From Acutalibacteraceae bacterium (GTDB lineage: Bacteria; Bacillota; Clostridia; Oscillospirales; Acutalibacteraceae): 49,418 bases of DNA. Under the pieces are notes generated by a model. The model did not search any database and was not told the origin of the DNA. It worked only from the letters and a program-made list of their open reading frames with translations. This document shows positions 1 to 49,418 of this stretch, one piece after another. Location: NCBI GenBank assembly GCA_045541655.1, contig JAZQJN010000012.1, positions 1 through 49,418 of the forward strand, in the 5' to 3' direction. Position 1 is the first letter of the stretch. Each line of letters opens with the position of its first letter. The position numbers were made by a program, and so were the translations under genes.

Positions 1-36
1 AAAAAACTCTCGTTCAAAAGAACGAGAGTTTTTTTA
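1..36. terminator. Bidirectional rho-independent terminator-like hairpin
   Basis: 10-bp stem ACTCTCGTTC / GAACGAGAGT with an AAAA loop. It has an A-run on the 5' side and a T-run (30-36) on the 3' side. Confidence 0.6.
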
Positions 37-37
37 T

Positions 38-225
38 CCATTGCGAAAGCAATGGTATATCATCAACGATAGCGTTGCTATCGTTGTATCTCATCAGTCC
101 GTTAGGACTGTATATCATCACGCGTTAGCGTGTATCAAAAAAACTTTCGCAATGATGATATACAAAACTTCGTTTTGATGATATGCAATTCCTGCGGAAT
201 TGATGATATACAATGCTCCGCATTG
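38..225. repeat. Mirror array of the 10-mer TATATCATCA and its complement TGATGATAT(A/G), each copy separated by a different short perfect hairpin
   Basis: Forward 10-mers lie at 56-65, 87-96 (degenerate) and 111-120, with a decayed copy near 133. Inverted 10-mers lie at 153-162, 176-185 and 201-210. Hairpins lie at 38-55 (GAAA loop), 66-84, 97-108, 121-130, 163-177, 186-202 and 211-225. Confidence 0.85.
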
Positions 226-234
226 ATTTTCTAC

Positions 235-274
235 CGCTTTTATGTTATAATACACCCAAGGCGGTGATGATATG
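235..274 (+). promoter_or_regulatory. Conserved promoter/leader copy A (-10 TATAAT, RBS AAGGCGG, TGATGATATG containing the start codon)
   Basis: CGCTTTTATGTTATAATACACCCAAGGCGGTGATGATATG is about 90% identical to 1642-1685, although the downstream ORFs are unrelated. Confidence 0.7.
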
Positions 275-535
275 AAAAAATTTAAAGTTACAAGTTATCA
301 TAAAAGTAATGCACTGATGCCGTCAAATGGTGGAACATTGATTATAACTGATACTGAATATATCATTAAATATCTTTTTATAACTGTTGCAAAGTATAAA
401 ATTGATGATACTATCGCTTCTAAAATTTCTTTTGTATCAAAAGGATTAAACTTAAACGACGGAGAGAAACAAATCGACCTTTATTTTTTCTCTAAAACAG
501 CACAAAAAGTATATGAGTTATTAAATCTTAAATAA
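272..535 (+). CDS. Small hypothetical protein (87 aa), possible immunity-type cassette gene
   Basis: ORF with a good RBS and the shared leader. I recognise no motif in it. Confidence 0.5.
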   Translation: MKKFKVTSYHKSNALMPSNGGTLIITDTEYIIKYLFITVAKYKIDDTIASKISFVSKGLNLNDGEKQIDLYFFSKTAQKVYELLNLK

Positions 536-588
536 TATTTGTAGAAAATCAGGTTTCCACCTAGATAATAGAAGCAGTTAAATTATTT

Positions 589-1141
589 ATGAAGAAAGAC
601 GTTGAAGTAGAACAAGAAAGAGATGCAGATACTCGTACTAACTCTGTATATCTCCGTACTGCTTATATTGTAGCTCTTGCAGATGCTACTAAAAGCTGTA
701 AATTATCTGCTTAATTTTAATTATCTGTTAATAAGGGATAGAGTTATTAACATTCTAGAGTATTTTCATAATCTTTTTGGGGAATTTGCAACAGAAGTAA
801 AGCCGCTAGATGGATATTATGATATAGCGGCACACGGATTGCCAACTTCTATGGAAGTGTTTAAAACTCCAGTAAATAGTGAAACTATGGTAAGAATTAT
901 TATGGAACGAGGAGACTATACTAAAGGAACTCCTATTCGGCTTTTATCTTGTTTTACTGGTGATGATAGTAGTGGAACTTGCTTTGCACAAGAACTAGCT
1001 GAAATGCTTGAAACAGAAATTATTGCCCCAGATTTTGAATTAATAGTAAGTGAAACTGGAAAGATATATAAAATTGTAGGTAAGGAGAGGGTTTTAATAG
1101 ATGAAAAAGACTTTAAGCGGTTCAGCCCTAAAAGAAGATAA
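589..1141 (+). pseudogene. Orphan, probably 5'-truncated and frameshifted, polymorphic-toxin-like C-terminal domain
   Basis: ORF 677-1141 has only a TTG/ATG start and no RBS. A 42-codon ORF (589-714) overlaps it in another frame. The pattern DIAAHG...IRLLSCFTG...FAQELAEML...IIAP resembles a His/Cys domain I have seen at C-termini of RHS/LXG-type toxins. The family was not verified. Confidence 0.4.
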
Positions 1142-1418
1142 TGTTAAATATATCTATCGAGATAAGAATGTATCTATGGGAGATAAAGTACCATATAAAA
1201 ACATATTATTAAAGTATTTAAGAGGTTTTAAACCGAATTTTGCTACCAGTGCGAATATACACGATTATGTAACGAATACAGATATTAAAAATACCTATAA
1301 TATGGGATATGAGTATAATGGGTACTTTTGGACAGAAACAGATATTTATCACTTTGAAAAATATAATATGCCATTGAATGAAGATTTTATAAAATATGTT
1401 TTAAGTAAGAACACCTAA
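1101..1418 (+). CDS. Small hypothetical protein (105 aa), putative immunity protein for the upstream toxin fragment
   Basis: Strong RBS AAGGAGAG lies about 10 nt upstream of the ATG. The gene overlaps the 3' end of the toxin-like ORF and is followed by a terminator. Confidence 0.55.
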   Translation: MKKTLSGSALKEDNVKYIYRDKNVSMGDKVPYKNILLKYLRGFKPNFATSANIHDYVTNTDIKNTYNMGYEYNGYFWTETDIYHFEKYNMPLNEDFIKYVLSKNT

Positions 1419-1444
1419 GCTTAAAAACTTAGGTGTTCTTTTTA
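1407..1444 (+). terminator. Rho-independent terminator
   Basis: 13-bp stem AAGAACACCTAAG / CTTAGGTGTTCTT followed by a T-run. It overlaps the stop codon. Confidence 0.75.
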
Positions 1445-1522
1445 TATGCCTTTTTTAAAGGGGTTAGGCGGTAAAGAAACAACTTAATATATAAAGGGTT
1501 AGTTCTTTTTCGGACACGAGAG

Positions 1523-1631
1523 CCAAAAATCCCGAATGCGTAAGCGTTCGGGAGTTACTTTTTCACTCTTCACTAAATTTCGAATTCGGGATTTTTGGAA
1601 AGTAAAAGGTAATAGTGAATAGTGAAGAAGT
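1523..1631. repeat. Interleaved inverted repeats plus a GNRA-loop hairpin (structured element or MITE-like remnant)
   Basis: CCAAAAATCCCGAA (1523-1536) is the reverse complement of TTCGGGATTTTTGG (1585-1598). Hairpin CCCGAATGC-GTAA-GCGTTCGGG lies at 1531-1552. TACTTTTTCACTCTTCACTA (1557-1576) pairs with TAGTGAATAGTGAAGAAGTA (1612-1631) at 18 of 20 positions. Confidence 0.75.
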
Positions 1632-1641
1632 ATTGTGGCTT

Positions 1642-1685
1642 CGCCACTTTTATGCTATAATACACCTAAAGGCGGTGATGATATG
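1642..1685 (+). promoter_or_regulatory. Conserved promoter/leader copy B
   Basis: CGCCACTTTTATGCTATAATACACCTAAAGGCGGTGATGATATG is a near-duplicate of 235-274. Confidence 0.7.
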
Positions 1686-2063
1686 GAATTGTTAGAGTAT
1701 CTTAAGTGTAATATTTCAACTAATAATTCATTAGACGAAATCATAAATGTATTTGAAGAAATGTGCAAGACCCCCATTGAAGAAGACCTTTTATTAAACG
1801 AGTATGGTGTTTATGATTTTACGGGGGAAGATCTGTTTTACTATGATTTAGTGAGACAATATCCGGATGGAGAAGATGAATATTATCAGCTACGAGTAAG
1901 TATAATTTTTTCTCCCGATGAAGATAATCGCTATCTTGAAGATACTTTATGGAGTGATGATACCGACGAAAACTTCTTTGATTATATACGCAAGTCGGAA
2001 GGATATCATTATGCAAAAAATCACAAGTTGAAGTCCATTGATATAAGAATTGACCAAACTTAA
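1683..2063 (+). CDS. Acidic small protein (126 aa), immunity-protein-like
   Basis: I chose the internal ATG at 1683 because it sits in the conserved leader with the RBS. The protein is D/E-rich, as many polymorphic-toxin immunity proteins are. Confidence 0.55.
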   Translation: MELLEYLKCNISTNNSLDEIINVFEEMCKTPIEEDLLLNEYGVYDFTGEDLFYYDLVRQYPDGEDEYYQLRVSIIFSPDEDNRYLEDTLWSDDTDENFFDYIRKSEGYHYAKNHKLKSIDIRIDQT

Positions 2064-2134
2064 TGTTATTGTTGAAAAATCCTCGGTTTTTGACCAGTTC
2101 ATTTTTGGGATACAATTATTTTACATTAATAATA

Positions 2135-2163
2135 TTGAATTGGTGATGTTTTTAAGGTATAAT
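2135..2163 (+). promoter_or_regulatory. Sigma-A type promoter for citrate synthase
   Basis: TTGAAT, 17-bp spacer, TATAAT. Confidence 0.6.
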
Positions 2164-2221
2164 TAACCTACAACTTATAAGTTCCGAATTAAGTATTATT
2201 TATGATATAAAGGAGAACAAA

Positions 2222-3577
2222 ATGAATTACTCTGAAATTACCCCATACATTAGGGAACTTGCGGAATTATCCGACAGCGGAAATCACATAGTTCCTGAAA
2301 TGTATGCAAAGCACGATGTTAAGAGGGGGCTCCGCGACCTTAACGGAAACGGCATCGTTGCCGGTCTTACCGAGGTATCCCGCATCAAAGCAAAGGACAA
2401 GGATGCACAGGGGAATGAGATTCCCTGTCAAGGTCAACTTTTCTACAGAGGAATAAACGTCCGCAATATGGTAAAGGGATTCCTTGATGACGACCGTCCC
2501 GGATTTGAGGAAACCATATATCTGCTTTTGTTTTCAAAACTTCCCAACAAGGAGGAGTTGGACAATTTTTGCGAACAACTCTCAATATACCGTTCCTTGC
2601 CCTCTTCCTTCGTTCGTGATATGATCCTAAAAGCCCCCGGCAAGGATATGATGAATATTTTATCCAGATGCGTTCTGGCACTTTATTCTTATGATGATAA
2701 TCCTGATGACGTTTCTACGGCTAACGTTTTGCGTCAGTGTTTGCAACTGATTGCAGAATTTCCTCTGCTTGCGGTTTATGCATATCATTCCCATCAACAT
2801 TATCACAAAAACAACAGTTTGTTTATTCATTATCCAAAAAAAGAATTAAGAACCGCAGAAAATCTTTTATATATTCTTCGTGAAGACGGCAAATACAGCC
2901 CCCTTGAAGCGAAAATTCTTGACCTCGCCCTTGTGCTTCACGCGGAACACGGTGGCGGTAATAACTCCAGTTTTACCACCCACGTAGTTACTTCCTCAGG
3001 AACCGATACCTATTCCGCTATCTCTGCGGCTCTCGGTTCCCTCAAAGGTCCCCGCCACGGCGGAGCAAACATCAAAGTGGTTCAAATGTTTGATGATATG
3101 AAGCAAAATATCAATATAAAGGATAAGGATGCCGTTCGGGATTATCTTGTTCGTTTGCTTGATAAACAGGCCTTTGACAATGCCGGACTTATTTATGGAA
3201 TGGGACACGCCGTTTATTCTTTATCCGACCCGAGAGCGGATATTTTAAGAACCTACGCCAAGAAACTTTCGGAAGAAAAGGGTATGCAGGAGGAATATGA
3301 ACTCTACGAAACCGTAGAAAAACTTGCACCCCAGATTATTGCAGAAAAACGCAAAATGTATAAAGGCGTCAGTGCCAACGTGGATTTTTATTCAGGTATG
3401 GTATATAAAATGTTGGGACTTCCTTATGAACTGTTCACACCCATATTTGCGGTTGCCAGAATCGCAGGATGGAGTGCCCACCGTCTTGAAGAAATACAAA
3501 ATGCAGGTAAGATTATCAGACCGGCATATACAAGCGTAAAGCCCGAAACGGAGTATATTCCCATAGCGGATAGATAA
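2222..3577 (+). CDS. gltA: Citrate synthase
   Basis: 451 aa with LHAEHGGGNNSSFT and GPRHGGAN, which are citrate synthase signature regions. An AGGAGA RBS is present. Confidence 0.9.
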   Translation: MNYSEITPYIRELAELSDSGNHIVPEMYAKHDVKRGLRDLNGNGIVAGLTEVSRIKAKDKDAQGNEIPCQGQLFYRGINVRNMVKGFLDDDRPGFEETIYLLLFSKLPNKEELDNFCEQLSIYRSLPSSFVRDMILKAPGKDMMNILSRCVLALYSYDDNPDDVSTANVLRQCLQLIAEFPLLAVYAYHSHQHYHKNNSLFIHYPKKELRTAENLLYILREDGKYSPLEAKILDLALVLHAEHGGGNNSSFTTHVVTSSGTDTYSAISAALGSLKGPRHGGANIKVVQMFDDMKQNINIKDKDAVRDYLVRLLDKQAFDNAGLIYGMGHAVYSLSDPRADILRTYAKKLSEEKGMQEEYELYETVEKLAPQIIAEKRKMYKGVSANVDFYSGMVYKMLGLPYELFTPIFAVARIAGWSAHRLEEIQNAGKIIRPAYTSVKPETEYIPIADR

Positions 3578-3616
3578 CGGTGCTTTGTTAAAATTTTTGT
3601 GAACAGGAGGGATTTT

Positions 3617-3811
3617 ATGAAATGTCCTTATTGTCAAAAAGAGATGGAGGAGGGATACGTTCCCTTTAACTCCCCCTTCGTGCTAAGGTGGGTATCTCTG
3701 ATAGACAAGAAAAAAATCAGAATTTCCGATAAGGTAAAACTAACCCAGGTTTCAAAAATCAAGAATGTTCACTACTGCAAAGATTGTGATGTATTTATAA
3801 AGAAGAATTAG
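3617..3811 (+). CDS. Small zinc-ribbon protein
   Basis: MKCPYC...YCKDC gives two CxxC pairs. RBS AGGAGGG precedes the ATG at 3617, whereas the track start at 3599 is a GTG with no RBS. Confidence 0.6.
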   Translation: MKCPYCQKEMEEGYVPFNSPFVLRWVSLIDKKKIRISDKVKLTQVSKIKNVHYCKDCDVFIKKN

Positions 3812-3825
3812 ACTTGTTAAAAGAT

Positions 3826-3857
3826 AAAAAAAGCCGTGATTTAATCACGGCTTTTTA
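3826..3857. terminator. Bidirectional terminator
   Basis: AAGCCGTGAT-TTA-ATCACGGCTT flanked by an A-run and a T-run, between convergent genes. Confidence 0.75.
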
Positions 3858-4061
3858 TATTTCATCATCAATAAATTGCATAATATCTTCAACGTTGCAC
3901 TTTAATATTTTGCAAAACATTTCTATTGTATGTGTGCTGACACTTTCATTTCTCTTTAATCGGGTGATTTGTGCCGGACTAATATTGTATTTCTTAATTA
4001 GTGCGTATTGAGTAACACCTTTTTCTTTCATAGTTTGCCATAATCTATCATAGGAAATCAT
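3855..4061 (-). CDS. XRE-family helix-turn-helix transcriptional regulator
   Basis: GVTQYALIKKYNISPAQITRLKRNESVSTHTIEMFCKIL is a typical Cro/C1 HTH. RBS GGGAGGA lies 10 nt before the ATG at 4061. Confidence 0.8.
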   Translation of the reverse strand: MISYDRLWQTMKEKGVTQYALIKKYNISPAQITRLKRNESVSTHTIEMFCKILKCNVEDIMQFIDDEI

Positions 4062-4158
4062 ATTTTTCAATCCTCCCTATTGACATATTAACCGAATATG
4101 GTATACAATAATATTAACCAAAAATGGTTAATATACTAGTTTTGAGGAACGAAATAGT

Positions 4159-4800
4159 ATGATGAAAAAGCTTGCAATTATAACGATAGCATCGCTTTGT
4201 ATTACTTTAGTGGCTTGTGGAGGCGTGGAACCAAAGGATGATAACTCAGTAAGTAGTATGGGAATGATGTCTTCGGTTGTTTCTGAAAAAAACGGGGAGG
4301 ATGAAACTAATAAAAAAGGAATTGATCTTAACGCCTTGAAAGCTGTTGAAGATGCTGACACCTTTAATGTTTCTGTTATATCTATAGAAAAGTTTAAGGA
4401 TGGTTACAAAGGAGGTGCTGTTTTATCTATCGTGGGAGACGATGCGATTTTAGTGAAGATAAAGAATAATACCGGTGCCAAAATTCAAAATTTTAAGGTT
4501 CTTGTTTTGGCAACCGATAAAAATGGCAACGGATGTGATTTAGGAAAATTACAATCTATGCCGAAAACAATTATAACTAACGATCATAAAGTAGAGAAAT
4601 ATTCAAATTACGTTAAGTGTTTGGAAAATGACACTGCAGATCTTGCTGTCGGTGCCGAAAAAGAGTATGGTGTAAGATGCAACTTGCAAAAAATTGAAAA
4701 TGTTAATGCCATTGTGTATTCTTATGTTGATGCCACAGGTAAAGAGGTCATAAATAATAACTTTGAAAAATGGCTTGAAAAAACCTATGAAATAAAATAA
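4159..4800 (+). CDS. Lipoprotein of unknown function
   Basis: The signal peptide has the lipobox LVAC-GG. Confidence 0.7.
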   Translation: MMKKLAIITIASLCITLVACGGVEPKDDNSVSSMGMMSSVVSEKNGEDETNKKGIDLNALKAVEDADTFNVSVISIEKFKDGYKGGAVLSIVGDDAILVKIKNNTGAKIQNFKVLVLATDKNGNGCDLGKLQSMPKTIITNDHKVEKYSNYVKCLENDTADLAVGAEKEYGVRCNLQKIENVNAIVYSYVDATGKEVINNNFEKWLEKTYEIK

Positions 4801-4806
4801 TTAAAA

Positions 4807-4853
4807 ACAGGACACGGTAAAAGAGAAATTTAAATTCCGTGTTCTGTTTTTTT
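4807..4853 (+). terminator. Rho-independent terminator
   Basis: ACAGGACACGG / CCGTGTTCTGT stem followed by T7. Confidence 0.7.
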
Positions 4854-4891
4854 ACGCAAAAATCATTTTTTTCAAAAGATAAACACTTTTC

Positions 4892-4920
4892 TTGACTGTG
4901 GGATAATGTTGTGGTAAAAT
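4892..4920 (+). promoter_or_regulatory. Sigma-A type promoter
   Basis: TTGACT, 17-bp spacer, TAAAAT. Its position argues against the track start at 4919. Confidence 0.55.
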
Positions 4921-4960
4921 GTCAACAGTATTAAGGAATCAACTCAAAGGAGTGTTATAT

Positions 4961-5761
4961 ATGGGATTTTTGAAGGGAAAAACCGCTATTATTACCGGTG
5001 CGGGTTTTGCTGCTTTATCTGACGGCAGATGCGGTTCTATCGGATACGGTATTGCCACCGCTTATGCTAAAGAGGGTGCAAATCTTGTCATTACCGGACG
5101 TAACGTTGCTAAACTGGAAAAGGCAAAGGAAGAACTTGAAAAACTTTACGGTATCAAGGTGCTTATCTTCTCTGCCGATATCTCTGCAGGAAGTGACAAC
5201 GAAGCCACCGCTAAATCGGTTGTAGAGGCAACTATGGCCGAGTTCGGCAGAATTGATGTTCTTATCAACAATGCTCAGGCATCCGCCTCCGGTGTTACCA
5301 TTCAGGATCACACCACCGAGCAATTTGACCTTGCAATGTATTCGGGCCTTTACGCCACCTTCTATTATATGAAGGCCTGCTATCCCTATCTAAAAGAGAC
5401 CAAGGGAAGCATTATCAACTTTGCATCAGGTGCAGGACTTTTCGGCAACTACGGTCAATGTGCCTACGCCGCCGCAAAAGAGGGTATTCGCGGACTTTCC
5501 CGCGTTGCCGCCACCGAATGGGCAGGGGATGGCATCAATACCAACGTTGTTTGTCCTCTTGCCTGGACTGCTCAACTTGAAAACTTTGAAAAGGCATATC
5601 CCGATGCATTTAAGGCAAACGTAAAGATGCCTCCTGCAGGACATTTTGGCGATCCCGAAACCGAAATCGGACGCGTTTGTGTTCAACTTGCATCCCCCGA
5701 TTTCAAATTTATGAACGGCGAAACCCTTACCCTCGAAGGCGGTATGGGACTCCGCCCGTAA
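4961..5761 (+). CDS. SDR-family oxidoreductase
   Basis: TGAG..G dinucleotide-binding motif, NNAQ, and YAAAKEG (YxxxK). RBS AAGGAG precedes the ATG at 4961. Confidence 0.85.
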   Translation: MGFLKGKTAIITGAGFAALSDGRCGSIGYGIATAYAKEGANLVITGRNVAKLEKAKEELEKLYGIKVLIFSADISAGSDNEATAKSVVEATMAEFGRIDVLINNAQASASGVTIQDHTTEQFDLAMYSGLYATFYYMKACYPYLKETKGSIINFASGAGLFGNYGQCAYAAAKEGIRGLSRVAATEWAGDGINTNVVCPLAWTAQLENFEKAYPDAFKANVKMPPAGHFGDPETEIGRVCVQLASPDFKFMNGETLTLEGGMGLRP

Positions 5762-5776
5762 GAAAGACAATTAAAC

Positions 5777-5811
5777 AAAAAAATCCGTTCTCAATCGAGA
5801 ACGGATTTTTT
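5777..5811. terminator. Bidirectional terminator
   Basis: TCCGTTCTC-AATC-GAGAACGGA flanked by A-runs and T-runs, between convergent genes. Confidence 0.75.
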
Positions 5812-6682
5812 ATTCACTCAAATATTTATTAAGGAAATTCAGCACATACTTTTTATCTGCCGACCAGAGGGGAGAAACGAGGGTTTTCTTATCTCCGTCG
5901 CCGGTAATGCGGTGGACTACCGTATCTTTTGGAAGCAGAGAGATGCATCTTTTAAGTATCTCGGCATATCTTTCAAGGGATAAGGTTTCAAATTCTCCCT
6001 TTTCATAAAGTTCACAAAGTCTTGTATTCTTCAAGACGTGGAGAAGATGAAATTTTACCCCGTCGGTTTTGTTATCCACCGCAAATTTTGTGGTGGCGAG
6101 CATATCCTCATCATCTTCAAAGGGAAGTCCCAAAATAATATGGGTTACGGTTTCAATATCTGCCGATTTGAGAAGTTTCATAGCCCTTACGTAGTCGTCA
6201 TTTGTATAACATCGGTTGATGAATTCTCCGCTTTTTTCCTTTGAGGTTTGCAGTCCCAACTCCACCGTAACGGGTTTCATTTGATTTACTTTTTTAAGTA
6301 GTTCCACCACATTTTCATCCACACAGTCGGGGCGGGTGGCGATGGATAAGCCCACGATATAATCGGGCTTAATTGCATCAAAATACAGATTTTCGAGGAT
6401 ATTTATCGGTGCGTAGGTGTTTGAAAAAGACTGAAAATATGCCATATATTTTCCGCCTTTGTTTTTGCTTTCGACCTTTAATTTTGCATCTTCAAGTTGC
6501 TCAAAAACGCTATCCGTTTTAGGGGATGCAAACTCTCCGCTTCCAAGGGATGAGCAGAAAATGCATCCACCCACTCCCTTTGTGCCGTCCCTGTTGGGGC
6601 AGATGAAACCTCCATCGATAGACAGTTTATACACCTTACATCCAAATTTTTCTTTGTTGTGTTGGTTCAGGGTTTTATACAT
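5810..6682 (-). CDS. Radical SAM protein, TIGR01212 (YhcC-like) family
   Basis: The N-terminal CPNRDGTKGVGGCIFC motif is characteristic of this family. 290 aa. Confidence 0.85.
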   Translation of the reverse strand: MYKTLNQHNKEKFGCKVYKLSIDGGFICPNRDGTKGVGGCIFCSSLGSGEFASPKTDSVFEQLEDAKLKVESKNKGGKYMAYFQSFSNTYAPINILENLYFDAIKPDYIVGLSIATRPDCVDENVVELLKKVNQMKPVTVELGLQTSKEKSGEFINRCYTNDDYVRAMKLLKSADIETVTHIILGLPFEDDEDMLATTKFAVDNKTDGVKFHLLHVLKNTRLCELYEKGEFETLSLERYAEILKRCISLLPKDTVVHRITGDGDKKTLVSPLWSADKKYVLNFLNKYLSE

Positions 6683-6823
6683 TTTTCACCCACCTTTTTA
6701 TTTCAATATTTATCTACATTTTAATATATTTTTTGCTAAAATTCAATCTAATCTATGATGTTGAAAAATATTTTCAAGTGTGGTATAATGCTATTATTGA
6801 TATTCATAAAGGAATTGATATTT

Positions 6824-7381
6824 ATGAAAACATATACTATTGTTTCCGGTGTTAACGGTTGTGGCAAAAGTAGTTTGACCGGTGTTTTGAGAACTGAAAT
6901 TGATAATTTAGGCAAAATAATTGACGTTGATAAAATTACGGTTGCCTGTGGCGGTAACGCTGTTGAGGGCGGGAAAAAAGCCATTGCAATTATTGATGAT
7001 TGTTTAGAAAAAGAAATTTGTTTTACCCAGGAAACTACCCTTTCCGGAAGAAAGACTCTTAACACCATTAAACGAGCGATTGCAAAGGATTATTATATTC
7101 GACTTTACTACGTTGGACTTGATACAATAGAGGAAAGTTTATTACGTATTGAAAACCGAGTAAAAAAAGGCGGTCATAATATTGATACAGAAGCGGTAAC
7201 AAAACGCTTCCAAAAACGTTTTGAGGATTTGCTTGTGGTGTTGCCTTATTGCAATGAAGCCACTTTTTATGATAACGACAACGGTTTTGTAACGGTTGCA
7301 AAATATAAGAACGGTGAATTACAGCCGATAGGTGAAAATAGTCCTGAATGGTTAAAAGAATTAATTGAAAAGATGAAATAG
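6824..7381 (+). CDS. P-loop kinase/ATPase of the zeta-toxin-like (COG4185-type) family
   Basis: Walker A motif SGVNGCGKSS at the N-terminus of the ATG-6824 form. RBS AAAGGAA and an extended -10 (TGTGGTATAAT) lie upstream. Confidence 0.65.
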   Translation: MKTYTIVSGVNGCGKSSLTGVLRTEIDNLGKIIDVDKITVACGGNAVEGGKKAIAIIDDCLEKEICFTQETTLSGRKTLNTIKRAIAKDYYIRLYYVGLDTIEESLLRIENRVKKGGHNIDTEAVTKRFQKRFEDLLVVLPYCNEATFYDNDNGFVTVAKYKNGELQPIGENSPEWLKELIEKMK

Positions 7382-7491
7382 GTGAAAGGGCGTGTGTGAG
7401 TCAGAATTGCACACGCTTTATCTTTATGTCTTGCGTTTTTTAAAAAGGGATGTTATAATATAAAGGTAAAAATTCCCCTCGGAGGTGCAAT

Positions 7492-8247
7492 ATGTTAAAA
7501 GAATCCAACAAAACGGAACTTTTTCATTTGGGTTTCAGCCCCGAAATAAAGGGGGATTTTGCCATTTTGCCGGGAGATCCGGGCAGGGTGGATAAAATAG
7601 CAAAGTATCTTGAAAACCCCACCCTGATTGCTCATAAAAGGGAATACCGTACCGTTCTGGGCGAGTGTGACGGCAAAAAGGTCTTTGTCTGCTCCACGGG
7701 GATAGGGGGTCCCTCCACCGCCATTGCGGTTGGGGAACTTATTCAGGCGGGGGTTACCACCTTTATTCGCATCGGTACCTGCGGAGGAATAAATCTAAAG
7801 GTTGACGGCGGAGATATTGTTATTGCCACCTCGGCTGTCCGCCAGGAAGGCACCGCCCTTCACTATGCACCCATTGAATTTCCTGCCACCGCCGATTTTT
7901 CGGTGGTATCGGCACTGAATGAGGCATCAAAAAAATTCGATAAAAAGGTTCACGTAGGAATTGTTCAGTCAAAGGATTCCTTTTACGGTCAACATTCCCC
8001 CGAAACATCCCCTGTACGGGATGAGTTAAAAGAAAAATGGTCGGCTTGGAAAGATCTTGGTGTACTTGCCTCCGAAATGGAGGGTGCAACCCTATTTACC
8101 GTGGCATCCGCAAGGGGCGTTAAAGCGGGGATGGTTTTATCTGCCGTGTGGAATCAGGAACGACACGCCGAAGGTCTTGACTGCAAAGAGATTATGGATA
8201 CCGAAACCGCCTGTAAAATTGCGGTGGAGGCAATAAAATATTTGTAA
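7492..8247 (+). CDS. udp: Uridine phosphorylase (PNP/UDP family)
   Basis: 251 aa with ILPGDPGR, STGIGGPS and EMEGA motifs. Confidence 0.85.
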   Translation: MLKESNKTELFHLGFSPEIKGDFAILPGDPGRVDKIAKYLENPTLIAHKREYRTVLGECDGKKVFVCSTGIGGPSTAIAVGELIQAGVTTFIRIGTCGGINLKVDGGDIVIATSAVRQEGTALHYAPIEFPATADFSVVSALNEASKKFDKKVHVGIVQSKDSFYGQHSPETSPVRDELKEKWSAWKDLGVLASEMEGATLFTVASARGVKAGMVLSAVWNQERHAEGLDCKEIMDTETACKIAVEAIKYL

Positions 8248-8264
8248 TTTTTTAAGGATTATTT

Positions 8265-8903
8265 ATGAAAGATATTAAAGCGATTTTTGCAAAAAATTTA
8301 ATAGAACTTCGCACCTCAAGTCAGATGACTCAACTTGAACTTGCAGAGAAACTTAACTATACCGACAAGGCGGTATCTAAATGGGAAAGGGGAGAGTCGG
8401 TTCCCGACATCACCGTTCTTATAAGTATATCGGAACTTTTCGGTGTTACCCTTGATTATCTTTTTAAGGAGGAACATACCCTCTCTGAAATTTTTCACTG
8501 CAAGAAAAAGGTGGGAAAATACAGCCACGGAGTTATTACCATACTATCGATTCTGGCGGTATGGTTTGTTGCGGTATTATCCTTTGTAATTATTGAACTT
8601 GTGGGCGGTACCGTTATTCCTACCTGGCTTTTGTTTATTTATGCTCTGCCCGCATCGGGAATAGTCTGGCTGGTGCTTAACAGCATTTGGTTTAACCGAA
8701 AACGTAATTATATGATAATATCCCTTTTAATGTGGAGCGGACTTTTATCATTGCATCTTTCCTTTTTAACCTTTGGAATGAACATCTGGAGAGTTTATCT
8801 TGTAGGTATTCCTGCTCAGTTGATAATTACACTATGGTCGGTGGTTAAGAAAAGACCGAAAGACAAATCTGAAAAACTTTTTAAAAAGCACAAACAGGAT
8901 TAA
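8265..8903 (+). CDS. XRE-family HTH protein with a C-terminal multi-TM domain
   Basis: N-terminal MTQLELAEKLNYTDKAVSKWERGESVPD, followed by 4-5 hydrophobic helices. Confidence 0.8.
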   Translation: MKDIKAIFAKNLIELRTSSQMTQLELAEKLNYTDKAVSKWERGESVPDITVLISISELFGVTLDYLFKEEHTLSEIFHCKKKVGKYSHGVITILSILAVWFVAVLSFVIIELVGGTVIPTWLLFIYALPASGIVWLVLNSIWFNRKRNYMIISLLMWSGLLSLHLSFLTFGMNIWRVYLVGIPAQLIITLWSVVKKRPKDKSEKLFKKHKQD

Positions 8904-8912
8904 TTATACATT

Positions 8913-8950
8913 AAAAAACCTCACTCTACTCACAGTAGAGTGAGGTTTTT
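8913..8950 (+). terminator. Rho-independent terminator
   Basis: 13-bp stem ACCTCACTCTACT / AGTAGAGTGAGGT followed by T5. Confidence 0.8.
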
Positions 8951-9081
8951 GCAACTCTACCAAGGCAGAATTTAGTGTATAGTTGTAAAATGCAAAGGTA
9001 GATTGATTTGTTTAATATCATGGCATATAATTCCTTGTGTTGGCAAAAGATGCCGATAATTCTTGATTGGAGTTATATATT

Positions 9082-9972
9082 ATGAAATACGATTTTATTC
9101 TTTCCTGTGAATCCACCGTTGACCTGCCCTATGAATATATCAGTGGCAGAGATATCTCGGTAATTTTTTATAACTACGTTATCGACAACGAGGAATATGT
9201 AGATGATATGGGCAGAGACCCCGAAGCCCTCAATAAATTCTACGCTATGATTAAGGCGGGAAGTTTACCTTCCACATCCCAAATCAACACCTTCAGTTAT
9301 GAGGAATATTTTGATGAACTGCTCAAGAAGGGTGACGTTCTTCACATTGCCTTTGGTACGGGAATGACCCCCTCCTACAACAATGCCGTTGAAGCGGCAG
9401 AAAGGTTGAGAGAAAAATATCCTGAAAGAAAACTTATTGTTATAGACTCTCTTTGCAGTTGTGTTGGATACGGAATCTTTGTAGATAGTACCGCCGATAT
9501 GCGTGATAATGGTGCATCTATGGAGGAAATTGAAAAGTGGATTTACGATAACCGTTATAACGTTCAGCATCAATTTTTCTCCACCGACGTTACTATGTTC
9601 AAGCGTAGCGGTCGTGTATCGGGCCCCATTGGAACCATAGCATCCGTTCTTGGAATATGCCCTATTATGCGACTGAATAAGGCGGGGCAAATCATTAACT
9701 ATGCAAAGGCACGAAGCAAAAAAGTCGCCATTAAGATGACCGTTGAAGAGGTAATGGCTCATATTCGTGACGGCAAAAATTACAACGATAAATTCTACAT
9801 CGGACATTCAAACTGTCTTGAATTGGCTGAAGAAACCCGCCGTGCATTTCTTCCCTATTTCCCCGATGCCGAGGAGAAAATTAAGATAACAAATATCGGT
9901 ACAATTATTGCATCCCATTGCGGAGAAGGCACCGTTGCTATCTTCTTCTATGGCGATGAAAGAATAGACTAA
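9082..9972 (+). CDS. DegV-family fatty-acid-binding protein
   Basis: The length and the N-terminal ILSCESTVDLP..., PSTSQIN and GTIIASHCGEG segments are typical of DegV. A GGAG RBS precedes the ATG at 9082. Confidence 0.8.
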   Translation: MKYDFILSCESTVDLPYEYISGRDISVIFYNYVIDNEEYVDDMGRDPEALNKFYAMIKAGSLPSTSQINTFSYEEYFDELLKKGDVLHIAFGTGMTPSYNNAVEAAERLREKYPERKLIVIDSLCSCVGYGIFVDSTADMRDNGASMEEIEKWIYDNRYNVQHQFFSTDVTMFKRSGRVSGPIGTIASVLGICPIMRLNKAGQIINYAKARSKKVAIKMTVEEVMAHIRDGKNYNDKFYIGHSNCLELAEETRRAFLPYFPDAEEKIKITNIGTIIASHCGEGTVAIFFYGDERID

Positions 9973-10036
9973 ATATAGCAAAAAATATAATAATAGCACC
10001 CTGATTTTGGTCGGGGTCGTATCCCTAAAGGACAGT

Positions 10037-10069
10037 AAAAAACTGTGCAGATTATTTCTGCACAGTTTT
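10037..10069. terminator. Bidirectional terminator
   Basis: AAAACTGTGCAG-ATTATTT-CTGCACAGTTTT between convergent genes. Confidence 0.8.
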
Positions 10070-10078
10070 AATTTTATT

Positions 10079-11128
10079 CTATACCGTATGGGAATGTTCA
10101 TGGGACATTGATTTATGATTATGCCGGTGATTATCGGTATCCTCACCGTGAACGTGGATATGTGTATGGGTGTGTGTATGTTCGTGGGAATGAATAATAT
10201 CCCCGTGGGAATGCTCATGGGTATGGGTGTGGGAATGTTCGTGGGTGTGTTGTAGTTCGACGGTATCCTTAACCATAAAATAGGTGCTGATAATCATTAC
10301 AACCAAGGCGACATAGAACTGTATTGCAGGTCTTTCCCCCAAAAGCAGCATACCAAAAGCAACACCTAAAAAGGGTGCGATGGAATAATAGGCACTTGTT
10401 TTAGCCGCTCCCAAATCTTTTTGTGCCATAACGTAAAAATAGATACTCAATCCATACGCCACAAAACCCAGCAGTAATACACAGATAATCCAAAGAAGAG
10501 AGGGGATATTTTCACCCATTATCAAAGCCACAATCAGACTGCCAAGTCCTGAAAACGTACCCTTGATAACGACGATTTCAATAGCACCTTTGTTGCTTAT
10601 CTTACGGGTGCAGTTGTTCTCAATACCCCAGCACAGACACGCTCCGAAGACACACAAAGAACCAATATTAAAATCGAATGAGCCCACACCTTCAAAGGAG
10701 AGAATAACACTTGCGATTGTTACTAATATAATGGCAATCCATAGTCGTTTAGAGATAATCTCTTTAAAAACGAATAACGCAATAAGAGAGGTTGCAACTA
10801 TTTCGAAATTATTTATCAATGAAACGTTTGCTGCGTTAGAGGAAAGGATACCAAACATCAGAAGGATAGGTGCAATAATATCCAGCACCACCATAGCAAT
10901 AGTGTAGGGTAATTCCTTTTTGGATAGTTTTTCGGTGACAGATGTTTTATTGGTCAATTTTGAAATGATGCTATATATAAACATACCCAAACCTGCACCC
11001 AGATACAAAAATGCCGCCATCATTGTGGGATTAACATATCCCAACAATATTTTTGAAAACGGCACATTGATTGCATACAGTATAGCAGCAACAACGGCGT
11101 AAATCGTTGCAAGATTTTTTGTTTTCAT
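10079..11128 (-). CDS. DMT (EamA-type) transporter with a His-rich C-terminal tail
   Basis: About 10 TM helices in two EamA-like halves. The last ~55 aa are HTHEHSHTHTHEHSHGDIIHSHEHTHTHTHIHVHGEDTDNHRHNHKSMSHEHSHTV. Confidence 0.8.
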   Translation of the reverse strand: MKTKNLATIYAVVAAILYAINVPFSKILLGYVNPTMMAAFLYLGAGLGMFIYSIISKLTNKTSVTEKLSKKELPYTIAMVVLDIIAPILLMFGILSSNAANVSLINNFEIVATSLIALFVFKEIISKRLWIAIILVTIASVILSFEGVGSFDFNIGSLCVFGACLCWGIENNCTRKISNKGAIEIVVIKGTFSGLGSLIVALIMGENIPSLLWIICVLLLGFVAYGLSIYFYVMAQKDLGAAKTSAYYSIAPFLGVAFGMLLLGERPAIQFYVALVVMIISTYFMVKDTVELQHTHEHSHTHTHEHSHGDIIHSHEHTHTHTHIHVHGEDTDNHRHNHKSMSHEHSHTV

Positions 11129-11299
11129 TGATAGTTCCCTCATATTTTTTTACTTATTGAAAATTATTATACCATTTATATTTTAACAATTCAATAAACA
11201 TACAAAAACTTCTCTGCCGTATCTGAAAAGAAGTGATATCACTCGCCGTAAGGCGAATTAAACAGAGGCACACTCCCTTACAAAGTGTGCCTCTTGTGT

Positions 11300-12304
11300 C
11301 TATTCATCTATTGCCATAGTTGCTCTTGCATTAAGGGACTGGTCGGCGAAATTTCCCGAAAGGGATTCGTAATATCCCTGTACTGCCACCATTGCGGCAT
11401 TGTCTCCGCAGTATTTAAGAGAGGGTCGGTAAAATTCTATACCTCTTTTTTTACATTCACCCTCAAGTTGTCGGCGGAGCAGAGCGTTTGCCGATACTCC
11501 CCCCGCAAGGGCTAACTTTTTATATCCTAATTCGGTGGCCGCTTTAATTGCCTTTTCGGTTAAGATATCGCAAACGGTCTTTCTCACCGACGCGGCAAGG
11601 TCATCACGATTTAAGGTTTCACCCTTTTGTTTTGCGTTGTGAATGGTATTTATAACCGAGGTCTTTATTCCCGAAAAACTAAAATCGTAGGGGGTATCAA
11701 GTCGGGGCTTGGGAAATACAAATGCATCGGGATTTCCTGCACTTTCTGCAGATTTGTCAAGATGCACACCACCGGGATAAGGAAATCCCATAGCACGGGC
11801 GGTTTTGTCAAAACACTCACCGGCGGCATCATCCCTTGTATGACCTATCACCTTAAAATCGGTATAGTCCTTGACCTCCACGAGATGGGAATGTCCCCCC
11901 GATACCACAAGACACAAAAAGGGGGGCTCTAAATCGGGGAATGTTATATAGTTTGCGGCGATATGCGACCTTAAGTGATGAACGGGGATAAGGGGTTTAT
12001 TTATGGATAAACTAAGTCCCTTTGCAAAGTTTACTCCCACAAGCAAAGCACCGATAAGTCCGGGAGCATAGGTTACTGCCACGGCGTCGATATCGGCAAG
12101 GGATATGTTTGCATCTTTAAGGGCTTTATCCACCACGCCGCAAATGTTTTCGGTATGACAGCGGGAGGCAATTTCGGGGACAACTCCACCAAACTCCACG
12201 TGCTTTTCAATTTGAGAATTTATCACCGAGGATAATACCTCTCTCCCCTGACAAACCGAGGCGGCGGTATCGTCGCAGGATGATTCTATTGCTAATATCT
12301 TCAT
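11300..12304 (-). CDS. tsaD: tRNA N6-adenosine threonylcarbamoyltransferase
   Basis: MKILAIESSCDDTAASV, HHLRSHI and GGVSAN motifs. 334 aa. Confidence 0.93.
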   Translation of the reverse strand: MKILAIESSCDDTAASVCQGREVLSSVINSQIEKHVEFGGVVPEIASRCHTENICGVVDKALKDANISLADIDAVAVTYAPGLIGALLVGVNFAKGLSLSINKPLIPVHHLRSHIAANYITFPDLEPPFLCLVVSGGHSHLVEVKDYTDFKVIGHTRDDAAGECFDKTARAMGFPYPGGVHLDKSAESAGNPDAFVFPKPRLDTPYDFSFSGIKTSVINTIHNAKQKGETLNRDDLAASVRKTVCDILTEKAIKAATELGYKKLALAGGVSANALLRRQLEGECKKRGIEFYRPSLKYCGDNAAMVAVQGYYESLSGNFADQSLNARATMAIDE

Positions 12305-12313
12305 AAAATTTCC

Positions 12314-13903
12314 TTAGTTTCTACCTAATCTGTTGTTGGCTTTTTGAGCCGCTTTTGCAAGGGCATCGGATACAGGGACATTATCGTTAATAACCGATAA
12401 AACTGCATCGGCAATATATTCTTTAATGATATACATACCGACTGCCGAGGGGACACATTCAGCATTCTCTAAAGTGTCAATAAACACATTCATATTATCG
12501 TTTTTGAAGGAGTCGCTTTTTTGGGCGGTTTTAAGGGCGGGAAGTTTGGAATTACGGATGCAATAGTTTGTTTGATATGCTTCATCGGCACAGTAGTAGG
12601 TAATAAAATCATAAGCGGCCTGGGCCTTTACAATATCATTATTATTAACAATGCTATATCCGTTCACCTTGAAGGTGGTAGGGTTAAAACCGTTGGTTAC
12701 AGAGGGATATGCCGCCGCCGCAAAGTTTGCTTTTGCACCGTTGCCGAAAGTGCCGTTGTATCGGTTGGAAGACACCTCAAAAAATGCGGTTTTGCCCGAA
12801 TAGAACTCATTTTGAGTCCATTTTGCAGAGGCGTAATTATTTTTATAAAGGTCGGCAATAAGGGTAAGAGCACGTTCACCCATGGGACTGTTAAACTGCA
12901 CCGATTTCATATCTTCGGAGAAAAGAGTGCCCCCCGAACGATAAAGCCAAGAGATAAAGGTATCGGCAACGGCCTGCTTATCCTTTGCATCAAAGAGACC
13001 GATAGGTGCGTTTTTATCGGAATAGTTTTCGATTATCTTTTTTGCATCCTCTAAAAGTTCATCATAGGTTTCGGGAGCATTTTTTATTTTGGCAAAGTTA
13101 AAGATATCTAAATTATAGGCAAGACAGGAGGTTTCGGCATCAAGAGGGATACCATAAACCTCAATTTCATTGGTCATCGCTTTGTAAAGATTGGAAGCAA
13201 AATCACTCTGAAGTTCCCAAACTCCGTAGTTAGATAAATCTACGAGTAAATCGGATTTGGATGCTAAATACATATCTCCGCTGGTGAGATAAACGATATC
13301 AGGGGCTTGTCCCTTTGCTATGGCCTGTTTTAGTTTACCAAGGATATTTCCCTCAGGAATGGTTTCGATTTTGACTTGATATACAAGGGATGATTTATTG
13401 TAGGCGTTTACCGCATCTTCAAGAGTCTGGTCATTTTTATTTCCCCAAACAGTAACGGTGATTGTTTCATCATTGGTGGAGACGGTTGAGGATGAATCTT
13501 TACTTTGGGTATCGGATACAACCTTTTCTTCAGAAAAAACAAAGGTCGCAAGAAGGGTGCCTTTGGCATCGTATTTTTTCACCACCATTTTGGAATCCAA
13601 AACGGTTTTATAATCGGAGATTTCCTTTGAAAGGGAGTTGTCGGCAAAAAGTTTAATATACTCCCCTTGATTTGTGTCAAGGAAGAACTTGTCCTTCGCT
13701 TTAGTGCTTTCGAGATAATCCGAAAGGTCATTGAAATCATAAAGTCCAAGTTCTGCAAAATCAATGGTCAACACAACTTCCTGAAGGGAAGGCGTATCGG
13801 TTTTGGTTTCGGGGGATTCGGGATTTTTGCATCCCGCCAAGGATAAAAGGGATATAACCAAAACCAATGTGAGGGACAATATTTTATTCCTTTTTGAATA
13901 CAT
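12314..13903 (-). CDS. ABC-type extracellular solute-binding lipoprotein (orphan)
   Basis: Lipobox LSLAGC appears after the ATG at 13903 (RBS GAAAGG). The C-terminal ~380 aa look like a family-1 sugar-type SBP, and a ~150-aa N-terminal extension precedes them. Confidence 0.75.
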   Translation of the reverse strand: MYSKRNKILSLTLVLVISLLSLAGCKNPESPETKTDTPSLQEVVLTIDFAELGLYDFNDLSDYLESTKAKDKFFLDTNQGEYIKLFADNSLSKEISDYKTVLDSKMVVKKYDAKGTLLATFVFSEEKVVSDTQSKDSSSTVSTNDETITVTVWGNKNDQTLEDAVNAYNKSSLVYQVKIETIPEGNILGKLKQAIAKGQAPDIVYLTSGDMYLASKSDLLVDLSNYGVWELQSDFASNLYKAMTNEIEVYGIPLDAETSCLAYNLDIFNFAKIKNAPETYDELLEDAKKIIENYSDKNAPIGLFDAKDKQAVADTFISWLYRSGGTLFSEDMKSVQFNSPMGERALTLIADLYKNNYASAKWTQNEFYSGKTAFFEVSSNRYNGTFGNGAKANFAAAAYPSVTNGFNPTTFKVNGYSIVNNNDIVKAQAAYDFITYYCADEAYQTNYCIRNSKLPALKTAQKSDSFKNDNMNVFIDTLENAECVPSAVGMYIIKEYIADAVLSVINDNVPVSDALAKAAQKANNRLGRN

Positions 13904-13937
13904 ATTAAGCATCCTTTCAAGGGAAAAGTAATAAATA

Positions 13938-14279
13938 ATGAGTGGGTCTGTAAGCCGGGTTCTGTTCGGTAAAACCGTGGCGGTCATCTATCTCGACGGC
14001 GGGTTGCCCCGACCGCTCAAGCCATCCTTTGAAACACATCGAGCAGATGTATAGTTTCGGTCGATGTTGCACCGGATAGGGTTTACATGGCTGCGAAGTC
14101 TCCATCGCACCGGTGAGCTCTTACCTCGCCTTTCCACCCTTACCGTATAAACGGCGGTATATCTCTGTTGCACTTGCCCTAAGGTCGCCCTCGGCGGCGG
14201 TTAGCCGTTATCCTGCTCTGCGGTGCCCGGACTTTCCTCATACAAATTAATTGTACGCGACCGTCCAACCCACTCACTC
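13938..14279 (-). ncRNA. rnpB: RNase P RNA (bacterial)
   Basis: The minus strand reads ...GAGGAAAGTCCGGGC... (P4 5' strand) and ...ACAGAACCCGGCTTAC... (P4 3' strand). P1 pairs GAGTGGGT with ACCCACTC. Ends are approximate. Confidence 0.9.
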
Positions 14280-14387
14280 ACCCTACATAATAACTCAAAT
14301 ATACAGAAAAGTCAAGGTAAGGGTTTACAACCCACCTTTTGTTTGGTATTATAATAGGGTGAATTTTTACTGTAAGGGTGTATTTAT

Positions 14388-15110
14388 ATGAATATTGTAA
14401 TTATCCGACACGCCGATCCTGACTATTCTATCGATTCTTTGACACCTCAAGGCAGAATAGAGGCGGAACTTTTATCGAGAAGAATATCCAAAATGGATAT
14501 TAGTAATATCTATTGTTCACCCCTCGGCAGAGCGAGAGCAACCGCACAGCCCACCCTTGAGAAGATGGGTAGGGAGGCGGAAATCCTTGATTGGCTCAGG
14601 GAATTTCCTGCTGAAGTCGTAGAGGAATCAGGGGAGAAAGATGTGGTATGGGACAGAATGCCCGCTGTGTGGACAAAATATCCCGAAAGTTACACAAAGG
14701 ACGGATGGTATAATACCCCCGTTTATGAAGATACCGACGTAAAGAAATGTTACGATATCGTGTGCAAAGGTTTTGATGAACTCCTTGAAAAACACGGATA
14801 CAAAAAGGAAAAGGGATATTACAGAGCGGTATCTCCGAACAGAGATACCATAGTGCTTTTTTGTCATTTTGGGGTGGAGTGTGTGCTTTTATCCCGCCTC
14901 TGGAACATATCCCCAATGATACCTTGGCACGGAATGGTGTGTCTGCCCACAGGGGTAACGGTGCTTACCACCGAGGAACGAGAGGAAGGTATTGCATATT
15001 TCAGATGCAGTCGATTTGGAGATTTATCCCATTTGGATAAAGAGGGTGTGCCTCCCTCATTTTCCGCCCGATTCTGCGAAACCTATGATAACTTCGATGA
15101 AAGACACTAA
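14388..15110 (+). CDS. Histidine phosphatase (phosphoglycerate mutase-like) family protein
   Basis: N-terminal IIRHADPDY (RHG-type motif) and a later CHFG segment. Confidence 0.8.
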   Translation: MNIVIIRHADPDYSIDSLTPQGRIEAELLSRRISKMDISNIYCSPLGRARATAQPTLEKMGREAEILDWLREFPAEVVEESGEKDVVWDRMPAVWTKYPESYTKDGWYNTPVYEDTDVKKCYDIVCKGFDELLEKHGYKKEKGYYRAVSPNRDTIVLFCHFGVECVLLSRLWNISPMIPWHGMVCLPTGVTVLTTEEREEGIAYFRCSRFGDLSHLDKEGVPPSFSARFCETYDNFDERH

Positions 15111-15179
15111 AAAAACAAATAACTTTTCGCCAAAAAACACTTGAAAATTCAACTGAATTGTGATATTATTCATTGGCAC

Positions 15180-15263
15180 GCGGGCGTGGCGGAATTGGCA
15201 GACGCGCTAGACTTAGGATCTAGTGTCAACGACGTGGGGGTTCAAGTCCCTTCGCCCGCACCA
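15180..15263 (+). tRNA. tRNA-Leu (anticodon UAG), CCA encoded
   Basis: Acceptor stem GCGGGCG/CGCCCGC, anticodon loop CTTAGGA, a long variable arm and T-loop TTCAAGT. Confidence 0.92.
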
Positions 15264-15306
15264 AAAGGACAAACCTGTTTTTTAAGACATGGTTTGTCCT
15301 TTTTTC
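15264..15306 (+). terminator. Terminator after tRNA-Leu
   Basis: AAGGACAAACC / GGTTTGTCCTT stem followed by T5. Confidence 0.7.
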
Positions 15307-15464
15307 TTATAAAAATATCTAAAAATCTATTAGAAACCAGCTATTTCATTGCAAAATAGCTGGCTTTTTGTATATAAAGCGTTTTTTAATACACGCATTT
15401 GTGGATTTGCATTATTAAACGCTATTTTAAAATCCACGAATACAAATATTAAGGAGATGATTAT

Positions 15465-16067
15465 ATGAAAACTATCTTTGGATTTATTAAAAACGAGGAT
15501 GGAATAAGCGTAAATAAAGAAGCAGTTAATACAATTAATTTGATTGCTGAACTATATTTACAAGGATTTAGCTTAGGTTCAATTTCAAACACACTTGAGG
15601 ATAAAGGATATTTATCTCCGTCAGGCAAAACAAAATGGTCACGGTCAGTTATTGACTCTATACTATCTAATTCTTCTTATGTTCCGTGTATACTATCAGA
15701 AGAATTATTTTATGAGATACAGTTTGTGAAAGAAAAGCGCAGTAATAAAAATAGCGATAATTCTCGCAAGGCCACAAGGTATAATTCAAAAAATGTACTT
15801 AGCGGTCTTTTGTTTTGTGAAGAATGTGGCGCCTCTTACCGTAGAATAACTAAATCTACTGGTGAAGTTGTCTGGAGATGTGCAAACCGTGTGGAAAGCG
15901 GCAAACGTTTTTGCCATAGTGCGCCAACAATATCAGAAGAAATAATCAAATCGCAAATAATAAGGGCATGTTCCCTTATTATTTGGGATGAGTGCATTGT
16001 TCGGGAAAAAATTGAGCGAATTAATGTTACATCAAATCATAATTTAATCATATTTAATCACACTTAA
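15465..16067 (+). pseudogene. Large serine recombinase remnant (recombinase and zinc-ribbon domains only)
   Basis: LIAELYLQGFSLGSISNTLEDKGY and FCEECGASYRRITKSTGEVVWRC are typical of the middle and zinc-ribbon region. The ~150-aa N-terminal resolvase catalytic domain is absent. Confidence 0.7.
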
Positions 16068-16131
16068 ATCCCTTCCTATTGTAATCCAATTCGGTATATA
16101 GTATAATGTCCGTATAAGTGGATTAGAAAGG

Positions 16132-16770
16132 ATGCGCATTATGAAAGAGTTTGATTCTCGATTAGAAGCTGTATGGACTTATGTAATATCAAAAGAAAAA
16201 CTATTTAAGCGTTTGGTTGAACAAGGAATTTTTGATAAGGAGACAACAGATGAAATACTTGAACATATGTATTCTCAATTTAATTTAGATTATAATCCAA
16301 ACTTTGTTCCTTCTCCAGTGGGAGAAGTTATGTACGCAGCGAAGGTAGATGTGCCGCGAGCTTGTGTCTCTCTTACAGACATCGCAAGAGCAAAAACCGA
16401 TAAGAATCCCGGATATTTAATACAATCGTGGTTACGTAGCGATAATACTATTGAATTTTTACGTGCTTGGGAATTAAAAAACAATAAAAAATTTGATAAT
16501 GATGAATGCGAAAAACTTTTATCAGAAATAAAGCAAAATGGTTCCACACTAACTCCTAAGTTGTGGTCTGAGCGAACTAATGCAACAGGTCTTATCTCCA
16601 CTAAAGGTAAAGGCGGCGGAACAAAAGCAGATACGGATATCGCTTTAGCTTTTCGAGCGTGGTTAAATCCGGATATTATGTTAGAAATGATATCCCGTTT
16701 TAAATACTATGAAATTCAGTTTAATAAAAAAGATCCAACTATCATTTGTCAAGAGAACATCAATCCGTAA
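16132..16770 (+). CDS. KilA-N domain-containing protein
   Basis: SLTDIARAK...IQSWLRSDNTIEFLRAWELKNN...TLTPKLWSERTNATGLISTKGKGGGT...DIALAFRAWLNP matches the KilA-N pattern. Confidence 0.7.
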   Translation: MRIMKEFDSRLEAVWTYVISKEKLFKRLVEQGIFDKETTDEILEHMYSQFNLDYNPNFVPSPVGEVMYAAKVDVPRACVSLTDIARAKTDKNPGYLIQSWLRSDNTIEFLRAWELKNNKKFDNDECEKLLSEIKQNGSTLTPKLWSERTNATGLISTKGKGGGTKADTDIALAFRAWLNPDIMLEMISRFKYYEIQFNKKDPTIICQENINP

Positions 16771-16779
16771 ATATGATAT

Positions 16780-17661
16780 ATGTATTATAAAAAAACTCAA
16801 AAGATAGAAGCATCATTAACAGTTATATCTTTGTACGGTAAAATCAAATGTGGTATGTGTGGAGAAATTTGTTGCGCAACTTGTAACAATAATGGTGAAA
16901 TTTTTTGGTATTGCTCATGTTGCATAAAAGATGGATTGTTAGTCAATCAAAAGGAATTAGCAATAAAGTTGCAGGATGTTACAAATATAACAGATATATA
17001 TTTTGATTTTCTATTTCTAATAGTGGAGAAGGTAATCATTTACAAAGATAATATTGACATTGTTTTAAAGAAAATAGATTCTAGTCAAAAAGCTCTATTG
17101 TTACATCTACAAGATCATTGGTTAGTATATCACAGTATGAGAGGTGACCTAATAGCCAAAGAAACTATTTATAATCAATATTCTTCCTTTTTGGCTGCTA
17201 AACTTAGATATTTAAAAAGTCGTTCAAATCTTAATGATATGGACATTGAAGATTTATCTCAAACTATTTGGTTGCGAGTCTTTTCAAGACTTTCTAACTA
17301 TGATAGTAAATATAGACTCTTCACTTGGATTAATCAAATCCTAAGGTCTGAATTTTATCTAGCAATAAAAAGAAAACAAAAATATTTACTTTCAAACGAT
17401 TGTGTAAGATTAACACTTGATACTAACCAATACAACAAAAGAAATGATATTGATAATTGGATGGACAACGATTATGTAAGTGCGCTACTGTCAGTGCTAT
17501 CTGCGCGAGAACGTGAGATTGTTGTGCGATACTTGTTAAATAACGAAACACAAGTATCTATCTCAAAAGAACTTAAAATTTCGACTACTCGAACTAGTCA
17601 GATTTATTTACAAGCATTAAATAAAATTAGAGCTGAATTTGATGCTGAAACTAAAAAATGA
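16780..17661 (+). CDS. Sigma-70 (ECF-like) family sigma factor with an N-terminal extension derived from a serine-recombinase zinc ribbon
   Basis: Region 2 (EDLSQTIWLRVF...FTWINQILRSEF) and region 4 HTH (LSAREREIVVRYLL...ISKELKISTTRTSQIYLQALNKIR) are present. N-terminal CGMCG-x10-GEIFWYC parallels CEECG-x11-GEVVWRC of the upstream remnant. There is no clear RBS at 16780. Confidence 0.65.
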   Translation: MYYKKTQKIEASLTVISLYGKIKCGMCGEICCATCNNNGEIFWYCSCCIKDGLLVNQKELAIKLQDVTNITDIYFDFLFLIVEKVIIYKDNIDIVLKKIDSSQKALLLHLQDHWLVYHSMRGDLIAKETIYNQYSSFLAAKLRYLKSRSNLNDMDIEDLSQTIWLRVFSRLSNYDSKYRLFTWINQILRSEFYLAIKRKQKYLLSNDCVRLTLDTNQYNKRNDIDNWMDNDYVSALLSVLSAREREIVVRYLLNNETQVSISKELKISTTRTSQIYLQALNKIRAEFDAETKK

Positions 17662-17691
17662 TTAAATTAATGTTTTGAAAGGAACATTGGT

Positions 17692-18942
17692 ATGAAAAAA
17701 GATTATATAAATAAATTAATTAAAGCATACGATTCATTACAATACTTTTATTTTTCTAATGAAAAGGATGAATTGGATTTTGAAGATAAGCCCTATATAA
17801 ATATGTTAGAGCTTCTTTATTCGAAATTTTACGAATATGAATTTTTCAGTGAGGATCTTTTGGAATATGCAGTAATTAGTTATTTAAAACAACAGGATAA
17901 GCCACAAGAAACGAATGAAAACACCATTAAAGAATTCATAGAATATATTATAAATATTTTTGATATCAATAAGCAAAAACATTTCTTGATATTCCCACTT
18001 CAAGGTTCAGGTATTAATTGTGATGTTTCTTTTTCAAATATCCACATATTAAAAGAAAAGGGCGAAGAAGTGTTACTTGATCAAATATCCGAAATCACCG
18101 ATATGAGTTATTATGATGTAAGGGATTTTTTTAGACATACTCAAAATAGTAGATCAAAAGATTTTTTAAAATCTAATATAATGATTATTGAAATCGAAAA
18201 CCAAACATATAATGTTAAACATTCTGCATATCTAATGGCGCAATCAGCGATAAATATCTTAAAGCTTATTCATTCAGCATATGAAATGGAATCAAGTATA
18301 TTTAGAAAATCTGAATTACACGTTAAAAGGAATAGCCATGTTGCGATAATTTCAAAAGATTCCTGGCGATGTGGTCACGGTTTTAATTGGAATGCAAACT
18401 TACAGTGCAAATTAGATATTGATTTTATTGCTGAAAAAAAGCATCAAGAAACTTTTTCAAAAATGTTGAACTTGCTTTTTTCAAAAAGCAATGATCAACT
18501 TAATAGATTATTTATTAATGCATTTGGACTTTTTGAAAAAGCTACAATTCAGAGAACAGAGTTTTGTGAATATGAGATTTCGCTTTTATTATATCTAACA
18601 GCACTTGAGTCTCTATTTACAGAAGGCAAAAATGAGAAAAGACTAAGAATAGCAGCTATTGTTCCTAGAGTGTTGTATGATGATGGAGCTAAAATAACAG
18701 AACTTGCTGAAAAACTAGAAATTCTTTATATGCAACGTAATAATTTTTTACATGCGGGGGAGTTTTTTCATTATAAGCGGATTGATATAACGCTTGAACA
18801 ATTGGAGCAAACAGTTGCCAAAATAATCTTAAAAATTTTGACAATTGATGATATTATCTACGCAAGGGAAAATGAAAGCAACTTGAAGGCCTGGAACAAA
18901 TATACAGATAACATATTTAAAAATATTATTTTAGGTAAATAA
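17692..18942 (+). CDS. HEPN-domain protein (Rx4H), N-terminal ~300 aa unknown
   Basis: C-terminal LTALESLF...LEILYMQRNNFLHAGEF contains R349-N-N-F-L-H354 (DNA 18736-18753). RBS AAAGGAA is present. Confidence 0.6.
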   Translation: MKKDYINKLIKAYDSLQYFYFSNEKDELDFEDKPYINMLELLYSKFYEYEFFSEDLLEYAVISYLKQQDKPQETNENTIKEFIEYIINIFDINKQKHFLIFPLQGSGINCDVSFSNIHILKEKGEEVLLDQISEITDMSYYDVRDFFRHTQNSRSKDFLKSNIMIIEIENQTYNVKHSAYLMAQSAINILKLIHSAYEMESSIFRKSELHVKRNSHVAIISKDSWRCGHGFNWNANLQCKLDIDFIAEKKHQETFSKMLNLLFSKSNDQLNRLFINAFGLFEKATIQRTEFCEYEISLLLYLTALESLFTEGKNEKRLRIAAIVPRVLYDDGAKITELAEKLEILYMQRNNFLHAGEFFHYKRIDITLEQLEQTVAKIILKILTIDDIIYARENESNLKAWNKYTDNIFKNIILGK

Positions 18943-19000
18943 TATTTTTAAAACTTGTTATTCAACAACCCCAAATAGATGAGTGTATCATATATCAATG

Positions 19001-19018
19001 CTTATCAATATTGATAAG
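19001..19018. promoter_or_regulatory. Perfect 18-bp palindrome, candidate operator
   Basis: CTTATCAATATTGATAAG lies about 70 bp upstream of the -35 of the rSAM operon promoter. Confidence 0.45.
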
Positions 19019-19090
19019 ATATTTTCATAAGAAAAACTAACATCACATATTACTTTTATAATTTTCAAAACACATGTCAATACCTTTGCA

Positions 19091-19119
19091 TTGACATTAT
19101 TTTGGCTAGCATGTATAAT
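19091..19119 (+). promoter_or_regulatory. Consensus sigma-A promoter of the rSAM-SDR-2TM operon
   Basis: TTGACA, exactly 17 bp, TATAAT, about 37 bp upstream of the ATG at 19156 (RBS GTGAGGTG). Confidence 0.7.
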
Positions 19120-19155
19120 TATAATATAAGTTTATTTAATATGTGAGGTGAATAT

Positions 19156-20277
19156 ATGCCACATGCAAATAAACAAATGGCTTCGTTCTTTCTGACGTCC
19201 AAATGTAATTTGCGCTGTATATATTGTTACAACCAAGAGGAACGTATAAATCTAGTTGAACAGACATTGCCTATTGAAATTGCAAAAGCTGGTGTTGACT
19301 ATTTTTTCAGAACAAGTCAAAGTCGGCATATTAGATTTTATGGACCAGGAGAGCCGACTCAAGCTTTCATAATAATGAAAGAAATAGTTGAATACGCTAA
19401 AGAACAAGGTGGGAAAACTGTTACTACCGAATTACAGACTAATGGTTGCTTTGGAGAAAACGTCTGTTCTTGGATTAGTAACAATATTGATATAGTATGG
19501 GTGTCATTTGATGGCGAACCAGAAATTCAGAATAAAAATAGACCGTGTGCTAATGGGAAGCCGTCAGCTCCAATTATTGAAAAAAATGTTAAATGGTTGC
19601 TTAAAAACAAATCTGATCACAATATAATGGTGGGGGCACGTGTTACCATAACAAATGAAAATGTACAACGACAGCGTCAAATTATTGATTATTTTTCAAG
19701 TATTGGTATTAAACATATTTGGACCGATCCGATTTTCCCTACTGTAGGTAATATTCCTGTTTGCAATGATTATGAAAAACTAAGTCAATACAATTTTGAT
19801 ATGGATTTGTATGCAGATACATACATTGATGCCTTTTTTTATGCAAAGGAGAAAAACGTTTTTTATGGTAGTTTTCTCACATGCAATTTTGACGGTACAT
19901 GCAACAAGCATTGCCGTGCATGTACCCCAGTTCCACATTTTACAACTGATGGATATATTTCGGCTTGTGATCTAGTAACATTTGGTAAAACACCAAAACA
20001 TATGGATTGTTTTGTGTATGGCAAATGGGATGATACTAAAAAAACTTTTATAATAGATGAAAACAAGGTTAACGCTTTACGCCATAGAACAATAAATAAC
20101 ATGCCACACTGTGCAAAATGTGAGGTTAGAGAACATTGCGGGGGTTATTGTTTGGGGGAAGTGCAAAATGAGACTGGTACGTTATTGGGACAAAAGATAA
20201 ACACCTGTAAAGCAATACGAAAAATAGCACAGAAAATTGGATACCCTGAAAAACCGTATCCATATTTTCATCCATAA
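19156..20277 (+). CDS. Radical SAM enzyme with a C-terminal SPASM domain
   Basis: CNLRCIYC (CX3CX2C) lies at aa 17-24. The C-terminal CAKCEVREHCGGYC (CX2CX5CX3C) plus upstream CNKHCRAC cysteines form a SPASM-type auxiliary cluster signature. Confidence 0.85.
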   Translation: MPHANKQMASFFLTSKCNLRCIYCYNQEERINLVEQTLPIEIAKAGVDYFFRTSQSRHIRFYGPGEPTQAFIIMKEIVEYAKEQGGKTVTTELQTNGCFGENVCSWISNNIDIVWVSFDGEPEIQNKNRPCANGKPSAPIIEKNVKWLLKNKSDHNIMVGARVTITNENVQRQRQIIDYFSSIGIKHIWTDPIFPTVGNIPVCNDYEKLSQYNFDMDLYADTYIDAFFYAKEKNVFYGSFLTCNFDGTCNKHCRACTPVPHFTTDGYISACDLVTFGKTPKHMDCFVYGKWDDTKKTFIIDENKVNALRHRTINNMPHCAKCEVREHCGGYCLGEVQNETGTLLGQKINTCKAIRKIAQKIGYPEKPYPYFHP

Positions 20278-20298
20278 AAATACTTAAGGAGGCAATTT

Positions 20299-21045
20299 AT
20301 GAAAGTTGTTATTGTAGGGGCCGCAAAACCTGGTTACGCGGAATCAATTACGAGGAGATTTATTCGTCAAGGATATAGCGTTATTGGAACATATGACGAA
20401 GAGTATACTGATAATGCAATAAAAATGCAAAATGAGTTCACAGAAGATGTTTTGGTTCTTCGAAAGGTCGATTTGGCAAAGCGTGAAGAGCTATCTTCTT
20501 TTGTTAAATCAGTTCAAGGTAAAATTGATGGATTAATCTTCGCTCAATTTTTCTTTCATATGGAAGACCCAGATGATTTTGATCATATTATGTGGGACAA
20601 AAGTCTTGCAATCAATTTGACAGCTCCAAATTATCTTGTTCACGAATTAAAAGTGCAAATGAATCCAGGAAGTTCGATAGTTATTATAACAAGTACGGAA
20701 GCTTATAGGGGTTCATATGGTGCTTCTGCTTATGCTGCTACAAAGGCTGCGATACATAACCTTGTTCGCACCTTAGCTAATAATTTGGGAAAATATAATA
20801 TCCGCGTTAATGCATTACCAGCAGGATGGATCGGTGGCGAAATGGATACAGATGAAATATTCAATAAATCTAGATCGCTTACTCCATTAGGACGGTTAGG
20901 AACTGACGAGGAAATTGCAAATGTAGTTTATTTTCTATTTTCTAAAGAGTCGAGTTTCATAAATGGCACGACAATTGTTGCTGATGGTGGATACTTAGGC
21001 TCAGATCCTTTGTCAAAATATGAGTTTGAAGATAGTCGTAATTAA
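20299..21045 (+). CDS. Divergent short-chain dehydrogenase/reductase
   Basis: YAATKAA (YxxxK) with an upstream Ser (ITSTEA). The atypical Gly motif VIVGAAKPGYAESI resembles the FabI/pteridine-reductase style. RBS AAGGAGG is present. Confidence 0.8.
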   Translation: MKVVIVGAAKPGYAESITRRFIRQGYSVIGTYDEEYTDNAIKMQNEFTEDVLVLRKVDLAKREELSSFVKSVQGKIDGLIFAQFFFHMEDPDDFDHIMWDKSLAINLTAPNYLVHELKVQMNPGSSIVIITSTEAYRGSYGASAYAATKAAIHNLVRTLANNLGKYNIRVNALPAGWIGGEMDTDEIFNKSRSLTPLGRLGTDEEIANVVYFLFSKESSFINGTTIVADGGYLGSDPLSKYEFEDSRN

Positions 21046-21074
21046 GAAAAAATCGGAAAAGAGAGACGAAATAT

Positions 21075-22100
21075 ATGCGTAAGAAATGGTCGTTTTGGGA
21101 TATAATAATTCTAATGCTTGAAATTTTATCGCCTATTATATCTATTGTAATAACCTGTTTTATTCCAGCGGTCCAGGAACTTTCAGCCGATAGCAGATTA
21201 GCAATTATTGGGACAGGAATTGCTATACCTGTAGTACTAATACAAATTTCTATTACGCAAGGTCAAAACAAGACAGAGAGTGATAACGAAAAGAATAGAA
21301 ATCAGATTATAGAAATTTCTGAAAAAATAAATCATATTAGCCCTGTTTTAGAACAAGTATTTTTATCTGGCAATTCACGTGTACAACGTTTTGCATATCG
21401 CCGCTTTGAAGAAGTTTGTAAAACTATTCATACAGCTGTAAATAATAATAATTCTGGGAATTTACGGCCTAATGAATACTATGAAGAATTATTGCATCTG
21501 TCAGATCTAATTCTTAGGGATAAAGACAAAAACAAAAAGAAATTTCGTGGTGAAATATGGGCTATGACTGGATTTGCCGAGGATGAATGGATTGCCGATG
21601 AAGGATATGAGAATTTGTGGACAGATAAGCTAAAGGAAATGGTAGAAATAAATGCGATAAAAACACGTCGCTTATGTTTATTACCAGATTCATTATACAA
21701 CACGATAACTATGCCTGAATTTTCAGCACCACAAGAAAGTAATCATCCTTTTTGGGGATTTTTAAAATTATTGAATGATTACTATGGTAAAACGTTTAAT
21801 AATTCTAATGTTGAACATTATATTATTAAAGAAAACGATAATCCTAAATTAAAAGAGATTAGGGGTTTTTTTGCGATAAAATTAACTAATGGTGATTTAC
21901 ATATTTTATATGGGGAAACTGTGGATTCGAATGGAGCTTTAACAGCAAAAGTTTTGTTTGATCTTCAAGAAATTCAGGAAGTTCGTACGTTGTTTGAGAG
22001 ATATGCAAAATCTAATTATCGCATTGAAAATATTATACCGAAAATTTCTGATTCGAATGGATTTATTAAGTATCTAGAACAGCACAACATTAAAATATGA
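21075..22100 (+). CDS. 2-TM membrane protein with a ~270-aa cytoplasmic domain of unknown function
   Basis: Two N-terminal hydrophobic helices (aa ~8-30 and ~42-60) are followed by a charged linker and a globular region with no motif I recognise. Confidence 0.65.
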   Translation: MRKKWSFWDIIILMLEILSPIISIVITCFIPAVQELSADSRLAIIGTGIAIPVVLIQISITQGQNKTESDNEKNRNQIIEISEKINHISPVLEQVFLSGNSRVQRFAYRRFEEVCKTIHTAVNNNNSGNLRPNEYYEELLHLSDLILRDKDKNKKKFRGEIWAMTGFAEDEWIADEGYENLWTDKLKEMVEINAIKTRRLCLLPDSLYNTITMPEFSAPQESNHPFWGFLKLLNDYYGKTFNNSNVEHYIIKENDNPKLKEIRGFFAIKLTNGDLHILYGETVDSNGALTAKVLFDLQEIQEVRTLFERYAKSNYRIENIIPKISDSNGFIKYLEQHNIKI

Positions 22101-22345
22101 AGTTAGATTAAAAACACTATTGAACTCCAAGTATTTATAGGTTGGACATCAGTAGTGTTTTTTCTTTTTACCTCTGTTTTCATGCAGTTTTTCATCTTTT
22201 TAAATTGTTATTTTGAATTGGCTCAAAAAACAAAAAATCCGAAATCGATAAATAAAATTTTAAAATTAAATTATTCATCAAAAAATCTGACTACTATTAT
22301 AATAGCCAGATTTTTTGTTAAAAAAAAGACGCATAGCACACAGTC

Positions 22346-22413
22346 GCAAAAAGTACATTTTGCACAAAAAGATACAAACAGTGCAACTCGCACATATAGA
22401 AATATGTTATAAT
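22346..22413 (+). promoter_or_regulatory. Operator-like palindromes and an extended -10 promoter upstream of the HTH/R-M operon
   Basis: GCAAAAAGTACATTTTGC (22346-22363, 17 of 18 positions palindromic). TTGCAC-N15-GTGCAA (22360-22386). TGTTATAAT (22405-22413). Confidence 0.45.
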
Positions 22414-22430
22414 TTCATTGAGGTGATATT

Positions 22431-22898
22431 GTGCAAAATAATTCGTATCTTAATTTTAGAGAGAATTTAGAGTTGTTATTAAAGGGTAAATCGTATTCTG
22501 AATTAGCTTTGTATTTGGGTGTGCCTTCAAGCACACTTAAAAGTTGGATCAATGGTAGCAGGTGCCCAACGCTAAGAAATATTGATAAACTTGCTAATAG
22601 GATAGGATGTTATTCTTCTGATTTATTAAATTCAAAGGTTTGTATTATTAACAAAAAAGTACATTCAAATGATTCTCACATTTCTTTTGTTAAAAATTTG
22701 AATATTATGTTTTTGAAAAATCAATGCTTTTCGACACCTCAAAAACTTGCTTTATTAAACAATGTTATAACTGATTTTGCATTACAATCTTATTTAAGAA
22801 AACAAGATTATAAGTTGCCGACATTATCCAAATTAGATGTTATAGCAGATGCGCTTGGTATATCTACATATACTTTATTATTGGAGGAAACAAAATGA
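22431..22898 (+). CDS. Tandem-HTH XRE-family regulator (controller-protein-like)
   Basis: GTG start after GAGGTGA. HTH 1 is YSELALYLGVPSSTLKSWINGSRCPTLRNIDKLA. A second HTH-like segment is LPTLSKLDVIADALGISTYTLL. The stop overlaps the next start (ATGA). Confidence 0.7.
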   Translation: MQNNSYLNFRENLELLLKGKSYSELALYLGVPSSTLKSWINGSRCPTLRNIDKLANRIGCYSSDLLNSKVCIINKKVHSNDSHISFVKNLNIMFLKNQCFSTPQKLALLNNVITDFALQSYLRKQDYKLPTLSKLDVIADALGISTYTLLLEETK

Positions 22899-25303
22899 AA
22901 AAAGAGATTACACGTGAAAATAAAGAAAAAATACAGAAGTTGTTAGCGGCTATAGATGGAGTAGAAAATAGTGTTCCTTTCTTACTTAAAACAGCATTTA
23001 ATTTCAAGGGGAGAAAGTCGCCAATCATTGCACAGAAAGTTATAGAAGCCATAACAGAAGAAACTGATGCTATATTTGACCCATTTATGGGTTCAGCTTC
23101 GTTTGTAATTGCAGCAGCAAAAGCAAACAGAAAAATTGTAGCCACAGAAATAGATAATTACACATATTCCGCAGTATATGCTCTGTTAGCTAAAGTAAAT
23201 ACTGAGAAGTTAAATACAATATTCAAAAACATAGAAGCATCGGTTAAATCCTCTGTTATGGAATTGTACGAAACTTCCTGTTGCGGAGTTAAAAATTATA
23301 TAGAAAAATTATATTTTGACCCACAAGACAATGAGTTTTACTATCCTCGTCCAAACAGAGAGTTTTCTGACGGTAAAAACATAAAATTAATTTCGGCTTG
23401 TCCTATATGTGGAAAAAAAGACAAAGCGTTTGAAGGGTTTGATGAAGAAAAAATCAACTCTATTTCGGAAGAGGATGTTATAGATTTCCCTAAAGATACT
23501 TATATAGAAAATAGCCGAATTAATATAACTAGGTCTACGGGTGCAAATCGTTATGATAGAATATTTACAAAAAGAAATCAAAAGGCTTTGCTATTAATAC
23601 AAAGGGCAATATTAGAGCAAAGTGCTTCAATAGAACGGGATGTCATTGAACAGGCGCTAGTTTCCGCCCTGTCACTAGCAAGAATTTCAATGTACGGCTC
23701 AAGCACCGATATATTATATCATGTGGTTCCGTTCGGTGCTCAAGAAATGAATGTTTGGACACTGTTTGAGTCTAAATTAAATAGCTTTATTAATTTTAAG
23801 AAAGAGTATTCAGATATTTTATTGGCTGATTCTGATGATAACAAAAAGTATTATATACATAACGAATCGTATCAAGATTTTTGTTCCGAAAAACTGATGA
23901 AGGATTCGTTTGATTTGATATACACTGATTTTCCGTATACAGATCAAGTTCCTTATTTAGAAAGGAATCAATTATATAGGGTTTGGTTAAACAAATTTTA
24001 TAATAATGATATTTCTTTTGAATTGACTTCTAAAATGCTCAATGAAGAAATTGTTCAAACGGATTCTCCTCAGAGGGAAAACAAAAAAGGTGTTGATCAA
24101 TATTATTTAGATATAGATAAAATGTTTAAAACATTTTATAAGGTGTTAAAAACAAATTCGCTTGCTATTTTTACTGTAAAGTTGGGAAAAGCAAAATATT
24201 TCACAACACTTATGGAAATTATTAATCTTGCGAGAAAAAACGGTTTTGAATATGCCTTTAGAGTCGGCATAGACAAAAATGATCCTACTATACGTAAACA
24301 AGCGGCGTATAAAAACACGCTTTCTAATGAAATGATAATAGGATTTCAAAAATTAGATGAGGAGAATCGTTACTGGTACATAGGCAACAAGAACTACGAG
24401 TTCGAAACAGTTAAGTTAGTTTATAATGCGATAGAAAAAGATGAAATAACCATTAGCCATGCTGTTGATTTGGTGCGAAAAACTATAATAAATAAAGAAT
24501 CATATTTTGTATCTGACGAGGAAATTTTGACGATAAAGGATATTATTTTTAACAACTTTGTTATTGATACAAATACATCTATTGTTAGAAAGGATTACAA
24601 CAAACTATATTTGGATATTGAAGATAATTCTGATTTATTTACAAAATTTTATAATTTTATTCCCGTTATTATCAAGCGCCTTTTAGATGAGAACGGAAAG
24701 TTCGTTCTTGATGACCTTTATTTTGAAATAGCAAACACGTTATGTAACGGCGACCCTAAAACAGTAAATCAATTTCTTGAAGACAGAAGTCACGCCTCTG
24801 ATATAGACATATTGGTAAAAAATTATTGTGAAACTGATGGTCGAGTTTACACCAAGAAAAACTATACTGAAGCAGTTAAAGAAGGTGCCGTAGATATTTC
24901 AACATTGGAAGGATATGAATTTGAACATCTAATTAAAAAGTTACTAGAAAAAGACGGCTTCTTTAATGTAGTTAATACTGGCGGTGCAGGAGATTTGGGA
25001 GTTGATTTGTTGGCGCATAAATATGATGAGAATAAAATAGATAAATTATATTTATTCCAATGTAAACGCTGGGCTGCAAATGTTGGTAGTGAACCAATGC
25101 AACGTTTAGTAGCAGAAAAATTACGCCGTGGCGCCGATGTTGCTATATGCATTACTACATCAGATTTCACAAAGGATGGACAATTGATTTCTAATGAACA
25201 GGATGTCGGAATGTGGAATGGTGAGTATGTGACTCGAAAATTAAATGAGCATTTCCCGAATCAGTATTACAACGGTGCTTTGGAATGGAGCATAGGAGAT
25301 TAG
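22895..25303 (+). CDS. Fusion protein: permuted N6/N4-type DNA methyltransferase-like module with degenerate motifs, a middle domain, and a C-terminal Mrr-type PD-(D/E)xK nuclease
   Basis: FDPFMGSASF (motif I-like) lies at aa ~60 and LIYTDFPY (motif IV-like) at aa ~345. The C-terminal FEHLIKKLL...GAGDLGVDLLA...LYLFQCKRW matches the Mrr_cat pattern (D...QxK). Confidence 0.7.
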   Translation: MKKEITRENKEKIQKLLAAIDGVENSVPFLLKTAFNFKGRKSPIIAQKVIEAITEETDAIFDPFMGSASFVIAAAKANRKIVATEIDNYTYSAVYALLAKVNTEKLNTIFKNIEASVKSSVMELYETSCCGVKNYIEKLYFDPQDNEFYYPRPNREFSDGKNIKLISACPICGKKDKAFEGFDEEKINSISEEDVIDFPKDTYIENSRINITRSTGANRYDRIFTKRNQKALLLIQRAILEQSASIERDVIEQALVSALSLARISMYGSSTDILYHVVPFGAQEMNVWTLFESKLNSFINFKKEYSDILLADSDDNKKYYIHNESYQDFCSEKLMKDSFDLIYTDFPYTDQVPYLERNQLYRVWLNKFYNNDISFELTSKMLNEEIVQTDSPQRENKKGVDQYYLDIDKMFKTFYKVLKTNSLAIFTVKLGKAKYFTTLMEIINLARKNGFEYAFRVGIDKNDPTIRKQAAYKNTLSNEMIIGFQKLDEENRYWYIGNKNYEFETVKLVYNAIEKDEITISHAVDLVRKTIINKESYFVSDEEILTIKDIIFNNFVIDTNTSIVRKDYNKLYLDIEDNSDLFTKFYNFIPVIIKRLLDENGKFVLDDLYFEIANTLCNGDPKTVNQFLEDRSHASDIDILVKNYCETDGRVYTKKNYTEAVKEGAVDISTLEGYEFEHLIKKLLEKDGFFNVVNTGGAGDLGVDLLAHKYDENKIDKLYLFQCKRWAANVGSEPMQRLVAEKLRRGADVAICITTSDFTKDGQLISNEQDVGMWNGEYVTRKLNEHFPNQYYNGALEWSIGD

Positions 25304-25326
25304 ATATTTAAGGAGGTATAAATATT

Positions 25327-26325
25327 ATGGCTTGTAAAAGAATGAATGCCATTTTTTGTGAGCTTAAAACCATCCAAGAAGAATTTGGAAAGTTAACTGG
25401 GGAATACAATATATATTCAAGCAGCAAAATATATGAAATTATAATAGCAAATATGTTGGAACATCATATTTTAGCTGGTGCACATGGTGCGGATGCATAT
25501 GATGATTCTAAAAATCATTATGAATATAAGCATTATAAAGAATCAAGCTCTAACCACACTTGGACGTTTAATGATTATACCGATAAAACACTATCTGAAT
25601 TAAAATCTCGAACAGTTATATTTGCGCATATAAATGATATAAATTCAACAAATCCTTTGGAATATGTGGATTGGTATTACAAAGTTGATGGTAAGGTTAT
25701 AGCGAGATATATTTCTAATTGGTCTCAAAATTCTGGCAATAAACGAAAAATGATAAATATAAGTGTTTCACAATTAGAAAGTGATTGTAATGCTGAAAAA
25801 ATTTGTGTAAACTCAGATAATCTTGAAGGGCGATACTCTAATTATATTATTAAGATTTTTGAATGTATTGATTATCTTGAAAAATTCACAAAAACCACAA
25901 ATTTATTGACAAGCAATAAATTATGGGAATTGTTTTTAGCAAATGGATTAAACCATAAAATAAACTCCAAACAAGGCGGTATGGGAGGAAAACATGATGC
26001 TCAAGATTCCCAAAATCGAAAATATGAGTATAAAATATCTCAAAGCACATTATGGACCTTTGAGGATGTGAGTGATGACGTTATTGCTAATATGAGATTA
26101 TTAGATGGTATATATTTATCTCAAATTGATAAAAGGAAATTTGAAATTAAAAAAATCCTATTGTTAGATACCAATAAAACGATGAATTTTATTAAAAAGA
26201 AAAGAGATATAATGATTGCCGAGAAAAATAAGAGTAATATATTGATTCGCCGTTTGAATGTTTCTATCTCGTTGAATGAAGTTAAAAATGAAGGATTAAT
26301 AATAAAAAGTTTTCCTACAATATAA
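25327..26325 (+). CDS. Tandem-duplicated PvuII-like restriction endonuclease (single-chain pseudo-dimer)
   Basis: Two copies of K(I/L)(Y/W)E(I/L)..AN.L...G..DA.D-x5-YEYK...WTF.D occur at aa ~33-85 and ~198-245. The spacing is identical to my recollection of the PvuII catalytic segment GNDAVDNAGQEYELK. Confidence 0.65.
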   Translation: MACKRMNAIFCELKTIQEEFGKLTGEYNIYSSSKIYEIIIANMLEHHILAGAHGADAYDDSKNHYEYKHYKESSSNHTWTFNDYTDKTLSELKSRTVIFAHINDINSTNPLEYVDWYYKVDGKVIARYISNWSQNSGNKRKMINISVSQLESDCNAEKICVNSDNLEGRYSNYIIKIFECIDYLEKFTKTTNLLTSNKLWELFLANGLNHKINSKQGGMGGKHDAQDSQNRKYEYKISQSTLWTFEDVSDDVIANMRLLDGIYLSQIDKRKFEIKKILLLDTNKTMNFIKKKRDIMIAEKNKSNILIRRLNVSISLNEVKNEGLIIKSFPTI

Positions 26326-26328
26326 CAC

Positions 26329-26365
26329 AAAAGGAATCGTTCTGATTTTTGAACGATTCCTTTTT
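26329..26365. terminator. Bidirectional terminator between convergent R-M modules
   Basis: AAAGGAATCGTTC-TGATTTTT-GAACGATTCCTTT. Confidence 0.8.
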
Positions 26366-26368
26366 ATG

Positions 26369-27958
26369 CTACAATATCCATTTGGCAGTATCAGTGTCCC
26401 ACTTTAAATGTTTTTCAAAAATGTCAACTAATGATTTATACTTTAGGGAGAGGGTTTTTAGCCAACCGTTTTGTATTAAAATTTCCATAAGACCTTTGTC
26501 ATAAAGTTCTGGCGTTGACAACGAGCCGCTTTGTTTCACTAAAAAACGGGCTTGGCGGACAATATTCTTTTCTATTTCCTCCACTTGTTCGGCTCCCTCT
26601 TGTCCATAAATGGGAAATTGCGTTTTTTTGAAGAATAAAATACAATCGCCATTTAGTGATTTTTTTGGACTAATAATATTTTTTAGTGTATTAGACTTTG
26701 CAATATGCGCTTGTCCTAAATATTGTAATTGATAATTTGATAGACTACCGATTAATTTGTTCCAAACTTCTAAGCTTGAATCGTGGAAATACATACAAAA
26801 ATAGCCATCCATTTTTAGTTTATCAGAGCATATTTTAAAAACATCATCTAATAACTTAAAATATTCATCTTCACCTTTGTTGCGAGATGGTGCAGACGAA
26901 ACTACGATTTCATCATCTATATCAAAATTTAAATCCAAAAAAGGTTTATACAATTGCATGTATTCCGAGTATGCAACTTGACCCAAATAAGGGGGATCTG
27001 TAATGATAAGTTGTATAGATTCATTAGCAATATCCAAATTATCTATATGTTGGCTGCCTTTATGTAACAATTTATATTCTAGTTTCTCTTTATAATTTTC
27101 TTCTAAAAAGGCGATTGTACTAGAAAACTTTTTCACCTTTTTTTCTAACAAATCAATAACATTTTTTTCTACACAATCTGTTTTAGGAATCCAAAGCGGC
27201 CATTGAGAATTAGAATGTTTATCAGTGATCTTGCATAAATGTATAACCGACATCAATATGTATTTAAATAAATCATTATAGCAAGATAAATTGTTAATAA
27301 TACCAACTACCTCATCCAATACAGTAAAATTTCTTTTGGTGAAGATTTGGCTTATATGTTGATTTTCATATACAGCTAATTTACTGTTTGCTATGAGTAG
27401 TGTATCATTTATATTTTTAATAATATGATTGACGTTAATTGATTGAATATCGTTGATATCTGGGGTTTTGGTGCATTTAGAAGAACATGTGCATCTATAA
27501 TTAATGCTTTTAATTGCTATTTCTGCATCTCGTTGCGGTTTATCGAAAACAACAGATGTTATTACGCCTTTTGAACCGCAATTATCACAATCAGTATAAT
27601 AATACTTTTGTAATAATCTAATTTTGGAAAGAAATTCGTGTGAGACTTTTTTGTATATTTGTGCATCATAATCTTTTAACAAAGTTTTTACTATAAAAAG
27701 TGGTGCTTCATTTATTTCGCAACCAATTGCTTTCCTTTTTTTTCCCTTAGAAATAGACTGAAGCAGGGTAACACCCGAACCTAAAAATGGATCGAAAACA
27801 GTGTCGCCCTCATTACTAAATGCGTCAATTAATATATCACAAATGTTAAATGGCTTTTGTGACCAATAAATATGCGAGTCATACAAAGGGTTTTTGTTGG
27901 AGGCAGATGTACTATATATTTCTTTTTTAACTTCTTCTATTGATTTCATAATAGTCAC
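26369..27958 (-). CDS. DNA methyltransferase (N6/N4 type, motif I before motif IV, Cys-rich insert)
   Basis: VFDPFLGSGVT lies at aa ~55 and LIITDPPY at aa ~320. A Cys cluster (CDNCGS...YRCTCSSKC) lies between them. Confidence 0.8.
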   Translation of the reverse strand: MTIMKSIEEVKKEIYSTSASNKNPLYDSHIYWSQKPFNICDILIDAFSNEGDTVFDPFLGSGVTLLQSISKGKKRKAIGCEINEAPLFIVKTLLKDYDAQIYKKVSHEFLSKIRLLQKYYYTDCDNCGSKGVITSVVFDKPQRDAEIAIKSINYRCTCSSKCTKTPDINDIQSINVNHIIKNINDTLLIANSKLAVYENQHISQIFTKRNFTVLDEVVGIINNLSCYNDLFKYILMSVIHLCKITDKHSNSQWPLWIPKTDCVEKNVIDLLEKKVKKFSSTIAFLEENYKEKLEYKLLHKGSQHIDNLDIANESIQLIITDPPYLGQVAYSEYMQLYKPFLDLNFDIDDEIVVSSAPSRNKGEDEYFKLLDDVFKICSDKLKMDGYFCMYFHDSSLEVWNKLIGSLSNYQLQYLGQAHIAKSNTLKNIISPKKSLNGDCILFFKKTQFPIYGQEGAEQVEEIEKNIVRQARFLVKQSGSLSTPELYDKGLMEILIQNGWLKTLSLKYKSLVDIFEKHLKWDTDTAKWIL

Positions 27959-29190
27959 CGCCCATTACACAATATTAAATATTCAATTACTTTTTTCGGT
28001 GCTTTATTTCTGTTGTTTGAATGAGAATAATTTAATGTTGCGATCTCAACATTTGTTGCGCCAAATTCTTTAGAACAAGAATCTTTAATATCATCAATAG
28101 ACATCACATACCTGTCGGTTTTTTGTTTTGTGACATCTGCCGGATATGCAAAACTAATAGCTAGGTTTTTATTATATGCATTAGCAAAACAAACTAAATT
28201 ATTGAATGTAGTTAAACACGTACTTTTGGCACTTAATTTTGATTGATATCTATTTTCTGTATATAGACCCTTGGTATATTTTCCGGAGTTTTGTGTTGGA
28301 GCGGGATAATCGTATTTCGCAACTATATTTAATAAATGATAATATCTTGAATATTGCATATCCGTGTAAGGGGGGTCAGCGTAGATAAAGCTAACGTTAT
28401 TCTTTATATCGTCTTGCTTTATTAAATCTTCAAAATTCATATTATAAGTTTTGTTGCTTTTTGTAGTCTTAATAAATTCATCCAAAAAGAAACTCTGAAA
28501 CTTTTCTTTAAAAATATTGTAAATGGACTTATTGCGGGTTAAAAACAATTTAAATACATTGTCTTTTAAATTTAGAGGTTGTGCCATATGTCCGTCTTTA
28601 GAAAAAACACATTCTTTCATCGCAAAAAACAAAGATGTAAGCAACGGAAAGAATAAAGACGTTGATTTGAATTGTTCAATGGCATATCTTAAAGAATCAA
28701 TCTCTATTGATTGATTTAAACCAAAATAGGAACTAGAATAATATGTAGTAAAAAGTTCGAAATTATTATGGTTTTTGATAAAAGGTATTTTATGATTCCA
28801 AACGGTTGGAAATTCTTCATAAAACTCGATTAGAGCGGAATAATTATCTAAATCTGAAAGCAGTGTCTTTTCTTGTAATTGTTGTTCTATGATACTTTCT
28901 GAAAATTTGCCCATATTAGAAAAGAAATAATCATCTATTTGCATTAATATTTTTTGGGGATCTTCTTTATATGTTCCAAGCAAAGCGGTTGAAATAATAT
29001 ATGAATATAATTCACTATCATTAGCATAGATGGTATAATCTCTTTTATAACTGTATCCCACGCTGCATGTGCCGGCAAAAATATCCAATAACGTGGAGTT
29101 GGGTTCAATATAAGAAGCAGCATTTTGATGAATAAACTCAAGTAAGTTTTTTTTACTACCCTGATAATTCAAAACAGAAAAATGATCCAT
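27955..29190 (-). CDS. D12-class (Dam-like) N6-adenine DNA methyltransferase
   Basis: NYQGSKK, LLDIFAGTCSVG and FIYADPPY motifs. RBS GGAGGGG precedes the ATG at 29190. There is a 4-bp overlap with the downstream MTase gene. Confidence 0.8.
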   Translation of the reverse strand: MDHFSVLNYQGSKKNLLEFIHQNAASYIEPNSTLLDIFAGTCSVGYSYKRDYTIYANDSELYSYIISTALLGTYKEDPQKILMQIDDYFFSNMGKFSESIIEQQLQEKTLLSDLDNYSALIEFYEEFPTVWNHKIPFIKNHNNFELFTTYYSSSYFGLNQSIEIDSLRYAIEQFKSTSLFFPLLTSLFFAMKECVFSKDGHMAQPLNLKDNVFKLFLTRNKSIYNIFKEKFQSFFLDEFIKTTKSNKTYNMNFEDLIKQDDIKNNVSFIYADPPYTDMQYSRYYHLLNIVAKYDYPAPTQNSGKYTKGLYTENRYQSKLSAKSTCLTTFNNLVCFANAYNKNLAISFAYPADVTKQKTDRYVMSIDDIKDSCSKEFGATNVEIATLNYSHSNNRNKAPKKVIEYLILCNGR

Positions 29191-29506
29191 ATATTCCCCT
29201 CCACACAATATTGTAATGATTATAACATATTAATTTAAAATAATCAACTACATATAAAAAATTATAGCTAAAAAAATTGCATCGGAAAAATTCGGTGTGT
29301 CTAAATTCGCCTAAAATGATTGATTGAAACACATAAAACATTTACCGTATAAGCAAACAGATATTCCTATTATTGATGTCTTGCAATATAGTTAAAAAAT
29401 TTGTGTACTAGCATTTAAACTATATGGTTGTTTTATATGTAGGGGTACGAACACATAGGTCAAAAATTCAAAAGGGTTAGAATTTGTGCTCCCCTACCAA
29501 AGCATT

Positions 29507-29613
29507 CAAACCCGAACCTTTTACCAATTGGTTAAACGTTCGGGTTTGTTGTTTGTTAAAAGCTATATTAATTACTTTTTGGAAAGGGCAGTGCGATTTT
29601 GCACTGCCCTTTC
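29507..29613. repeat. Two strong palindromes in a gene-free gap
   Basis: A ~42-nt near-perfect palindrome lies at 29507-29548 (CAAACCCGAAC...ACCAATTGGT...GTTCGGGTTTG). A 13-bp stem GAAAGGGCAGTGC / GCACTGCCCTTTC lies at 29582-29613. Confidence 0.8.
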
Positions 29614-29648
29614 GTAGAAATCGTTTGAATATTATTAATAGGTATATC

Positions 29649-32411
29649 TTATTGACTAGAGGTGTTTTTGATTTTTAACTTGTGATTACGTGTCATATAT
29701 GTATATGTATCACCATAGATTTCGTGTTCAATCTCACATAATGGCTGAAAATATGTGTTATTGTTTCGAGTGTCCCAGGTGGTGCAATATTTTGCATATG
29801 GTAAATTTATCTTCTTAAATTCTGTTTCAAAATCAACATCTGTTACAAATCTAGGCACATACTCCCAATTAGCGTACGCATCAATAGAGTTTTTGGATAA
29901 AGTAAATACGTTTGCTGACCAAGAGTCCACACCCGTATATGAACCGCTAGAATACGAATCAATAACTATACTATATTTCCCAATAATATCACTATAATAA
30001 AGGTAGATGTTTTTAGCAGTGCAGAAAGAAACCTCGCAAATCACTGTGGATATAGAGGAACTATAGTCATTACTAGATTTATAGGTTTCTACTGTGATAT
30101 CACCATGCTGATTGGATTCTGATTTTGACACACGCAAAACAATTAAATCATTAATATTATCTTTATCCAGATCGATGTTGTCAACCATACTAATAATACC
30201 GAAAATTTTGTTAGGATAACTTTGAATGTCCGCACCCAAACAGGAGGTAAAACTTTCTTGTGATGATAGCCCATACTTATCAATTATCGATGATTTTAAG
30301 TCGTTTATTTTATCTTTGCTTTCATTTGCTTTATTTGATGAATCTTCATTTAGAACAACAGGGGTAAAGTCAGTTTTTATAGTGATTTTATCTTTTGCTT
30401 TGCTATCATCTCCGTCTACCACTATTTTTACATCAATAGATTTTGATATGTTCTCACTATCGTTTATATCCGTTATGCGTAATACATAAGTTCCGTCTTT
30501 TAAATTCAAAGTATGCTGTCCAGAAATCTTCTCTTTCTCGAAAACTTTCTTTGCTTTTATATTGTTGAGATTTACAATTTCAAGTTTATATTCTATAACT
30601 TCATTAGAGGCATTTACAACACCGCTATCAACGTAGGTTATGACTGATAAATCAAATTTGTTTTTTACAGTTTCAGAATAAGTAAACACAGCATTGTTGA
30701 TGCCAACTTTTTCAAAAGCCGCTATAACTGTTTTATATTGTTCTTCGGTAAGTTTTTTGTTTTTGAGCATTATTCTTGCAGATAATTCTACGGCATTTCT
30801 GCATTGTGAAAAGTTAGAGTCAGGTTGCAAAAGGTTTAAGGCATTAAACCACATAGAGGCAAGGGAAGCGTTATCGATTTTTGGATTCTTGTCAATTCCT
30901 TCGCTCATTAAATAGGCAGCGTGTGAAATAACAGTGCTATTTTTGTGAACGTGGCCACAGTCATTATTGTCTCCATTGTCAACGGTGCTTCCCCAGTTTT
31001 CATCCAAGTAACGGGCAGGTTGATTATTATCAGAAGGGCTTTTTATATTTCGGTCAAACACAGTCCATGTACACTTACCATTTAACACGCCGTCTTTAGC
31101 ATAATCCTCCGCTATTTCACCGAATATGTCTGAATAGGCCTCCATTATTGAACCAGTTTCACCAGAATATATCATATTTGAAATTGAACCCTCGACAGAA
31201 TGGGTAAATTCGTGTCCGACCTGTCCTACATTCGATAAATCCTGTTGATATCCAAACACTAATACATTGGCACTTGAATAAGCATTATCGCCATCTGAAT
31301 AATGGTAGTCATTGTAAGAGGTAAGCATAGGACTATTTTTATTATCATATCCGTTCCATTTTAAAATTTTGGAATAAAAGTCATAGATGTTTTCGACACT
31401 GTTTATCAAATTTGTAGCACTTTCATTCCATTTAGCGTCTTTTGAACCTTCAAGTTTTATATTTCCGCATATTAAAGTTTTATTTTTTTCCCATAATGGA
31501 TTAGGGTTTTCATTAGTTTTATTATCGTTTGATACCTTAGTACATTTATTATTTGAGCCATAAGCTACAAGCTTTTTTTTATTAGAGTTTAATACTAAAA
31601 TGTTCCTTGACTCATCATACATAAGATAAGTCTTGTCATTGATTTTGTATGTGTATTCATCTGAAGAATGTTTGATATTGCCGGTTCTAATTAGGTTGTT
31701 TTTTAAAAGTATATCGCCATTTTTTGCTGAAATAATACATTGGTCGTGAATTACGTTATTTTCGTCAGATTTACTAACAGTAATATCGTACGCAAGAGTG
31801 GAAGAAGAATTATAAAGAGAATATATGACTAATCCATTGTTTGTTTGACTATCAACGCCATCATATTCTTTGTCGATTTTATTGCTGATTTTTTCTTCGT
31901 TTAGTGAGGGGGTTATATCAATATCTCCCACAGGTGAATAGTTTGAGGTAAGACCTAAAGCATTTCCCTCTTTGCCTGCCACAACAGTAATGTTGCGACC
32001 AAAAACAGGGATGCCATTATAATATTGTTGTATGCGGTAATAGGTTTCAGTTTCTCTTTTGTTAGTAAAAGAAACTTTAAGTTCACTTTCTGCGTTTTGG
32101 ATTCCCAAGGCATCCGAAACAGATGCAACGGCTTCTATTGCGGACTTTTCATCTGTAATTATAACATCCGTAAAGCCCTCCATAAAAGAATTATACTCTC
32201 CATATGTATATGGAACAGTAACTTTATTAAGGAATATTAACGCACCGAAAATGCTAGTTGCAATTATGCCGATACAACATACCACTACAATAACGGTTCT
32301 AACTAATTTCTTTCTTTTTTTCTTGGCTTTTAAATTTGCTTGATCGCATTGAGGACACAATCCTGTTTTTTTATCTACTTTTTGACCGCAATTAGCACAA
32401 AAGTTAATCAT
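29649..32411 (-). CDS. Membrane-anchored M4 (thermolysin-like) metallopeptidase with an N-terminal zinc ribbon
   Basis: HEFTHSV (HExxH) and EAYSDIFGE (third Zn ligand motif). N-terminal CANCG...CPQC, then KKKRKK and one TM helix. About 300 aa of unknown C-terminal domains follow. Confidence 0.85.
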   Translation of the reverse strand: MINFCANCGQKVDKKTGLCPQCDQANLKAKKKRKKLVRTVIVVVCCIGIIATSIFGALIFLNKVTVPYTYGEYNSFMEGFTDVIITDEKSAIEAVASVSDALGIQNAESELKVSFTNKRETETYYRIQQYYNGIPVFGRNITVVAGKEGNALGLTSNYSPVGDIDITPSLNEEKISNKIDKEYDGVDSQTNNGLVIYSLYNSSSTLAYDITVSKSDENNVIHDQCIISAKNGDILLKNNLIRTGNIKHSSDEYTYKINDKTYLMYDESRNILVLNSNKKKLVAYGSNNKCTKVSNDNKTNENPNPLWEKNKTLICGNIKLEGSKDAKWNESATNLINSVENIYDFYSKILKWNGYDNKNSPMLTSYNDYHYSDGDNAYSSANVLVFGYQQDLSNVGQVGHEFTHSVEGSISNMIYSGETGSIMEAYSDIFGEIAEDYAKDGVLNGKCTWTVFDRNIKSPSDNNQPARYLDENWGSTVDNGDNNDCGHVHKNSTVISHAAYLMSEGIDKNPKIDNASLASMWFNALNLLQPDSNFSQCRNAVELSARIMLKNKKLTEEQYKTVIAAFEKVGINNAVFTYSETVKNKFDLSVITYVDSGVVNASNEVIEYKLEIVNLNNIKAKKVFEKEKISGQHTLNLKDGTYVLRITDINDSENISKSIDVKIVVDGDDSKAKDKITIKTDFTPVVLNEDSSNKANESKDKINDLKSSIIDKYGLSSQESFTSCLGADIQSYPNKIFGIISMVDNIDLDKDNINDLIVLRVSKSESNQHGDITVETYKSSNDYSSSISTVICEVSFCTAKNIYLYYSDIIGKYSIVIDSYSSGSYTGVDSWSANVFTLSKNSIDAYANWEYVPRFVTDVDFETEFKKINLPYAKYCTTWDTRNNNTYFQPLCEIEHEIYGDTYTYMTRNHKLKIKNTSSQ

Positions 32412-32591
32412 CTTATATTCTCCTTAATAAACATAGATTTAAACTATATTGTAATTGCAGTATATCACAATATCATATAAAAACAAAGTTTTTTTGGAAA
32501 AGTTATGAAAAATGTCGTATATAAGTGTTTTTATCAAAACCTATTTTGGATTTCATCGTGAGCGAAAGCGAAACGATTTCATCCTATTTCC

Positions 32592-32620
32592 TTGACTATA
32601 TTTAAAAATTTTGCTATAAT
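32592..32620 (+). promoter_or_regulatory. Sigma-A type promoter
   Basis: TTGACT, 17 bp, TATAAT. The track start codon at 32592 is actually the -35 box. Confidence 0.6.
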
Positions 32621-32657
32621 TCCTTGGCATTCTTATTTAGAAAAAGGAGTGGAATTT

Positions 32658-34058
32658 ATGGAAAGAGAGCGTTTGGGCAGTCGCCTTGGCTTTATTCTTT
32701 TAAGTGCCGGTTGTGCTATTGGTGTGGGCAACGTTTGGAAGTTCCCATATATGACCGGTCAATACGGTGGCGGTGCCTTTGTATTTATCTACTTGTTGTT
32801 CCTATTTATTTTAGGTTTGCCCGTTATGGTTGTGGAGTTTGCTCTTGGTCGTGCAAGTCAGGCAAGTCCTGTTAAACTTTATCAAAAATTAGAAAAACCC
32901 GGTCAAAAGTGGCATATTCACGGATACGGTGCCCTTGTTGCCAACTGTCTGCTTATGATGTTCTACTCTTCGGTTACCGGTTGGATACTATATTATTTCG
33001 TATCCTTCCTTCGTGGCGGTATGACAGGCATTTCTTCTGAAGCATCATCAAAACTTTTTGGCAATATGCTATCTAATCCCGCCGTTATGGTTGGCTTTAT
33101 GGCGATAGTTGTTGTGCTTGGTTTTTTAATTCTGTCTTTTGGTCTTCAAAAGGGTGTTGAGCGTGTTACAAAATATATGATGCTTGCCCTCTTTGCTCTT
33201 ATGATAATCCTTGCTATCCATAGTTTCACCCTTGATGGTGCTAAAGAAGGTCTTACCTTTTATCTTAAACCCGATATTTCTAAAATCAATGGCGATGTGA
33301 TTGTGGGTGCTATGAATCAGGCCTTCTTCACTTTGAGTTTGGGCATTGGTTCAATGGCTATATTTGGCAGTTATATTGGAAAAGAACGTTCTTTGATGGG
33401 TGAATCGGTAAACATTCTTCTCCTCGATACCTTTGTGGCTATCACCGCGGGACTTATTATCTTCCCCGCCTGCTTTACCTACAATATCGAACCCGGGGCA
33501 GGCCCCAGTCTTCTCTTTGAGGCAATGGCAAGCGTTTTTAACAATATGAACGGCGGACGTTTATGGGGTTCTCTCTTCTTCCTCTTTATGTTTTTTGCCG
33601 CTATGTCCACTATTCTTGCAGTATTCGAGAATATCCTTGCTTGCGTGCGTGAACTCTTTAATTGGGGACGTGTAAAAACCTGTATTATTTGCGGTATCGC
33701 TATTCTCATCCTATCGGTTCCCTGTGCATTGGGCTTTAACCTCTGGTCTTCCTTTGAACCCTTTGCCGGCGGTTCATCCGTTCTCGATTTGGAAGATTTC
33801 ATCGTATCTAACTGTTGTTTGCCATTAGGTGCACTTTGCTATCTTTTATTTAGCGTTACCAAGTTCGGATGGGGATTTGATAACTTCCTCGCTGAAGCCA
33901 ACGCAGGTAAAGGTCTTAAACTCAAAAGTTGGATGCGTCCCTATATGACCTATGTATTGCCCGTTATAATTATTGCAATATTTGTAATTGGTATTCTTAA
34001 CTTCGAATTTTCCGACGGATTTACCATTTTAGGTGCAATAAAAGGATTGTTATCTTAA
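32658..34058 (+). CDS. Sodium-dependent transporter (SNF / neurotransmitter:sodium symporter family)
   Basis: GFILLSAGCAIGVGNVWKFPY signature. About 11-12 TM helices. RBS AAGGAG precedes the ATG at 32658. Confidence 0.88.
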   Translation: MERERLGSRLGFILLSAGCAIGVGNVWKFPYMTGQYGGGAFVFIYLLFLFILGLPVMVVEFALGRASQASPVKLYQKLEKPGQKWHIHGYGALVANCLLMMFYSSVTGWILYYFVSFLRGGMTGISSEASSKLFGNMLSNPAVMVGFMAIVVVLGFLILSFGLQKGVERVTKYMMLALFALMIILAIHSFTLDGAKEGLTFYLKPDISKINGDVIVGAMNQAFFTLSLGIGSMAIFGSYIGKERSLMGESVNILLLDTFVAITAGLIIFPACFTYNIEPGAGPSLLFEAMASVFNNMNGGRLWGSLFFLFMFFAAMSTILAVFENILACVRELFNWGRVKTCIICGIAILILSVPCALGFNLWSSFEPFAGGSSVLDLEDFIVSNCCLPLGALCYLLFSVTKFGWGFDNFLAEANAGKGLKLKSWMRPYMTYVLPVIIIAIFVIGILNFEFSDGFTILGAIKGLLS

Positions 34059-34089
34059 TTCAGTTTGCAAAAAGGAGTTAAAGGTCGAT

Positions 34090-34905
34090 ATGGAAAACGC
34101 AACTCAACTTATAAAATTAAGAAGAAGCGTTCGCACCTATGACAGCAAAACCCTTGACGAAGGTGTGAAGGAGCAGATACTTACCTTTGCAAATAATATT
34201 CAAAATCCCTTCAACATTCCCGTAGAATTAAAGTTCCTTGAAGCTAAAGAATACGGTCTTGTGTGTCCTGTTGTAACCGGTACCGAGTTGTTTGTAGGCG
34301 GAAAGATAGAAAACACTAAAAATTCACTTCTTGCCTTCGGATATTCCTTTGAGGTGTTTATACTGTATGCACGGTCATTAGAACTCGGAACGGTATGGCT
34401 TGGCGGTACTATGAACCGTTCCGCTTTTGAGAATGCCATGGAACTTAAAGAAAACGAAATTATGCCCTGTGCCACCGCTATTGGATATATATCGGGCAAG
34501 TTATCTTTGAGGGATAGTATGATGCGAAAGACCATTAAAGCCGATGAACGTCTGTCCTTTGAAGCGTTATTCTTTGATGGCTCATTCGATACTCCCCTGA
34601 CCAAAGAAGGGGCAGGATGTTTTGCCCATCCCCTCGATATGGTTCGCCTTGCCCCCTCGGCAGTAAACAGACAACCCTGGCGTGTTATTGTTTCGGATAA
34701 TTCTGCTCACTTTTATCTTAAACGGAATAAAGGTATTGAACAGCCGGGCAAACCCGATATGCAGATGATAGATATAGGTATTGCTCTTTGTCATTTCGCT
34801 CTGACCGCAAAAGAGAAGGGATTAAATATTCAGTTTGTGCAAGAAAATCCAAACCTTACATTAAACAACGATGTGGAATATATTGCATCCTACGTGCTTA
34901 AGTAA
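34090..34905 (+). CDS. Nitroreductase-family protein
   Basis: LRRSVRTYD at the N-terminus and APSAVNRQPWR later in the protein. Confidence 0.8.
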   Translation: MENATQLIKLRRSVRTYDSKTLDEGVKEQILTFANNIQNPFNIPVELKFLEAKEYGLVCPVVTGTELFVGGKIENTKNSLLAFGYSFEVFILYARSLELGTVWLGGTMNRSAFENAMELKENEIMPCATAIGYISGKLSLRDSMMRKTIKADERLSFEALFFDGSFDTPLTKEGAGCFAHPLDMVRLAPSAVNRQPWRVIVSDNSAHFYLKRNKGIEQPGKPDMQMIDIGIALCHFALTAKEKGLNIQFVQENPNLTLNNDVEYIASYVLK

Positions 34906-35014
34906 TTAGTTTATAATATCACAAAAATCCTCATTCCAAAATAAAAGGGAATGAGGATTTTCTTTATTGTAAAGGTATGTGTTATTATTTATATTCGCAT
35001 GGTTTTGTTATATT

Positions 35015-35488
35015 TTATTTTTCAATCAAGCACACGGCGTGGGCAGAGATACCTTCTCCGCTTCCTGTGAAACCTAATTTTTCTTCGGTGGTGGCTTTGA
35101 CACTTATTTTGTCAATATCAACACCGATTTTTTTTGCGATATTTTCCCGCATCTCTTTTATGTAGGGAGAAAGTTTGGGTGCTTGGGCAATTACGGTCAC
35201 GTCGACATTTACAAGGGAATATCCCTTTTCTTTTAATGCCGAGACCGTTTCTTCAAGGAGTATCATACTGTCAATATCTTTATATTTCATATCGTTGTCG
35301 GGGAAGAGTTTGCCAATATCGCCAAGGGCTGCCGCACCCAACATAGCATCACACAGTGCGTGGAGTAAAACATCGGCATCGGAATGTCCCAAAAGGCCCT
35401 TTTCATAGGGGATGTTTACTCCGCCGAGGATAAGTTTTCTTCCCTCCACAAGGCGGTGAACGTCGTATCCGTGACCTATTCTAATCAT
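35015..35488 (-). CDS. ispF: 2-C-methyl-D-erythritol 2,4-cyclodiphosphate synthase
   Basis: [13 protein letters not shown]...GHSDADV...HA. 157 aa. Confidence 0.93.
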
Positions 35489-36221
35489 TTGACAATCTTC
35501 CTTTCAAAATTGCTTCTGCAACGGCGATATCTTCGGGAGTCGTTACCTTAATATTTTCGTAACTGCCCTCCACTATGAATACGGGATATCCCGCATCTTC
35601 AACCAATCCGCAGTCATCGGTAACGGTGAGACCTTTTTCCTTTGCGTTGGTAAGGGCTTTTTTATATATTTCTGCCTCGAATATTTGCGGGGTTTGCACC
35701 GCCATTAAAAATTCTCGGTTTGGAGTTTCTAAAATACGCTTTTCTATGTTTACCCTTTTGATAGTATCCTTAACGAAAACCCCCAAAGCGGCAGAGCCGT
35801 GAATTCTTGCGGCATCAATACATTCGGATATATCGTCGGGGGTAACCAAAGGTCTTGCACCGTCGTGAATGGCGTAATAAGAAATATCTAAAGAGGCGGC
35901 ATCAATACCGTTTTCCACCGACTGTTGACGGGTTTCTCCCCCCTCAACAATGGCGGTGAGTTTTGAGATGTTATACTCATCGCAAATACGTTCTATGTCG
36001 GCAATGCAGTCTTCTTTGGTTACCACGATAATATCCCGCACATTGGCACAGGTTTCAAATGCGAGAAGTGTGCGGGCAACAGTGGGAATTCCGAGCAGAG
36101 GGATAAATTGTTTATTTTGTCCCATTCGGGTGGAATTTCCCGCTGCAACTATAATGGCGGCAACGGGGGAGAAGTCCTCCATTACGGTATATTGCAAAGC
36201 AAAATCATCCAGCAAAGGCAT
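35481..36221 (-). CDS. ispD: 2-C-methyl-D-erythritol 4-phosphate cytidylyltransferase
   Basis: [12 protein letters not shown] motif. 8-nt overlap with ispF. Confidence 0.9.
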
Positions 36222-36247
36222 ATATTTTCAACTCCGTTTTCAAGAAT

Positions 36248-37177
36248 TTATGATGCAGGAATAATAACTCCGTTTTTATCAAAAGAAAATACCACAGTAC
36301 CTAAGGTATCGGTGCGGTATATTTTACTGTTCACCTTTGAAAGGCGGGTCAGCACCTCTTTTGTGGGATGTCCGTATCTGTTATCACTCCCCACCGAGAT
36401 AACAGAATATTCGGGGGTTACGGTCTTTAGAAAATTCAGGTCGGAGGAGTGTTTACTTCCGTGGTGTCCTACCTTTAATATATCGCAGTCAAGGTTTGGA
36501 TATGTATCTGTTAATATCTTCTCGGTTTCCTTGCCGATATCGCCTGTGAATAAAATCTCTCTGCCTGCCACATCTGCCATAACCACAATACCGTTTTCAT
36601 TTTCATCATCTTTATCTTCGGGAGTGGGGATATAAAGGGTAAGCACCATATTGCCAAGGGATATTTCCTGCAAATTCTTGGGTGCAATAATTTCGGTACC
36701 CTTTTTATTTGCCACCGATACCACGTTTTGATAATTTTTGTTATCCTTTACAGAGGGGATTTGGTCGGCGTACACCTTTTCGGTGGGAATGCTTTCTATT
36801 ATTTCGTTTGCACCGCCTATATGGTCGCTGTCGTTGTGGCTGAACAGTATGAAATCAAGGTTTCTAACACCCAATTTCTTAAGATATTTTATAACCATTT
36901 CGCCTTCGCCGTTTTCACCGCAATCAATGAGAGCGGCATTATCCCCCGAAAGGAGCAAGGCACAGTCTCCCTGTCCAACATCGATAAAATGGACACTTTC
37001 GTTGTCGGAAATATTGTATGTGGGTTTATCTTTAAAGGAATTTAAAATAGAATTCCAAGAAACAGGAAAGCCAAAATCATCGGCAACCGAGAGGAATGCC
37101 GATACAGCAATGCAAATGGTGATAATAAGCAGAATTATCTCCCTTTTCGTGAATTTTTTCCTTTTGGTCCTTGCCAT
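36248..37177 (-). CDS. ComEC/Rec2-related MBL-fold hydrolase (membrane anchored)
   Basis: An N-terminal TM helix. The [23 protein letters not shown] and GHHGS motifs are typical of the ComEC beta-lactamase-like domain. Confidence 0.8.
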
Positions 37178-39024
37178 TGATGACTTACCTTTCTCGTTTT
37201 GTTATGGGTTTTGTGTTTTTCGGTGGATGCATCCCTCATATTTTTATCGGGTGGAACAAGACAGTTGTTGCCCGTTCCAATAAGGTCTTTTCGACCCGCC
37301 TTTATGAGTGCTTTTCGTACAATATCGGCATTTTCACTCTTGAAATATTGGAGCAAAGCACGTTGCATTGCCTTATCTTCGGGAGTTTTAGGAACGAAAA
37401 TATCCTCCATAGTGTAGGGGTCAATTCCCGTATAAAACATAGCGGTGGAGATAGTTCCGGGGGTGGGATAAAAATCCTGCACCTGTTGGGGGCGGATATG
37501 CTCCTTTTTAAGAAAAAGAGCAAGTTCTATGGCATCTTTAAGACGTGAACCGGGGTGGGATGACATAAGATAGGGTACAAGATACTGTTCTTTACCCATC
37601 TCTTTATTGAGGGCGTTATATTTTCTTTTGAAACGAAGATAGGATTCAATGTGGGGTTTGCCCATTTTATCCAAAACGGCGGCGGAACAGTGTTCGGGAG
37701 CAACCTTTAACTGTCCGCTGATATGATGCTCCACAAGTTCTCTGAAAAAGGCGTCATCCTTATCTTCGCAAAGGTAATCAAAGCGAATACCCGAACGGAT
37801 AAACACCTTTTTCACCTTGGGAATATCCCTCATAGCACGAAGAATATCGAGGTATTCATTATGTTCAACCTTAAGTGCAGGACATGGGGTGGGGGCAAGG
37901 CATTTTTTGTTCTTGCACAGTCCCGATTTTATTTGTTTATCGCAGGAAGGTCGGCGGAAGTTGGCGGTGGGACCGCCTACGTCGTGGATATATCCCTTGA
38001 AATGGGGATTTTCGGTAAGAAGTTTTGCTTCGTTTATAACCGACTCTTTTGAACGGGAGGTAATATATCTGCCCTGATGAAATGCAAGGGAGCAGAAGTT
38101 ACAAGCCCCGAAGCATCCGCGGTTGTGGGTGATCGAAAACTCCACCTCGGCTATGGCGGGGACACCCCCCATATCTTCATAAATTGGGTGATAATATCGC
38201 TCAAAGGGAAGGGCATAAACCCTATCAAGTTCCTCGGTGGTAAGGGGAGGCATAGGTGGATTTTGCACAAGATATTTTTCTCCGTGTTTTTGAAAAAGTG
38301 CCCTTCCGCGGATGTGATCCTGCTCCTCAAGTTCTATTCGTGCTGCCTCGGCATAGGCACGTTTATCGCTTGACACCTTTTCAAATGATGCAAGAAACAC
38401 ACCCTTTTTATCGGGGATATTTTCGGTAAGATAACAGGTGCCTAAAATATCGGTAAGGGATTTAACGTCCTCTCCCTTTGCAAGGCGGTGGGCAATTTGT
38501 ATGGTCTGATTTTCACCCATTCCAAAGGTTAAAAGGTCGGCTTTGCTATCCACCAAGATAGAGGGAAGTACCGTATCCTTCCAATAATCGTAATGGGCAA
38601 AACGGCGAAGGGATGCCTCAAGCCCTCCGATTACGACGGGCAGGTCGGGATATGCTTCCTTAATTCTTTTTGAATATACCGAACAGGCATAGTCGGGGCG
38701 GTTGCCACCCTTTCCGCCGGCAGAATAGGCATCATCACTGCGTTTTTTCTTGGCGGCGGTGTAGTTAGATACCATTGAATCTATGTTACCTGCCGAAACT
38801 AAAGCACCATATTTCGGTCTGCCGAATTTTTTGAAATCGACGAGATTTTTATAATTCGGAGCGGTTAAAATACCTACCTTAAAGCCCTCGGCTTCAAGCA
38901 CTCGGGAGATAATTGCCGTGCCAAAACTGGGATGATCCACGTAGGCATCCCCCGTTACAACAAGGAAGTCGATACTATTCCAACCCCTTGATAGCATATC
39001 CTGTTTTGAGATAGGTAAAAACAT
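37135..39024 (-). CDS. ygiQ: YgiQ-family (UPF0313) radical SAM protein
   Basis: N-terminal [10 protein letters not shown]...[13 protein letters not shown], a CFGACNFCS cluster and a basic C-terminal tail. Confidence 0.88.
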
Positions 39025-39066
39025 AGAAACTCCTGAATTAATGGATAATTATAAATATTCCTAATT

Positions 39067-39137
39067 GTAGGGCAGGGGCTTGCTCCTGCCGTTTGTTTTA
39101 AGGGTGGTTTAGCGGCAGGAGCAAGCCCCTGCCCTAC
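39067..39137. repeat. Perfect 25-bp GC-rich inverted repeat with a 21-nt loop
   Basis: GTAGGGCAGGGGCTTGCTCCTGCCG (39067-39091) is the reverse complement of CGGCAGGAGCAAGCCCCTGCCCTAC (39113-39137). Each arm is internally self-complementary (GGCAGG...CCTGCC). Confidence 0.9.
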
Positions 39138-39166
39138 GATTTATTCCAAATCAAATGTTTTTTGGA

Positions 39167-41605
39167 CTAATCCTCAACGTTCATTTTCATTTCCATCCAC
39201 TGTTGGCGGGTTATCATAATATCTCTGGGTTTAGAGCCCTGGTAGGGGCCAACAATACCCTTGTTTTCAAGGATATCCATAATACGACCTGCTCTGGCGT
39301 GTCCCACACGAAGTCTTCTTTGAAGGTGGGAGGTAGATGCAACCCCTGCATCAAGGATGGCTTCAATTGCATCATCAAGGAGTTCATCGCCGTCAACAAA
39401 TCCGTCCTCATCATCGTTCTTTTTGCTGCCCTTGGTTTCAACGGCGTGTTGTTCAATGGCGGCTTCGATTTCGGTAGAATAGATATTTTTATCTTCGTCT
39501 ATATCCTTGGTGATATAGTTAATTACGCTCTTAATCTCCTCATCACTTACCCAACAACCCTGAACACGAACGGGTTTGGAAAGTCCAACGGGATAGAAGA
39601 GCATATCACCCTTACCAAGAAGTTTTTCGGCACCTTGGGTATCAAGGATGGTGTTACTGTCGAAACGGTTTGCCACCTTAAAGGATATACGGCTGGGGAT
39701 ATTTGCCTTAATAAGACCGGTTAAAACGTCAACCGAAGGTCTTTGGGTTGCCACAACAAGATGCATACCTGCGGCACGTGCCTTTTGAGCCAGGCGACAG
39801 ATAGAATCCTCAACCTCGGAGGGAGCAACCATCATAAGGTCGTTAAGTTCGTCAACAACAATGAGGATTTGGGGCATTTTCTTAAAGGTTTCGTTTGCCC
39901 TCGCAAATTCGTTATATGCCTGTAAATCACGGACTCTGCATTCACCAAAGAGTTTGTATCGGCGTTCCATTTCGGTAACCGCCCAACCTAAAGCACCTGC
40001 GGCTTTGCGGGGTTGGGTAACGACGGGAACAAGAAGGTGGGGGAGTCCGTTATAAACCTCAAGTTCAACAACCTTGGGGTCTATAAGCATCATTTTAACA
40101 TCCTCGGGGGATGCGTTAAAGAGAATACTTGTAAGGAAGGTGTTTATGCAAACCGATTTACCCGAACCGGTGGTACCTGCAATAAGAATATGAGGCATTT
40201 TGGCAAGGTCGGCGGTGATAATGTTACCTGCAATATCCTTACCAACGGCAACGGTGAGTTTACTGTCGCTGTTTGCAAATTTTTCGCTATCCACAACGTC
40301 GCGGAGGAGAACCGATGCAGAGGATTTATTGGGCACCTCAATACCTACCGCCGATTTATTGGGGATAGGTGCTTCGATTCTGACACCTGCAGTGGCAAGG
40401 TTAAGGGCGATATCATCGGTTAAAGCGGTGATTTTATTAATGCGAACACCTGCGGCGGGTTGCAGTTCGTATCTTGTAACGGTGGGACCGCGACTGATGT
40501 TTATAACCCTTGTTTCTACACCGAAACTCTTAAGGGTATCCACAAGATGGGCGGCATTCTGACGGAGTTCTTCGTTAATATCCACGTCGGAACCGCTTTT
40601 GTTTTTGTTAAGAAGGGTAACGGGAGGATAACGGTATTCTTCGGGTTGATCGTTAACCACCTCTACCATATCGGGAGCGGATTTTGTCTTTTCCTTTTTT
40701 GGTTTTTCTTCGGAAAGTTCTTCTCCCTCAACAATATTTTCTTCGGGATTTTCTTCATTATCTCCGTTTATGTTTTTAATAATTTCGTCAATATCTCTGC
40801 TTCTTTGTTCTTCGGGAGATACCTCAATATGCGCATCGGGATTGTTATTCTCATCATCTGGATTTTCACCGTTATATGTATCAATAAGACGTTTGCGTTT
40901 ATCGTCAATAGTTTCTTCGTTATTCTTCTTTTTCTTACGGGGTGTTTCATCACCGTCCAAGGGGATATCCACACTACCCGAACCCTGACGTGCTTCCTCT
41001 ATAAGGCGTTTTTTCTCTTCAATAATCTCCTTGGATTTTTCTGCAACCTTCACTGCTGGTTTTGAGGTGGCTTTGAGGACTTTGTAAAGAGGGATACCTG
41101 TGGAGATTACAATAAGGGCTAAAAGAAGTATAATAAGGGTGATAATCGCACCCATTTTGCCAAGCCAGGAAGCGATAGGATATCCTAAAATCGCACCGAA
41201 AAATCCACCGCCCGAGATACCGTTAGTATAGGCAGTTTTTATGTATTCACCGAAGGTGTAAGTGTCGGTATATTTAATGGTTTCGGTAAGCACCTGAAGG
41301 AAATAGATGGCAACTCCGCCTTCAATAAGACGGGCTGTGTTTTTACCGCCTGCCTTGCCGAAGGACATAAGTCCCCCAACCACGCATCCGAATATTGTCC
41401 AGAGATAGATGGGGTATCCACCAATTCCTAAAAAGAATTTGTGCATACTGTTCCAGAAGTTTCCTCCGGGAATAACCGACACAAGAAAGATAAACAAAGA
41501 TACAAAAAAGAGTATAACGGCATAAACCTCAATGTTTACCTCTCTTTTGTTTTGCTTACTTTTGTTTTGTTTTTGAGACCTTTTGTTTGCTTTTTTCTTT
41601 GCCAT
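39167..41605 (-). CDS. ftsK: DNA translocase FtsK/SpoIIIE
   Basis: N-terminal TM helices, an acidic linker, Walker A GTTGSGKS and a C-terminal gamma wHTH domain. Confidence 0.92.
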   Translation of the reverse strand: MAKKKANKRSQKQNKSKQNKREVNIEVYAVILFFVSLFIFLVSVIPGGNFWNSMHKFFLGIGGYPIYLWTIFGCVVGGLMSFGKAGGKNTARLIEGGVAIYFLQVLTETIKYTDTYTFGEYIKTAYTNGISGGGFFGAILGYPIASWLGKMGAIITLIILLLALIVISTGIPLYKVLKATSKPAVKVAEKSKEIIEEKKRLIEEARQGSGSVDIPLDGDETPRKKKKNNEETIDDKRKRLIDTYNGENPDDENNNPDAHIEVSPEEQRSRDIDEIIKNINGDNEENPEENIVEGEELSEEKPKKEKTKSAPDMVEVVNDQPEEYRYPPVTLLNKNKSGSDVDINEELRQNAAHLVDTLKSFGVETRVINISRGPTVTRYELQPAAGVRINKITALTDDIALNLATAGVRIEAPIPNKSAVGIEVPNKSSASVLLRDVVDSEKFANSDSKLTVAVGKDIAGNIITADLAKMPHILIAGTTGSGKSVCINTFLTSILFNASPEDVKMMLIDPKVVELEVYNGLPHLLVPVVTQPRKAAGALGWAVTEMERRYKLFGECRVRDLQAYNEFARANETFKKMPQILIVVDELNDLMMVAPSEVEDSICRLAQKARAAGMHLVVATQRPSVDVLTGLIKANIPSRISFKVANRFDSNTILDTQGAEKLLGKGDMLFYPVGLSKPVRVQGCWVSDEEIKSVINYITKDIDEDKNIYSTEIEAAIEQHAVETKGSKKNDDEDGFVDGDELLDDAIEAILDAGVASTSHLQRRLRVGHARAGRIMDILENKGIVGPYQGSKPRDIMITRQQWMEMKMNVED

Positions 41606-41711
41606 TTTTAACCTCCGTATGTATGATAATGAATAGTTTATTTTTATTGTTGAATTTTTTATTGTGGTAGTGTATATTATTTATTGTAATTTGTTTTTTG
41701 GAGATGATATT

Positions 41712-42608
41712 GTGATAGAAATATTAAAGTCAATCTTCCTTGGAATAGTCGAAGGTATCACCGAGTGGTTACCTATAAGTAGCACGGGACATATGATTTT
41801 GGTGGATGAATTCCTTAAACTTAACGTATCCGATGCCTTTAAAGAACTGTTTTTTGTGGTAATTCAGTTGGGGGCAATAATTGCTGTAATTATGCTCTTT
41901 TGGAATAAAATCTGGCCTTTTCACTGCAAATCTACCGCCGTTAAACCCTACTTCTTTGAACAAAACGGCAAACCCTTAAACTTCTTGCAAAGGTTTTGCA
42001 ACGATTACGTTGATATGGAAAAAATCTTTCTTTGGATAAAGATTGCTATTGCAAGTATCCCCGGCGGAGTTTTAGGCATTGCCTTTGACGATAAAATCGA
42101 GGAAATGTTGGTAGGGGACAGCCGTGCCTACGTTGTGGCAGGTGCATTGATTGTTTACGGTATTTTCTTCATTATTATTGAAAGTATGAGTTTTAAAGAA
42201 AAGTTTTCTGACGTTACTAAACTTACCTTCCTTACCGCGTTTTTAATCGGTATAGCACAAAGTTTAGCCCTTGTGCCTGGTACGTCCCGAAGCGGTTCAA
42301 CCATTTTGGGTGCAACATTACTCGGACTTTCCCGCACCGCCGCCGCAGAGTTTTCCTTCTTCCTTTCCATTCCCGCTATGGTGGGGGGAAGTGCTTTGAA
42401 GGTGCTTAAATTCGTAATGGGTGGCAGCACTATGACCGGCCTTGAATGGGGAGTTATGATAGTAGGAACTTTAGTTTCTTTCATCGTTTCGGTACTTGCT
42501 ATTAAGTTCCTTATGTCCTACATTAAAAAGCACGATTTCAAGTTGTTTGGTTATTATCGCATAGTTTTGGGTATAGTGGTTATCGCATATTTTTTACTTG
42601 CAAACTAA
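41712..42608 (+). CDS. uppP: Undecaprenyl-diphosphate phosphatase
   Basis: GIVEGITEWLPISSTGH and PGTSRSGST motifs. GTG start at 41712 after a GGAGA RBS. Confidence 0.88.
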   Translation: MIEILKSIFLGIVEGITEWLPISSTGHMILVDEFLKLNVSDAFKELFFVVIQLGAIIAVIMLFWNKIWPFHCKSTAVKPYFFEQNGKPLNFLQRFCNDYVDMEKIFLWIKIAIASIPGGVLGIAFDDKIEEMLVGDSRAYVVAGALIVYGIFFIIIESMSFKEKFSDVTKLTFLTAFLIGIAQSLALVPGTSRSGSTILGATLLGLSRTAAAEFSFFLSIPAMVGGSALKVLKFVMGGSTMTGLEWGVMIVGTLVSFIVSVLAIKFLMSYIKKHDFKLFGYYRIVLGIVVIAYFLLAN

Positions 42609-42816
42609 AGAATAGTTTTTATGTAGAGCGACCTCGATTTTCGGGGTCGTTTTTTTAATTGAAAATGGAAAGTGGAAAATTGAAAATTATTATATCGGCA
42701 AAGCCGATGGATTTGAAAAACGGATGTAAATAATTATATAGTTAATTATTGGTTCATTCATCAGAAAAATGATGGGTTACGAGAATTGTAGTTTCCTTAT
42801 CAAGGGGTGTCAAGGT

Positions 42817-43536
42817 TTATTCTTCAATAAGTTTATACAAATATTCTACGGCGTCTTTAAGTCCGCCAAGTTCATCAATAATGCCTTCCTCAACCGCCTG
42901 TTTTCCGCACAGAATGGTGCCTATATCCGAAACGAGTTGACCCGATGCGGTCATAAGTTCATTAAATCTATCTTTACTGATATTTGAATGTTCCGCCACA
43001 AAATCGGTAACCCTGTCCTGCATACGAAGAAGGGTATCAAGGGTTTGGGATACGCCCAGGACAAGTCCGTTCATTCTTACGGGATGTATGGTCATAGAAG
43101 CCGAGGGCACGATGAACGACCTCTTTGCCGATACTGCCAGCGGTACGCCGATGGAATGTCCGCCCCCAAGCACCAAAGATACGGTGGGCTTTTTCATCCC
43201 TGCAATAAGTTCAGAGATGGCAAGACCCGCCTCCACGTCACCGCCTACGGTATTGAGAATGATTATAAGTCCCTCTACTTCGGGGGATTCCTCCACCGCC
43301 ACAAGTTGGGGTATAAGCATTTCGTATTTTGTGGTCTTGTTTTGGGATGGTAAAACGTAATGCCCCTCAATCTGCCCCACCACCGTCAAACAGTGAATGG
43401 CGTGTTTGCCGAGGGCGGGAGTAACCGCAGGGAAAACAGGGTTTTCGGCAGAATATTGGTCATTGGTATCTTCGGTTGGTGCCTGAATTTCAGGGATGTT
43501 TTTTTGTCTTTTATAAATAGGATAATCGGTATTCAT
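42817..43536 (-). CDS. ClpP-fold protease homolog, TepA-like
   Basis: [18 protein letters not shown] and SMTIHPVR resemble the ClpP/TepA family. Confidence 0.7.
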
Positions 43537-43767
43537 TTTTTAACGCCTCGCAAATTTTTAATATTATTTGCAAAAGGGCTCTAAAAATACCGACACTTAT
43601 ACCTATACAAAATATATTATAACACTCACCTTATATTTTTGCAAGGCATATTTAGGATAAAATCCAAACCAAAACACAACATTTTGTGCAAAAAATGTTG
43701 AAAGATATTATCTTGTATGGTATTATACACTTGGTGGAAAATATATTTTGGGAAAAGAGGGAAATGT

Positions 43768-44256
43768 ATGTCGAAAATAACATTTTCAAATGAGCCGTCG
43801 GGTTATTCTGCCCGAGAGGTAGATACATATATCGATATGTTAGAAAAGGAACATATAAAGGCGGTGGATTTGATTTCATCCCAAACCGCAAAAATTTTGG
43901 AACTTGAAAACAAATTAAGCGAAATAACCATTGAAAATTCCCGACTTAAAGAGGATAGTAAAAGATATGATTTAGAAATTTCTAAGGTGTATGAAGAAAG
44001 GGATTCCCTTAAAAAACAATTGGAAGAAACAGCAAATAATAAGTCAATCCAAAGCAATGTTTTTGACGATAAAGAAGCCCTTGTTGAAGCCATTTTATCC
44101 TTAGCCCGAGCCAATGAAAATTTGATTACACAGGGCAGTATAAAGGGCAGACAGGAGGTTTATCACAGCAGGTCTCAGGTGGATGAAATAGTTGATACCG
44201 TTTTAAATGAAAATGAAGGAAACACCGACACAAGCGGTCCAAAATTCAGTTTGTAA
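43768..44256 (+). CDS. DivIVA-domain protein
   Basis: The N-terminal F...GYSAREVDTYIDML motif is followed by a coiled coil. Confidence 0.75.
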   Translation: MSKITFSNEPSGYSAREVDTYIDMLEKEHIKAVDLISSQTAKILELENKLSEITIENSRLKEDSKRYDLEISKVYEERDSLKKQLEETANNKSIQSNVFDDKEALVEAILSLARANENLITQGSIKGRQEVYHSRSQVDEIVDTVLNENEGNTDTSGPKFSL

Positions 44257-44277
44257 AAAACCAAAGGAGAAATTCTT

Positions 44278-45135
44278 ATGGTAAGTGAGATTAAAACCCT
44301 TGAACAGATTCAAGAGGAGTTCAGAAAAAAACTTAATGAAATCAAGAGGGAAGAAACCGTTGTTGAAGAGATAATTGAACCCCCCGTAGAACAACCTGCA
44401 AAAGAATCAAAGGAAAAGGCAGAAGAAACGGAGGAAAATATCCCTTCCGAAGCGAAACCTGAGGATAAGATTGTGGGATTCCTCGATGATGATCAGAACG
44501 TTTTTGAAATGATACTCAAAAATCAAAAACGTCGCAAAAGGGTAAGTATCGTAAGGGGCATAACCGCGGTTGTTATTGTCCTTTGTGTTGTGGGAAGCGT
44601 GTTAAGCACAGTTATGGCCCACATTGGAAGAAATCCCGACAAGGTATTTTTGGGTTACGGATTTTATCCCGAATATAACAATCTGATGTCCCCGAAATAT
44701 ACCAAAGGGGATATGGTACTATATGAAGGAATGGAACTCGAGCAGATTGTGGAGGATATAACTATGGGAAGTTATATCGTTACATATACCAATAACGAAC
44801 GAAAATATCTTTGTGTTGCACGGGTTGAAATGTTTGTCAGAGATAACATAACAGGGGATGTTTATTACAAAATAAAAACAGATAAACCCGCCATTTCCGA
44901 CGAGTTTGTTCACGTTCGGTTGGTTAAGGGTAAAGCAAAGTATTATCCCCTGAAGTGGTTTGCATTCGGCACCTATTACGTGGAGAAATATATTAAATAT
45001 TTTGCAATATCCTTTGCCTCGGCTTTTCTTGTTGCCTTTATTATAAGATCGGTTTTTGGTCGCAAAATTATTGAAGATGAAGAAGAGTTTGACGTAGATG
45101 ATGAGGAAGAACTTGATATAGAAGAGGATATTTAG
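44278..45135 (+). CDS. Hypothetical membrane protein with acidic termini
   Basis: Two TM segments flank a ~130-aa domain. I recognise no motif. RBS AAAGGAGA is present. Confidence 0.55.
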   Translation: MVSEIKTLEQIQEEFRKKLNEIKREETVVEEIIEPPVEQPAKESKEKAEETEENIPSEAKPEDKIVGFLDDDQNVFEMILKNQKRRKRVSIVRGITAVVIVLCVVGSVLSTVMAHIGRNPDKVFLGYGFYPEYNNLMSPKYTKGDMVLYEGMELEQIVEDITMGSYIVTYTNNERKYLCVARVEMFVRDNITGDVYYKIKTDKPAISDEFVHVRLVKGKAKYYPLKWFAFGTYYVEKYIKYFAISFASAFLVAFIIRSVFGRKIIEDEEEFDVDDEEELDIEEDI

Positions 45136-45182
45136 GAACCGGATATCCAAAAGAATTAAGGATAAGTGAGAAGGATTTTTTT

Positions 45183-45623
45183 ATGGATAGTTTGAAGATA
45201 ATGAAGGTAAGGGATAATGCTATTATCCCCAAAAGAGCCACCGAAGGGTCGGCGGGAATAGATCTTTGTGCCTGTATTGATGAGGATATCACCATAAACC
45301 CCGGTGATATTGTAAAGGTGCCTACGGGTATTGCAGTAAGTGTGCCTGAATCTTTTGTGTCTTTACTCTTTGCAAGGAGCGGATTATCGGTTAAACACGG
45401 CATCGGACTTGCCAATTCGGTAGGTGTTATCGACAGCGATTACAGGGGAGAGGTTATAGTAGCCCTCATAAACAACGGCAAAGAACCCTATACAGTAACA
45501 AAGAACGAACGTATTGCCCAGTTGTGTGTTATGCCGGTTGCTGTTCTTCCTATTGAAGTTTGCCATAGTTTAGATGATACCCAAAGAGGCGAGGGCGGAT
45601 TCGGTTCCACAGGAAAGAGGTAA
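45183..45623 (+). CDS. dut: dUTP diphosphatase
   Basis: GSAGIDL, ARSGL, GVIDSDYRGE and RGEGGFGSTG motifs. Confidence 0.93.
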   Translation: MDSLKIMKVRDNAIIPKRATEGSAGIDLCACIDEDITINPGDIVKVPTGIAVSVPESFVSLLFARSGLSVKHGIGLANSVGVIDSDYRGEVIVALINNGKEPYTVTKNERIAQLCVMPVAVLPIEVCHSLDDTQRGEGGFGSTGKR

Positions 45624-45625
45624 AT

Positions 45626-46294
45626 ATGGAAAATAAAAAATATTATGTACTCGATTTAGACGGTACAATTATTGACTCAATGACCGAATGGTTCAAAAAT
45701 ATCGACACCCTTCTTGCAGGTAACGGGGTGGATTATCCCAAAGACACCATAAACGTTATAACCCCAATGGGGGATGAAGAGGTGGCAAAGCATTTTATAT
45801 CTTTAGGACTTAAAATGACTGTGCGAGAGGCCATGGATGAAATGGATCGGCTTTCAAAGGTGTCTTATGGGGAAAAAATCTTACTCAAACCCTACGTTAA
45901 GGAGTTCCTTTTTAAGTGTAAGGAGGAGGGAATATCCATAAACCTTCTCACCGCCAGTCCTCACAGTATGCTTGAGCCCTGCCTTAAACGAAACGGAGTT
46001 ATCCACCTTTTTGACAATCTCTGGAGTTGCAGTGATTTTTCCCTTGCCAAGTCGGATGTGAAGATATATGATGAGGTGGCGAAACTTCTTGGTACATCCC
46101 CTTCGAATATTACCTTTTTTGATGATAATAACGTGGCGATCAAAACCGCCAAAAAGGCAGGATTCAAAACGGTGGGTGTGTATGATACCTTCTCGGAATC
46201 TTTCTGGGATGAAATAAAAGAAACCGCCGATAGTTATATTCATAGTTTTGAGGAAATTTCGGCCTCCCTTGAAAAGGGAGGTGGGTTGACCTAA
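45626..46294 (+). CDS. HAD-family hydrolase
   Basis: LDLDGTIIDS (DxDxT) at the N-terminus and FFDDN near the C-terminus. Confidence 0.8.
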   Translation: MENKKYYVLDLDGTIIDSMTEWFKNIDTLLAGNGVDYPKDTINVITPMGDEEVAKHFISLGLKMTVREAMDEMDRLSKVSYGEKILLKPYVKEFLFKCKEEGISINLLTASPHSMLEPCLKRNGVIHLFDNLWSCSDFSLAKSDVKIYDEVAKLLGTSPSNITFFDDNNVAIKTAKKAGFKTVGVYDTFSESFWDEIKETADSYIHSFEEISASLEKGGGLT

Positions 46295-46416
46295 AGGTCA
46301 ACTCGGGGGGATTTTTCGTCTGTTAAGATGGTCTGAACCCATAAATCCCTCAGCCAGCAAAGCTTACAGCTCCCTTTTCAAGGGAGCACGATATTCATTC
46401 AATAAAATATACAAAA

Positions 46417-46446
46417 CAAAAAGCCGTGATTATTCACGGCTTTTTT
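46417..46446. terminator. Bidirectional terminator
   Basis: AAAAGCCGTGA-TTAT-TCACGGCTTTT. Confidence 0.75.
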
Positions 46447-47065
46447 ATATAATATCCTTTGCAAAGCGGGGTTTTCTGTGGTGAATGCTTTTGATATTTT
46501 TCTCGGTTACAAGCACGTCCACCGTGCGGTCAAATCGACCGTGATGAAGATGACCTCGTACTCCTGATGAATAACATATTCCCACCTTGACCCCGGTATA
46601 TTCAGAGAGAAATCTATCGTAATATCCCTTGCCAAATCCAAGGCGGTATCCGTTAAAATCGAAACACAGACCCGGAACAATGCAGATACTCTTTTCCCAA
46701 TCGGTGATACGTTTATCGGGGTCGGGAACGGGCTCTAAAACACCAAAAGTGCCGGGGGAAAGTTCATCAATAGAATTGATAACATAAAACTCGATTATGC
46801 GGGTATTGGGTACACAGTATGGAACCGCAACCCTTTTTCCGTCGGCAAACGCTTGGGCGATAATGCCTCGGGTATCCACCTCGATGTCGGTAGATACATA
46901 GACAAAAACGGTTTTGGCAGAAGAATATTGATTTAGTTTAAGAAGGCGGTTAAGTACACCCTCATCCAGATTACGCTTTTCGGTGGGGGAGAGTTTTAAC
47001 CGCTCGTTTTTGTAGCGAATACGAAGATTCTTCTTATACTGACGAATGTCGGTTATTTGAGCCAT
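46445..47065 (-). CDS. 5-formyltetrahydrofolate cyclo-ligase
   Basis: The length, VAVPY and GFGKGYYDR motifs. RBS GGAGGA precedes the ATG at 47065. Confidence 0.82.
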   Translation of the reverse strand: MAQITDIRQYKKNLRIRYKNERLKLSPTEKRNLDEGVLNRLLKLNQYSSAKTVFVYVSTDIEVDTRGIIAQAFADGKRVAVPYCVPNTRIIEFYVINSIDELSPGTFGVLEPVPDPDKRITDWEKSICIVPGLCFDFNGYRLGFGKGYYDRFLSEYTGVKVGICYSSGVRGHLHHGRFDRTVDVLVTEKNIKSIHHRKPRFAKDII

Positions 47066-47598
47066 TGGATATCCTCCAATAATTTGTCGGCACATTCACT
47101 TCCCTTAAAGTATTCAATAATTTTGTGGGCAAATTGCACCGAAACACCTGCACCCTTGGCGGTGATATAGTTTTCATCCCTGCAGACCGAATCTTCGCCT
47201 ATAATTGCTCCCTCTAAATCCTTTTCGTATCCGGGGAAGCAGGTGGCACTGCGGTTGTTAAGAAGACCTTTTTTGCCCAGTATCATAGGAGCGGCACAGA
47301 TAGCGGCTATAAGTTTGGCCTTACTTGCACAAAAATCTATTGCTTCATGCACCTTATCGTTCTTGTTAAGATTAAGGGTACCGGGCATTCCGCCGGGGAG
47401 AATAATTCCCTTAAGGTTTTCGTCAAGGCGAACCTTTTTAAGAGGAATATCGGGAACGATTTTAATATTGTGAGCCCCCACAATCTCCTTTTTGCCCACC
47501 GCTACGGTAACAACGTCAAGACCAACGCGGCGGAGTAAATCCAAGGTGGCAAGGGCTTCTATTTCTTCAAAGCCATCGGCTAAAAAAAGATAAATCAT
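47053..47598 (-). CDS. DJ-1/PfpI-family protein
   Basis: MIYLFLADGFEEIEA and AAICAAP (nucleophile elbow Cys). Confidence 0.85.
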   Translation of the reverse strand: MIYLFLADGFEEIEALATLDLLRRVGLDVVTVAVGKKEIVGAHNIKIVPDIPLKKVRLDENLKGIILPGGMPGTLNLNKNDKVHEAIDFCASKAKLIAAICAAPMILGKKGLLNNRSATCFPGYEKDLEGAIIGEDSVCRDENYITAKGAGVSVQFAHKIIEYFKGSECADKLLEDIQWLK

Positions 47599-47616
47599 TA
47601 CATTTACACCTACTGT

Positions 47617-48273
47617 TTATTTAAGTAAGAGAGTGATTTGATTGTGGATTTCTTCTATAGAGAGAGGTTCTCCGTCTTTGGCACAGGATATAACCTTCCA
47701 ACCGCATTTTTCGGCGGCATAAAGGGCGGTTTCACGACAGGTTTTGAGATAGTTTATATCCTTTTCGTGAATATCCTTTTTGTTTTCATCCCCATCATAT
47801 CGGCCGGTCATAAGTTTTTGCGAAACCTCTATGGGCATATCCAAATAAATAACCACGTCGGGGCGGGGGATACCGATTTTGTTATACTCGTTATCCTCTA
47901 ACCATTCGATATAACTATCCCATTCATCCCTTTCCAGTTTGCACATCTGATGCACTATGTTGGAGGTGGTGTATCGGTTGGCAATAAGAAGTCCGCCGCT
48001 TTGATAAAAATTCATCCAATCCTTGCGATAGGATGCATATCGGTCAACGGTATATAAAACCGATGCGGCATAGGCGTTTATCTGATTGGCATCGGGGGCG
48101 AGTTCGCCGTTAAGATACATTTTAATCAAGGCACTTGAGGGGTCGTCGTAGCAGGGGAAGGATAAAAGTCGGGGGTTCTTGCCCTCTTTTTCGAGTTTTT
48201 CAAAAAGAAGGGAGGATTGGGTGGTCTTACCACTTCCGTCGAGGCCTTCGATTACAATAAGTTTACCGGACAA
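47617..48273 (-). CDS. tmk: Thymidylate kinase
   Basis: IVIEGLDGSGKTTQ P-loop and a DRY-type segment (VDRYASY). Confidence 0.85.
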   Translation of the reverse strand: MSGKLIVIEGLDGSGKTTQSSLLFEKLEKEGKNPRLLSFPCYDDPSSALIKMYLNGELAPDANQINAYAASVLYTVDRYASYRKDWMNFYQSGGLLIANRYTTSNIVHQMCKLERDEWDSYIEWLEDNEYNKIGIPRPDVVIYLDMPIEVSQKLMTGRYDGDENKKDIHEKDINYLKTCRETALYAAEKCGWKVISCAKDGEPLSIEEIHNQITLLLK

Positions 48274-48295
48274 AATAAATCACTCTTTCAAAAAA

Positions 48296-48796
48296 TCAAT
48301 ATCCAAGTTGACCCTCAAGGGAGTCATCGTTAAATATCCAATCACGGACAAGTTTAATCTCAAAATCGGTTTTGCTGCGGCGGATAACCACCTTATCTAT
48401 ACCTGCGTTGATAATGAGGCGTTTGCACATTGCACAGGGAGCGGTGTTTTCTACAAGTTCCCCTGATTTTACCTCTCTGCCCACAAGATACATTGTGGCA
48501 CCGATCATATCATTACGGGAGGCACTGATAATAGCGTTTGCTTCGGCGTGAACCGAACGGCAAAGTTCGTATCTCTCACCGCGGGGGATGTTTAGTTTGC
48601 TGCGAAGACATTCACCCATATCAATACAGTTTTTGCGTCCTCTGGGAGCACCGGTATATCCTGTGGATAAAATCTGGTCATTACGTACAATAATGGCACC
48701 AAAATTTCTTCTAAGACAGGTGCCTCTTTCTAAGACGGTTTCGGCGATGTCGAGGTAGTAGTTGTTTTTATCAATGCGTTCAACCTTTAAACTCAT
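48296..48796 (-). CDS. comEB: Deoxycytidylate (dCMP) deaminase
   Basis: HAEANAI and PCAMCKRLIINAG zinc-binding motifs. Confidence 0.88.
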   Translation of the reverse strand: MSLKVERIDKNNYYLDIAETVLERGTCLRRNFGAIIVRNDQILSTGYTGAPRGRKNCIDMGECLRSKLNIPRGERYELCRSVHAEANAIISASRNDMIGATMYLVGREVKSGELVENTAPCAMCKRLIINAGIDKVVIRRSKTDFEIKLVRDWIFNDDSLEGQLGY

Positions 48797-48954
48797 AATA
48801 CTTCCCTCCGATGAATTTTCATAATTATTTAATAATTATATTGTAAAAATACTTTTTTTGCAAGGGGATTTGTGATATTATTATAAAAAATACAAAAAAC
48901 GCAGGGCAAGACCCTGTCCTACAATAAAGATGTGTAAAAAAGGAAGGCGAATTT

Positions 48955-49418
48955 ATGTCCCGACTTACCGATCCAAAATATCTTAAAGAGATACTCTCCC
49001 GTCACGGTATTGTGCTTACCAAGGCAAGAGGTCAAAACTTTCTTATAAATCCCACCGTTTGTCCCCAGATGGCGGATATGTGCGGTGCTACCGAAAATGA
49101 CGGTATTATCGAAATCGGTCCCGGAGTAGGCGTTCTTACCGAACAACTTGCCAAGGTATCGAAAAAGACGGTGGCTATTGAACTTGATTCGGGGCTTATC
49201 CCCGTTTTGGGTGAAACCCTTAAAGATTATGATAACGTAAAGGTTATCCACGAAGATGCCCTTAAAATCGACCTTAAAAAACTCATTCAGGATGAATTCG
49301 ACGGGGTAGATGTGTATCTCTGTGCCAATCTTCCGTATTACATAACCACCCCCATTCTTATGAAACTTTTGGAGGATAAAATTCCCCTTACCGCCATTAC
49401 CGTTATGGTGCAAAAGGA
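48955..49418 (+). CDS. rsmA: 16S rRNA (adenine1518/1519-N6)-dimethyltransferase, 3'-partial (runs off the window)
   Basis: My own translation from the ATG at 48955 (RBS AAGGAAGG) gives MSRLTDPKYLKEILSRHGIVLTKARGQNFLINP...IIEIGPGVGVLTEQL...CANLPYYITTPIL. It is absent from the ORF track because there is no stop in the window. Confidence 0.9.
   Translation, partial: MSRLTDPKYLKEILSRHGIVLTKARGQNFLINPTVCPQMADMCGATENDGIIEIGPGVGVLTEQLAKVSKKTVAIELDSGLIPVLGETLKDYDNVKVIHEDALKIDLKKLIQDEFDGVDVYLCANLPYYITTPILMKLLEDKIPLTAITVMVQK

Follow-up and report, generated by a model that had tools for sequence, protein, structure and literature searches.

An autonomous, mobile radical SAM/SPASM–SDR–membrane protein operon in defence-rich surroundings and its possible role in inter-genomic conflict

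The window analysed here, i.e., the whole stretch of 49,418 nucleotides from an Acutalibacteraceae bacterium, contains an autonomous three-gene operon, endowed with its own promoter and terminator, which encodes a radical SAM (rSAM)/SPASM enzyme, a short-chain dehydrogenase/reductase (SDR) and a membrane protein with two transmembrane helices (2-TM protein). The cassette is horizontally mobile, is patchily distributed across distant microbes, recurrently occupies defence-rich neighbourhoods and belongs to a modular rSAM family that is large, cross-phylum and apparently undescribed. Tentatively, we attribute to it a role in conflict or defence in which a small metabolite would be oxidised and reduced at the membrane, a reading that we consider possible rather than probable. 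The features of the locus are the following:

15180-15263: tRNA-Leu
19001-19018 (no strand assigned): perfect 18-bp palindrome CTTATCAATATTGATAAG, candidate operator, single copy in the window
19074-19097 (no strand assigned): inverted repeat ATGTCAAT-N8-ATTGACAT (8+8), candidate operator overlapping the -35 hexamer
19091-19119, + strand: sigma-70-type promoter TTGACA-17-TATAAT, 12/12 match, the sole perfect one in the window
19156-20277, + strand: gene 1, rSAM/SPASM enzyme of 373 aa with CX3CX2C and 7-Cys SPASM motifs
20299-21045, + strand: gene 2, SDR of 248 aa with adh_short_C2 domain and YxxxK
21075-22100, + strand: gene 3, membrane protein of 341 aa with two N-terminal TM helices, followed by a helical stalk and an alpha/beta domain on the cytoplasmic side
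22110-22173, + strand: intrinsic terminator, a hairpin with 21-bp arms followed by the U-run UUUUUUCUUUUU (-22 kcal/mol, z -4.4)

The promoter, the three closely packed genes and the strong terminator make up one operon (19091-22173). Promoter, palindrome and tight gene spacing had all been part of the original prediction and were recovered at the coordinates given above, the perfect promoter being found once in the 49-kb window against 0.01 occurrences expected from shuffles, the ATG of gene 1 lying 36 bp downstream of it and the intergenic gaps amounting to 21 bp (gene 1–gene 2) and 29 bp (gene 2–gene 3). The terminator, absent from that prediction, starts 10 nt past the last stop codon. As to the candidate operators, the palindrome CTTATCAATATTGATAAG lies upstream of the -35 hexamer at a distance of 72 bp and the inverted repeat yields a single match in the window vs. 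a chance expectation of 0.04; no further copies of either were found within the 49 kb, and no regulator was identified for the palindrome. Alignment of the upstream regions of 10 loci revealed no shared operator, a -10-like box alone being common to them, which indicates that the palindrome is particular to the present locus. No riboswitch or leader was detected, an Rfam search over 14.5-23.5 kb returning the tRNA alone.

Gene 1 has both signatures expected of a radical SAM enzyme with a C-terminal CX2CX5CX3C SPASM domain, namely the cluster motif C17x3C21x2C24 and the SPASM cysteines C256x9Gx4C271, C319x2C322x5C328x3C332 and C351, accompanied by C253; the SPASM cysteines and C253 are invariant in 22 homologs and, judging from the sequence, would imply two auxiliary 4Fe-4S clusters. 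The protein scores 32.2 bits against Pfam Radical_SAM PF04055 (gathering score 29.5) and matches several NCBIfam SPASM maturase families, every one of them under its cutoff, the best match being PapB (116.3 bits, cutoff 340). An RRE (peptide-recognition) domain is not found in gene 1. Its nearest named relatives (PapB, QhpD, SCIFF, DynA and anSME) all act on peptides or proteins, not on metabolites. Homologs from different phyla are 46-75% identical to it, and the columns of the rSAM alignment have a mean identity of 66%.

Gene 2 is an SDR with YxxxK (Y145xxxK149) and an atypical glycine motif, as was anticipated; it matches Pfam adh_short_C2 PF13561 with 153 bits (1e-44), and the classical TGxxxGxG is replaced by a nucleotide-binding motif VGAAKPGYA whose form is kept in triad-type cassettes. 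In cassettes of Bacteroidetes, Chloroflexi and an archaeal bin the identity of this protein is 77-83%.

Gene 3 displays two hydrophobic segments (about residues 8-29 and 41-60), in keeping with the two N-terminal TM helices originally proposed, and its charge distribution predicts an N-in, C-in topology. The soluble domain, previously left unassigned, can now be given a weak assignment: residues from about 125 to 341 are predicted by AF2 to adopt a PLD-like fold (pLDDT 85 for the full length; pLDDT 89 and pTM 0.86 for the domain), the best Foldseek match being PssA with a weak score (E 2e-3, probability 0.98, TM 0.40), followed by TrmB, FAM83 and PLD3. The catalytic HxK(x)4D(x)6G(S/T)xN motif does not occur in gene 3, the aligned stretch reading GFFAIKL...G280-E-T with no His/Lys pair there. 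The PLD-superfamily phosphatidyltransferases PssA and cardiolipin synthase and the non-catalytic PLD folds of the TrmB C-terminal domain and FAM83 are the best, though weak, fold matches; unlike the PLD enzymes, gene 3 has a single domain and lacks HxK(x)4D, whereas in one relative, P0278, such a domain is present twice in tandem. Cardiolipin synthase has two N-terminal TM helices as well, and in TrmB the PLD-like fold also serves ligand binding. Searches of Pfam, NCBIfam and PADLOC gave no family for gene 3, and a profile search against PDB sequences returned noise alone; the family comprises 79 clusters among 1.84 billion representative proteins. Gene 3 thus encodes a membrane protein whose soluble part may be a PLD-like domain disabled by HKD loss.

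A comparison of gene neighbourhoods, of the kind advocated in the original prediction, showed that the triad is kept across phyla despite unrelated flanks. The three genes occur in the same order in at least 40 of the 43 judgeable loci (for two of the three apparent exceptions an SDR was called in another analysis), and this order persists where gene 3 has diverged to 26% identity. The hosts include Firmicutes, Bacteroidetes, Chloroflexi, Planctomycetes and one archaeal genome bin; among 185,579 species genomes searched, only 11 loci were found (Lachnospiraceae, Anaerolineales, Bacteroidetes, Phycisphaeraceae, Polaromonas and a Nitrososphaerota bin). No neighbour gene of the present window travels together with the triad, and genes of mobile elements (TraG/MobL, serine recombinases, integrases) are found near the cassettes. 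Across phyla the identity amounts to 51-69% for the rSAM and 77-79% for the SDR vs. 46-60% for gene 3; the far stronger conservation of the two enzymes fits a universal substrate better than a co-evolving peptide.

The triad is itself a branch of a modular family that extends well beyond it and in which a highly conserved rSAM, usually accompanied by an SDR, is combined with interchangeable partners, i.e., 2-TM proteins, GNAT, SET, agmatine deiminase, methyltransferase, kinase or exporter; a single metagenome scan yielded at least 236 relatives of the rSAM. Two independent loci, one of them in the aerobe Polaromonas, lack the rSAM and contain the SDR, a gene-3 homolog and a 2OG-FeII_Oxy_3 protein. 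Sister cassettes carry an agmatine deiminase that scores above the NCBIfam cutoff (433 vs. 381.8), an arginine-type PLP enzyme/aminotransferase, an aminobutyraldehyde-dehydrogenase-like ALDH and an EamA exporter, a complement that points to guanidino/amine small molecules, as well as a GNAT, a class I methyltransferase and an APH-like kinase. A 38%-identical rSAM resides on a Clostridium perfringens plasmid in an MFS-SDR-AsnB-AMP-binding (adenylase)-rSAM-rSAM cluster. The 2-TM partners could not be united in a single superfamily, hhalign linking T_C2 with T_C28 and, separately, T_C4/T_C3b/T_C18/T_C42 with each other.

What could be the function of such a cassette? Its genomic surroundings make inter-genomic conflict (anti-phage or anti-mobile-element) the likeliest role. 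In the window, the operon sits on an AT-rich island (G+C 27-36% over about 15-33 kb, the sequence on either side having mostly about 40-46%) beside the tRNA-Leu, and downstream of it are a MTase-Mrr fusion and two further MTases, so that the island and the adjoining R-M-like locus described earlier are both borne out; a KilA-N/PDC-S22 protein is encoded in the window as well. A search for direct repeats as att sites gave nothing convincing at the island borders. The HEPN label given earlier to the 416-aa protein encoded upstream was not confirmed; it derives from an RNNFLH (Rx4H) motif, and neither Pfam, NCBIfam and PADLOC nor a search of PDB sequences provided a supporting match. Elsewhere, in a plain listing of neighbours that includes many short contigs, the cassettes lie near TIR-NLR (2e-155), Hachiman HamA, SIR2+HerA, Avs2 (1e-182), PrrC and type I R-M genes, a PARIS-like AriA, PDC-S01/04/05/57 and CTD9/MC5 conflict domains. 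Several loci (L008, L005/L006) are placed among housekeeping genes.

In the mechanism that we propose, the rSAM would abstract a hydrogen atom and oxidise a C-H or C-OH of a conserved cellular substrate, a step that a 2OG-Fe(II) oxygenase may take over in the relatives devoid of rSAM, and the SDR would reduce or oxidise the carbonyl or alcohol so formed, the outcome being a net deoxygenation, an epimerisation or a keto/hydroxy tailoring. This chemistry would take place on the cytoplasmic side of the membrane, where the HKD-less PLD-like domain of gene 3 may bind the substrate or product, probably a phosphorylated or amine-bearing one, and act as receptor or effector. We infer in which order the reactions proceed, that the substrate is a small molecule, that gene 3 acts as receptor or effector and that the cassette serves in defence. 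A more specific version, unlikely in its full form, would have the SPASM rSAM (or, in aerobes, the 2OG-Fe(II) oxygenase) and the SDR turn a common metabolite of the guanidino/polyamine or nucleotide kind into a compound that acts against viruses or as an alarm and is read by membrane-anchored, catalytically dead PLD-like proteins, with whole amine-modifying sets (agmatine deiminase, SET, GNAT) swapped as variants, the whole constituting a new class of immunity.

Some elements of this scheme have counterparts in known systems. The prokaryotic viperin pVip is a radical SAM enzyme of defence islands and alters a small metabolite, as gene 1 may do, but gene 1 possesses a full SPASM domain with two putative auxiliary clusters, lacks the viperin C-terminal region and has an SDR and a membrane protein as obligatory partners; indeed, it is not viperin-like, as already noted, the viperin model NF038283 giving 39.1 bits over residues 9-128 (cutoff 180) and the PADLOC pVip model 42 bits over residues 10-180. 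These weak pVip matches are the only ones obtained with PADLOC-DB v2.0.0, in which neither the SDR nor the 2-TM protein finds a match. The TM effectors of CBASS and Pycsar resemble gene 3 in having N-terminal TM helices joined to a cytoplasmic domain, ligand-binding in these effectors and putatively so in gene 3, and in being encoded beside a candidate ligand-making enzyme; the domain of gene 3, however, is predicted to be PLD-like instead of SAVED, STING or cNMP-binding, and gene 3 is not accompanied by a cyclase and may occur as several paralogs per operon. The earlier statement that this gene set matches no described defence system still stands, since no named description of it is found in PADLOC, in the NCBIfam equivalogs, in Pfam or in full-text literature searches, and the paper of Kaur et al. 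2020 on conflict systems (PMC7159879) deals with other rSAM/SPASM peptide systems.

The strongest competing explanation, which we nevertheless regard as somewhat doubtful, is that rSAM and SDR belong to ordinary specialised metabolism and tailor a compound of the guanidino, polyamine or amino-sugar type, destined to be a secreted antimicrobial or signal or to be catabolised; the 2-TM protein would then be a scaffold, a sensor or a self-protection device without bearing on phages, and the defence-island setting would merely reflect shared mobile cargo. The agmatine deiminase, the aminotransferase with the ALDH, the GNAT, the methyltransferase, the APH-like kinase and EamA of the sister cassettes speak in its favour, as does the C. 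perfringens plasmid cluster. So does the analogy with AprD4/AprD3, a pair of an rSAM dehydratase and an SDR reductase that deoxygenates aminoglycosides at C3', the radical SAM step making a carbonyl that the dedicated SDR reduces; AprD4/AprD3 are at home in large actinomycete biosynthetic clusters and their likeness to genes 1 and 2 may concern the reaction logic alone, the cassette being three-gene, mobile and provided with a membrane protein. The version present in the window consists of three genes without exporter or additional tailoring enzyme, the accessory sets vary greatly around a constant core, the flanks repeatedly hold defence genes and XRE regulators are attached to the cassette, either as a 114-aa HTH protein encoded upstream (L011, L012 and L024) or as an HTH-rSAM fusion (L100), all of which argue against this explanation. 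According to the original prediction, a defence role would be refuted by a consistent placement in biosynthetic clusters with an identifiable substrate gene; the sister cassettes and the C. perfringens cluster indeed have features that look like small-molecule chemistry of the guanidino or polyamine type, although no substrate gene was identified.

Quite unlikely, in our view, is that the SPASM rSAM, aided by the SDR, matures the co-encoded 2-TM protein(s), which would be the functional product, by Cys/Ser oxidation or by formation of a Cys-Asp/Glu thioether, as do anSME, QhpD and PapB. These maturases, which have no strict need of an RRE, share with gene 1 the RRE-less rSAM + 7-Cys SPASM architecture and the length class; on the other hand, the scores of gene 1 lie far under their cutoffs (73 bits vs. 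349 for the anSME model), it has no precursor or QhpC-like partner, no sulfatase partner is encoded in any examined locus and it is more conserved across phyla than typical RiPP maturases. As had been noted earlier, a separate precursor ORF is absent, no conserved small ORF being found in the 900 bp before or the 500 bp after the cassette across 16 divergent loci, as would be expected if the 2-TM protein itself were the substrate. Likewise, there are 1-4 2-TM paralogs per operon and always a single rSAM, a situation that, where several paralogs share one rSAM (L190), is easier to reconcile with substrates or subunits than with alternative effectors, and in some relatives the 2-TM domains are fused to protein-modifying SET or GNAT domains. 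A candidate target would be Cys201 of gene 3, which is invariant and in 25 of 30 homologs forms part of a CX3(D/E) motif, but this residue is predicted to lie within a beta-strand of the folded core. Moreover, the presumed substrate has diverged far more than the rSAM, the two groups of 2-TM proteins have no detectable common motif that one enzyme could recognise, and proteins are not the targets of agmatine deiminase, ALDH and exporters.

That rSAM and SDR inactivate an incoming antibiotic or toxin is very improbable: the GNAT, APH-like and methyltransferase genes of the sister cassettes and the settings on plasmids and on integrative conjugative elements of gut bacteria would suit a resistance function, but no named resistance family of NCBIfam is matched, the APH-like protein is nearest, weakly, to homoserine kinase, the membrane partner is left without explanation and many loci come from metagenomes that, from their sample identifiers, we take to be of termite gut or environmental origin. 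Least probable of all, and largely refuted, is a classical RiPP cluster of the ranthipeptide or sactipeptide type with a remote or too small precursor, for which the PapB ranthipeptide maturase as best NCBIfam match and the complete SPASM motif might be invoked, against the PapB score far below cutoff, the missing RRE and small ORF, the absence of the typical RiPP protease and transporter and the fact that the cassette travels as a unit without further genes.

Should the conflict/defence role prove true, the cassette would represent a second, unrelated radical SAM chemistry in bacterial immunity after viperin, the pseudo-PLD domain would be a new type of membrane effector and immunity would be tied to guanidino/polyamine metabolism in strict gut anaerobes. 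Should it not, the family keeps its size, its cross-phylum spread, its apparent novelty and a clear modular grammar, together with an apparent exchange of an anaerobic for an aerobic enzyme (rSAM vs. 2OG oxygenase); the three-gene cassette would then offer enzymologists a tractable entry to an undescribed SPASM reaction.

Two further observations concern the general picture. The nearest named relatives of the rSAM modify peptides or proteins, and the exporters together with the C. perfringens cluster resemble ordinary secondary metabolism, which speaks against the reading that we prefer. As to viruses, gene 3 has no match among 50,697 phage records and only one of 80 rSAM matches on viral contigs (L104) is a true family member; this contig shares the downstream gene set of other human-gut loci, the last gene being coupling-protein-like, and is therefore probably not a virus.

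The cassette and the signals upstream of it are laid out as follows.

19001-19018, no strand: 18-bp palindrome
19091-19119, + strand: promoter TTGACA-17-TATAAT, 12/12 match
19156-20277, + strand: gene 1, ORF of 373 aa, radical SAM (rSAM) enzyme
20299-21045, + strand: gene 2, ORF of 248 aa, SDR
21075-22100, + strand: gene 3, ORF of 341 aa, 2-TM protein

Both the promoter and the palindrome of the original prediction are real: the former, located 36 bp upstream of gene 1, is the sole perfect match across the 49-kb window, where 0.01 would be expected, and the latter occurs there only once. Weaker promoter-like sites in the region are not enriched (24 observed vs 21 expected from shuffles), so that weight attaches to the perfect site alone. 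A second inverted repeat, ATGTCAAT-N8-ATTGACAT, overlaps the -35 hexamer. The genes are separated by 21 bp (genes 1/2) and 29 bp (genes 2/3), and a terminator consisting of a hairpin (-22 kcal/mol, z -4.4) and a U-run is found 10 nt past the gene 3 stop codon; by virtue of the perfect promoter, the tight spacing and the terminator hairpin, 19091-22173 is a self-contained operon.

The product of gene 1 contains the radical SAM motif C17x3C21x2C24 and a complete SPASM signature (C256x9Gx4C271, C319x2Cx5Cx3C332 and C351) in addition to C253, all these cysteines being invariant in 22 homologs, so that the CX3CX2C and C-terminal CX2CX5CX3C motifs first noticed in this protein are fully upheld; the complete signature together with C253 leads one to expect two auxiliary clusters. 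Since the protein starts straight at the radical SAM core, it has no RRE, the domain for peptide recognition. Its nearest named relatives in NCBIfam are PapB, QhpD, nif11, HxsB, SCIFF maturases, DynA and anSME, every score against the maturase families being far under the cutoff (116 bits vs 340 for PapB), and the closest solved structures are those of CteB and anSME. A viperin identity was rejected, as had been anticipated, the match spanning the core only and reaching 39 bits vs a cutoff of 180. Gene 2 encodes an SDR (adh_short_C2 match, 1e-44) in which the YxxxK and the atypical glycine motif previously reported are found as Y145xxxK and as the unusual cofactor motif VGAAKPGYA; no specific SDR subfamily was reached in Pfam or NCBIfam.

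Gene 3 has no match in Pfam, NCBIfam or PADLOC, the set of defence-system models. The two N-terminal TM helices attributed to its 341-aa product are recognizable as two hydrophobic helices, and the net charges of +2 at the N-terminus and -2 in the loop suggest that the C-terminal domain should be cytoplasmic. AlphaFold modelling is confident, with a pLDDT of 85 for the whole protein and, for residues 121-341, a pLDDT of 89 and a pTM of 0.86. The nearest folds retrieved by Foldseek for the soluble domain are those of the PLD superfamily, with TM-scores of only ~0.4; the top match is phosphatidylserine synthase (E 2e-3, probability 0.98), and further matches are the TrmB ligand-binding domain, the FAM83 pseudo-PLD and PLD3. 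In the homolog alignment the PLD-like strand pattern is kept (GEIWAMT..., IKTRRLC..., GFFAIKL...G-E-T) and the HxK...D motif is absent. The soluble domain may tentatively be assigned a PLD-like fold, and we take it to be catalytically dead and probably ligand-binding. Cys201, which is invariant, lies within CLLPD (residues 201-205; 21675-21689 of the window), in a strand predicted to be buried, and displays in 25/30 homologs a CX3(D/E) spacing equal to that of the PapB ranthipeptide site. In the helical stalk of some homologs (P0029, P0046, P0105 and P0112) 1-2 additional 'ISPV(L/I)E' units are present (alignment columns ~130-165), and these would lengthen the stalk.

Homologs of gene 3 number 117 in a set of 5.8 billion proteins, and only 79 clusters are found among 1.84 billion representative proteins. 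By automatic count, the rSAM and SDR genes precede gene 3, with the order kept, in 40 of the 43 loci on contigs long enough; for two of the remaining three, a separate annotation did include an SDR, this gene having probably been missed through overlapping ORF calls. The triad is conserved down to 26% gene 3 identity, and none of its neighbours in the window recurs at any other triad locus. Only 11 loci occur across 185,579 species genomes, their hosts being Lachnospiraceae, Acetatifactor, Ruminococcus, Huintestinicola, Anaerolineales, Bacteroidetes, Phycisphaeraceae, Polaromonas and a Nitrososphaerota bin. Identity in the archaeal-bin copy and in those of Bacteroidetes and Anaerolineales (Chloroflexi) amounts to 77-79% for the SDR, 51-69% for the rSAM and 46-60% for gene 3, values that indicate a recent horizontal transfer of the triad and also that both enzymes are very strongly constrained. 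Phages essentially lack the cassette; the sole true match in the viral contig collection (L104, IMGVR_UViG_3300007043_000156) shares its downstream gene set, whose last gene resembles a conjugative coupling protein, with the human-gut loci L031-L039, and is probably a misclassified conjugative element.

The AT-rich stretch that follows tRNA-Leu (15180-15263) in the window houses the cassette, whose neighbours are these.

15465-16067: truncated large serine recombinase directly after tRNA-Leu, with Recombinase and Zn-ribbon domains only, without the catalytic N-terminal domain
16132-17661: KilA-N protein, matching PADLOC candidate PDC-S22 (1e-33)
next after the KilA-N protein: sigma-70-like protein with a Cys-rich N-terminus
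17692-18942: 416-aa protein with an RNNFLH (Rx4H, HEPN-like) motif
22431-29208: unusual R-M-like block (HTH protein, 802-aa MTase-Mrr fusion, 332-aa family-less protein, two convergent N6/N4 MTases)
29649-32411: thermolysin-like (M4) peptidase of 920 aa, at the far end of the AT-rich stretch

Since the truncated recombinase is right behind tRNA-Leu, the island resembles a decayed integrative element; att repeats were not found at it. The R-M-like locus said to adjoin the operon is indeed there, with its MTase-Mrr fusion and two further MTases. As to the alleged HEPN neighbour, the 416-aa protein does have the Rx4H motif but finds no match in Pfam, NCBIfam, PADLOC or PDB sequences.

Elsewhere, the neighbours at related loci include TIR-NLR and TraG/MobL conjugation genes (L001-L003), Hachiman HamA (L007), a PIN toxin (L004), recombinases and integrases (L005, L021, L022), SIR2+HerA (L071), a CAP12-type TIR (L192) and CTD9/MC5 conflict domains with an integrase (L196). 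At L196 (11748-13031) a 54-aa ORF and the CTD9- and MC5-domain proteins come directly past the cassette and its GNAT gene and are followed by the integrase; these two Pfam families derive from work on NTP-dependent conflict systems. When 221 ORFs (>=200 aa) in the flanks of 47 representative loci were scanned with PADLOC, further matches were to Avs2 (1e-182), PrrC, type I R-M, AriA, the candidates PDC-S01/04/05/57 and MADS components. These defence genes, counted in the flanks of such loci alone, lend no more than qualitative support to a defence role; some loci are surrounded by housekeeping genes.

What, then, could the function of the cassette be? Our first choice, a tentative one, is a mobile conflict/defence unit in which the rSAM and the SDR would tailor, by redox chemistry at the membrane, a small metabolite that is conserved, and the pseudo-PLD 2-TM protein would act as receptor or effector. 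As to the chemistry, the rSAM gene is absent from two independent loci, L018 (Polaromonas; 1093-3662) and L192 (1159-3688), which contain the SDR, a gene 3 homolog and a P4H-type 2OG-Fe(II) oxygenase, the two oxygenases being 77% identical and the flanks different. That an O2-dependent oxygenase takes over from an oxygen-sensitive radical SAM enzyme is well known as a contrast between anaerobes and aerobes, and the oxygenase at these loci looks like such an aerobic replacement. These two cases suggest that the job of the rSAM would be oxidative C-H functionalisation, the SDR acting on the alcohol or carbonyl thereby produced.

In size the rSAM family far exceeds the gene 3 family, with 787 matches and at least 236 relatives in one metagenome scan. 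Its partners were obtained by clustering the neighbours in 74 non-redundant loci.

Partners of the rSAM family (number of loci out of 74)
SDR: 50
gene 3 family (T_C2): 24
SET domain: 18
GNAT: 15
T_C18 (other 2-TM protein): 13
T_C3b (other 2-TM protein): 12
PAD_porph: 12
T_C4 (other 2-TM protein): 9
PAS + coiled-coil protein, usually with a small TM protein: 9
T_C42 (other 2-TM protein): 6
T_C28 (other 2-TM protein): 5
class I methyltransferase: 4
EamA exporter: 3
APH-like kinase: 1

A GNAT gene is directly 3' of gene 3 in L004, L015, L016, L045, L073 and L196, and an aminotransferase lies downstream of the rSAM in two loci, L053 adding an aldehyde dehydrogenase (ALDH). The PAD_porph protein scores above the NCBIfam agmatine deiminase cutoff (433 vs 381.8), the aminotransferase is nearest to PLP enzymes for arginine derivatives and the ALDH to succinic-semialdehyde, betaine-aldehyde and aminobutyraldehyde dehydrogenases; these matches point to guanidino or amine small molecules. 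On a C. perfringens plasmid (L184; NZ_CP102303, 64926-72686) a 38%-identical rSAM belongs to an MFS-SDR-AsnB-AMP-binding-rSAM-rSAM cluster with the look of a biosynthetic pathway not yet characterised. This plasmid cluster, the accessory enzymes and the exporters argue for plain specialised metabolism, a rather unlikely explanation that deserves to be taken seriously. Less probable is an rSAM-driven maturation of the 2-TM membrane protein itself, for which speak the enzymes most closely related to the rSAM, the varying number of 2-TM gene copies and the CX3(D/E) context of the invariant Cys201. Antibiotic inactivation is very improbable, and a classical RiPP even more so.

The cassette has its nearest known kind in the enzyme-plus-membrane-partner cassettes of mobile or defence islands. 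The original prediction knew of no described defence system with this gene set; the set is likewise unnamed in PADLOC v2, Pfam and NCBIfam (June 2026 release), and full-text literature searches yielded no description of it. The component superfamilies are ordinary; what appears to be undescribed is their combination, together with the modular family built on it and the swap for an oxygenase, and a phenotype, if found, would bring real upside.

Profile comparison links T_C2 with T_C28 and links T_C4, T_C3b, T_C18 and T_C42 mutually, leaving the two groups unlinked. The gene 3 homolog P0278 (541 aa) consists of a 2-TM anchor, a T_C18/T_C42-type domain and a gene-3-type domain, in this order, and T_C4 and T_C3b are usually an adjacent pair, which suggests that the two 2-TM groups may come together as the two halves of a PLD enzyme do. 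In some family members 2-TM domains are fused to SET or GNAT. A ten-gene 'super-cassette' (L190:948-9031) adjoining a HipA toxin gene comprises a single rSAM gene, a pair each of SDR and GNAT genes and about five others that belong to no Pfam family, the gene 3 homolog among them; the order is rSAM, GNAT, two Pfam-less genes, two SDRs, gene 3 homolog, two Pfam-less genes and GNAT. Finally, the rSAM of L100 (7767-9152) bears an XRE-type HTH domain as an N-terminal fusion, and a 114-aa HTH protein is encoded immediately upstream in L011, L012 and L024, a hint that the rSAM family is under repressor control.

Follow-up and report, generated by a model that had tools for sequence, protein, structure and literature searches.

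An 802-residue protein joining a methyltransferase-derived module to an Mrr-type nuclease as the probable endonuclease of a controller-regulated restriction-modification cassette

We propose that the 802-aa protein encoded at positions 22895..25303 (+ strand) of the window (the whole stretch of DNA analysed, 49,418 nucleotides) probably acts as restriction endonuclease (R or RM) in a type II restriction-modification (R-M) system that has its own controller and an asymmetric site, and that its build resembles that of BtgZI as given in a two-sentence published description. The assignment is based on Pfam, BLASTP, family conservation and gene linkage. A previous sequence-only reading of the same DNA had left two options for this gene; the first, an unusual type IIG-like enzyme with an N-terminal methyltransferase (MTase) and a C-terminal nuclease, is the better supported of the two given the BtgZI precedent. 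Its remark that this domain order is uncommon is also supported, as a review names BtgZI as the one known exception to the nuclease-first order of type IIC enzymes.

From the N- to the C-terminus, the fusion (AF2 model with pLDDT 80.7 and pTM 0.75) consists of an MTase N-lobe, an insert, an MTase C-lobe, a helical linker and a nuclease. The N-lobe (aa 29-100, 22979..23194, +) was recognised by the Pfam N6_N4_Mtase profile (PF01555) at residues 29-91, with 41.7 bits against a gathering cut-off of 26.7 (E 1.7e-10), a match limited to profile positions 159-216 that correspond to motifs X, I and II; the rest of the MTase module is covered by the PADLOC type II MTase model (MTase_II, residues 38-492) and by BLASTP to the 529-aa MTase encoded downstream, here called M2. 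The landmarks of the N-lobe are motif X (NFKGRKS), motif I (DPFMGSASF, aa 62-70) and motif II (ATEIDN, with E85), and K41, D62, P63, F64 and G66 are conserved in the fusion family and in stand-alone MTases alike. The insert, or target-recognition domain (TRD; aa 101-335, 23195..23899, +), was delimited by invariant alignment columns and contains, in two family alignments, the invariant residues C129, C130, C169 and C172 (Zn-ribbon-like) together with NSRINIT and IFTKRN; it is 22% identical to the same region of M2, with NS[RK] and IFT.RN common to both. The C-lobe (aa 336-490, 23900..24364, +), defined by family conservation, runs from motif IV through motif VIII and includes TDFPY as motif IV (aa 344-348, nt 23924-23938), in which T344, D345, P347 and Y348 are common to true MTases, as well as the conserved loop DKNDPTIRKQ and the stretch YTDFPYTDQVPYLERNQLYR, which 20 sequences keep without change, down to 53% identity. 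This order of motifs (X-I-II / TRD / IV-VIII) is the alpha-class architecture, and the alpha-class enzyme Dam was among the structural matches of the model (TMt 0.50).

The linker (aa 491-665, 24365..24889, +), helical according to AF2 secondary structure, connects the recognition module to the nuclease; it gave no family match and is 12% identical to the tail of the 529-aa MTase. Finally, the C-terminal domain (aa 669-777, 24899..25225, +) is a PD-(D/E)xK-type nuclease assigned by Pfam, invariant residues and Foldseek, which bears out the Mrr-type nuclease proposed earlier: Mrr_cat (PF04471) matched with 75.3 bits against a gathering cut-off of 21 (E 5.3e-21), and E677 and D704-X17-Q722-C-K724 make up the catalytic pattern. 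The best Foldseek match for this domain was the nuclease domain of MspJI, which uses D-X20-QAK; the whole-model search returned mostly single-domain local matches with low TM and is informative for domain identity only. By sequence, the comparison of the fusion with the PDB gave marginal matches of beta-class MTases to motif I and nothing else.

The kinship of the MTase module with M2, already perceived from the letters, was confirmed by BLASTP (27% identity over 388 aa, E 2e-21), the two proteins being collinear from residue 45 to residue 421. All the strings on which that perception rested were found, namely FDPFMGSASF against FDPFLGSGVT, the Cys-rich insert, IFTKRN in both proteins, TDFPYTDQVPYLERNQLY against TDPPYLGQVAYSEYMQLY, and, in the nuclease, FEHLIKKLL, GDLGVDLL, LFQCKRW and ICITTSDFT. 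M2 itself (26369..27958, -; Pfam E 5.8e-22) is a permuted N6_N4-type MTase, with motif I before motif IV, and has canonical GSG and DPPY and a full-length PADLOC MTase_II match. At these two places the window fusion carries derived substitutions: G68A, which gives F-M-G-S-A instead of the canonical F-x-G-x-G, and P346F, which gives DFPY where the canonical (D/N/S)PP(Y/F/W) is absent. All other residues common to genuine MTases are retained.

The fusion belongs to a family of several hundred full-length proteins of about 800 aa, found in several bacterial phyla and on mobile islands, and this family places the two substitutions in context. Motif IV is DFPY in the window protein and in 143/251 members, and DPPY in 105/251; a single derived clade, nested within a family with canonical DPPY, keeps DFPY and its flanks without exception, so that DFPY is not a private degeneration of this protein. 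For motif I the family consensus is GSG (GSGSF), GSASF being a minority state, and the term "motif-degenerate", given earlier as a sign of impairment, was thus overstated. However, the final Gly of motif I gives way to another residue (A, N, C, S or L) in at least 62 of the 251 fusions against 0/52 genuine M2-type MTases, which hints that SAM chemistry may be under weaker constraint in the nuclease fusions.

A variant nested within the proposed reading supposes that the DFPY clade, especially its GSA members, has lost methyl transfer and become a sequence reader or sensor of unmethylated adenine, which would make the fusion a pure type IIS enzyme. We consider this quite conceivable, while leaning slightly against it. 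The fixation of P346F in one derived clade and the variable motif I Gly speak for such a loss, as does the presence of two separate MTases covering both strands in every locus, because a third methylation activity would then be redundant. On the other side, no variation is seen in the DFPY block and its flanks, D62, F64, G66, E85, D345, P347 and Y348 are kept, and GSA and GTC are also found in presumably active D12-class methylases of the same cassettes. Furthermore, the Erm/KsgA adenine-N6 methyltransferases are active with N-(I/L)-P-Y as motif IV, which counts against loss of activity. A stand-alone DFPY MTase (P0191) sits in what looks like a two-gene operon with no other methylase; as proof of an active DFPY it is circumstantial only, because its 358-aa operon partner belongs to no recognisable family. 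The review, lastly, places BtgZI in type IIC, a class defined by the presence of both activities.

The assignment as endonuclease is carried by the composition of the cassette ([HTH controller]→fusion→ ←M2 ←M1). M1 (27955..29208, -) is a 417-aa D12-class N6-adenine MTase (FAGTCS, ADPPY; MethyltransfD12 E 8.3e-17) whose stop overlaps the start of M2 (GTGA), and in some genomes both are joined in a single ORF (loci L008 and L020, and many representatives of about 950-990 aa). M2 and M1 accompany the fusion gene in 28/28 informative loci, that is, those with enough flanking or downstream DNA, and the cassette occurs in Clostridia, Gastranaerophilales, Alkalibacterium, Aggregatibacter and Erysipelotrichaceae. 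No nuclease candidate other than the fusion is present in most loci, and the C. butyricum cassette appears in RefSeq as an REase with two MTases. One frameshifted relative (L025) counts against the proposed reading. Such a fixed cassette argues for an R-M system directed at an asymmetric site, with the fusion as its endonuclease.

The second option of the sequence-only reading was a sequence or modification reader; as a sequence reader that no longer methylates it coincides with the nested variant weighed above. Its modification-reading form, in which the Mrr nuclease would be licensed once the MTase-like module has found a methylated base, in the manner of type IV enzymes such as Mrr or MspJI, is contradicted by this linkage. 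The D...QxK type of the nuclease domain, shared with Mrr and MspJI, and a weak PADLOC match of the fusion to mREase_IV speak for it. However, a type IV enzyme characteristically has no cognate MTase linked to it, and here two MTases are linked in all the informative loci, one of them being the paralogue of the fusion itself with a homologous TRD; cutting at the sites made by those methylases would kill the host. We therefore rejected a modification-dependent identity as highly improbable.

Even less credit can be given to the idea that the fusion is primarily a third methyltransferase or a regulator carrying a vestigial nuclease domain. Some sources do annotate family members as "DNA modification methylase", and the members named by NCBI are all called "restriction endonuclease". 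The nuclease motif QxKR[WY] is present in 251/251 members tallied, and the family shows no variation, down to about 25% identity, at E677, D704, Q722 and K724 and over much of the Mrr domain; most cassettes, moreover, have no other nuclease.

The upstream gene (22431..22898, +; HTH_3 E 1.4e-12) encodes a 155-aa controller-like HTH protein of XRE/Cro-C1 type, about twice the usual size of C-proteins, with a weak PADLOC Control_protein match (E 1.7e-4). The translational coupling described earlier is real: the HTH gene ends (...ACA AAA TGA) over the ATG AAA of the fusion gene, in an ATGA overlap, with GGAGG 8 nt upstream. In at least 19 loci an HTH gene, homologous or analogous to this one, lies directly against the fusion gene or overlaps it. 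The tandem elements GTACATTTTGCACA (22353-22366) and GTGCAACTCGCACA (22381-22394) precede a TATAAT-like -10 and constitute a candidate operator for the controller protein (22353..22394, +), and a tandem GTRC-N6-CACA was seen by eye upstream of the HTH gene in five loci (the window, L001, L002, L006 and L076). The perfect palindrome GCAAAAAGTACATTTTGC was rejected as a C-box because it is not kept even in L001, a relative ~97-100% identical.

In the window, the cassette includes another nuclease gene. The 332-aa protein encoded at 25327..26325 (+) is, by profile, AF2/Foldseek and internal duplication, a natural single-chain (tandem) PvuII-like endonuclease. Its duplication is detected with E 1e-10, the halves being 33% identical over a 78-aa aligned core; its homologues bear PF09225, and it gave a profile match to 3KSK, the single-chain PvuII. 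The AF2 model (pLDDT 89.9) was matched to 3KSK by Foldseek with E 2e-13 and TM 0.63-0.66 over 332 columns, and D56/E66/K68 and D224/E234/K236 are invariant. The fold, the catalytic D...ExK in both halves and the full-length superposition are those of PvuII and of its engineered single-chain form; the 332-aa protein differs in being a natural tandem with diverged halves, and in the two MTases that accompany it, which imply an asymmetric rather than palindromic site. A hairpin between the two convergent operons (AAAGGAATCGTTC / GAACGATTCCTTT, 26330..26363), read from the sequence, is likely a bidirectional terminator.

The PvuII-like gene starts 24 nt after the fusion gene, with its own SD, and the two are apparently co-transcribed in the window; they are linked in 9/31 loci. 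This proximity could suggest that both proteins form one heteromeric nuclease, for example cutting one strand each as in BtsI or BsrDI. We judge this improbable: the order of the two genes varies among loci, and the PvuII-like protein has, according to sequence and model, two complete active sites of its own. The heteromer was rejected because each protein occurs without the other, the fusion alone with M1 and M2 in most loci, and the PvuII-like protein alone with orthologous M1 and M2 in a Fusobacterium genome. Judged by sequence, the 332-aa protein is instead a facultative second nuclease of the cassette. Because the Fusobacterium enzyme is served by M1 and M2 with no fusion present, the two unrelated nucleases of the window would share one methylase pair, and the window would be an example of two such nucleases depending on the same methylases.

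Returning to the BtgZI-like endonuclease that we favour, the following mechanism can be drawn. The N-terminal ~490 aa of the fusion are a duplicate of the M2 of the same system, in alpha-class order, expected to bind the same sequence as M2 and to use the conserved D-x-P-Y pocket for probing the target adenine. The helical linker would then place the Mrr-type nuclease (E677, D704-X17-Q722-x-K724) so that, if BtgZI and other type IIS/IIC enzymes are a guide, the cut falls to one side at a fixed distance; as each chain has a single active site, cleavage would probably follow transient dimerisation. The host would be protected by M1 and M2, modifying one strand each and thereby blocking the nuclease, and the M1-M2 single proteins of some genomes are similar to the FokI methylase. 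Expression of the nuclease may be delayed or limited by the overlapping HTH gene.

More tentatively, and with doubts outweighing our confidence, we suggest that the conserved M1-M2 pair serves as a constant modification core to which structurally unrelated nucleases are added or exchanged, here the M2-derived, BtgZI-like fusion and the natural single-chain PvuII-like enzyme, and that the module of the DFPY/GSA lineage has become a non-methylating, base-flipping sensor of unmethylated adenine. If this is true, one methylation pattern disarms two independent nucleases in the window. With hundreds of members in a fixed three- or four-gene cassette, the MTase-N/nuclease-C architecture is not a one-off, and the family is a place to look for new type IIS specificities. 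Another use is as a natural experiment on the conversion of a methyltransferase copy into a nuclease's DNA-recognition module (DPPY→DFPY, relaxed motif I).

Among known systems, Mrr and MspJI (type IV) share with the fusion a C-terminal Mrr_cat domain with the D...QxK motif, MspJI being the best structural match. However, those enzymes are modification-dependent, have SRA-like or winged-helix readers and work without a cognate MTase, whereas in the fusion the module derives from an MTase and MTase partners are obligatory. In the FokI system (type IIS), recognition is also N-terminal and a single-site nuclease C-terminal. M.FokI combines two adenine MTase activities, one per strand, in one protein, as do L008 and L020; FokI, in contrast, neither recognises DNA through an MTase-derived domain nor cuts with a nuclease of Mrr type. 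The fusion module and M2 also resemble the permuted MTases of BREX type 3 (PADLOC PglXI, NCBIfam DUF1156) in motif order and match both models, but far below family cut-offs, without BREX partner genes and in another domain context.

The classical type IIG/IIC enzymes Eco57I, BpuSI and MmeI have, according to the review, an N-terminal nuclease, a gamma-class MTase (NPPY/F/W) and a C-terminal TRD; one separate MTase goes with Eco57I and two go with BpuSI. Like the fusion, these enzymes unite MTase-fold recognition and a PD-(D/E)xK nuclease in one polypeptide; the order is reversed in the fusion, its MTase is alpha-ordered and PF01555-like, and its nuclease is of Mrr type. No BtgZI sequence, named homologue or (Para)geobacillus member was found in the literature, cluster names, plasmid and phage collections or the DPPY-clade profile search, and the architecture of this widely used cloning enzyme is covered in the searched literature by that two-sentence description, without a solved structure. 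The canonical-DPPY branch of the fusion family extends to Bacillaceae, the group in which BtgZI originates, and has DPPY and GSG where the window fusion has DFPY and GSA. [quoted passage not shown]

The open reading frame at 22895-25303 (+) is real and encodes a protein of 802 aa. The sequence-only reading had taken it for a methyltransferase (MTase)-like module fused to an Mrr-type nuclease, and both parts were recovered: Pfam places an Mrr_cat nuclease in the C-terminus (residues 669-777, E 5.3e-21) and an N6_N4_Mtase match confined to residues 29-91, the motif X/I/II portion of the profile, and a PADLOC type II MTase model covers residues 38-492 and shows the rest of the methylase fold. Motif I (aa 62-70) is followed by a 235-aa insert and then by motif IV (aa 344-348), which is the alpha-class order. 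All sequence strings cited in that reading are present, and the paralogy it proposed with the opposite-strand 529-aa stand-alone MTase (M2, 26369-27958, -) is borne out by pairwise BLASTP (27% identity over 388 collinear residues, E 2e-21); the two TRDs are 22% identical, with NS[RK] and IFT.RN in common. These comparisons show the fusion to be a paralogue of M2, TRD included, to which a helical linker attaches an intact Mrr-type nuclease with a single active site. That the nuclease domain is vestigial is contradicted by its catalytic residues, since the motif D704-X17-Q722-C-K724 is invariant across the family.

The methylase motifs had been regarded as degenerate, a description that we do not retain. 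Across 20 aligned fusion relatives (identity as low as 53%), YTDFPYTDQVPYLERNQLYR does not vary, and motif I has the consensus DPFMGSGSF. Among 251 full-length members, motif IV reads DFPY in 143, DPPY in 105, DPPW in two and DVPY in one, these and the following motif tallies being drawn from non-random, phylogenetically related samples. DFPY forms one derived clade nested within DPPY lineages in an NJ tree; P346F is therefore a single, fixed and conserved change rather than decay, and this clade-fixed variant is one of three modest surprises of the analysis. The fusion keeps all residues common to the fusions and genuine stand-alone MTases (K41, D62, P63, F64, G66, D345, P347, Y348, Q351, Y354 and E356). 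In Erm/KsgA adenine methyltransferases, the active motif IV is N-(I/L)-P-Y. A stand-alone MTase of 515 aa that belongs to the same permuted family as M2 also carries DFPY (locus L083 of another genome, 6001-8614, +); it is the only MTase of an apparent two-gene operon whose other product, an overlapping 358-aa protein, has no recognisable family. At least 62 of the 251 fusions have A, N, C, S or L in place of the last Gly of motif I, against 0 of 40 stand-alone M2-type MTases and 0 of the 12 scorable proteins (of 13) that join M2 to the second methylase of the system, M1, which suggests that SAM chemistry is less tightly constrained in the nuclease fusions. Evidence against inactivity comes from M1 methylases of fusion-bearing cassettes, which have GSA and GTC at the corresponding place, and from the stand-alone DFPY enzyme and the Erm/KsgA motif above. 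A pure reader, in which the MTase-derived module reads sequence without methylating, is plausible, if somewhat short of probable. Judged from its sequence, the module is a functional, selected DNA-binding unit, and probably a SAM-binding one.

Homology searches indicate that the fusion is not an oddity and belongs to a large family. A word-indexed search found 481 relatives, of which the best 120 are almost all full-length (~795-812 aa); an exhaustive search with residues 1-660 returned ~25 full-length representatives after clustering at 50%, the most distant of them 25% identical, and the profile of a distant branch added a further 533 members. Hosts include Clostridium tyrobutyricum, C. butyricum, C. 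septicum, Pseudobacteroides cellulosolvens, Youngiibacter, Bacillus altitudinis, B. kwashiorkori and Margalitia, the canonical-DPPY branch extending into Bacillaceae in the profile search. Wherever the source names these proteins, the usual name is "restriction endonuclease".

A set of 31 full-length loci, all taken from species-representative genomes, was compared with the proteins of the window, which itself has a match in an Acutalibacteraceae MAG (L001). An orthologue of M2 (46-99% identity) and then one of M1 (a 417-aa D12-class adenine MTase, 27955-29208, -), both convergent to the fusion gene, are present in 28 of the 28 loci with enough downstream DNA, and in at least 19 loci the start of the fusion gene is overlapped or immediately preceded by an HTH gene (~155-170 aa). 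In the window, the ATGA overlap noted earlier between the HTH gene (22431-22898, +) and the fusion gene is confirmed, a GGAGG Shine-Dalgarno lying 8 nt upstream, and the M1 stop overlaps the M2 start (GTGA, 27955-27958). The fusion gene is shown to be co-inherited with M1 and M2, and an HTH gene overlaps its start. Cassette hosts span Clostridia, Gastranaerophilales, Alkalibacterium, Aggregatibacter and Erysipelotrichaceae, and the cassette therefore moves horizontally as a unit; family size together with this fixed cassette is another of the modest surprises. M1 and M2 form a single ORF of ~960-976 aa in two loci (L008, 5394-8324, -; L020, 12640-15525, -), and such proteins, numerous also among the representatives, parallel the two-domain FokI methylase. 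One MTase per strand, two in all, is the signature of an asymmetric recognition site. The C. butyricum copy is annotated in RefSeq as restriction endonuclease, DNA methyltransferase and DNA adenine methylase. Because the fusion is the only nuclease candidate in most loci and sits in a cassette with an MTase pair, we consider it the restriction component of the system. A type IV, modification-dependent enzyme is contradicted by this obligatory methylase linkage, and the impaired reader licensing Mrr, as put forward in the sequence-only reading, is not required to explain the fusion.

What lies between the fusion gene and M2 varies: L008 has an IS66-type insertion (2603-5366), L006 a phosphate transporter and GGDEF cargo (12501-15324) and L027 an unrelated 317-aa gene (12401-13354). 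The fusion gene is frameshifted in L025 (10001-12372). On the C. butyricum megaplasmid (NZ_CP033248), the cassette adjoins phage-like replication genes (DNA polymerase, DUF2815, DUF2800), and a 53% identical copy lies on MT836948, a short contig from human faeces in a phage collection, deposited as "Bacteriophage sp.".

In the window, a 332-aa gene with its own SD (25327-26325, +) starts 24 nt downstream of the fusion gene. Its product is an internal tandem duplication (E 1e-10) with D...ExK intact in both halves; homologues carry PF09225 (Endonuc-PvuII), the family profile matches 3KSK, an engineered single-chain PvuII, in both halves, and 3KSK aligns structurally with the AF2 model (pLDDT 89.9) over 332 columns (E 2e-13, TM 0.63-0.66). 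The protein is a natural single-chain (tandem) PvuII-like endonuclease. Its family is widespread (269 matches), typically with two flanking MTases; the gene occurs in nine of the 31 cassette loci, at two different positions, and in a Fusobacterium genome a homologue is the one nuclease next to orthologues of M2 (41%) and M1 (44%), other homologues being flanked by different MTase pairs or by fused MTases. The window therefore holds two unrelated nucleases with a shared methylase pair, a combination which, one of the two being a natural single-chain PvuII, is the remaining modest surprise. An obligate heteromer of the fusion and the PvuII-like protein is contradicted by the independent occurrence of each.

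The controller-like HTH protein, at 155 aa about twice the size of a classical C protein, shows a further, weak HTH-like match towards the C-terminus (residues 133-149). Upstream of its gene, tandem GTRC-N6-CACA boxes (22353-22394, +), spotted by eye, are a candidate operator and recur in four other loci (L001, L002, L006 and L076); an 18-bp perfect palindrome (22346-22363) was rejected as operator, not being conserved in the closest relative. The R-M cassette lies within a low-GC (0.27-0.33) island (15180-32500) that starts at a tRNA-Leu (15180-15263) and contains a truncated large-serine-recombinase remnant (15465-16067), a KilA-N gene (16132-16770) and a sigma-70-like gene (16780-17661). 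Four co-directional genes directly precede the cassette (17692-22100, +): a 416-aa gene of no assigned function and the genes of a radical SAM enzyme whose C-terminus is rich in Cys (19156-20277, +), of an SDR (20299-21045, +) and of a 341-aa protein that has TM segments at its N-terminus and matches no family; they could represent another island-borne function or defence system. At the island edge lies a 920-aa secreted or membrane-anchored thermolysin-like (M4) metallopeptidase (29649-32411, -) with an N-terminal zinc-ribbon-like CxxC motif.

We propose that the MTase module of the fusion would bind the M2 site and inspect the target adenine, and that methylation by M1 and M2 would prevent licensing or productive binding. 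The nuclease would cut unmethylated DNA at a fixed offset, probably after dimerisation, and the HTH protein may time nuclease expression, possibly through the GTRC-N6-CACA boxes. Dimerisation before cleavage has been proposed for FokI and type IIC enzymes (PMC4081073). In most type IIC enzymes, a PD-(D/E)XK nuclease forms the N-terminus and a gamma-class MTase comes after it, and "at least one" departs from the nuclease-first order (Pingoud et al. 2014, PMC4081073); the arrangement was rightly called uncommon in the sequence-only reading, the one differing enzyme in that paper being BtgZI. MspJI, with D-X20-QAK, has a nuclease motif of the same type as the fusion, and every element of the published description of BtgZI, through which alone the two are likened, fits the fusion (alpha-class order; Q in the nuclease motif). 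The fusion is a further example of a known, barely documented arrangement, and not categorically new.

Follow-up and report, generated by a model that had tools for sequence, protein, structure and literature searches.

A putative single-chain restriction endonuclease built from two diverged PvuII-like units and encoded beside two methyltransferases

The gene at positions 25327..26325 (+) of the window, the whole 49,418-nucleotide stretch analysed here, encodes a 332-aa protein (R) that is likely a monomeric Type IIT/IIA restriction endonuclease, derived from a duplicated and fused PvuII-like subunit; its two active sites would differ from each other and its target would be asymmetric. In the proposed mechanism, the gene for a PvuII-like subunit would have been duplicated in tandem and then fused, and the two ~165-aa halves would fold onto each other like the subunits of the PvuII homodimer to form a single DNA-binding cleft, with one PD-(D/E)XK active site per half (D56/E66/K68 and D224/E234/K236). 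The diverged halves would each read a different half-site, giving a non-palindromic target, and each strand would be protected by its own methylase, encoded in a convergent operon with one N6_N4-class and one D12-class gene.

Results

Tandem duplication within one chain

The R open reading frame starts with ATG and is preceded at 10 nt by a ribosome-binding site, AAGGAGG, read directly from the sequence (25310..25316, +). Its product consists of an N-terminal PvuII-like unit (aa 1–164; 25327..25818, +) and a C-terminal PvuII-like unit (aa 165–332; 25819..26322, +), connected by a linker at about aa 161–170, with a helix starting at aa 171 in the secondary structure of the AlphaFold2 model. A sequence-only reading of this DNA had described the ORF as two diverged copies of one unit. 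Self-alignment bears this out, with a highly significant internal repeat: BLASTP of one half against the other gave E = 1e-10 (33% identity over 78 aa), and hhalign comparison of half profiles built from 86 family members gave 99.5% probability and E = 3.5e-22 over 146 columns, almost the entire ~165-aa unit. Identity between the halves is ~22–33%.

The strings that the sequence-only reading quoted are all found in the ORF, namely SSKIYEIIIANML (aa 32–44), GAHGADAYDDSKNHYEYKHY (aa 51–70), and HTWTFNDYTD (aa 77–86) in half 1, and SNKLWELFLANGL (aa 196–208), GGKHDAQDSQNRKYEYKIS (aa 220–238), and TLWTFEDVSD (aa 241–250) in half 2. The catalytic motifs it pointed out, D56-A-x-D59-x5-Y65-E66-x-K68 (25492..25530, +) and D224-A-x-D227-x5-Y233-E234-x-K236 (25996..26034, +), do have the same spacing. 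As judged from these comparisons, R is a tandem duplication whose halves have diverged within one chain. That two genes had been joined by a frameshift or an assembly error was rejected, as the full-length homologs retrieved are nearly all ~320–350 aa with the same architecture in cultured genomes and MAGs; the shorter database matches to R are fragments on short contigs.

Relationship of both halves to PvuII

PvuII cuts the palindrome CAG^CTG as a dimer of two identical 157-aa subunits and is accompanied by one m4C methylase. R is not an enzyme of this Type IIP form, but a single chain of two fused, diverged units, each ~15% identical to PvuII, with two DPPY methylases alongside. The catalytic segment of PvuII had been given correctly in the sequence-only reading: in our 157-aa reference, which matches PDB 1PVI/1EYU residues 1–157, it reads D58-A-V-D61-N-A-G-Q-E-Y67-E68-L-K70, with the spacing of both R halves.

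Direct scans did not reveal this relationship. A Pfam scan of the full R protein and of each half returned no match even at E ≤ 1, PF09225 (PvuII) included, and searches of PDB sequences with phmmer and the family HMM did not reach PvuII, giving chance matches only (adenylate kinase, ornithine aminotransferase). The link therefore needed homologs, profiles, and structure. PF09225 is matched by 37 of the 86 homologs at E ≤ 0.001 (best E = 2.7e-9), some of them with the N half, some with the C half, and some with both halves. Alignment of the half profiles to PvuII by hhalign gave E = 6e-7 for the N half (92% probability) and E = 1.3e-5 for the C half (80%, 99 columns), with the catalytic residues in register (D58/E68/K70 of PvuII). 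The RE_PvuII affiliation suggested for the two halves thus fails at the level of Pfam matches to the window protein itself, and holds in the homologs and the profile alignments. The D-A-x-D-x5-Y-E-x-K motif and the fold are common to PvuII (PF09225; PDB 1PVI, 1PVU) and both predicted R units, which also contain the PvuII helix that precedes the active site ('SK..E..L...L.H'). Profile–sequence alignment, transitive Pfam matches, and the predicted structure together identify both halves as homologs of PvuII.

Predicted fold

The AlphaFold2 model of R (pLDDT 94.6, pTM 0.91) has as its best PDB match in Foldseek an engineered single-chain PvuII, 3KSK (332 columns, E = 1.1e-13, TM 0.62–0.65, TMq 0.62, RMSD ~6 Å). 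PvuII monomers match one half each (TMq ~0.3, TMt 0.56–0.71), and a TMq of 0.62 means that one rigid superposition placed both halves, as nothing else could give such a score. This full-length match suggests that the halves pack like the PvuII dimer, so that the arrangement of R's two units would correspond to that of the two PvuII subunits. Together with the conserved catalytic triads described below, the model supports the covalent pseudo-dimer with two retained active sites that was proposed from the sequence, and would suit double-strand cleavage by a monomer. No well-matching solved structure other than PvuII was present among the 50 Foldseek matches listed, and BsmI and BbvCI were absent there.

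Like R, 3KSK joins two PvuII units head to tail in one chain of ~320–330 aa. It is, however, man-made, with identical copies at residues 1–156 and 161–316 and a short artificial linker, whereas R has diverged halves and a native linker of ~10 residues and has been kept by selection across many phyla. Engineered single-chain PvuII (Simoncsits et al. 2001, cited in PMC4081073; PDB 3KSK) reportedly keeps its palindromic specificity.

Conservation of two active sites across an unnamed family

A total of 269 R homologs were retrieved, mostly of ~320–350 aa, and conservation was scored in 86 of them, with 37–82% identity, from bacteria and archaea. The family has no name and is widespread in both domains, with carriers including CPR bacteria, Pelagibacter, Prochlorococcus, Nitrosopumilus, Clostridia, and Bacteroidota. 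Carriers in culture include Hugenholtzia roseola DSM 9546, Flintibacter muris DSM 110149, Petralouisia muris, Bovifimicola ammoniilytica, and Pseudobacteroides cellulosolvens ATCC 35603. Among the best 120 of the 269 homologs, all source labels are "hypothetical protein" save one "plasmid maintenance system killer protein" and one bare gene-coordinates entry. Scans of the R protein and its halves with Pfam, NCBIfam, and PADLOC gave no match, none of the PADLOC restriction-enzyme models matching it. A plasmid search for relatives found no match, and a phage search found one unannotated match.

E66, K68, D224, E234, and K236 are invariant in the 86 homologs, at least 90% of which retain D56. These data bear on the possibility that only one half of the pseudo-dimer cuts, which would make R a natural nicking enzyme or leave the second half a role in DNA binding or allostery only. 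Tandem PD-(D/E)XK proteins can lose a site, and a DNA-binding or allosteric role has been described for the C-terminal domain of Sau3AI. P0176, a distant tandem relative, has E-Y-L in place of E-x-K in its C half, and two-site monomers such as Mva1269I cleave sequentially in a strand-ordered manner (PMC3017599). A dispensable single site is nevertheless hard to reconcile with the family-wide retention of both triads, in 86 sequences down to 37% identity across bacteria and archaea, and we consider a single cutting half very unlikely.

Half-specific residues and two adjoining methyltransferases

In the family alignment, 12 positions are conserved in both halves, the strongest being W-x-F-x-D, K34/K198, E37/E201, and R140/R309. 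Other residues are conserved in the N half only (N76, H77, T80, H101, W116, and N138) or in the C half only (E185, L194, K292, and R308). The halves differ at N32-S33 (N half) versus S196-N197 (C half), which align near PvuII Asp34, a DNA contact according to the title of PDB 3PVI, and in the N half the loop after the catalytic lysine is 4 residues longer (K71, E72, and neighbours).

Convergent to R lie two methyltransferase genes, separated from it by a hairpin with a 14-bp stem (26329..26364) that is likely a bidirectional terminator. M1 (26369..27958, −) belongs to the N6_N4 class (Pfam PF01555, E = 5.8e-22) and contains motif I (DPFLGSG) and motif IV (TDPPYLG), which a long insert separates. 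M2 (27955..29208, −) belongs to the D12 (Dam-like) class (Pfam PF02086, E = 8.3e-17), with motif IV DPPY at aa 278; its gene overlaps that of M1 by 4 nt, indicating one operon. A promoter-like TTGATT-17-TATAAT with extended TG lies upstream of M2 (29219..29247, −) and is a consensus match only, the number of such sites in the region being no higher than the shuffled expectation.

Homologs of M1 (39–55% identity) adjoin R homologs in ~20 Bacillota-type and Fusobacterium loci, and homologs of M2 (42–51% identity) sit with M1 in the same loci. By tblastn, an N6_N4-methylase match is found beside R in ~50 of 77 loci; searched in this way with the window's methylases, some archaeal and Patescibacteria loci, most of them seen by tblastn only, gave nothing beside R. 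Domain scanning of seven lineages of bacteria and archaea found two methyltransferases, or fused domains, adjoining R in all seven. Their sizes and architectures vary: the methylases are of 541 and 430 aa in Fusobacterium, 307 and 232 aa in Kuenenbacteria, 264 and 246 aa in Nitrosopumilus, and 261 and 536 aa in Prochlorococcus, a Clostridia MAG locus has a single 956-aa D12+N6_N4 fusion, and a Hugenholtzia locus has an 868-aa multi-domain methylase and a TaqI-like methylase gene. Some of the scanned loci carry two N6_N4 methylases, not N6_N4 and D12. Motif IV is DPPY wherever it was read, that is, in M1 and its homologs of at least 35% identity, in the window's M2, and in both methylases of Kuenenbacteria, Nitrosopumilus, and Prochlorococcus. 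The DPPY of M1 and M2 suggests that both are probably adenine-N6 enzymes, making m6A.

The two methylases adjoining R and the different conserved residues of its halves indirectly support an asymmetric target site. R could instead act on a symmetric or near-symmetric site, the fusion serving only to stabilize the dimer and the methylases being redundant or belonging to different systems. The engineered enzyme in 3KSK does still cut a palindrome, and the most strongly conserved positions of R are common to its two halves. However, asymmetric sites characteristically go with two methylases (PMC4081073 section 35), and two methylases or fused methylase domains recur in all seven unrelated lineages that were domain-scanned; low identity between halves, their different family-invariant residues, and the longer N-half loop also speak against a symmetric site, which we regard as very unlikely. 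By analogy with the blunt central cut of PvuII, R would be expected to cut inside its asymmetric site.

We scanned 768 kb of host DNA, pooled from 69 host loci and the window, for avoided 5- and 6-mers using Markov-corrected observed/expected ratios. No candidate asymmetric site emerged in this DNA, which displayed generic palindrome avoidance only (GAATTC, GATATC, GGWCC, etc.). The ratios for the sites of known enzymes were 0.97 for CACGTC (BmgBI), 0.88 for CCGCTC (BsrBI), and 1.12 for CACGAG (BssSI).

Accessory genes in Clostridia

Upstream of R is a pair of genes overlapping by 4 nt. The first (22431..22898, +) encodes an HTH regulator of the Cro/C1 type, possibly a controller protein (Pfam HTH_3, E = 1.4e-12; weak PADLOC Control_protein match). 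The second (22895..25303, +) encodes an 802-aa protein in which an M1-like methyltransferase module is followed by a C-terminal Mrr-type nuclease domain (Pfam N6_N4_Mtase and Mrr_cat, E = 5e-21). It is a paralog of M1 (27% identity, E = 2e-21) and is kept at 47–53% identity beside R, M1, and M2 in 11 Clostridia loci, its homologs there retaining motif IV as DFPY and the Mrr D...QxK. Homologs of the HTH protein (36–40% identity) are present in 10 of these 11 loci.

Given this conserved methylase-like Mrr fusion, the Clostridia system may be more complex than R with M1 and M2. In the domain-scanned loci outside Clostridia, R is accompanied by methylases alone, indicating that R and two methylases form the core and that the accessory pair is lineage-specific. 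R is found 24 nt downstream of the pair, with which it is probably co-transcribed, and within an island of low GC content that also carries recombinase, KilA-N, and sigma-factor genes; even so, that R is no classical restriction enzyme but the nuclease part of some larger module for defence or of a mobile element, led by the HTH protein and the MTase–Mrr fusion, is highly improbable, as R with two methylases is arranged like a standard Type II system and the pair is missing from the domain-scanned loci outside Clostridia.

Discussion

Natural single-chain restriction enzymes that combine two different catalytic sites already form a recognised class, termed Type IIT (PMC4081073 section 35) or Class II (PMC3017599). 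This qualifies the sequence-only reading's view of R as notable: the concept is known, and its derivation from PvuII is what is new. Two features of the class are found in R and its surroundings, namely two different catalytic sites per chain, here predicted from the conserved PD-(D/E)XK triads, and two methyltransferases, separate or fused. Mva1269I, BsmI, BsrI, BtsCI, AciI, BssSI, BsrBI, and BmgBI resemble R in combining one chain, two catalytic sites, and two methylases. The studied Type IIT/Class II examples differ in joining unlike domains (EcoRI-like and FokI-like in Mva1269I) and are about twice the size of R, which is one PvuII-like unit duplicated in a compact 332 aa. BmgBI has been described as consisting of two domains of similar size, each involved in recognition and in cutting.

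The Type IIT heterodimers BbvCI and Bpu10I resemble R in having two related but different subunits, with one active site and one half-site each, and two methylases. Single-chain BbvCI is an engineered form only, which required a 21-aa tether to be fully active (PMC6326814). Unlike in R, the subunits of these enzymes are made as separate chains and have a different PD-(D/E)XK sub-fold; in crystals the holoenzyme was a tetramer. R may also form higher-order assemblies, for example with two monomers bridging two sites.

Monomeric LAGLIDADG homing endonucleases such as I-SceI and I-AniI likewise have two active sites and an asymmetric target. They arose from a homodimer acting on a palindrome, the form still seen in I-CreI, by duplication and fusion into a pseudo-symmetric monomer (PMC3017599). 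The evolutionary route matches that proposed for R, whereas the fold, the details of catalytic chemistry, and the biology (intron homing versus restriction-modification) are unrelated.

Our literature search, which covered neither REBASE nor subscription journals, found no account of any naturally occurring tandem PvuII-like enzyme, an absence of evidence only. In our best reading, what is new, in an otherwise known class, is the origin of the two sites from a duplicated PvuII-like unit, a family without a name, and duplications of this kind that would have arisen independently at least three times. A more far-reaching account is possible, if on balance doubtful: R would be the first natural equivalent of single-chain PvuII to be recognised, belonging to a large, hitherto uncharacterised cross-domain restriction family with a new asymmetric specificity, and one of at least three independent PvuII-like duplication-fusions that repeat the LAGLIDADG-like route from homodimer to pseudo-symmetric monomer. 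In Clostridia, the recruited fusion of an M1 paralog with Mrr could then be a second restriction arm acting on the same site.

Type IIT/Class II enzymes have asymmetric targets and can in principle be converted into strand-specific nickases (PMC4081073 section 35; PMC3017599), nicking enzymes of the Type IIT class being obtained by mutation of one catalytic site (PMC4081073 section 35). If confirmed, R would be an ideal base for strand-specific nicking enzymes, being compact (332 aa), probably monomeric, and equipped with two active sites that can be separated, and would probably have a new asymmetric specificity. With its family labelled "hypothetical protein" and missed by PADLOC, such systems are undercounted in restriction-modification censuses that cover genomes from the sea and from candidate phyla. 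Confirmation would also make the family a natural experiment in the change from symmetric to asymmetric DNA reading, in which each half can be set against the very well-studied PvuII one residue at a time and the separate duplications of sister lineages provide replicates.

Internal duplication in R

The predicted restriction endonuclease gene R lies at 25327..26325 (+) and encodes 332 aa from an ATG start, exactly where the sequence-only reading of this DNA had placed it; an AAGGAGG read from the sequence stands 10 nt 5′ of the ATG. That reading proposed a natural single-chain, tandem PvuII-like nuclease, and every peptide string it quoted was found in R. The motif D-A-x-D-x5-Y-E-x-K occurs with identical spacing in the N half (residues 1–164; D56...E66-x-K68) and the C half (residues 165–332; D224...E234-x-K236). 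The PvuII segment given in that reading is also correct, the 157-aa PvuII sequence agreeing end to end with PDB 1PVI/1EYU, and its D58...E68-x-K70 motif has a spacing equal to both R motifs.

A search of 5.8 billion proteins yielded 269 R homologs, nearly all of ~320–350 aa. The source names of the best 120 of these are all “hypothetical protein”, save one with the wrong label “plasmid maintenance system killer protein” and another with bare gene coordinates. In an alignment of 86 homologs (A1; 37–82% identity to the query), E66, K68, D224, E234, and K236 are invariant and D56 is present in at least 90% of sequences, in agreement with the proposed retention of both active-site motifs. The internal repeat is significant: BLASTP of residues 1–164 against 165–332 gave E = 1e-10 (33% identity, 78 aa), and the half profiles obtained by splitting A1 at residue 164/165 align to each other (hhalign, probability 99.5%, E = 3.5e-22) over 146 columns, indicating that the duplication takes in the whole unit, beyond the motif alone.

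Relationship to PvuII

The likeness to PvuII held at the level of the family, but not in a direct scan of R, which has no match in Pfam, NCBIfam, or PADLOC models. PF09225 matches 37 of the 86 family members (best E = 2.7e-9), in either half or in both, depending on the member. The R family HMM did not reach PvuII among PDB sequences. The N-half profile aligns to PvuII (hhalign, 92%, E = 6e-7) with D56/E66/K68 on D58/E68/K70, as does the C-half profile over 99 columns (80%, E = 1.3e-5).

An AlphaFold2 model of R with A1 as input (pLDDT 94.6, pTM 0.91) retrieved the engineered single-chain PvuII 3KSK as its first Foldseek match in the PDB, over 332 columns (E = 1.1e-13, TMq 0.62, TMt 0.65). The next matches were PvuII monomers, each covering one half of R (TMq ~0.3, TMt 0.56–0.71). 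Because the full-length TM of 0.62 is reached under one rigid superposition, the halves are predicted to be placed relative to each other like PvuII subunits, as had been proposed. The profile, fold, and repeat results thus favour the sequence-only reading, with the negative direct Pfam scan as a caveat.

Across the family, the two halves share the same residue at 12 positions with at least 90% conservation: the catalytic D-A...E-Y-K, K34/K198, E37/E201, H46/H210, W79/W243, F81/F245, D83/D247, and R140/R309. Some others are conserved yet differ between the halves, e.g., N32-S33 vs. S196-N197, aligned beside PvuII Asp34, which contacts DNA (PDB 3PVI entry title). Conservation is restricted to the N half for N76, H77, T80, H101, W116, and N138, and to the C half for E185, L194, K292, and R308. 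Directly after its catalytic lysine, the N half is also longer by four conserved residues, K71 and E72 among them. This pattern is as expected if both halves are active while reading different half-sites.

Associated methyltransferases and proposed mechanism

Convergent with R in the window is an operon of two methyltransferases, M1 (N6_N4 class; 26369..27958, –, 529 aa) and M2 (D12 class; 27955..29208, –, 417 aa), with a hairpin of 14-bp stem between it and R (26329..26364). A system with two methylases is the textbook sign that the recognition sequence is asymmetric. The R–M1–M2 core recurs in Fusobacterium (methylases of 541 and 430 aa), and in ~20 Bacillota-type and Fusobacterium loci M1 is 39–55% and M2 42–51% identical. 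One Clostridia MAG has both methylases joined as a single 956-aa protein beside R. The core also recurs in Hugenholtzia roseola (with a multi-domain methylase of 868 aa and a TaqI-like methylase gene), a Kuenenbacteria (CPR) locus (R between two small N6_N4 methylases of 307 and 232 aa), a Nitrosopumilus chromosome (264 and 246 aa), and a Prochlorococcus genome (261 and 536 aa). With the window's methylases as queries, tblastn found no match beside R in some archaeal and Patescibacteria loci, few of which were domain-scanned; the two-methylase pattern is secure for the seven inspected lineages rather than for every locus. Wherever motif IV was read in these methylases, it is DPPY, a form that by established methylase motifs points to adenine-N6 methylation of both strands.

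We propose that one R molecule would act on one asymmetric site, held in the cleft between its two PvuII-like halves, each of which would read its own half-site and cut one strand; M1 and M2 would each methylate one adenine, on one strand each, protecting the host. PvuII cuts CAG^CTG to leave blunt ends, and by analogy R would probably cleave within its site, near the pseudo-dyad. No candidate recognition site emerged from k-mer avoidance in host loci pooled to 768 kb. Pingoud et al. (PMC4081073) describe exactly this class with two methylases and an asymmetric site, and Chan et al. (PMC3017599) named its monomeric version “Class II”.

Restriction enzymes that naturally unite two catalytic sites in a single chain and have asymmetric targets are a known concept, and conceptually the finding will not surprise a restriction-enzyme specialist. 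Mva1269I, BsmI, and other studied examples combine unlike domains, and we found no natural tandem PvuII-like enzyme described in a full-text literature search (REBASE being outside its scope) or in the PDB by Foldseek of the R model. A characterized enzyme may already belong to the R family; BmgBI is described as built of two domains of similar size, both of which recognize and cut (PMC4081073). The finding is well supported and evolutionarily neat, and the family could be of practical use in nickase engineering and for new specificity.

Distribution and probable independent duplications

The family is present in 67 distinct species-representative loci, in bacteria (Clostridia, Bacteroidota, Patescibacteria/CPR, Pelagibacteraceae, Prochlorococcus, Ignavibacteriota, and Zixibacteria) and archaea (Nitrosopumilus, Woesearchaeota, Nanoarchaeota, and Methanosarcinales), a breadth typical of horizontally mobile R-M genes. 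No homolog was found in the plasmid collection. The phage collection held one (MT836948.1, 7386..8171, –; 36% identical over 83% of the protein), on a human faecal “Bacteriophage sp.” contig of 8.2 kb that is unannotated.

When 1.84 billion cluster representatives were searched exhaustively by HMM, two groups were added at weak E-values: single-domain PvuII-like proteins (~157–170 aa), and tandem PvuII-like proteins of ~300–355 aa (P0176, P0206, P0207, P0211, P0214, and P0250) unrelated to R at the family level. In BLAST of separate halves, those of the window's R are each other's best match, as are those of P0206 (39% identity, E = 4e-38; single-domain P0202 next); the P0176 C half is nearest to single-domain P0221, and P0207, P0250, and P0211 form their own cluster, N-with-N and C-with-C. 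Since halves lie nearest each other or single-domain relatives, this argues for at least three independent duplication–fusion events in the PvuII-like superfamily, a parallel to the step from homodimer to monomer in LAGLIDADG homing endonucleases. In the C half of P0176, E-Y-L replaces E-x-K, so one site may be dead. P0214 carries a SAP domain at its C-terminal end.

Genomic context

The R-M genes sit in a low-GC island (~15400..29300; GC 0.27–0.36 vs. ~0.40–0.46 in the flanks) that also holds a truncated serine-recombinase-like ORF (15465..16067), a KilA-N protein (16132..16770), a sigma-70-like factor (16780..17661), a radical-SAM protein with weak viperin-like PADLOC matches (19156..20277), and an SDR reductase (20299..21045). 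Two further ORFs of the island (17692..18942 and 21075..22100) matched no Pfam or PADLOC family.

Upstream of R, an HTH gene (22431..22898, +) accompanies an 802-aa protein (22895..25303, +) that joins an N6_N4 methylase paralogous to M1 (27% identity, E = 2e-21) to a C-terminal Mrr-type nuclease domain, with DFPY in place of DPPY in motif IV. Homologs of the fusion in 11 Clostridia loci, 47–53% identical, keep both DFPY and the Mrr D...QxK motif; R adjoins them there, as do both methylases if the locus is long enough. Ten of the 11 also gave an HTH match; gene order differs, with R before the HTH gene instead of after the fusion. The fusion could be a second nuclease arm using the same recognition module. 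In the cultured strain Pseudobacteroides cellulosolvens ATCC 35603 (locus L065, 6001..6822), the R match breaks off near query residue 283, although the locus has HTH, Mrr fusion, M1, and M2; this R copy may be truncated or inactivated. Sister contigs (L007–L010) instead have a GmrSD Type IV enzyme upstream of the same HTH-to-M2 block. An inverted repeat 5′ of the HTH gene, TGCAC-N15-GTGCA (22361-22385), overlaps a small palindrome, GTGCAACTCGCAC (22381-22393); within 22361..22393, the HTH regulator could have its operator or C-box-like sites.
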